19,472 bases of DNA from an uncultured bacterium (GTDB lineage: Bacteria > Verrucomicrobiota > Verrucomicrobiia > Verrucomicrobiales > DEV007): positions 1-19,472 of the forward strand of contig CAXBMO010000047.1 of assembly GCA_963977015.1 (NCBI GenBank), written 5' to 3'. The stretch's first letter is position 1, and the number at the start of each line of letters is the position of its first letter. The notes below the pieces were generated by a model. It saw only the letters and a list, made by a program, of their open reading frames with translations. It had not been told where the DNA came from and did no database searches. This document shows positions 1 to 19,472 of this stretch, one piece after another. Made by a program: the position numbers and the translations under genes.

Positions 1-305
1 ACCAAATCCTAGCAGAACTATCGTTTTGAGGTGTCCAGGTTTCTGGATCAGGTCACCTGGTGGAGGCCCTGGCGCACGCCCCCGAACCGCTCTCCGTTCC
101 AGAGCCGTCCGCTGACGCGTCCGGCTCTTCCACTCCGAGCAGTTCGGGGGCGTCGCAGGAAGCAGTTGCATCCGCGCCGCCCCTGCTCTAAACACTAACC
201 ACTGCTTCCACGTCTGTCTGCAATTCTAACGATCACAGGGACATCCCCAGAAAGTGATATGGCCCGAGTAGTGGAGGACTGGGCGCGAGCAAATAACATT
301 CAATT

Positions 306-1139
306 ATGAAGGAGCTTATAACCCTGAATGTCTCTGTGGAATCCCTGTCGGCACAGAAGAAAGGGCTTACTAAGAGCTCCTATTGGGTCTTTCAGGAAAT
401 GTGTGACTCCTTTCCTGAATTTGTTCACCCGTCATCTGAATTATTCCACTTTGAAGGTTGCTTGGGAGATGGAGCGACCGATAAGGTCGTAAAAAAACTC
501 ATCTCTCTTGGGGTTGCTTTAATTTGGGAAAAATATCCATTTTCATCGGAAACTCTTGGTCATCAAGTTGAAGGATGTCGTGTTTTTGACAAAACTGATT
601 TTGACAATGCTGAGTATCTTGTTTGCAGACCTGTTGACCAAATCGCTGAGCAAAGAGGTGATCCTGATAGTAACGGGGTTTTGGACTTTAAGGCAGATAC
701 TTGGAAAAAGAGTAAGCCAATTGGATACGCATGGTACGGAGGCGTATATTGTTTAGATACTTTTTACCATGAAATCTCATGTTTATTTCCCGAGGTAACC
801 AAGCGAGGGGTTAGAGGTAAGGCTCCTATTGTTGAATTGTCATCTTCGGTTATCTTGCCTCAAGTGATGAACACGGTTGTAGACGAAGCCTCAGGAGAGG
901 TGCTTAAAGGTGAAAAAAGAAAAGGCTGCGCGATTCAAGACATTTTTATGCCACACCAACCTCAGTACGACCGCAAGGTCCTGCCAAGTAGTTTCGATGT
1001 TGCTATAACAATGGAAACGTGGCACTGGCCTCAGGTCAGAAATGCAGCTCGTCCTTGGGTAATTGCTTCAAAGCGATTTTCCTCTTGGTGTAAACAAAAC
1101 AGACTTAACATCGACTGGGTCCCCGTTGATTTGGTTTGA
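306..1139 (+). CDS. Hypothetical protein in an AT-rich island; possibly a polymorphic-toxin immunity-type protein
   Basis: 277-aa ORF, clearly more AT-rich than the flanking core genes. The start overlaps an upstream stop (ATGA at 306-309). The C-terminus (VIASKRFSSWCKQNRLNIDWVPV) loosely resembles the tail of Imm11/DUF1629-like proteins; the function call is weak. Confidence 0.7.
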   Translation: MKELITLNVSVESLSAQKKGLTKSSYWVFQEMCDSFPEFVHPSSELFHFEGCLGDGATDKVVKKLISLGVALIWEKYPFSSETLGHQVEGCRVFDKTDFDNAEYLVCRPVDQIAEQRGDPDSNGVLDFKADTWKKSKPIGYAWYGGVYCLDTFYHEISCLFPEVTKRGVRGKAPIVELSSSVILPQVMNTVVDEASGEVLKGEKRKGCAIQDIFMPHQPQYDRKVLPSSFDVAITMETWHWPQVRNAARPWVIASKRFSSWCKQNRLNIDWVPVDLV

Positions 1140-1353
1140 TCTTTGTGGGGGATTCTTAGTAATTTGATTAAATGTCAAAGTTCGATTCGCCAAACAATCT
1201 TGGTTTTGATTGTAAGAAGAATGTGGATTACTGGCAAAAAGATACGGTCATGGTAATTCTCTTGGTGAATAAAACAATAATTAGATGCTATGGGGGGCGG
1301 GCTTTTTTTACGTAGAATATCGTCATAACCATAAATGCGTCCCTCTTGAACGC

Positions 1354-1387
1354 AAAACAGCGGCGCCCAAGGGACGCCGCTGTCTTT
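1354..1387 (-). terminator. Intrinsic terminator of metK-ahcY
   Basis: Stem ACAGCGGCG (1357-1365) / CGCCGCTGT (1375-1383), followed by TTTT on the minus strand, about 40 bp after the ahcY stop. Confidence 0.75.
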
Positions 1388-1425
1388 GGTAATTGAAGGG
1401 GTAAAGACCCCATTGGAGTGCTGAC

Positions 1426-2859
<1,434 letters not shown>

Positions 2860-2895
2860 GAGTCAGTTGTTCAGTAGAGTAGTTGAGTGGGGTGG

Positions 2896-4077
2896 TTAGC
2901 TGACGCCGGCTGCGGATTGGAGCTGAGACACGCGGTTCGTATCTTCCCAGGTGAGGGCGTCGAGGTCGTCTTCGCGTCCAAAGTGACCGTAGTTGGTCGA
3001 CTTGCGGTAGATGGCGCGCTTGAGGTTGAGTTGATCGACGATGTCGGCAGGCTTGAAGGAGAAAACTTCCTTCACGGCACGCTGAATCGCGGCTTCTTCA
3101 ATGGTGTTGGAACCGAAGGTCGCGACATTGATGCTGACCGGATCCGGGTGACCGATGGCGTAGGCAACCTGGAGTTCGCAACGATAGGCGAGATCGGCCG
3201 CCACGATGTTTTTGGCAACCCAGCGGCAGAAATACGCGGCCGAGCGGTCGACTTTGGAAGGGTCTTTTCCGGAAAAGGCGCCTCCTCCGTGTCTTCCCAT
3301 TCCGCCGTAGGTATCGACGATGATTTTGCGTCCGGTGAGACCGCAATCGCCTTCCGGACCGCCAATGATGAAGATGCCGGTCGGGTTGATCAGGAGTTCG
3401 GTGTCATCCGTCAGGAGATTTTCCGGCAACTCCTTGCGGACGAGATCTTCTTCGAGGATTTCGCGAATCTCGGGAGTGGTGATGTCCTTGCTGTGTTGGG
3501 TTGAAACGACGACGGCGGTGATGCGCTCGGGCTCGCCTTGATCGTTGTATTGAATCGAAACCTGAGTCTTGGAATCGGGGCGCAACCAGGAGTGCGTGCC
3601 GTTCTTGCGCAAGTCGGTCAATGCTTTGCCGAGTTGGTGAGAGTAGGCGACCGGTGCCGGCATCAAGCTTGGCGTCTCTTTGACCGCGAAACCGAACATG
3701 AGGCCCTGATCGCCAGCACCCTGCTCGTCGGTGGTCTTGTCCTGCGCTCCGCCGACATCCACGCCTTGCGCGATGTCTGGAGACTGCTGGCCGAGGGCGT
3801 TGGTGAGGAAGAAGGTGTCGGCGTTGAACTTGCAGTCGTCGTTGGTGTAGCCGATCTCGGTGATCGCCTCCTTGACGATTTTCTGGTAGTCGAAATCAGC
3901 TTTGGTCGTGATTTCTCCGCCCAAAACGACGAGATTATCTTTGACCATCGTTTCACAAGCAACCCGGCTATCGGGATCTTGTTCGAGACAGGCGTCGAGC
4001 ACGCTGTCACTGATGGTATCGCTTACTTTGTCGGGGTGACCCTCGGTTACGGATTCGGAAGAGAAGATAAAAGCCAT
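2896..4077 (-). CDS. metK: S-adenosylmethionine synthetase
   Basis: Motifs [44 protein letters not shown] and [19 protein letters not shown]. Confidence 0.99.
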
Positions 4078-4102
4078 GGTCTTAGATGAAGAACATATTT
4101 AC

Positions 4103-4122
4103 AAATCGTGATATGTTGATGT
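4103..4122. promoter_or_regulatory. Candidate SahR operator in the divergent metK/regulator intergenic region
   Basis: 20-bp imperfect dyad AAATCGTG-ATAT-GTTGATGT (minus strand ACATCAAC-ATAT-CACGATTT) in a 61-bp intergenic region. Resembles the ATATCAA-N6-TTGATAT-type SahR motif as I recall it; one half-site is good and one is degenerate. Confidence 0.55.
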
Positions 4123-4138
4123 ATTGGACTGGAAACTG

Positions 4139-5068
4139 ATGGCGTCAATCTTAAAATCGCTTCGTGGACTGGCCGATCCTACCCGGCTCCGAATTTTGTT
4201 CCTCCTGCAGAAAGAAAATCTGACGGTGGCCGAGTTGCAGGAAATCCTCGCCATGGGGCAGTCGCGCATTTCGACACAACTCGCGCAGCTCAAGAAAGCG
4301 GGCCTGGTGACAGACCGGCGATCCGGCAAGAATGTGATTTATGGATTGGATACCGGGGACGAGAGCCTGGACCTGACGTCCCTGCTGAATGCCGCGCGGC
4401 TGGAAGTGGATGAGGCGCCGAAAGACGAGGCGGCGCTGGATTTGTTGCTCCGAAAGCGGGGCGATCAGATGCGGGCGTATTTTGACCAATTGGCGGGAAA
4501 GTTTGGCCGAAGTTATCTTCCGGGCCGCAGTTGGAAGTCGCTGGCCGAGACGCTTCTGAAACTGATGCCGCCGATGGTGATCGCGGACCTGGGAGCCGGC
4601 GAGGGGACGTTTTCGCAACTGTTGGCGCAACGGGCGGAACGGGTTATCGCGATCGACAACGCCGAGAAAATGGTCGAATACGGCGCGGATCTGGCCCGCC
4701 AAAACGGCGTGAAGAATCTGGAATATCGCCTTGGCGACCTCGAAAATCCGCCGATCGAACCGGAAACGGTGGATTTGGCGTTCTTCAGCCAGGCGCTCCA
4801 TCACGCGAACAAACCGGAACGAGCGGTGGAAGCCGCGTTCGAGATTCTCAAGCCGGGGGGCCGGATCGTAATTCTGGATCTCTTAAAACACACGTTCGAG
4901 GAGGCGCGCGAAATCTACCTGGATACCTGGCTCGGGTTTGCCGAGGTCGAATTGCACGATTTTCTGAAATCTGCTGGCTTTTCGGCGATTGAGATGACGA
5001 TTGTCGACCGTGAAAGCGAGCATCCGCACTTCAACACGCTCCTCAGCATTGCAACCAAACCTTCCTAG
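4139..5068 (+). CDS. sahR: ArsR-family HTH + class I SAM-methyltransferase-domain transcriptional regulator (SahR type)
   Basis: N-terminal LADPTRLRIL...LTVAELQEIL..GQSRISTQLAQLKKAGLV (ArsR wHTH); C-terminal DLGAGEG SAM/SAH-binding motif; divergent from metK-ahcY. ATG at 4139 preferred over TTG at 4124. Confidence 0.9.
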   Translation: MASILKSLRGLADPTRLRILFLLQKENLTVAELQEILAMGQSRISTQLAQLKKAGLVTDRRSGKNVIYGLDTGDESLDLTSLLNAARLEVDEAPKDEAALDLLLRKRGDQMRAYFDQLAGKFGRSYLPGRSWKSLAETLLKLMPPMVIADLGAGEGTFSQLLAQRAERVIAIDNAEKMVEYGADLARQNGVKNLEYRLGDLENPPIEPETVDLAFFSQALHHANKPERAVEAAFEILKPGGRIVILDLLKHTFEEAREIYLDTWLGFAEVELHDFLKSAGFSAIEMTIVDRESEHPHFNTLLSIATKPS

Positions 5069-5072
5069 ACTT

Positions 5073-5858
5073 TTGAATCGAATTTTCTCCCTCGCGACGA
5101 TCTTCACGTTTTTGACCGTTTCACTTCCGGCGGCGGATTGGAAGATGGTGAATGAGACGGCGCGCACTGAACGGAGCGCGCCCGATTTGCTCTATGTGAA
5201 GCGACTGGTGCAGGCGACTCCGGGGCGGGTGGCGGCGGTTGAACTCACCTTTTTTCGTTCCTCGGAGTGTCGACTCGATGTCATTGATCTGCCGAATCGT
5301 GCGTCGCTGAATGCGACCGCCTTTGCGACCAAATTTGAGGAGCGATCCTGTTTTGCGGGCGTCAACGGCGGTTTCTTTACCCCGGAACATCAGCCGATGG
5401 GCCTGGTCGTTTCCGATGGGAAACGGATCAATCGCTTTTCGTCGACGAGGCTTTTGAGCGGCGTTGTTTATTCGGATCACAAGGGAATCCATATCGTCCG
5501 GAGAAGCGCGTTTCGCGATCACCCAAAAATCAATGCCCTGCTCCAATCCGGCCCATATCTCGTTGAGAATGCCCAAGGAATTCGTGGGCTGGAAGCTACG
5601 AAATCACGCCGTCGATCCTTCATCGCGACGGATTGGCGGGGAAACTGGGCGATTGGCGCGACGTCTTCCGTGACGCTCGCGGAACTGGCCGAAATCCTGG
5701 CGAGCTCCAATCCGGTGACGGGTTGGAAAGTGAATCGCGCCCTCAACCTGGACGGAGGTTCGTCGACCGGTTTTTTCTACGATCGAACGACGGGCGGCGA
5801 TATTTCCGACCCACCGTGGAAATCGGTGCGGAACCTTCTCGGCGTTCGCGCGAAGTAG
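5073..5858 (+). CDS. Phosphodiester glycosidase (NAGPA/DUF2233) family exported protein
   Basis: Motifs GVNGGFF, LLQSGPYLV and ALNLDGGSST. Start moved to TTG 5073, which gives a signal peptide (MNRIFSLATIFTFLTVSLPA) and removes the overlap with the upstream gene. Confidence 0.85.
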   Translation: MNRIFSLATIFTFLTVSLPAADWKMVNETARTERSAPDLLYVKRLVQATPGRVAAVELTFFRSSECRLDVIDLPNRASLNATAFATKFEERSCFAGVNGGFFTPEHQPMGLVVSDGKRINRFSSTRLLSGVVYSDHKGIHIVRRSAFRDHPKINALLQSGPYLVENAQGIRGLEATKSRRRSFIATDWRGNWAIGATSSVTLAELAEILASSNPVTGWKVNRALNLDGGSSTGFFYDRTTGGDISDPPWKSVRNLLGVRAK

Positions 5859-5859
5859 C

Positions 5860-6582
5860 CTACTTGCCAACCGCGAGTCGACTTGCGAGCATTTCAGGCA
5901 GGCCGACGTCTTTGATTTTTTGCTGCGCGGTCGCCAGATCGTATTCCAGGCGGCGGATGGTCACCTCCATGTTTTCGGCGTCGTAAATCGCATAGCACGA
6001 TCTCCAATCGCCATCGCGGGGCTGGCCAACGCTTCCCGCGTTGATGAAGTATTTGCGGCCGGTCTCGATGTGAATGGTATCTCCAGCCACCGCATCAACG
6101 GAGCCGTCCTTGACATAAAATCGCGGCGTATGGGTGTGCCCGTGAAAGCAGACGGGAGTGAATTGATAGCTGAAGCTCGCCATCGCATCGAATTTGTTGG
6201 TGACGTAGCCCCAGCCACTTGGGGTGTCCAATGTGGCGTGAACAATCGTGAAATCGCGCACCTGACGCACCATTTTCATGGTTCTGAGCCACTCGCGATC
6301 TTCCTCGCTCAAGTTCTCGCGAGTCCAGCGCAACGCGTGAGCCGCCAACGGGTTGAGTGCATCCAACTGGGTGTCGATGGAGGCTTCCTCATCGTGATTC
6401 CCCTTCACCACCGGACAATCCAAATCACGAACGATTTTTACGCATTCGGTCGGGTTGGCATTGTATCCGACAACATCCCCCAAACAGACATAGTGAGTGC
6501 AGTCATTGTTGGCTGCATCCATGAGAACCGCTTCAAGAGCTTCGAGATTAGCGTGGATGTCGCCAAAGACCGCGTATTTCAT
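5860..6582 (-). CDS. Metallophosphoesterase (calcineurin-like) family protein
   Basis: Motifs GDIHAN, LGDVVGY, KGNHD, GHTH and NAGSVGQPRDGD. Confidence 0.95.
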   Translation of the reverse strand: MKYAVFGDIHANLEALEAVLMDAANNDCTHYVCLGDVVGYNANPTECVKIVRDLDCPVVKGNHDEEASIDTQLDALNPLAAHALRWTRENLSEEDREWLRTMKMVRQVRDFTIVHATLDTPSGWGYVTNKFDAMASFSYQFTPVCFHGHTHTPRFYVKDGSVDAVAGDTIHIETGRKYFINAGSVGQPRDGDWRSCYAIYDAENMEVTIRRLEYDLATAQQKIKDVGLPEMLASRLAVGK

Positions 6583-6674
6583 TCGTTAGTTTGTCCGAAA
6601 ATGGGGTTGGTGTAAGCCCGGGATCGAAGCTCACATCATCGAACGAACACCTTTCGGCTGCCTTGCCTTCGTTT

Positions 6675-7535
6675 TCAAGGGCGAATCGGGCTGATTATCC
6701 GCATTCTCTCGTTCTCGACCCGCTCGGGAATGCGTTGGGATTGGGGAATGCCCAGCTTCTCCTCGAGATCACGAATACTGACGATCAGGGTCGGTCGCCA
6801 GACCATGACGCCTTGTTGGATCAAGACCTGTTTGCCCTGTTCGTAGATCCGCATGAGCACTTCATACGCTTTTTTCTCCTCTCCCGGACACTTGGCCAAT
6901 TGGTAGGCGTAAAAGCGGTAAAAGAAGCTCGGCGCGTTTGGAATCCGGCTGGCTTCCAGGTAGATTTGGGCGGTGGCACAGGGATCTTTAAATCGTTCGC
7001 GATAAACGCCTCCCAAATCCCGCCAAAGCCACGGATCGTGAGGATTCCACTTGATGCCCTGTCGCAAAATCGCTTCGCCACGGCGTTCATATTCCTTGGC
7101 GCGCGGCTCGCGAAGCGGTTCCGGCAGGGTGCGATCGTCCAGGCGATACCAGGCGCTCGCGTTGGCGTAGAGGTGCCACGCTCCGGTCGCCCAACTCTCC
7201 GCATCCCGTGGTTGAAGCAGCATCACCAGCCGATATTTCTCCTCCAACTGATCCCAATCCTGCGTTTCCCAGAAGGCGTTTGCTTTCAGGGTGAAAAACG
7301 TGGCCACCATGTATCGCAAACCTCCCAAAATCCCGATAAACCCCTGAACGCCAATCTGTTCGGTGGCTGATGATGCCTGGTGTTGGGGCAGGAACCCTTC
7401 GGAACGAAGATTCTTGAGCAGCGAATTCTCAATCGGAACCCGGACGAATCCCGCCAGAATCACGACGGTCAGAACCAACGTCAGTTTGTGCGGCAGGAGC
7501 CGTGCGAATTTGAGAATGGGTTCGGGAAGCTTCAT
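6675..7535 (-). CDS. Hypothetical membrane-anchored helical-repeat (TPR-like) protein in the ABC transporter operon
   Basis: 286-aa ORF 9 bp downstream of the permease; N-terminal hydrophobic segment; TPR-like stretch AILRQGIKWNPHDPWLWRDLG. Confidence 0.8.
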   Translation of the reverse strand: MKLPEPILKFARLLPHKLTLVLTVVILAGFVRVPIENSLLKNLRSEGFLPQHQASSATEQIGVQGFIGILGGLRYMVATFFTLKANAFWETQDWDQLEEKYRLVMLLQPRDAESWATGAWHLYANASAWYRLDDRTLPEPLREPRAKEYERRGEAILRQGIKWNPHDPWLWRDLGGVYRERFKDPCATAQIYLEASRIPNAPSFFYRFYAYQLAKCPGEEKKAYEVLMRIYEQGKQVLIQQGVMVWRPTLIVSIRDLEEKLGIPQSQRIPERVENERMRIISPIRP

Positions 7536-7544
7536 CAGGTTCGC

Positions 7545-8486
7545 TCAAAGTTCCTTGTCCACGAAGATCAACTGGCTCAGCAGAAGAAAGAGAGCGAGGT
7601 AGAAAAAGCCGAGTCCCGTCATCTGCAGGGCCGCACCCGTCGCCAGCGTTGAGCCGGTGATCACTTCATCGACGACGTCAAACATCGCCAGATTGGGAAA
7701 CAGGAGTCTGAGGAGATTCGAGACGATGATTCCTCCCAGTCCGACCCCTTCGTCGAACCAGTAGTCCATCGCGATTTGGTGAAAGTGCCCGATGAACACG
7801 ACCATCGTCGTCGAGACAATCGTGAAGAGCGAACTGGAGGCAAAGGTCGAGATGAAAAGCGTCACCACGGTGATGACGCTCGCCTTGAGAAACAGCGCCC
7901 AGAATCCCCAGAACAGGCTGAGGGTGACGCCCTGCTTCCGGGCCGCTTCGATGGTTCGGGCCTGATCCTCCATACTGATCGCTTCGCCTTTCGCCGCGAA
8001 TTGCAGTTCCGACATCATCTGGACTTCCACCGCGGGAATTTTCCACATGACGAGCAGGCACATGAGCCCAAACATCGCGAACAGGGCGATCGCGTTGACC
8101 GAAATCACGCCGAGGAGGCGCCCCGCCAGGTATTCGAACCGGGGAACCGGTTTGGAGAGAATGGTGTAAAGCGTTCGATCCTCCACATCGCGAGGGAGGA
8201 GGAGGGACGTCGCCGAGATGGAATAGACCATCGAGAAGACATACATCGCTCCGAACGACCACCGTTTGATCTGCAATAGGTGATCAACCGGCTGCCACAA
8301 CAGCCCAATCGCCACGATCACGAGGATCAAAGCCGCGAAAACGAGGAGAAAGTAGAACACCTTCATCCGCACGAGCTGCACGATCGTGTTCTGCGCCAGA
8401 ACCCAGATGCGGGAAGGCGAAAACGCGAATGCCGGCAGAATCGAAGACGGCTGATCTTGGGAAGTTGTCGAGTGGTCGGAATTCAC
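7545..8486 (-). CDS. ABC-2 type transporter permease
   Basis: About six TM segments; motif LPRDVEDRTLYTILSKPVPRFEYLAGRLLG; adjacent to the ABC ATPase. GTG start is uncertain. Confidence 0.9.
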   Translation of the reverse strand: MNSDHSTTSQDQPSSILPAFAFSPSRIWVLAQNTIVQLVRMKVFYFLLVFAALILVIVAIGLLWQPVDHLLQIKRWSFGAMYVFSMVYSISATSLLLPRDVEDRTLYTILSKPVPRFEYLAGRLLGVISVNAIALFAMFGLMCLLVMWKIPAVEVQMMSELQFAAKGEAISMEDQARTIEAARKQGVTLSLFWGFWALFLKASVITVVTLFISTFASSSLFTIVSTTMVVFIGHFHQIAMDYWFDEGVGLGGIIVSNLLRLLFPNLAMFDVVDEVITGSTLATGAALQMTGLGFFYLALFLLLSQLIFVDKEL

Positions 8487-8495
8487 AGAAGTCGA

Positions 8496-9383
8496 CTAGG
8501 TTGGGTTTAAAGGTGTTTTTTCCGGAGCATCCTGGGCGTCGGTCGCGTCGAGGAAGAGTCGTTCGAGCGAGGTTCGTGGTTTTCCGCTTCGGACCAGTCG
8601 CGCCTCCTTCTCCTCGTCGATCAGGTTCCGAATTTTGCCCAACAATTCCGGGTTCGCGCCTTCCAGAATCAGTTCTTCCTGGCCTTCAACTTTGGTGAGT
8701 TCCTCCAGCGTCCCCTCGCGCACCATGCGGCCCTGTGACATGATGCCAACGCGATCGCAGACTTCCTGAACCTGTTCGAGCAGGTGCGAACACAGAATCA
8801 CCGATTTTCCGCTCTCTTTCATTTGGAAGACGAGGTCACGAATCGCCCGCGAGCCCCGGGGATCGACACCGGCCGTTGGTTCGTCCAGCACGACCAGTCG
8901 CGGCTCATGGATGACGGCCTGGGCCAGACCGATTCGCTGCAGCATTCCTTTCGAGTAACCGCTCAACTGGCGTTCTGCGGCTTTCTCCAATCCGACCATC
9001 TTCAGCAGCTCCGGAATCCGTTCGTCGAGATGCTGACGACTCAACCCACAAAGCCTCCCGTAAAATCGCAGGGTCTCCCGTCCGGACAGGTGTTTGTAAA
9101 AGTAGGGATTCTCCGGCAGAAACCCGACATCCGCGCGGCTGCCGACCTTTCCGCTATCGACTCCGAAAACCGCGGTTGACCCCATCGTCGCGCGAATCAG
9201 CCCCAGAATCACCTTCATCGTGGTCGATTTTCCCGACCCGTTTGGACCGATCAGCCCGTAAACCTCGCCTTCACCGACATGAAAGCTCAAATCGATCACG
9301 GCGGCGACTTTTTGGCGCATGAACGAGGTGTGAAACACCTTGGTCAGGTTTTCAACAAGGACGGCTGGAGGGGCTTGGCTCAT
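8496..9383 (-). CDS. ABC transporter ATP-binding protein
   Basis: Walker A GPNGSGKST, signature YSKGM, Walker B VVLDEP, H-loop CSH. Confidence 0.97.
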   Translation of the reverse strand: MSQAPPAVLVENLTKVFHTSFMRQKVAAVIDLSFHVGEGEVYGLIGPNGSGKSTTMKVILGLIRATMGSTAVFGVDSGKVGSRADVGFLPENPYFYKHLSGRETLRFYGRLCGLSRQHLDERIPELLKMVGLEKAAERQLSGYSKGMLQRIGLAQAVIHEPRLVVLDEPTAGVDPRGSRAIRDLVFQMKESGKSVILCSHLLEQVQEVCDRVGIMSQGRMVREGTLEELTKVEGQEELILEGANPELLGKIRNLIDEEKEARLVRSGKPRTSLERLFLDATDAQDAPEKTPLNPT

Positions 9384-9401
9384 GGAGATGGGAAACGAGA
9401 C

Positions 9402-9674
9402 CTACCGAATGTTGAAGCCAACGACTTCGTCAAGGGGCTCTGCTTCGGAAATATCGACTTTTTGGATGTGGTGAGCGAGGGAGCTATCGCGGATTTCCTG
9501 AACAAATCCATTCACTTCTTCTTCCTCGTCGCCCTGGACCATGAGTTCGACTCTGCCATCAGGAAGATTTTTGACCCAACCCGAGATGTCGAATTCCTTC
9601 GCGAGTTGCTTGGTGGTGAACCGGAAGCCAACGCCTTGGACGCGGCCTTCAAAGAATACATGTTTGGCAGTCAT
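9402..9674 (-). CDS. acyP: Acylphosphatase
   Basis: 90 aa with GRVQGVGFR and GWVKNLPDGRVE. Confidence 0.96.
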   Translation of the reverse strand: MTAKHVFFEGRVQGVGFRFTTKQLAKEFDISGWVKNLPDGRVELMVQGDEEEEVNGFVQEIRDSSLAHHIQKVDISEAEPLDEVVGFNIR

Positions 9675-9810
9675 GACTGGGATGGTAGGAGATGATGCGT
9701 GGGCTGAGTTACCGTTTCGTTACGGCATTGTCCGTAATTGGCGACAATTTTTCATTGGCAGCAAAGGAGAGATCTGGGATTCTGTAAGGGTAATAACGAA
9801 GAAGCGAACT

Positions 9811-10434
9811 ATGGAAATTGAGGCTGGGGTCAATGAGCAAATCAAAACGTTGCTTCGGGATGGGCAGACCGAAGTGGCGGTTCGCTTGTTGGTTGCGAAC
9901 TCGGATCTGAATTCCGAAGCGGCAAGTGCTCACATCGCTGAGATCGCGAAAAACGTAAGGACTGAACCGGTCATTCCAACCGCGTCGGTGGATTTCCTGC
10001 ATGCCAAGCAGGAAGAGAAACAGGCGGCGGATTATCGAAAGCCCGTTAAGAATCCAGGCCGGTTCCTGTGGCCGTTCCGTTTCGCCCTTCGGCATCTCCT
10101 TTGCCTCACCCAGCTAGCTGTCATGTTTGTCGCGGGTGGTATTTTGGGGGCCGTTTGCGGGGCCATTGGTTATTTCCTGAATCTGCGGGTTTTTCGAGCC
10201 GGTTACCGGTGGTTCACCGCATTTTTCGCCTATCTTCTGGCCATCGTCGCATCCCTTGCCCTTTACCTGTTTGGAGCGGTTGCGATGGAGATCTTTCTGC
10301 CCGCGGAAGAAGTGGAGAAGTATCGGAATTTTGACGTGACGCCTTATCTGCCGATGGATGAAATTCGGGAGGCGATCCCTTCGGAAGTCGAGCTCCCAGG
10401 TCAGGAAGGCTCTGATCGCGAAGGGGGAACCTGA
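9811..10434 (+). CDS. Hypothetical membrane protein
   Basis: The ORF-track start at 9541 overlaps acyP on the opposite strand. ATG 9811 gives 207 aa with a soluble N-terminus and two to three hydrophobic helices. Confidence 0.75.
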   Translation: MEIEAGVNEQIKTLLRDGQTEVAVRLLVANSDLNSEAASAHIAEIAKNVRTEPVIPTASVDFLHAKQEEKQAADYRKPVKNPGRFLWPFRFALRHLLCLTQLAVMFVAGGILGAVCGAIGYFLNLRVFRAGYRWFTAFFAYLLAIVASLALYLFGAVAMEIFLPAEEVEKYRNFDVTPYLPMDEIREAIPSEVELPGQEGSDREGGT

Positions 10435-11084
10435 TCATCCCATTTCGCCACTCTTCTGGAAACGGTCTGCACGATGAGCCAGAGCACCGGCGGAATCACC
10501 AGGCTGAGGAGGGTCGCCAGGGGGAGATTCTCGTGTCCGAAGTGCCCGATCGCAGCAAAGACGAAGCCGAGCGGAAGGTTGCCACATGCCAGCGCGAGAA
10601 CATAGAGGCGAAGTGGCATCCTGGCCAGGCCTGCGGAACAGGCGATGATTTCCGGCAACATCGGCAGCCAGCGGGAGAGAGCCACGATCCACCCTCCACG
10701 CTTTTTGAACATCTGTTCGGCACGTTCCAAATCGCCTTGCCCGATGAAGCGTAGCGCCATGCCGCGGCCAAAACGGCGGCAAAGCCAGTAGGCGAGCAGT
10801 CCGGAAAGAATCGACCCCGCCGCTCCGAGCAAGCCGCCAATCAGGATGCCGTATCTCCAGCCCAAACCCGCGATGATGAGCGTGTTGGGAAGCGGGAGAA
10901 AGAGATCGGAGACAAGGAGGGTGATTCCGGCGAGCCAGGCCCAGGACTTGAAGCCGTCCAGCCAGGCGCGGGATCCTTCCCACGTGAACATCGCCTCAAA
11001 GTAGTCGCCCCAGATCAGGAAGGGGACGAGCACGAGGAGCGCCAAGGTGAGAAAAAGCGGGACAAGCCGTGACGAAGGGGGCAT
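10401..11084 (-). CDS. DedA/TVP38/TMEM64 (VTT domain) membrane protein
   Basis: Motifs DLFLPLP, AYWLCRRFGR, ALSRWLPMLPE and AGLARMP. ATG 11084 preferred over the longer ORF start. Confidence 0.9.
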   Translation of the reverse strand: MPPSSRLVPLFLTLALLVLVPFLIWGDYFEAMFTWEGSRAWLDGFKSWAWLAGITLLVSDLFLPLPNTLIIAGLGWRYGILIGGLLGAAGSILSGLLAYWLCRRFGRGMALRFIGQGDLERAEQMFKKRGGWIVALSRWLPMLPEIIACSAGLARMPLRLYVLALACGNLPLGFVFAAIGHFGHENLPLATLLSLVIPPVLWLIVQTVSRRVAKWDDQVPPSRSEPS

Positions 11085-11149
11085 GATTTCGATGGAGGTA
11101 TGAAGCTTCGATACCAAAGCCCCTAAACAGCAACTGCAACCTGCACGCC

Positions 11150-11839
11150 ATGAAAACTACCCTAATTTGCACCATTCTGTCAGGTTTGATCCTGCAACTC
11201 GTGGCCGCCGGACCGGTTCCCAAACCCCTGGAGATGTTTCCCGGAAAATCCGACCTGGAAGCGGCGGTTTATCCTCTGGGTTGGGCCAACAACGGCACCC
11301 ACATCGCGCTTCTCATTGCCCAGCCGAACGAAGCCGCTGACGAGCGGAATTGGGAAGTCGTCATCACCGATTTGGCGAGCGACAAGGTCGTATTTACGAA
11401 GGCGATTCAGTATCCGGCCGAGGCTGGATTCGCGAGATTCTGGTCCGAGCACGGGAATGCCGTGGAAGCCGCCTGCCGTGAGCAAGGCGTTGAGAGAGTG
11501 GCGATGCGGGTTCATCCCTTTCCCGCGCTTCTGGGGCGAAATGGTCAGGACATTTACGAGGCGCATCTTGGAACCCACTGGAAGGAGGAACCCAATTTTC
11601 TCTACGATGGAATCAATAAGCTGGAACTGAAGCTGTCGAATGAGGGGAAGGAGAAAACGATTTTGGAGAAGTCATGGCCGCAATGGTTTCCGCTTTCGGC
11701 GAGCCTGGTTGGTTATATTCCGAATCCTGAGGGAACCCGAATCGCCGTGTTGTTGAGCTTGGTGGAGCGCGGTTATGAAGGACCGCCCCACACCCGTCAC
11801 GTCTTGATTACCGGATCCCGGGTTGGCGAGCGGTTCTAG
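11150..11839 (+). CDS. Hypothetical exported protein
   Basis: 229-aa ORF with a signal-peptide-like N-terminus (MKTTLICTILSGLILQLVAA); fills the gap between two confident genes. Confidence 0.75.
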   Translation: MKTTLICTILSGLILQLVAAGPVPKPLEMFPGKSDLEAAVYPLGWANNGTHIALLIAQPNEAADERNWEVVITDLASDKVVFTKAIQYPAEAGFARFWSEHGNAVEAACREQGVERVAMRVHPFPALLGRNGQDIYEAHLGTHWKEEPNFLYDGINKLELKLSNEGKEKTILEKSWPQWFPLSASLVGYIPNPEGTRIAVLLSLVERGYEGPPHTRHVLITGSRVGERF

Positions 11840-11845
11840 CTGGGG

Positions 11846-14800
11846 CTAACCTTTCGAAATCGCCTCATCGAGATTGAGGAGGATGTTGGCGATGTAAAAC
11901 CACGCCGCCAGTTCCGAAGGCGAACCCTTGAACTGCGGCCTCACGACTTTCGCCGGCTCGGCAATAAGCTGATTCGCGCTCTCCGGCGTCAACTCTGACA
12001 TTTTGCCCTGGTATAGCGTCTGCAAATGATGAAGCTCCGCGTTTGTGGCGGGCCGCTGCAGGGCGAGTTGGAACGCATGGTGGAGACGTGCTTGAAAGTC
12101 GGAACCCGGCGCGGTCGTCAGAACGCGGTCCGCCAATCCCAGCGCCATTTCGATATAAGCCGGATCGTTGAGCAGAGTGAGCGCCTGCAGTGGCGTGTTG
12201 GTTCGGCCACGTTTTACGGTGCACGCTCCGCGATCAGTCGCGTCAAAGCTGACGAAACTGGGGTAGGGGGCCGCCCGGCGATAGACGATGTAGATTCCGC
12301 GGCGAAAGCGATTTTCGTCCTTCGCATCAATCCATTTCGGCTCGTTGCGACCGACTTGGCGCCACATTCCCGGCGGTTGATACGGCATGACTGGTTCGCC
12401 ACCCATCCTGGTCGAGAGCAGCCCGCTTGCCGCCAAGCCATGGTCGCGAATCCCCTCTGCGCTCAGGCGGAACCGTGGGCCTCGCGCATAAAAATGATTC
12501 ATCGGGTCGACCTGCTTCAAATCGGGACGCATGCGCGAGTCCTGCCGGTAGGTTGAACTCAGCACGATCTTCCTCAGCACCTGTTTCATGTTCCAACCGC
12601 TCTCCATGAATTCCACGGCAAGCCAATCGAGCAACTCGGGATGCGTGGGAGGCTCGGATTGGGTACCAAAATCTTCGAGAGTCGCGACGATTCCGTGTCC
12701 AAAAATCTCGTTCCACCAACGATTGACGGCGACGCGTGCGACCAGTGGATTGTCCGTGCTGACTAACCATTGAGCAAAGCCGAGACGGTTCCCCGGCAGC
12801 CCCGGATCCAGCGGATGAAGGATTGCCGGTGTCGCCATCTCAACTTTCTCCGCCGGATTCAGATAATTGCCGCGTTTCATTACACGGGTCTCACGCATTT
12901 CCTCTTGTTCCACCATCACTAGGGTTGTGTCCGGTTCGATGCCGGAAAGCTTGCGCTTCGTCTCCGCGATCTGACGGTTGAGCTTGGCCAACTCCGGGTT
13001 CTCATCCAGGAAGAAATCGTCGAGGGTTTTCTTGTCCTTCGCGGAACGCTTTCCGGCTTCCGTCTTGATGATGTTGGCAATGTTTTCCGGAATGCTGATC
13101 GCGATGGGATCTCCCTTCAACACCGCCAACCGCAGTCGCCCGATCACCCGGCTGCCGCCGTAAAACTGGTCGAGTTCGATCCTCAAGCCTTCGCGGGAAT
13201 TCACGGGATGATCCGTCTTGAAGGCAATCCAGTGATCCTTGCCAAATTCCGGGTTGATCGCCCAGGCGCTGCGCGGCTGATTATCTCCGTCGATCGCCAG
13301 ATTGGGATCAAAGTAGGGCTGCGAGTAGTCGGCGACACCACCGGAGAGGCCGACTTCCTTCCCGTTTGCATCGAGCAACCGGAACTCGGTCAGCACAATG
13401 TTAGGGCGACTGCCATTGCCGCGGGCGGGGCCATTTGCCGGCAACGATTCGTCGGCGAGAACTTCGAGCCGAATCGCCCCGGCCTCCTGGAGATCGCCCT
13501 TGGCTCGAATCGTGTAGCTGGACTTGTCAGGAACCTTGCCCGTTACCAAAATCGATCCGTCATCCAACGGTTTGAATCCTTCTCCTTCGCTTCCGGCAAA
13601 GTGCTCAATCTGCAACGCCTCCCAGGATGGCTCCCGGGCGACGCGTTCCCGCAACGACTCCTCCCAAGCGTGACGGTTCTGGTTTGCGGCCTTTGCGATT
13701 GGCTTGCGCTGCGCTTCCAAAGCCGCCAACCCGGCTTGCAGCGCCTGACGTTTTGCCGCGTCATCCGAACTCATGGGAAGCTCCATTTTCGGACCGTAGA
13801 AGTCGAAACTCACTCCCTTGCCACTCGGATTACGAACCTCCACCGGTGTCTGATTGAAGTAAGCAAACATCGAGTAGTAGTCCTTCATCGTGAACGGATC
13901 ATACTTGTGGTCGTGACATTGGGCGCACTCCATCGTCGATCCGAGCCACACCGTTCCCGTCGTGTTCACGCGATCCACCACCTGGTCGACGCGATTCGCT
14001 TCCGGGTGAACGCCCGCTTCCACGTTGCAGGTCACGGTCCGGTGGAAGCCGGTCGCGATCTTTTGCTCCAACGTTGCGTTGGGGAGCAAGTCACCGGCCA
14101 GTTGCTCGATGGTGAATTGATCGTAGGGCATGTTAGCATTGAGCGCATCGATGACCCAATCGCGATAAGCCCACGAATCGCGAAGCTGGTCGGCCTGAAA
14201 GCCGTTCGAATCCGCATAGCGCGCCAGATCCAGCCAGGGACGCGCCCATTTTTCCCCAAATCGTGGCGAATCCAGAAGTCGATCGACCAGGGCTTCATAC
14301 GCCTTCTCCGAATCGGTCTCCCAAGCGGTCAGAAATGCCTGCAATTCTTCGGGAGAAGGCGGCAGCCCCGTCAAATCCAGCGAAACGCGGCGCATCAATT
14401 GATTGGGTGGGGCTTCGGCGCTTGGCGTCAGACCCAGTTCCTTCAATCGGCTGAGCACATGGCCGTCAATGGCATTGCGAGCCGGGAAATGGGGAGCTTC
14501 AGCCTTTGGAACGTCTGCCTTTTCCGGCTTCACATACGCCCAGTGTTTCGCATAGTTCGCGCCCTGTTCGATCCATCGTTTCAAGACGGTTTTTTGCGTG
14601 TCGGAAAGGGGTTTCTTCGCCTTCGGTGGCGGCATGATTTCGTCCGGATCGTCCGTCTCCACCCGAAGCCAAACTTCGCTTTCATCCGGGCGCTGGGCCA
14701 TCAGCGCAAAATAGCCGCCAAAATCCTTCTTCGCCTCCGCTTCAAGATCGAGCCGCAGATCCGCCTCTCGGGCTTCCGCATCCGGACCGTGGCAGGCGTA

Positions 14801-14911
14801 GCAATACTCACTCAGAATCGGCCGAACATCCCGATTGAAGTCCACGTTTTGGGCATGTCCTGGAGCCACAAGCAGCGCGGCGGCAAAAAGCTGGGGAAAA
14901 ACCAATCTCAT
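11846..14911 (-). CDS. PSD1 and planctomycete cytochrome c domain protein (PSCyt1, DUF1549, DUF1553)
   Basis: [43 protein letters not shown] (two CxxCH motifs); [24 protein letters not shown]. Signal peptide from ATG 14911. Confidence 0.95.
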
Positions 14912-15064
14912 CCTCCGAACACACGGGAATTCGAGGAGACATCTTACGCGACCGCAACCTCGGTAGAGTGAATCCTGCACCATTCATCGGCAAGGCGCCC
15001 GGAGAAGCTTCGGCTCCAGAAGTTGTCAAAGAATTCTACTCGGGCTCATAAAATCACCTAACCG

Positions 15065-15094
15065 TTGACGTGCCCGCTCGATGGACTCTAGAAT
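15065..15094 (+). promoter_or_regulatory. Sigma70-type promoter of the receptor/DGR-target gene
   Basis: TTGACG (15065-15070), 18-bp spacer, TAGAAT (15089-15094); each hexamer is 5/6 to consensus. ATG 15081 lies in the spacer, which favours ATG 15120 as the start. Confidence 0.65.
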
Positions 15095-15119
15095 CCCACT
15101 GCAAACGCAGGCTTGGACC

Positions 15120-18100
15120 ATGGAAGCAGATTCGCAGATCAACACTCCTACCGAACCCAAAACCCTCCGCATCTTCATCTCCTCACCGGGCGATGTGAAC
15201 GCGGAGCGGGATAAGGCGAAGCAGGTCATCGCCCAGCTTCAGAAGTGGTATGGGTCGTCGGTTAGGTTGGTGCCGGTGTTGTGGGAGGATCTGCCGTTGG
15301 AGATCAACGCCTCATTCCAGGATGGGATCGACGTGATTCTTTCCGGCGACAAAGGAATCGACATCGCCGTTTTCATCCTCTGGAGCCGGATTGGGACGCC
15401 GGTCACGATTGGCGACAAGCATTACAACTCCGGGACGGAACGCGAATTCGATCTCATGCTTCAGGCGCTCGACTCCAGCGGCGGGGAACGGCCCGATATC
15501 ATTTTCTACCGGCGGGACGACGATGATGGCTTCAAACGCAGGCTCACCGGCGAAGGTAATTCCGCGGAGATCCGGGAGATGCTCAACCAGAGTGAGCTGG
15601 CCCAATCCTTCGTCCAAGAGCATTTCTGGGATGAGCACGGCCAGAACAACCGCGCTTACCATTCCTTCCACCAGCCGGTCGAGTTCGCCGGACGGCTCAA
15701 GGTCCACCTTCAGGGTCTGATCGACAAACGCCTGGAGAATTTCGGCTTGAGCCGGGAAGCGACCTGGGCGGACGCCCCGTATCGCGGGTTGGAAACCTTT
15801 GATCTTCAACACGCCGACATCTTCTTCGGGCGTGAGCGGGAAATCGTGGAACTGGAGAGCCGACTGAGGGAACGCGAGCGAGCCGCGGACTCCGCCGAAA
15901 CGTATTCCGGACATTTGTCCGGAAATTCCCCTGGCCCGGCCTCCGGACAAATGTCCGGAGTACAGCCACCCACCGCCTTCGTCGCCGTGATCGGGGCGAG
16001 CGGCTCCGGCAAATCTTCCCTCGTCCGCGCCGGTCTCCGCGCCAACCTGACTCGGTTCAACCTGGATGAATCCATCTCCGAATGGCGTTCCATGGTCATG
16101 ATGCCCGCCCAGTCCGCAGGAAACCCGATCTCCCACCTCCTCGATTGCCTCGTCCAGCCCGGCGCATTGCCCGAACTGAAAGAGTCGGGCATCCCGCTCC
16201 CCGAAATCGCCCAGAACCTCGCCGAATCGCCCAAACCTACCGTCAACCTCACGATTAAGCCCGCGCTGTTACGCGATTCAAGGAGAGGCGACAATCCTGT
16301 CGCCCCCGGAGCCTTGGCCGATGAAGCCGGACCGACGCAGGCGACAGGATTGTCGCCTCTCCCTGCGCAAAAACTCCTCATCATCATCGACCAGTTCGAA
16401 GAACTGTTCACCGACAAACGCATCTCCGGCGAATCCCGCGACGCCTTCCTCACTACCCTCGAAGCCCTCGCCCAATCCGGCCTCTGCTGGGTCGTCATCA
16501 CGATGCGGAGCGATTTCTACCCCGTGGCCCAGAAATCGGAGATTTTTCTCCGCCTCAAGGGAGAAACCGGCCAGTTCGATCTCCTCGCCCCCGGCCCGGA
16601 AGCCCTCCGCCGCATCATCACCGAACCGGCTCGCATGGCGGGCCTCCACTTCGAGCGCCGCGCCCCGGAACTCGGCGGCCAGAGCGTCGTCGGCAAGATC
16701 CTGGAAGACGCCAAGAACCAGCCGGACATGCTCCCGCTGCTCTCCGACCTGCTCCTGGAACTCTACCAGCGCCGCACCCCGGAGAACCTGGTCACCTTCG
16801 CCGCCTACGAATCGCTCGGGGATCCCGCCAAGGGCGTCACCGGCCTGGAAGGCGCCTTGAGCACCCGCGCCGACAAGGAGTTCGACAAGCTGACCCCGGA
16901 GCAGCAAAAGACCTGCCCGGAAATCCTCCACGCCCTCGTCACCGTCGAGGCGGATGCCGACGTGCGCCGCCGCGCTAACCTCGCCGCCCTCAAGGACACC
17001 CCGCAGAAAACCGCCCTGGTCGATGCCTTCATCAACGCCCGTCTCCTCACTGCCGACGGCCCGAGCGTTTCCCTGGCCCACGAGGCACTTCTCCGAAAAT
17101 GGGACCGCGTCGCCGACTGGGTCCGCGACAACCGCCAGCACCTCCGGATCCGTTCCCGCGTCGAGCAAGCGATGCGCCGCTGGCAAAGCCGCAACCAGCA
17201 TTCCTCGCTCCTGTTGCCCCGAGGTTTGGAGTTGGCGGAGGGCCTCGGCCTGCTTCGGCAGGCACCACACCTGCTGGCCGGGAAAGAGTATGACCCGGTA
17301 CGCGACTACATAAGGCGTTCCAAACGGCGTCATTTCTGGCGACGATTTTGGCTCTGGACGGTGATCCTCGCGATAGCGGGATTCGCCCTGATCGTAGGCT
17401 TCCTCGGCCTATTTCTCGTTCTGTTGGGGATAGGTGCTCCCAGTGATATGGAATTGAAAGACTACCATGAGGAGGTTTATGAAGGGGACGTGCAGATGCC
17501 TGAGCCACCGCCCCTTCTGGATGACCCACAGGCGGCGGTAAGGCCGTTTCATCGCTTTAAAAATCGTGTCGGCATCGAAATGATGTGGTGTTGGCCTGGT
17601 ACCTTTACCATGGGCCGCCCTCGCGATGAACCTGGTCGTTTCGACGAGGAAGCGTCGCGGGATGTTCGCCTGACTCGCGGTTTTTGGATGGCGCGAACCG
17701 AGGTAACCCAGGGGCAGTGGAGCAAACTGATGGCAGAGAATCCCAGCCTCTTCCGTTTCAGCAAACGTCATCCGGTGGAGCGCGTGAGTTGGAATGGCGC
17801 GACGACGTTTTGCCGTCACCTGACCGAGTTGGAAAGATCAACGGGCACCATTCCGATCCACTGGGAATACACCCTGCCTACTGAGGCGCAGTGGGAATAC
17901 GCCTGCCGGGCGGGGAGTTCCGCTCCGTTTTCCGGGCCCAGTTTGGCAGAGATGGGGTGGTACTTACACAACGCCTTTCTTCATACTCATCCAGTGGGAT
18001 TGAAGAAGTCCAACCGCTGGGGCTTCTACGACATGCACGGCAACGTCTTTGAATGGTGTCTGGACGGCTACGGTAATTACGATCCTAAGCAAACCAAGGA

Positions 18101-18272
18101 CCCGTTTTCAGATCCTAGGCAGGCCACGAACCGGGTGCACCGGGGCGGCAGTTGGATCAACGGCGCGTCCGGCTGCCGGTCGGCGAGCCGCTACGGGAGC
18201 GGCCCGGGCAGCCGGAGCAACGGCGCCCTGGGTTTTCGCCCAGTCCTTACTCAGGTCCGCCCACAGGAATAG
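15120..18272 (+). CDS. DUF4062 (TIR-like) - nSTAND1 NTPase - TM - FGE-sulfatase (C-type lectin fold) protein; probable DGR target
   Basis: RIFISSPGDV..ER, ILWSRIGT and SGTEREF (DUF4062). PYRGLETF..FFGRE, Walker A GASGSGKSS, Walker B IIIDQFEELF, TMRSDF and AHEALLRKW (nSTAND1). TM helix about 17346-17438. GTFTMG, TEVTQGQW, LPTEAQWEYACRAG, YDMHGNVFEW and RGGSW...LGFR (FGE-sulfatase). Confidence 0.93.
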   Translation: MEADSQINTPTEPKTLRIFISSPGDVNAERDKAKQVIAQLQKWYGSSVRLVPVLWEDLPLEINASFQDGIDVILSGDKGIDIAVFILWSRIGTPVTIGDKHYNSGTEREFDLMLQALDSSGGERPDIIFYRRDDDDGFKRRLTGEGNSAEIREMLNQSELAQSFVQEHFWDEHGQNNRAYHSFHQPVEFAGRLKVHLQGLIDKRLENFGLSREATWADAPYRGLETFDLQHADIFFGREREIVELESRLRERERAADSAETYSGHLSGNSPGPASGQMSGVQPPTAFVAVIGASGSGKSSLVRAGLRANLTRFNLDESISEWRSMVMMPAQSAGNPISHLLDCLVQPGALPELKESGIPLPEIAQNLAESPKPTVNLTIKPALLRDSRRGDNPVAPGALADEAGPTQATGLSPLPAQKLLIIIDQFEELFTDKRISGESRDAFLTTLEALAQSGLCWVVITMRSDFYPVAQKSEIFLRLKGETGQFDLLAPGPEALRRIITEPARMAGLHFERRAPELGGQSVVGKILEDAKNQPDMLPLLSDLLLELYQRRTPENLVTFAAYESLGDPAKGVTGLEGALSTRADKEFDKLTPEQQKTCPEILHALVTVEADADVRRRANLAALKDTPQKTALVDAFINARLLTADGPSVSLAHEALLRKWDRVADWVRDNRQHLRIRSRVEQAMRRWQSRNQHSSLLLPRGLELAEGLGLLRQAPHLLAGKEYDPVRDYIRRSKRRHFWRRFWLWTVILAIAGFALIVGFLGLFLVLLGIGAPSDMELKDYHEEVYEGDVQMPEPPPLLDDPQAAVRPFHRFKNRVGIEMMWCWPGTFTMGRPRDEPGRFDEEASRDVRLTRGFWMARTEVTQGQWSKLMAENPSLFRFSKRHPVERVSWNGATTFCRHLTELERSTGTIPIHWEYTLPTEAQWEYACRAGSSAPFSGPSLAEMGWYLHNAFLHTHPVGLKKSNRWGFYDMHGNVFEWCLDGYGNYDPKQTKDPFSDPRQATNRVHRGGSWINGASGCRSASRYGSGPGSRSNGALGFRPVLTQVRPQE
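15902..15963. repeat. REP-doublet-like palindromic element inserted in frame in the CDS
   Basis: GTATTCCGGACATTTGTCCGGA (15902-15923) and TCCGGACAAATGTCCGGAGTAC (15942-15963) are reverse complements at 21/22 positions; each arm is itself a hairpin. Confidence 0.85.
16282..16362. repeat. Second REP-doublet-like palindromic element inserted in frame in the CDS
   Basis: GGAGAGGCGACAATCCTGTCGCC (16282-16304) and GGCGACAGGATTGTCGCCTCTCC (16340-16362) form a perfect 23-bp inverted repeat; each arm holds a GGCGACA-N4-TGTCGCC hairpin. Confidence 0.88.
18129..18245 (+). other. Putative DGR variable region (VR) with its 3' IMH-like end
   Basis: Last part of the CLec domain. The non-scaffold positions are almost all NNC codons (CAC, ATC, AAC, GGC, TCC, GGC, AGC, TAC, AGC, GGC, GGC, AGC, AGC, AAC, GGC, GCC), as expected from AAC templates. 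None of the 37 codons in 18129-18239 ends in A. An HRDC gene lies downstream. The template repeat is not in the window. Confidence 0.75.
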
Positions 18273-18279
18273 GAGCGGA

Positions 18280-18360
18280 GCCTTCCGCGCCGTAGGTCGG
18301 ACCGAGCGAGGGACGAGCGGCCCGACGGAGGAGGGCGGTCAGGCATGCGGCGTTGAAGGC
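18280..18360. other. Nested GC-rich stem-loop just after the VR (candidate DGR homing cis-element)
   Basis: Outer arms GCCTTCCGCGCCG (18280-18292) / CGGCGTTGAAGGC (18348-18360), 11/13. Inner arms GTCGGACCG (18296-18304) / CGGCCCGAC (18318-18326), 8/9, with a 13-nt purine-rich loop. No U-tract. Confidence 0.55.
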
Positions 18361-18418
18361 GGAGCGGCGCGTACTTTGCGCTTGAATTCTTGCGAAGCGG
18401 TAGAGCGTTAGGGTCATC

Positions 18419-19066
18419 ATGGCATTCCAATACTTCCAAATCCCGGCGGCGGACGGCGAGTCTGTCCAGGCCGAGTTAAACGCGTTTCTGGCCGGGAAAA
18501 AGGTCATCCGCCTGGAGCAGCACTTTGTGGCCGAAGGGGCGAGTTCCTTCTGGGCGGTCTCGGTCCAATACAGCGCAGGTTCTGGTCCGAGCGGCAACGC
18601 CGCGAAGCGGTCGGCCCCGTTCAAGAATCAGGTCGATTACCGGGAAATCCTCTCCCCGGAAGATTTCACGATTTACGACCGGCTGCGTCGCCTGCGCAAA
18701 CAGCTGGCCAAAGACGAGGGGCTGGAGGTCTCGGCAGGATGGGCCGATTGGGACGGGCGGCCAAAGGGAAGGAACGGGGCGGAAAGTCGCTTCGCCGATT
18801 TGGAGATGCGGCGCTTTTTCCGGCTGGAGGCATTGTTCGGGGCTGTGTGAGGAAGCTCATCGCCGCCCCGAGCCGCAACCTCCAGCCGAAAAAATCGCTC
18901 GCAGCCCGCCTCGCCCCAATCGTCCCACCCAGCCGCAACCTGTTCAGCAACGAGCAACTGGCCGCGATGGTGACCGAGCAGGTAAGAACCCCCCGCCGAC
19001 CTGCGCAAGATCAACGGGATCGGCGACATCAAGTTGGAGCAATACGGCGCGGAGTTTCTCGACGCC
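18419..19066 (+). pseudogene. HRDC-domain protein (DGR accessory type), disrupted by a hairpin insertion and a +1 frameshift
   Basis: Reconstructed from three pieces: MAFQYFQIP...ELNAFL...VDYREILSPEDFTIYDRLRRLRKQLAKDEGLEV (18419-18730); NLFSNEQLAAMVTEQVRTP (18937-18993); then, after an extra C in the C6 run at 18989-18994, ADLRKINGIGDIKLEQYGAEFLDA (18995-19066). Confidence 0.85.
18732..18935. mobile_element. ~204-bp MITE-like long-hairpin insertion in the HRDC gene
   Basis: Terminal arms 18732-18760 / 18906-18935 match at about 25/30. Inner arms 18807-18843 / 18865-18903. Lies exactly between two contiguous HRDC segments. No clear target-site duplication. Confidence 0.65.
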
Positions 19067-19081
19067 CGTACCCTCGGGAAA

Positions 19082-19283
19082 CGGGCTGAAAGCCCGAGAG
19101 CGCAAAGCCGGGGTCTTCAGGCCCCGGAATTCGGATCGATCAGCCTTGCGGCCTTGAAAGGTCGCCAGCAATCATGGAGGAATGGAAACCTCGCGGGCGA
19201 CCATTCAGGCCGCACTGGCATTGGTGAAACGGTGAAACCGGGGCTGAAGCCCTGGCCTTTGTGCGGAGGGGCCTTCAGCCCCG
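19082..19283. repeat. Compound inverted repeat built from REP-like GGGCTGAAAGCCC-type hairpins
   Basis: Left arm 19082-19169 (CGGGCTGAAAGCCCG, CCGGGGTCTTCAGGCCCCGG, GCGGCCTTGAAAGGTCGC) is mirrored by right arm 19193-19283 (GCGACCATTCAGGCCGC, CCGGGGCTGAAGCCCTGG, GGGGCCTTCAGCCCC). Confidence 0.75.
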
Positions 19284-19320
19284 GATCATTCGATCGTCCG
19301 GCAAAGAGCGTTCGGTCGAT

Positions 19321-19405
19321 AACCTGTTCAGTAACGAGCCATTGGCGGCGATGGTGACCCAGCAGGTGGATCGCCTGCCGCCCCGCTTCAGATCGACGGG
19401 GATCG
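19321..19405 (+). pseudogene. Second, degenerate fragment of the HRDC C-terminal half
   Basis: 19321-19367 matches 18937-18983 at 42/47 nt (NLFSNEPLAAMVTQQV); weaker similarity continues to GATCGACGGGGATCG. Confidence 0.75.
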
Positions 19406-19472
19406 ACGGGGATCGAAGGGATCGAAGGGATCGAAGGGATCGAAGGGATCGAAGGGATCGAAGGGATCGAAG
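19391..19472. repeat. Short tandem repeat running off the window end
   Basis: 2 x GATCGACGGG (19391-19410), then 6 full copies and one 8-nt partial copy of GATCGAAGG (19411-19472). Confidence 0.97.

Follow-up and report, generated by a model that had tools for sequence, protein, structure and literature searches.

The window analysed here, a 19,472-nucleotide stretch taken at its full length, raises the question of whether the receptor gene near its end can still be rewritten by a diversity-generating retroelement (DGR). An earlier note made from the sequence had read the locus as a diversifiable immune-like receptor. The assignment to a receptor class that DGRs diversify stands, on the cassettes of relatives, but the term "diversifiable" does not hold for the present genome. 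The reading we favor, with a probability of about 0.62, is that the gene encodes a single-pass STAND (NLR-like) receptor whose tip was once DGR-written, and that the DGR has since decayed while the receptor stayed intact. The features of this gene, P0001, are as follows:

15081..18272, + strand: receptor CDS P0001, 1063 aa, frame open throughout
15159..15776, + strand: conserved N-domain, residues 27-232, with a DUF4062-like core at residues 30-124; predicted TIR-like NADase effector
15777..17204, + strand: nSTAND1 NTPase, residues 233-708 (PF20703, E 8.9e-91)
15993-16016, + strand: Walker A, GASGSGKS, residue 305 (motif search)
16380-16403, + strand: Walker B, IIIDQFEE, residue 434 (motif search)
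17346..17435, + strand: single TM segment, residues 756-785 (hydropathy), with RRSKRRHFWRR just before it
17577..18245, + strand: FGE-sulfatase / C-type-lectin-fold (CLec) domain, residues 833-1055 (PF03781, E 1.8e-40), predicted extracytoplasmic
18120..18246, + strand: VR-type segment, residues ~1014-1055 (TR comparison), with no cognate TR in the present genome

The open frame, Pfam scans, and hydropathy confirm that a single ORF joins the DUF4062-like, nSTAND1, TM, and FGE-sulfatase/CLec parts, as had been proposed, and, judged by its sequence, P0001 belongs with the effector-STAND-TM-CLec receptors that DGRs diversify. The start given previously, 15120, corresponds to Met14 of the ORF; promoter-like hexamers at 15065-15094 overlap the ATG at 15081, a weak hint that 15120 may be the true start, and the alignment of the relative P0005 to P0001 begins at query residue 14. 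The neighboring genes in the window encode AdoHcy hydrolase, SAM synthetase, an ABC ATPase, a DedA/VTT protein, and PSCyt/PSD1 proteins.

The N-terminal domain is DUF4062-like by a narrow measure. The isolated N-terminus matches PF13271 over residues 30-124 (E 4.8e-5) and so do 15 of 19 aligned relatives at E<=0.01, in line with the original assignment, but the score of 23.9 bits lies just under the Pfam cut-off of 24.7 bits, and a Pfam scan of full-length P0001 at E<=0.1 did not list DUF4062. DUF4062 clusters make up 28 of the 30 named ESM-Atlas matches of the domain, which is also matched by the PADLOC candidate PDC-S60 (E 2e-9) and by 3396 cluster representatives (E<=1e-3). When its profile was compared with those of TIR_2 domains, the probability was only 1%, and a search by sequence turned up no PDB relative. 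The SGTEREF motif is located at residues 117-123, and in the alignment of relatives E122 is invariant and E120 at least 90% conserved. Three 2026 bioRxiv preprints (10.64898/2026.05.01.722283, 10.64898/2026.09.04.749371, and 10.64898/2026.06.25.731849) describe DUF4062 as a TIR-like NADase with a catalytic Glu, one case being an Avs/STAND protein; the DUF4062/NIR effectors they cover are Swarozyc, PsAvs2, Vulcan, Vesta, Evangelion, and human TEP1. As in PsAvs2 and TEP1/NWD1, the domain precedes a STAND NTPase in P0001, and a conserved Glu is followed by an aromatic residue (E122-F123 in P0001, E87-Y88 in Eva01), whereas the window's domain belongs to a divergent subfamily of ~200 residues that falls just under the Pfam cut-off. 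Borderline DUF4062 membership and these preprints together suggest a TIR-like fold; by analogy, the DUF4062-type domain is likely an NAD+-hydrolysing effector, E122 is its probable catalytic Glu, and P0001 itself may have NADase activity.

The nSTAND1 assignment is borne out by the PF20703 match and by both Walker motifs, which are intact. Residues 756-785 form the sole stretch of P0001 in which the Kyte-Doolittle mean over 19 residues exceeds 1.6, and an equivalent segment is found in 114/126 relatives. The preceding 15 residues, including RRSKRRHFWRR, hold 8 K/R, as against 1 K/R and 5 D/E in the following 15, so that the single TM helix with positive-inside flanks described earlier finds support at the level of sequence. 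This topology would place the N-terminal part in the cytoplasm and the FGE-type domain outside. Toll-like receptors likewise bind their ligand with an outer domain and carry a TIR-type domain in the cytoplasm, the two being separated by one TM helix. The likeness is one of topology, with no homology claimed: in P0001 the order runs the other way, from an N-terminal TIR-like domain to a C-terminal sensor, and the membrane and the TIR-like domain are separated by a STAND NTPase. Kaur et al. 2021 (eLife, PMC8195603), in the parts consulted, regard the FGS domain as sensing inside the cell, whereas P0001 and those 114 relatives have a TM segment after the STAND module; the characterised DUF4062/NIR systems also sense cytoplasmic phage proteins, and the word "transmembrane" is absent from the main texts of the three preprints. 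The TM topology appears to be new for effector-nSTAND1-FGS receptors.

The C-terminal domain is an FGE-sulfatase/CLec domain, as stated before, and ends in a VR-like segment. Close relatives of the domain are publicly annotated as "formylglycine-generating enzyme family protein" or "SUMF1/EgtB/PvdO family nonheme iron enzyme." It shares the PF03781 fold family with true FGE/SUMF1, EgtB/OvoA, PvdO, and GldK/PorK, but scores far under every NCBIfam equivalog cut-off for these enzymes and gliding proteins; identities as GldK, PvdO, or EgtB were rejected at scores of 81 vs 350, 72 vs 500, and 41 vs 360. Since the domain is the tip of a receptor, a binding role is far likelier than an enzymatic one.

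Intact cassettes with target, HRDC gene, RT, and TR are present in one same-genus genome and two same-family genomes. The substitutions between TR and VR fall at TR adenines in 17/19 cases in G002:C116, 21/22 in G032:C240, and 23/26 in G030:C35, from which it follows that this CLec receptor class is a real DGR target. The same-genus cassette, G002:C116, carries two targets, and a protein that it diversifies shares 85% identity with P0001 in the N-domain and 75% in the STAND module. G032:C240 diversifies an nSTAND1-TM-FGE protein; its FGE domain is 67%, and the accessory protein of the cassette 48%, identical to those of the window. Within the window's own genus, DGRs also have sister targets with TIR_2 and caspase domains. 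In the relatives, the accessory gene sits between target and RT, in the place the same gene takes downstream of P0001, and the RT ORF begins at the HRDC stop. The corresponding region of the window contains the following:

18273..18418, + strand: spacer from target to accessory gene, conserved with two other relic loci
18419..18727, + strand: intact 5' part of the accessory gene, residues 1-102 (N-terminal domain and first HRDC helix)
18728..18927, no strand assigned: insertion splitting the accessory gene, a diverged MITE-like dispersed repeat with its core at 18789-18916
18928..19063, + strand: 3' HRDC pieces of the accessory gene (tblastn frames)
19064..19472, no strand assigned: expected RT start region, without RT; repeats, HRDC fragment, tandem array
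19080-19290: hairpin-rich dispersed repeats
19321-19408: second HRDC fragment
19399-19472: 9-bp tandem array, ending the contig

The dead HRDC accessory gene reported earlier is present, in three pieces separated by a ~200-bp dispersed repeat and a frameshift. In tblastn, the accessory proteins of eight relatives match its 5' part (E 1e-18 to 5e-31), and the three intact relatives' accessory proteins scanned contain Pfam HRDC (E 1.5e-17 to 3.3e-20). The insertion holds an in-frame stop at 18848-18850; blastn finds its repeat 27 times in the genome, the window copy counted, and 21 of these matches start at query position 18789, the full element is ~215 bp with inverted ends, and the family occurs in 3/3 same-genus genomes. 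Beyond the insertion, 18928-18978 is read in a shifted frame and 18986-19063 returns to the first, with 18986-19093 matching Pfam HRDC positions 43-67 of 68 (E 3.3e-5). Upstream, 18299-18537 is 82% identical to C8:56357-56585 of the same genome and 18304-18440 is 85% identical to G002:C116:426-568. The stem-loop proposed after the receptor gene is the weakest item of the earlier note: imperfect hairpins exist at 18297-18328 and 18373-18396, but 18225-18425 does not fold more stably than its shuffles (folding energy z = -0.32). A sub-threshold Acido-Lenti-1 match lies at 19082-19127.

In the assembly of the present genome (6.89 Mb, 51 contigs, 95.3% complete) neither a DGR RT nor a TR was found, although the relatives' intact cassettes have both. 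Within 19001-19472 (472 bases), the best tblastn match to five DGR RTs has E 0.09, while the tail of G030:C35, taken at the same length, is matched by heterologous RTs at E 2e-34 and 3e-37. An RVT_1 search of the genome returned only three RTs, two of which, at 415 and 419 bits, exceed the 300-bit cut-off of the group II equivalog, the third being frameshifted and of group II type by its motifs. The DGR RTs of five relatives added only a stub of 59-61 aa at C1:601714-601890, adjoining the C-terminal half of an HRDC domain. No TR was found across the 6.89 Mb, and VR-like matches were confined to the 3' ends of two paralogous genes. Further DGR debris was observed in C8 and C1 of the same genome and in C25 of the congener G001. 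Contigs from the three runs X1, X2 (3' half), and X3, which stem from two studies (2021 and 2025), show one and the same VR, and contigs of X1, X2, and X4 bridge the broken accessory junction without differences; these contigs are of low depth (2-5, many of 151-447 nt), such that rare variants would be invisible, and one run may be the source sample. Given the missing TR and DGR RT, the interrupted HRDC gene, and the identical VR, the present genome does not support a diversifiable receptor.

It is improbable that the DGR is nevertheless still active, with RT and TR in the unassembled 5% or past the terminal tandem repeat and acting in trans without a local HRDC protein. The contig does stop in the 9-bp array 400 bp past the HRDC remnant, and repeats such as TR and VR often break assemblies. 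DGR parts may also sit elsewhere in a genome (Kaur 2021), and avd is found in about half of HRDC-type DGRs as well (Wu et al. 2018, NAR, PMC5758913), which implies that HRDC may be dispensable. The group II RTs and the 61-aa stub as sole RT matches, the lack of an RT where intact cassettes start one, the identity of the VR in the contigs of the 2021 and 2025 studies, and the debris elsewhere all argue the other way. Less probable still is that the VR-like tail is simply a conserved C-terminal motif of FGE-type domains, never DGR-written, with unrelated HRDC fragments as debris. Related FGE domains occur in 78 of the 80 public loci found with P0001, only 1 of which has a DGR RT and HRDC gene within the available flanks, and the RGGSW...C..S.R...GFR frame is general to the fold. 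Against this, the VR differs from the TRs of G032:C240 and G030:C35 at 17/32 and 17/31 TR-adenine sites but at only 8/91 and 7/80 others (Fisher p 6e-7), a test that is partly circular with these heterologous TRs, as TR adenines mark the variable surface positions of the family, where any diverged homologue may differ. The accessory gene also matches that of five intact cassettes in its distance and orientation, and its 5' end and the spacer are common to two other relic loci.

A different question is what the receptor does. That P0001 transduces envelope or environment signals, or serves in kin recognition, with an N-domain for signalling or scaffolding instead of NAD+ depletion, is an unlikely alternative but the most serious of those considered. 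It would fit the housekeeping gene context of the window, which has no defence island, and the relatives' outer domains (PBP transpeptidase, PEGA, WD40, and nucleotide cyclase among them), which suggest envelope monitoring; our literature search also found no experimentally tested member of the TM subfamily. However, PsAvs2 (DUF4062-STAND) and other DUF4062 proteins are described in the preprints as giving phage defence via NAD+ loss, the SGTEREF Glu is invariant, PDC-S60 shares the N-domain, and the TIR_2 and caspase domains of the same-genus sister targets are classic death effectors.

For the preferred reading, that of a STAND receptor with a decayed DGR, the cytoplasmic side would comprise a DUF4062-type TIR-like effector followed by an nSTAND1 NTPase switch, and one TM helix would lead to the FGE-type C-type-lectin-fold domain outside the cytoplasm. 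Its last ~40 residues would be a variable repeat, written by an HRDC-type DGR formerly directly downstream in the order seen in relatives: target, HRDC, RT, TR. A MITE-like insertion and a frameshift would then have split the HRDC gene, with loss of RT and TR. Activation may run from the outside in: a ligand would bind the outer lectin tip, the signal would cross the membrane and release the STAND module, NTP-dependent oligomerisation would gather the N-terminal domains, and the ensuing NAD+ depletion would lead to growth arrest or death. An immune role, in cell death or in self/non-self discrimination, would be consistent with this scheme.

The concept is already published. Kaur, Iyer, Burroughs, and Aravind (2021) linked systems of effector/EAD, STAND NTPase (NACHT, MNS, or nSTAND1), and FGS to DGRs, and Doré et al. 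2024 (PNAS, PMC10907252) described the "putative antigen sensors" of DGR clade 5D. As far as the texts consulted go, P0001 resembles these systems in its N-terminal effector, central nSTAND1, and C-terminal FGE-type lectin fold with VR, and its relatives do so in having the DGR beside the target and sister targets with TIR and caspase; two targets per cassette, as in G002:C116, are common there. It differs in its DUF4062-like effector, a name absent from both main texts although the Doré supplement (target tables, Fig. S11) may list the architecture, in an accessory protein that is HRDC and not a four-helix Avd, and in its decayed DGR. HRDC-type cassettes are architecture C, the Treponema denticola type, of Wu 2018, where only 14 of 372 DGRs have HRDC genes; the small HRDC gene between target and RT, the TR beside the RT, and the FGE/CLec target are shared with that type, whereas the accessory protein here has an extra N-terminal domain of ~75 residues and is a pseudogene in the window. 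Because the receptor class has already been predicted in print, the P0001 locus represents a well-preserved relic rather than a novel type of system, and the decay of its DGR would mean that the specificity of the receptor is now frozen while the receptor gene itself is still intact.

The receptor gene is an open frame on the forward strand (15081-18272, 1063 aa) of a 6.89-Mb assembly that comprises 51 contigs, is 95.3% complete, and includes the window as the whole of contig C47. The central module of the protein matches nSTAND1 in Pfam (PF20703, residues 233-708, E 8.9e-91, 305.8 bits against a cut-off of 27.1 bits, profile positions 1-378 of 379) with both Walker A (GASGSGKS, residue 305) and Walker B (IIIDQFEE, residue 434) intact, and the C-terminus matches FGE-sulfatase (PF03781, residues 833-1055, E 1.8e-40, 139.6 bits against 23.3, profile positions 4-254 of 255) and ends in a variable-repeat (VR)-like segment at ~18120-18246; both modules were among those that the earlier note had read from the sequence, and both assignments hold. 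A role for the FGE domain as a true formylglycine-generating enzyme or as an EgtB, PvdO or GldK equivalog is not supported, as the curated NCBIfam equivalog cut-offs are not reached (GldK 81.1 against 350, PvdO 71.7 against 500, EgtB 41.2 against 360, and OvoA 31.9 against 400). The receptor has the tripartite order of effector, STAND NTPase, and C-terminal sensor; in Avs proteins the sensor binds a cytoplasmic phage protein, and in the receptor it is placed behind a transmembrane (TM) segment and predicted to lie outside the cytoplasm. None of the PADLOC Avs models matched the receptor at E<=0.1, the matches being to PDC-S60, mad3, and the AriA P-loop only. The genes upstream (1426-14983) form a housekeeping context without a defence island and encode an AdoHcy hydrolase, a SAM synthetase, an ArsR-methyltransferase fusion, an NAGPA-like glycosidase, a metallophosphoesterase, an ABC ATPase, a DedA/VTT protein, and a PSCyt1-PSCyt2-PSD1 protein. 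Paralogues of the PSCyt1-PSCyt2-PSD1 protein run to dozens in the genus, each genome giving 42-58 strong matches. The window contains no tRNAs and no Rfam family at gathering score.

The isolated N-terminus matches DUF4062 (PF13271) over residues 30-124 (E 4.8e-5, profile positions 1-80 of 82) at 23.9 bits against a gathering score of 24.7, and DUF4062 is absent from the Pfam matches of the full-length protein. The family is matched by 15 of the 19 aligned relatives at E<=0.01 (best 4.4e-7), DUF4062 clusters account for 28 of the 30 named ESM-Atlas neighbours of the domain, and the PADLOC candidate PDC-S60 matches residues 28-130 at E 2e-9. Both the conserved Glu followed by an aromatic residue and the N-terminal aromatic strand motif of DUF4062/NIR are present: within SGTEREF (residues 117-123), E122, followed by F123, shows no variation across the aligned sequences, and conservation of F32 in RIFISSPGDV reaches at least 90%. 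By motif description only, these would correspond to E87-Y88 and F11 of Eva01. Alignment of the N-domain profile with three TIR_2 domains in hhalign gave a probability of 1% and E 0.05, a result with a sensible strand order that is not significant, and searches for PDB sequence relatives with two profiles (A2 and the N-domain profile A3) returned nothing, or P-loop noise only. DUF4062 has been linked to NAD+ depletion in three 2026 bioRxiv preprints (10.64898/2026.05.01.722283, 10.64898/2026.09.04.749371, and 10.64898/2026.06.25.731849), two of which, concerned with Swarozyc/TEP1 and with NIR, report direct assays that identify it as a TIR-like NADase with a catalytic Glu; the assayed proteins include the STAND protein PsAvs2 and human TEP1.

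Residues 756-785 are the sole hydrophobic stretch of the receptor, with eight K/R among the 15 residues before it and one K/R and five D/E among the 15 after. Under the positive-inside rule, which is well established, this asymmetry predicts a cytoplasmic location for the N-terminal two-thirds of the protein and an FGE domain on the outside, with a lectin tip that would face the periplasm or the exterior of the cell. A receptor with its tip facing outward would have its ligand at the envelope and would not be a sensor of phage proteins in the cytoplasm.

This predicted membrane-spanning layout is a trait of the family, since a hydrophobic segment directly follows the STAND module in 114 of 126 representatives. 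The count is based on the best 149 of 3396 cluster representatives that match the N-domain at E<=1e-3, 126 of which have a STAND module followed by 150 residues or more. Only a minority bear FGE as the ectodomain (9 of the 126), and the segment is also found in 8 of these 9. In a domain scan, nSTAND1 was located behind the N-domain in 9/9 relatives, with clear WD40 propellers at the C-terminus in four, one weak WD40-type match only in another (P0004), and a nucleotide cyclase, PEGA, PBP transpeptidase, FGE, or nothing recognised in the remainder. The ectodomains behind the N-domain and STAND module (WD40, PEGA, PBP transpeptidase, cyclase, FGE) are exchangeable. The literature searched contained no mention of a membrane-spanning STAND class composed of this N-domain, nSTAND1, and a TM segment. 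The receptor's own genome encodes paralogues of the same type:

Paralogues with a DUF4062-like domain and nSTAND1 in the receptor's own genome
C27:78001-79995, N-domain 58% identical, TM segment after STAND, long helical-repeat region at the C-terminus
C44:17791-21198, N-domain 53% identical, TM segment after STAND, multi-TM region at the C-terminus
C9:204592-209928, N-domain 31% identical, TM segment after STAND, long beta-rich region at the C-terminus

A search from the FGE side gave 5648 proteins at E<=1e-20 among 8000 scored; among the 120 matches listed, nSTAND1 occurs in the window's receptor only, the others being fused to kinases, caspases, TIR or Ig domains, or FGE repeats. One apparent match to residues 26-1060 (locus L067) was discarded, as it is actually two separate genes, one with an FGE domain and one with an N-domain.

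The accessory protein, encoded by an HRDC gene 3' of the receptor in the window, was found in 11 of the 61 genomes searched, the receptor's own included, and in six places an RVT_1 reverse transcriptase (RT) gene lies directly beside it (genome:contig G002:C116, G032:C240, G032:C130, G030:C35, G030:C29, and G050:C22). In intact cassettes, the RT ORF starts at or overlaps the HRDC stop. The cassette in G002, a genome of the same genus, has the order target 1, HRDC, RT (331 aa), template repeat (TR), target 2. Between its TR and the VR of target 1, 17 of 19 substitutions fall at TR adenines, and between TR and the VR of target 2, 17 fall at adenines and 8 do not; the corresponding figures are 21 of 22 for G032:C240 and 23 of 26 for G030:C35. 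Target 1 of G002 joins a DUF4062-like domain, nSTAND1, WD40, and FGE, with an N-domain 85% and a STAND module 75% identical to those of the window's receptor, and target 2 is a TIR_2-FGE protein. The G032:C240 target is an nSTAND1-TM-FGE protein with an FGE domain 67% and an accessory protein 48% identical to the window's, and among intact cassettes this one is, by sequence comparison, the closest equivalent of the window's 3' half. The 5' two-thirds of the window's receptor is closest to the G002 target and its 3' third, together with the accessory gene, is closest to the G032 cassette; the gene looks chimeric.

On the group II model, which has a cut-off of 300 bits, the RTs of these cassettes reach 89-114 bits. 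They stay under every retron and DRT cut-off, and the RT of G002 has a match to phrog_1423, a phage RT family, at E 4.6e-88. There was no sign of a mainly phage-borne element, as the accessory type was present at only 3 loci in viral contigs. Among 80 public loci, eight accessory matches were obtained at E<=1e-3; six were dropped as hits to the spurious N-terminal extension of one over-long ORF, leaving L090 (accessory gene and RT) and L055 (accessory gene only). Three intact accessory relatives that were scanned match Pfam HRDC at E 1.5e-17 to 3.3e-20, and the alignment of the relatives' proteins (A5) shows a conserved N-terminal domain of ~75 residues (F.IP...LN.FL...W). This domain (residues 1-75) belongs to no Pfam or PHROGs family, and PHROGs holds no family for the accessory protein. 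As side observations, the G002 contig carries further relics beside its intact two-target, HRDC-type diversity-generating retroelement (DGR) (L027, G002:C116:1-18000), and a second locus of that genome (L028, G002:C25:36000-51295) encodes caspase-FGE proteins and a protein with several tandem FGE domains.

Comparison with the TRs of the intact cassettes indicates that the 3' end of the window's receptor is of the VR type. At 17 of 32 TR-adenine sites the VR (~18120-18246) differs from the TR of G032:C240, against 8 of 91 other sites, and comparison with the TR of G030:C35 gives 17 of 31 against 7 of 80 (Fisher p ~6e-7 for the TR comparisons); 15 matches of at least 90 bp were examined, three places being doubled under two locus identifiers, and all TRs are heterologous. 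Sites that are AAC in these two TRs read ATC, GGC, AGC, TAC, CAC, or AAC in the window, which is a VR pattern. These adenine-concentrated differences in an FGE-fold 3' end suggest that the receptor is a DGR target protein, past or present. The adenine test identifies a VR-type segment, not retroelement writing of this particular copy, because TR adenines mark the variable surface positions of the family. The TR of the congener G002 was rejected as the window's template, as adenines account for 14 of the 38 substitutions and other bases for 24, and no closer template for 18090-18440 was found in the same-genus genomes, where only spacer and accessory remnants match (83-85%).

The earlier note had interpreted the receptor as diversifiable, and this part of its interpretation does not survive a search of the receptor's own genome. 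The RVT_1 search identified three RTs, two of which are group II intron equivalogs (415 and 419 bits against a cut-off of 300) and the third a frameshifted RT of group II type by its motifs. Searches of the 95.3%-complete assembly with RVT_1 and with five DGR RTs of relatives returned no DGR RT beyond a stub of 59-61 aa on contig C1, where the first 61 codons of a DGR-type RT are followed by a stop (C1:601714-601890) and preceded by the C-terminal half of an HRDC domain (C1:601416-601592); the stub (C1:601416-601890) sits between housekeeping genes. DGR RT queries against 19001-19472 gave a best E of 0.09, compared with 2e-34 and 3e-37 for heterologous RTs against a tail of equal size from G030:C35. 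A DNA search with 18040-18275 yielded no TR in the genome; its matches were confined to two paralogous coding genes, at their 3' ends (74% and 76% identity), from which the VR differs at all four bases:

Paralogous genes with a VR-like 3' end in the receptor's own genome
C8:54864-56306 (L005:193-1635), TIR_2-FGE protein by Pfam, 480 aa, FGE domain ending VR-like
C34:40068-41756, protein with a putative TIR-like N-terminus, a TM segment, and an FGE domain ending VR-like

Behind the C8 gene lie the spacer that the window also has and a remnant of the accessory gene, interrupted by two stop codons. A DGR RT and a TR are absent from the receptor's own assembly and present in the cassettes of its relatives.

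At the window locus itself, no intact accessory gene (Avd or HRDC) is present. A 146-bp spacer separates the receptor from an accessory gene whose first 102 residues (18419-18724) match the accessory proteins that relatives encode between target and RT (E 1e-18 to 5e-31, eight queries), and the gene is in three pieces, broken by an insertion of ~200 bp, a stop, and a frameshift, in agreement with the dead accessory gene that had been proposed from the sequence:

Features of the accessory gene and the 3' end of the window
18728-18927, insert of ~200 bp after residue 102, with an in-frame stop at 18848-18850
18928-18978, HRDC piece in a shifted frame
18986-19063, last HRDC piece, in the first frame, which alone gives Pfam HRDC positions 43-67 of 68 (E 3.3e-5)
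19399-19472, tandem array of a 9-bp unit, GGGATCGAA, 8.1 copies, running to the contig end

The insert (core 18789-18916) belongs, as a diverged copy, to a dispersed repeat of MITE-like type (other copies are, for example, C8:72225-72353 and C2:159424-159553 of the receptor's own genome). This repeat has 27 matches in the genome, the window's included, 21 of which share one start position, and it occurs in 3/3 same-genus genomes (11, 18, and 4 matches). In full it measures ~215 bp and has inverted ends, with TAG or CTAG flanking many of the full copies, and the window's copy is ~80% identical to most others and 85% to that at C2:159424. The HRDC remnant is followed by hairpin-rich repeats and a second HRDC fragment (19321-19408, 79% identical to 18937-19025), and the 9-bp array probably caused the assembly break. 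A full-length match to the Acido-Lenti-1 RNA (RF01687) at 19082-19127 on the reverse strand, below the gathering score (28.9 bits against 37, E 2.8e-4), lies inside a hairpin-rich repeat (19080-19290) that also matches C12, C15, C28, and C32; the genome has seven sub-threshold copies of this RNA, two of them ~4 kb from the group II intron RT on C18, and none above the cut-off.

The stem-loop that had been proposed after the VR is poorly supported, and it is the one exception to an observation in the earlier note that is otherwise confirmed as a whole. The repeat search for a DGR hairpin gave only a short palindrome (18379-18394), the hairpin scan gave only 7-bp or imperfect stems, and the folding energy of 18225-18425 is that of shuffled sequences (z = -0.32).

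The break in the accessory gene and the state of the VR were further examined in Logan contigs of four sequencing runs (X1-X4), compared over 17600-19472. X1 is dated 2021 and is possibly the source sample, and X2 and X3 are marine metagenomes of another study, dated 2025. The junction of HRDC and insert is bridged with 0 differences by contigs of X1 (18602-18831), X2 (18633-18783), and X4 (18639-18829), so that the break is real and not an assembly error. The VR is covered with 0 differences by X1 (18120-18566), X3 (18134-18364), and X2 (18166-18366), and no differing letters were found at 18100-18270 in X1-X4, in contigs that have a depth of 2-5 and drop rare variants. Many run contigs are of read length, and uncovered parts and contig ends near 18120-18166 were left out of the evidence. 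At this depth of 2-5, the VR looks fixed.

With no DGR RT and no TR in the 95.3%-complete assembly, a broken HRDC gene, and a VR free of variation in the contigs of the runs, this genome probably has no working DGR and the receptor is probably frozen beside retroelement debris. The class to which the earlier note assigned the receptor was right, and the present state it described, that of a diversifiable receptor, was wrong. DGR debris is common in the genus, as remnants occur on C8 and C1 of the same genome, and an accessory gene without an RT is present in the congener G001. At that locus (L026, G001:C25:130000-146000; 7395-8332), the accessory gene is intact (142 aa), all that adjoins it of a target is the C-terminal fragment of an FGE domain, and the 16 kb examined contain no RT. 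The same locus has a 69-bp direct repeat (6714-6782 and 8264-8332) with four differences, none on adenines. The G001 orthologue of the window receptor's upstream neighbour (75% identity) does not adjoin any receptor orthologue, so that synteny is unable to date the decay.

The general concept of a DGR-linked STAND-lectin receptor is already published. FGS domains and DGRs were linked in ternary systems by Kaur et al. 2020 (PMC7159879), and Kaur et al. 2021 (PMC8195603) define nSTAND1, describe effector/EAD-STAND-FGS proteins as 'often associated with' the RT of a DGR together with an accessory protein of four helices, and regard FGS as an intracellular sensor of invaders, analogous to hypermutating antigen receptors. 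The targets of DGR clade 5D in Doré et al. 2024 (PMC10907252), who mention Verrucomicrobiota and planctomycetes, combine STAND (nSTAND1 or NACHT) with CLec domains, some having TIR or peptidase N-termini and some being predicted to be periplasmic, and HRDC genes were counted in 14 of 372 DGRs by Wu et al. 2018 (PMC5758913). The window's receptor differs from this concept in its predicted TM topology with an outer lectin tip, in its putative DUF4062 effector, and in an HRDC-type cassette that is decayed here. The term DUF4062 is absent from the main text of Doré et al. 2024 and Kaur et al. 2020; the supplements of the former may list this very architecture. The word 'transmembrane' is absent from the main text of the three DUF4062 preprints.

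The mechanism that we consider most likely, by analogy from domain identity and published work on relatives, is outside-in activation of what would be an NAD+-depleting STAND receptor. More broadly, we tentatively propose, at a probability of roughly one in four, that the receptor may belong to a large undescribed class of outside-in receptors with a DUF4062 NADase, nSTAND1, one TM segment, and an exchangeable WD40, PEGA, PBP transpeptidase, or FGE ectodomain, in a topology like that of Toll-like receptors, that the tip is hypermutated by an HRDC-type DGR in some PVC lineages, and that the DGR was lost here after writing a tip that was kept.

For this genome alone, an intact receptor beside retroelement debris is a modest finding. 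Of the bacterial analogues of hypermutating antigen receptors that have been put forward, STAND-lectin proteins diversified by DGRs come closest, and we know of none that has been characterised. As effectors of the DUF4062 type, to which the predicted effector belongs, are linked to NAD+ depletion, a simple read-out exists in NAD+ loss, with E122Q as a control. The occurrence of both working-looking and decayed cassettes in one genus also offers a natural comparison of diversifying and frozen receptors. If the broader proposal is true, the kept tip would represent a 'germline capture' of somatically generated specificity, and selection for a single useful specificity towards an envelope ligand would account for the identical VR in samples separated by years.

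Follow-up and report, generated by a model that had tools for sequence, protein, structure and literature searches.

A DGR VR in the remains of its own cassette, probably a frozen relic, at the 3′ end of an nSTAND1 NTPase gene

The segment at 18119-18246 of the window (the whole stretch of DNA analysed here, 19,472 nt, corresponding to contig C47) is almost certainly a genuine variable region (VR) of a diversity-generating retroelement (DGR). A preliminary description of the same DNA had proposed a DGR VR with a missing template, and this proposal is now supported both by cassettes of relatives that show A-specific mismatches and by a comparison with heterologous template repeats (TRs). The analysis adds that the VR lies in what is left of the cassette to which it belonged, repeat elements having destroyed the accessory gene. 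Since the cassette has decayed and the assembly contains no reverse transcriptase (RT) or TR of the kind, the VR is most likely frozen, i.e. probably a relic that is no longer rewritten.

Target gene and codon composition of its end

The two features that define the target are as follows.

15081..18272, + strand: target gene, DUF4062-like (borderline)/nSTAND1/TM (predicted)/FGE-sulfatase
18119..18246, + strand: near-certain VR, aligned by positions 1-125 of the TR of relative G030 (locus L024) and enclosing 18129-18245

The target gene is intact and encodes 1063 amino acids. Pfam assigns an nSTAND1 NTPase domain (PF20703) to residues 233-708 (E 8.9e-91) and a CLec-type FGE-sulfatase domain (PF03781) to residues 833-1055 of 1063 at the C-terminus (E 1.8e-40), while a DUF4062 match at the N-terminus is borderline (23.8 bits vs a cut-off of 24.7). 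Between the NTPase and the FGE domain, the translation contains the hydrophobic stretch WLWTVILAIAGFALIVGFLGLFLVLLGIG, a predicted membrane span. The protein thus combines an nSTAND1 NTPase with a C-terminal sensor domain as do nSTAND1 conflict-system proteins, its effector-like N-terminus being represented by the borderline DUF4062 match only. The VR would cover approximately residues 1014-1055 and hence the C-terminal end of the CLec/FGE fold, and a DUF4062-like/nSTAND1/TM/FGE-sulfatase protein ending in a VR belongs to a known class of DGR targets. The 90% cluster of the protein has one member sequence, found on two contigs, the second of which is 20,920 nt long. When the C-terminal 264 residues were used as a homologue query, no close orthologue with >50% identity was found except the protein itself. 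A gene neighbouring the target in the window carries PSCyt1, PSCyt2 and PSD1 domains (Pfam).

The preliminary description rested on the composition of 18129-18245, which is in frame with the target gene and translates as NRVHRGGSWINGASGCRSASRYGSGPGSRSNGALGFRPV. Its account of an A-poor, NNC-rich segment is borne out by the codon counts: the third positions of the 39 codons are C in 23 cases, G in 12, T in three and A in one, with GGC (7), CGG (4), AGC (4) and AAC (3) as the commonest codons. The 16 NNC positions of the preliminary description would be the variable part of these 23 NNC codons. It was also correct that no codon in 18129-18239 ends in A (0/37), the sole A-ending codon of the longer segment being a CCA at 18240-18242. 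Elsewhere, A-ending codons account for 20/189 in the CLec part at 17560-18128 and for 122/1016 in the rest of the gene. The probability is 0.009 for 0/37 A-ending codons and 0.042 for at least 23/39 NNC codons. Yet composition is insufficient as proof of a VR. Thirteen of the 1027 37-codon windows of the target gene lack A-ending codons, seven of them at the VR site and six at 15186-15201, and a higher share of NNC (74% at 16371) or an equally low A content (11.1% at 17325) occurs elsewhere in the gene. The composition is only mildly unusual and would therefore not carry the VR claim alone.

Cassettes of relatives and their template repeats

Homologues of the accessory gene that follows the target were sought in 101 genomes of the family, including the source genome (G000), with the first 102 residues of ORF 18419-18850 as query. 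They are present in 16 of the 101 genomes, G000 counted, and 15 loci were retrieved from relatives for comparison. Most of these loci contain a pair of repeats of 90-137 nt that lie ~1.7 kb apart, the TR starting 1.67-1.9 kb past the start of the VR, and 10 of the 15 share the order target with VR, HRDC gene, RT and TR on one strand. The accessory protein of the relatives is ~155 aa long and has an HRDC domain (PF00570, E 1e-17 to 5e-19 in the examples run against Pfam), preceded by an extra N-terminal part of ~75 residues without a Pfam match. Their RT measures ~335-385 aa, belongs to RVT_1 (PF00078, confirmed on examples) and carries the motif IGxLxSQ, which we take to be typical of DGRs. 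Five of the 15 loci have no RT beside the accessory gene: one is cut by a contig end (L031), one retains only a C-terminal RT fragment (L030) and three show no RT at the locus (L028, L035 and L037).

Twelve repeat pairs were checked for the base involved in their mismatches:

A in one copy: L024 21/22; L033 22/23; L032 13/15; L025 11/14; L037 10/12; L030 7/11
T, i.e. on the opposite strand: L038 20/20; L029 15/15; L036 19/21; L026 19/23; L034 16/20
No base bias: L027 13/31

The A-biased mismatches are the adenine-specific TR-to-VR pattern that defines DGRs, whose mechanism is an adenine-specific transfer of information from TR to VR (PMC3240598). An RT of this clade (E <=1e-60) occurs in 12 of the 101 family genomes and is absent from G000. 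Among the 16 genomes that have the accessory gene, five are without this RT (G000, G035, G026, G053 and G091); they are 84-96% complete, and the locus of G091 is cut by a contig end.

The best match to the accessory gene lies in G030 at locus L024, a complete DGR, where it stands behind an orthologue of the target. This orthologue is 43% identical over 677 residues, with higher identity in the CLec domain, and its VR keeps the scaffold residues of the window VR and differs at the variable ones. The preliminary description had named conservation of the segment among orthologues as one of the observations that would speak against it; the G030 orthologue instead varies at the variable positions.

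The relatives' TRs allow the window VR to be scored against templates other than its own. In alignments to the TRs of five relatives, one codon was dropped because the window VR is one codon longer. Mismatches were counted separately at template-A and at other positions:

L024 TR: template-A 18/29 mismatched, other 9/76
L033 TR: template-A 17/29 mismatched, other 7/76
L026 TR: template-A 15/26 mismatched, other 10/79
L025 TR: template-A 16/27 mismatched, other 19/78
L036 TR: template-A 22/34 mismatched, other 9/71

For all five heterologous TRs, the mismatches of the VR concentrate at template-A positions (Fisher p 4e-7 to 0.0017). Since variable residues would differ in any homologue, a control was run on segments of the same genome. 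Among 35 in-frame RGG...GFR segments in the assembly, the 15 with the same length or one codon more were scored against the L033 TR, which comes from another genus. Mismatch at A positions is alike in all 15 segments (16-23/27; 16/27 for the window VR), whereas the non-A positions separate them: 7/69 differ in the window VR, 9/69 in a segment on contig C8 (C8:56193), 15/69 in one on contig C34 (C34:41640) and 31-47/69 in the other 12. At the non-A positions, synonymous ones included, the window VR accordingly matches TRs of other genera at ~90%, compared to 32-55% in the 12 unrelated segments. With heterologous TRs standing in for the cognate one, substitutions thus fall at template-A positions while the rest remains template-like.

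A template-like scaffold with randomised A positions is taken as a sign of mutagenic homing, and the case that the segment would have been written by this process is strong though indirect. The TRs of the relatives are AAC-rich, e.g. RGGSWNNNASNCRAANRNRNEPTNRNNNLGFR in L033, and the AAC-rich template that the preliminary description predicted has the same layout as these real TRs when compared by eye. Recipient VRs are marked by an IMH and a hairpin behind it. The end of the window VR, CGCCCAGTCC, is the same as the VR form in G030, where the TR form is CGCCCAGCCC. A recipient hairpin was sought by folding the DNA of 18225-18420, which gave no significant fold (z -0.36).

The heterologous-TR test is the most useful product of the analysis. 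It makes an orphan VR recognisable without its own template, by scoring against the TRs of relatives, and could find orphan VRs overlooked by standard DGR finders, which miss them because they take an RT and a TR/VR pair as their starting point.

Cassette decay and the search for RT and TR

Downstream of the target gene, the window contains the following features up to the end of the contig.

18290..18418, + strand: spacer between target and accessory gene, common to a truncated cassette copy on C8
18419..18730, + strand: accessory-gene pseudogene piece 1, profile positions 1-102 (E 3e-37), N-terminal domain and start of HRDC
18731..18936, + strand: MITE-like insertion of 206 nt interrupting the HRDC domain; the element is dispersed and this copy is old
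18937..18990, + strand: accessory-gene pseudogene piece 2, profile positions 104-121 (E 4.6e-4), in another frame
18995..19078, + strand: accessory-gene pseudogene piece 3, profile positions 123-150 (E 2e-6), in a frame different from that of piece 2
19083..19281, + strand: second dispersed repeat, with copies on C15 (inside a TPR gene), C12 and C32
19321..19408, + strand: diverged duplicate of the accessory fragment 18937-19025, 79% identity over 90 nt
19399..19472, no strand: microsatellite (GGGATCGAA), 8.1 copies, in which the contig ends

The pieces of the accessory gene were recognised with a profile of 154 positions built from the proteins of 16 relatives; ORF 18419-18850 as it stands has no Pfam hit, HRDC included. 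Piece 3 was also found by tblastn with residues 123-145 of the L025 accessory protein, which match at 18998-19066, and a frameshift near 18982-18994 separates it from piece 2. Elsewhere in the assembly, the core of the insertion (18789-18916) is matched by 24 further hits on other contigs at 74-85% identity, as well as by two shorter ones. These other copies are ~205 nt long with terminal inverted repeats, and the element is therefore MITE-like. Its edges in the window have diverged, and the boundaries of the 206-nt insertion given here are those suggested by the accessory-gene profile. The second repeat occupies the site where the RT gene of the relatives starts, and the duplicate behind it again matches profile positions 104-121 at 19321-19374 (E 0.006). 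No other contig of the assembly carries the terminal microsatellite. A broken HRDC gene directly 3′ of the target (18419-19078) shows that the VR was the cis target of its own cassette rather than a remote one.

Two further genes in the genome have VR-like ends. On C8, a TIR-like/FGE protein ends in such a segment, a second relic that is a truncated copy of the cassette. Its spacer is identical to that of C47 at 108 of 128 aligned positions, compared to 30/61 just upstream of the VR, and its accessory gene is preserved for the first ~40 codons (97/118 identical) before unrelated sequence follows; the gene bodies are ~48% identical. The third VR-like gene end is on C34. Between the VRs of C47 and C8, some non-variable third-codon positions differ and the length is unequal by one codon, which prevents a single TR from serving the two at present.

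The assembly comprises 51 contigs with a total of 6.89 Mb, the smallest of 3002 nt, and is estimated to be 95% complete. With an RT profile, 18251-19472 yields no match (best E 0.48). Over the whole assembly, RVT_1 detects three RTs, on C17, C18 and C6, each of which has GIIM, the maturase domain of group II introns. A clade RT profile of 336 positions, made from an alignment of eight clade RTs, reaches 533 bits in G006, a genome of the same genus, and 514-518 bits in G030; in G000, it retrieves only the three group II intron RTs and a fragment that covers positions 2-60 of 336 (C1:601714-601890). The DGR-type RT of an autonomous DGR was thus found neither at the locus nor in the assembly.

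The same holds for the TR. Searches with the TRs of nine relatives return nothing but the VR-like ends of C47, C8 and C34 and a weak 60-nt match at C18:89899-89958, and a scan of the assembly for AAC density gives only two unrelated hits. The preliminary description had seen no template copy in the window and had suggested looking for one across the assembly; neither the window nor the other 50 contigs contain a near-copy that differs at its own adenines, as the TR of an autonomous DGR would.

A terminal hairpin on C15, which resembles the accessory-RT spacer on C1, was considered as a lead to the missing RT and rejected, since it stands behind a TPR gene without cassette parts; it is a dispersed palindromic element. 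A partner contig continuing the terminal repeat of the window was not found either; many contigs have other microsatellites or shared repeats at their ends.

Sequences from other datasets agree with the window. A metagenome scan with the accessory fragment returned one locus, contig L039, which is identical at 1269/1269 positions over 18185-19453, the broken accessory gene included, and likewise ends within the (GGGATCGAA) repeat. The agreement across datasets shows that the insertions downstream of the VR are not an assembly artefact. Contigs from marine metagenome runs of 2025 cover 18134-18364 (X2) and 17973-18193 (X4), and the presumed source run (X1) covers 18120-18566, each with 0 differences. 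The check for variants that the preliminary description had proposed was carried out with mapped contigs, and none of the four runs, represented by contigs at a depth of 1-5, shows a variant in 18113-18245. Contigs drop rare variants, and all the identical pieces may stem from one clone, so the identity across datasets agrees with a frozen VR and weighs only weakly against rare variants or low-level diversification. Nor are the uncovered stretches and the contig breaks near the VR (e.g. starts at 18120 and 18134, and at 18185 in L039) interpretable at a depth of 1-5. The four runs contain no usable sequence past 19472, one loose end in X4 only continuing the repeat.

Rival readings and known systems

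The history that best fits these results can be outlined as follows. An RT would once have copied an AAC-rich TR into cDNA, misreading adenines, and the mutated cDNA would have replaced 18119-18246, yielding the NNC codons. As the C-terminal end of the FGE-sulfatase/CLec domain, the segment would face the ligand in an nSTAND1 NTPase anchored in the membrane. The cassette would then have decayed, with a MITE-like insertion and a frameshift splitting the HRDC gene and with further repeats and a microsatellite, and the VR would be what the last homing events left behind, frozen and passed on today like any other coding sequence.

That the segment has no DGR origin at all is barely credible. It could then be the ordinary C-terminus of an FGE-sulfatase domain whose NNC excess stems from GC-rich codon bias and Gly/Ser/Asn-rich loops, which would fit both the only mildly unusual composition and the fact that the RGGSW...CRSA.R...LGFR scaffold is general to FGE-sulfatase proteins (5659 with E <=1e-20 among 8000 candidates scored). 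However, such an origin would not account for non-A positions that are TR-like to ~90% where unrelated segments reach 32-55%, for the pseudogene of a DGR accessory gene directly 3′ or for the complete DGR at the orthologous locus of G030. For a DGR product, the preliminary description had left three fates open: a remote target served in trans, a frozen variant, or a TR and RT beyond 19472. The broken HRDC gene together with the missing RT and TR favours the frozen variant. Service in trans, from a DGR at another site in the genome, is very unlikely: incomplete loci are reported to be diversified in this way in a purple sulfur bacterium (PMC10907252), and C8 and C34 would offer two further VR-like gene ends, but the assembly holds no DGR RT or TR, one TR cannot currently serve C47 and C8 with their differing third positions and codon number, and the VR is adjoined by what is left of the accessory gene of its own cassette.

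A complete cassette, with RT and TR just past the microsatellite and rewriting the VR in cis whether or not the broken HRDC gene takes part, is unlikely as well, though a stronger contender. The contig ends 1.2 kb after the VR, short of the 1.67-1.9 kb at which the TRs of relatives begin, and at least ~400 nt of insertions push the expected TR past 19472. Moreover, the window contig and L039 both end in the microsatellite, and from an assembly that is 95% complete and has no contig below 3002 nt, a short repeat-bounded contig with RT and TR could have been lost. Against this, none of the 51 contigs carries a clade RT or a TR-like sequence, and the loss of such a contig would need a second assembly-breaking repeat within ~3 kb on the far side. 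In addition, the accessory gene is broken up over three frames, the place expected for the RT start is taken by a repeat element and a duplicated gene fragment, and no dataset that covers the VR shows a difference in it. A frozen VR therefore remains the favoured fate.

Whether such loss is recurrent in the family of the host, and possibly selected, is a more speculative matter. Repeats would knock out HRDC gene, RT and TR and lock one specificity of the STAND sensor; we consider this a doubtful proposition at present. If it were true, cassette relics would bear witness to hypervariable receptors that had become fixed. The basis cited for it consists of the five of 16 accessory-gene genomes without the clade RT and of G000 itself, with three VR-bearing genes, an RT fragment and no working RT.

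The window VR is most likely a relic of a known system and opens no new mechanism. In Thiohalocapsa PB-PSB1 and related clades, DGRs diversify STAND-NTPase/CLec 'antigen sensor' proteins with nSTAND1 and a C-terminal FGE-type CLec domain, and incomplete DGR loci have been described there together with transposons and MITE-like elements that degrade DGR parts (PMC10907252). The window target likewise combines nSTAND1 with a C-terminal FGE/CLec domain bearing the VR, the targets of the relatives likewise stand beside RT and TR, and MITE-like decay has affected the window cassette too. In contrast to Thiohalocapsa, the source genome has neither RT nor TR in its assembly and hence no trans donor in view, its host is probably marine (the runs being labelled marine metagenome) and its accessory gene is of the HRDC type, a term that occurs zero times in the main text of PMC10907252. 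The window thus adds a marine case to the DGR-diversified STAND-NTPase sensors, a class already known, and shows late-stage decay of a cassette by small repeat elements, a process known from another lineage (PMC10907252).

HRDC genes were reported in 14 of 372 DGRs, in 11 different architectures ('Architecture C'; Wu et al. 2018, PMC5758913). As in Architecture C, the accessory gene of the relatives is of the HRDC type (PF00570) and lies between target and RT, with the parts on one strand; a difference is that 10 of the 15 loci here share the single order VR, HRDC gene, RT and TR. The accessory protein also differs in its extra N-terminal part of ~75 residues and, in the window, in being a pseudogene: where Architecture C has an intact HRDC accessory gene beside the target, the window has three frames and a 206-nt insertion.

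The reference for mutagenic homing is the DGR of Bordetella phage BPP-1, with the genes mtd/avd/TR/brt. Common to both is the adenine-specific transfer from TR to VR into the C-terminal end of a protein with a CLec fold (PMC3240598). They differ in that HRDC replaces Avd here, that the TR lies downstream of the RT in the relatives, and that the host is cellular and the target a STAND NTPase instead of a phage tail fibre.

VR-like gene ends elsewhere in the genome

Besides the target gene in the window, two further FGE-sulfatase genes of the same assembly (G000) end in sequence that resembles a template repeat (TR) to differing degrees.

C8:54825-56600 (locus L002), second relic: a TIR-like/FGE-sulfatase protein of 493 aa with a VR-like segment at its end
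C34:41630-41742 (locus L003), third FGE-sulfatase gene end, moderately template-like

Compared with the TR of a relative (locus L033), the VR-like segment on C8 is mismatched at 9 of 69 non-A positions and the C34 gene end at 15 of 69. Downstream of the C8 segment lie the same spacer as in the window and the first ~40 codons of the accessory gene, followed by unrelated sequence. The C34 locus resembles the C8 tail only in one short stretch past the stop codon, and its gene end may be an older relic.

The target gene of the window also has a large, divergently oriented neighbour, for which we saw no connection to the VR finding.

11846-14983(-), window: PSCyt1/PSCyt2/PSD1 protein, 1045 aa

Reverse transcriptase remnants and copies

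Sequences encoding all or part of a reverse transcriptase (RT) were found in G000 and in G006, a genome of the same genus.

C1:601400-602000, G000: ~500-nt fragment from a different DGR cassette lineage
C17:929-2485(-), C18:45250-46674(-) and C6:343330-345022(+), G000: three group II intron RTs (RVT_1 + GIIM)
C102:14547-15545, G006: full-length DGR RT of the clade found in the relatives' cassettes (460 bits), with two in-frame stops

The C1 fragment comprises an HRDC C-terminal part, a palindromic spacer and RT residues 1-60; it follows the end of a gene whose last ~36 nt recur as a near-repeat on the fragment's other side. Two of the three group II intron RTs sit at contig ends, and the copy on C6 carries a frameshift or stop. 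As for G006, the stop-bearing RT on C102, which is accompanied by an intact clade RT on C116, looks like another decaying copy, here in a sister genome.

Accessory protein, MITE-like element and contig ends

The N-terminal ~75 residues of the HRDC accessory protein (window 18419-18640; residues 1-75 in the relatives) are conserved and occur together with the HRDC domain in every relative examined. This part has no Pfam match, the sole match of the protein being HRDC, from residue 80.

The window's copy of the accessory gene is split by an insertion that recurs throughout the genome.

18731-18936, window: MITE-like element, with 26 further matches across G000

The element is ~205 nt long with terminal inverted repeats of ~20 nt, and its copies contain the start or end of several G000 contigs. 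Many contigs (e.g. C1, C2, C4, C8, C11, C12, C32 and C47, the window itself) terminate either in a microsatellite, whose unit measures 5-20 nt, or in an IS-like end that other contigs share. Some contigs can be paired by a common microsatellite unit, as with the end of C1 and the start of C38, or the end of C10 and the start of C13. Microsatellite arrays are unusually abundant in this genome.
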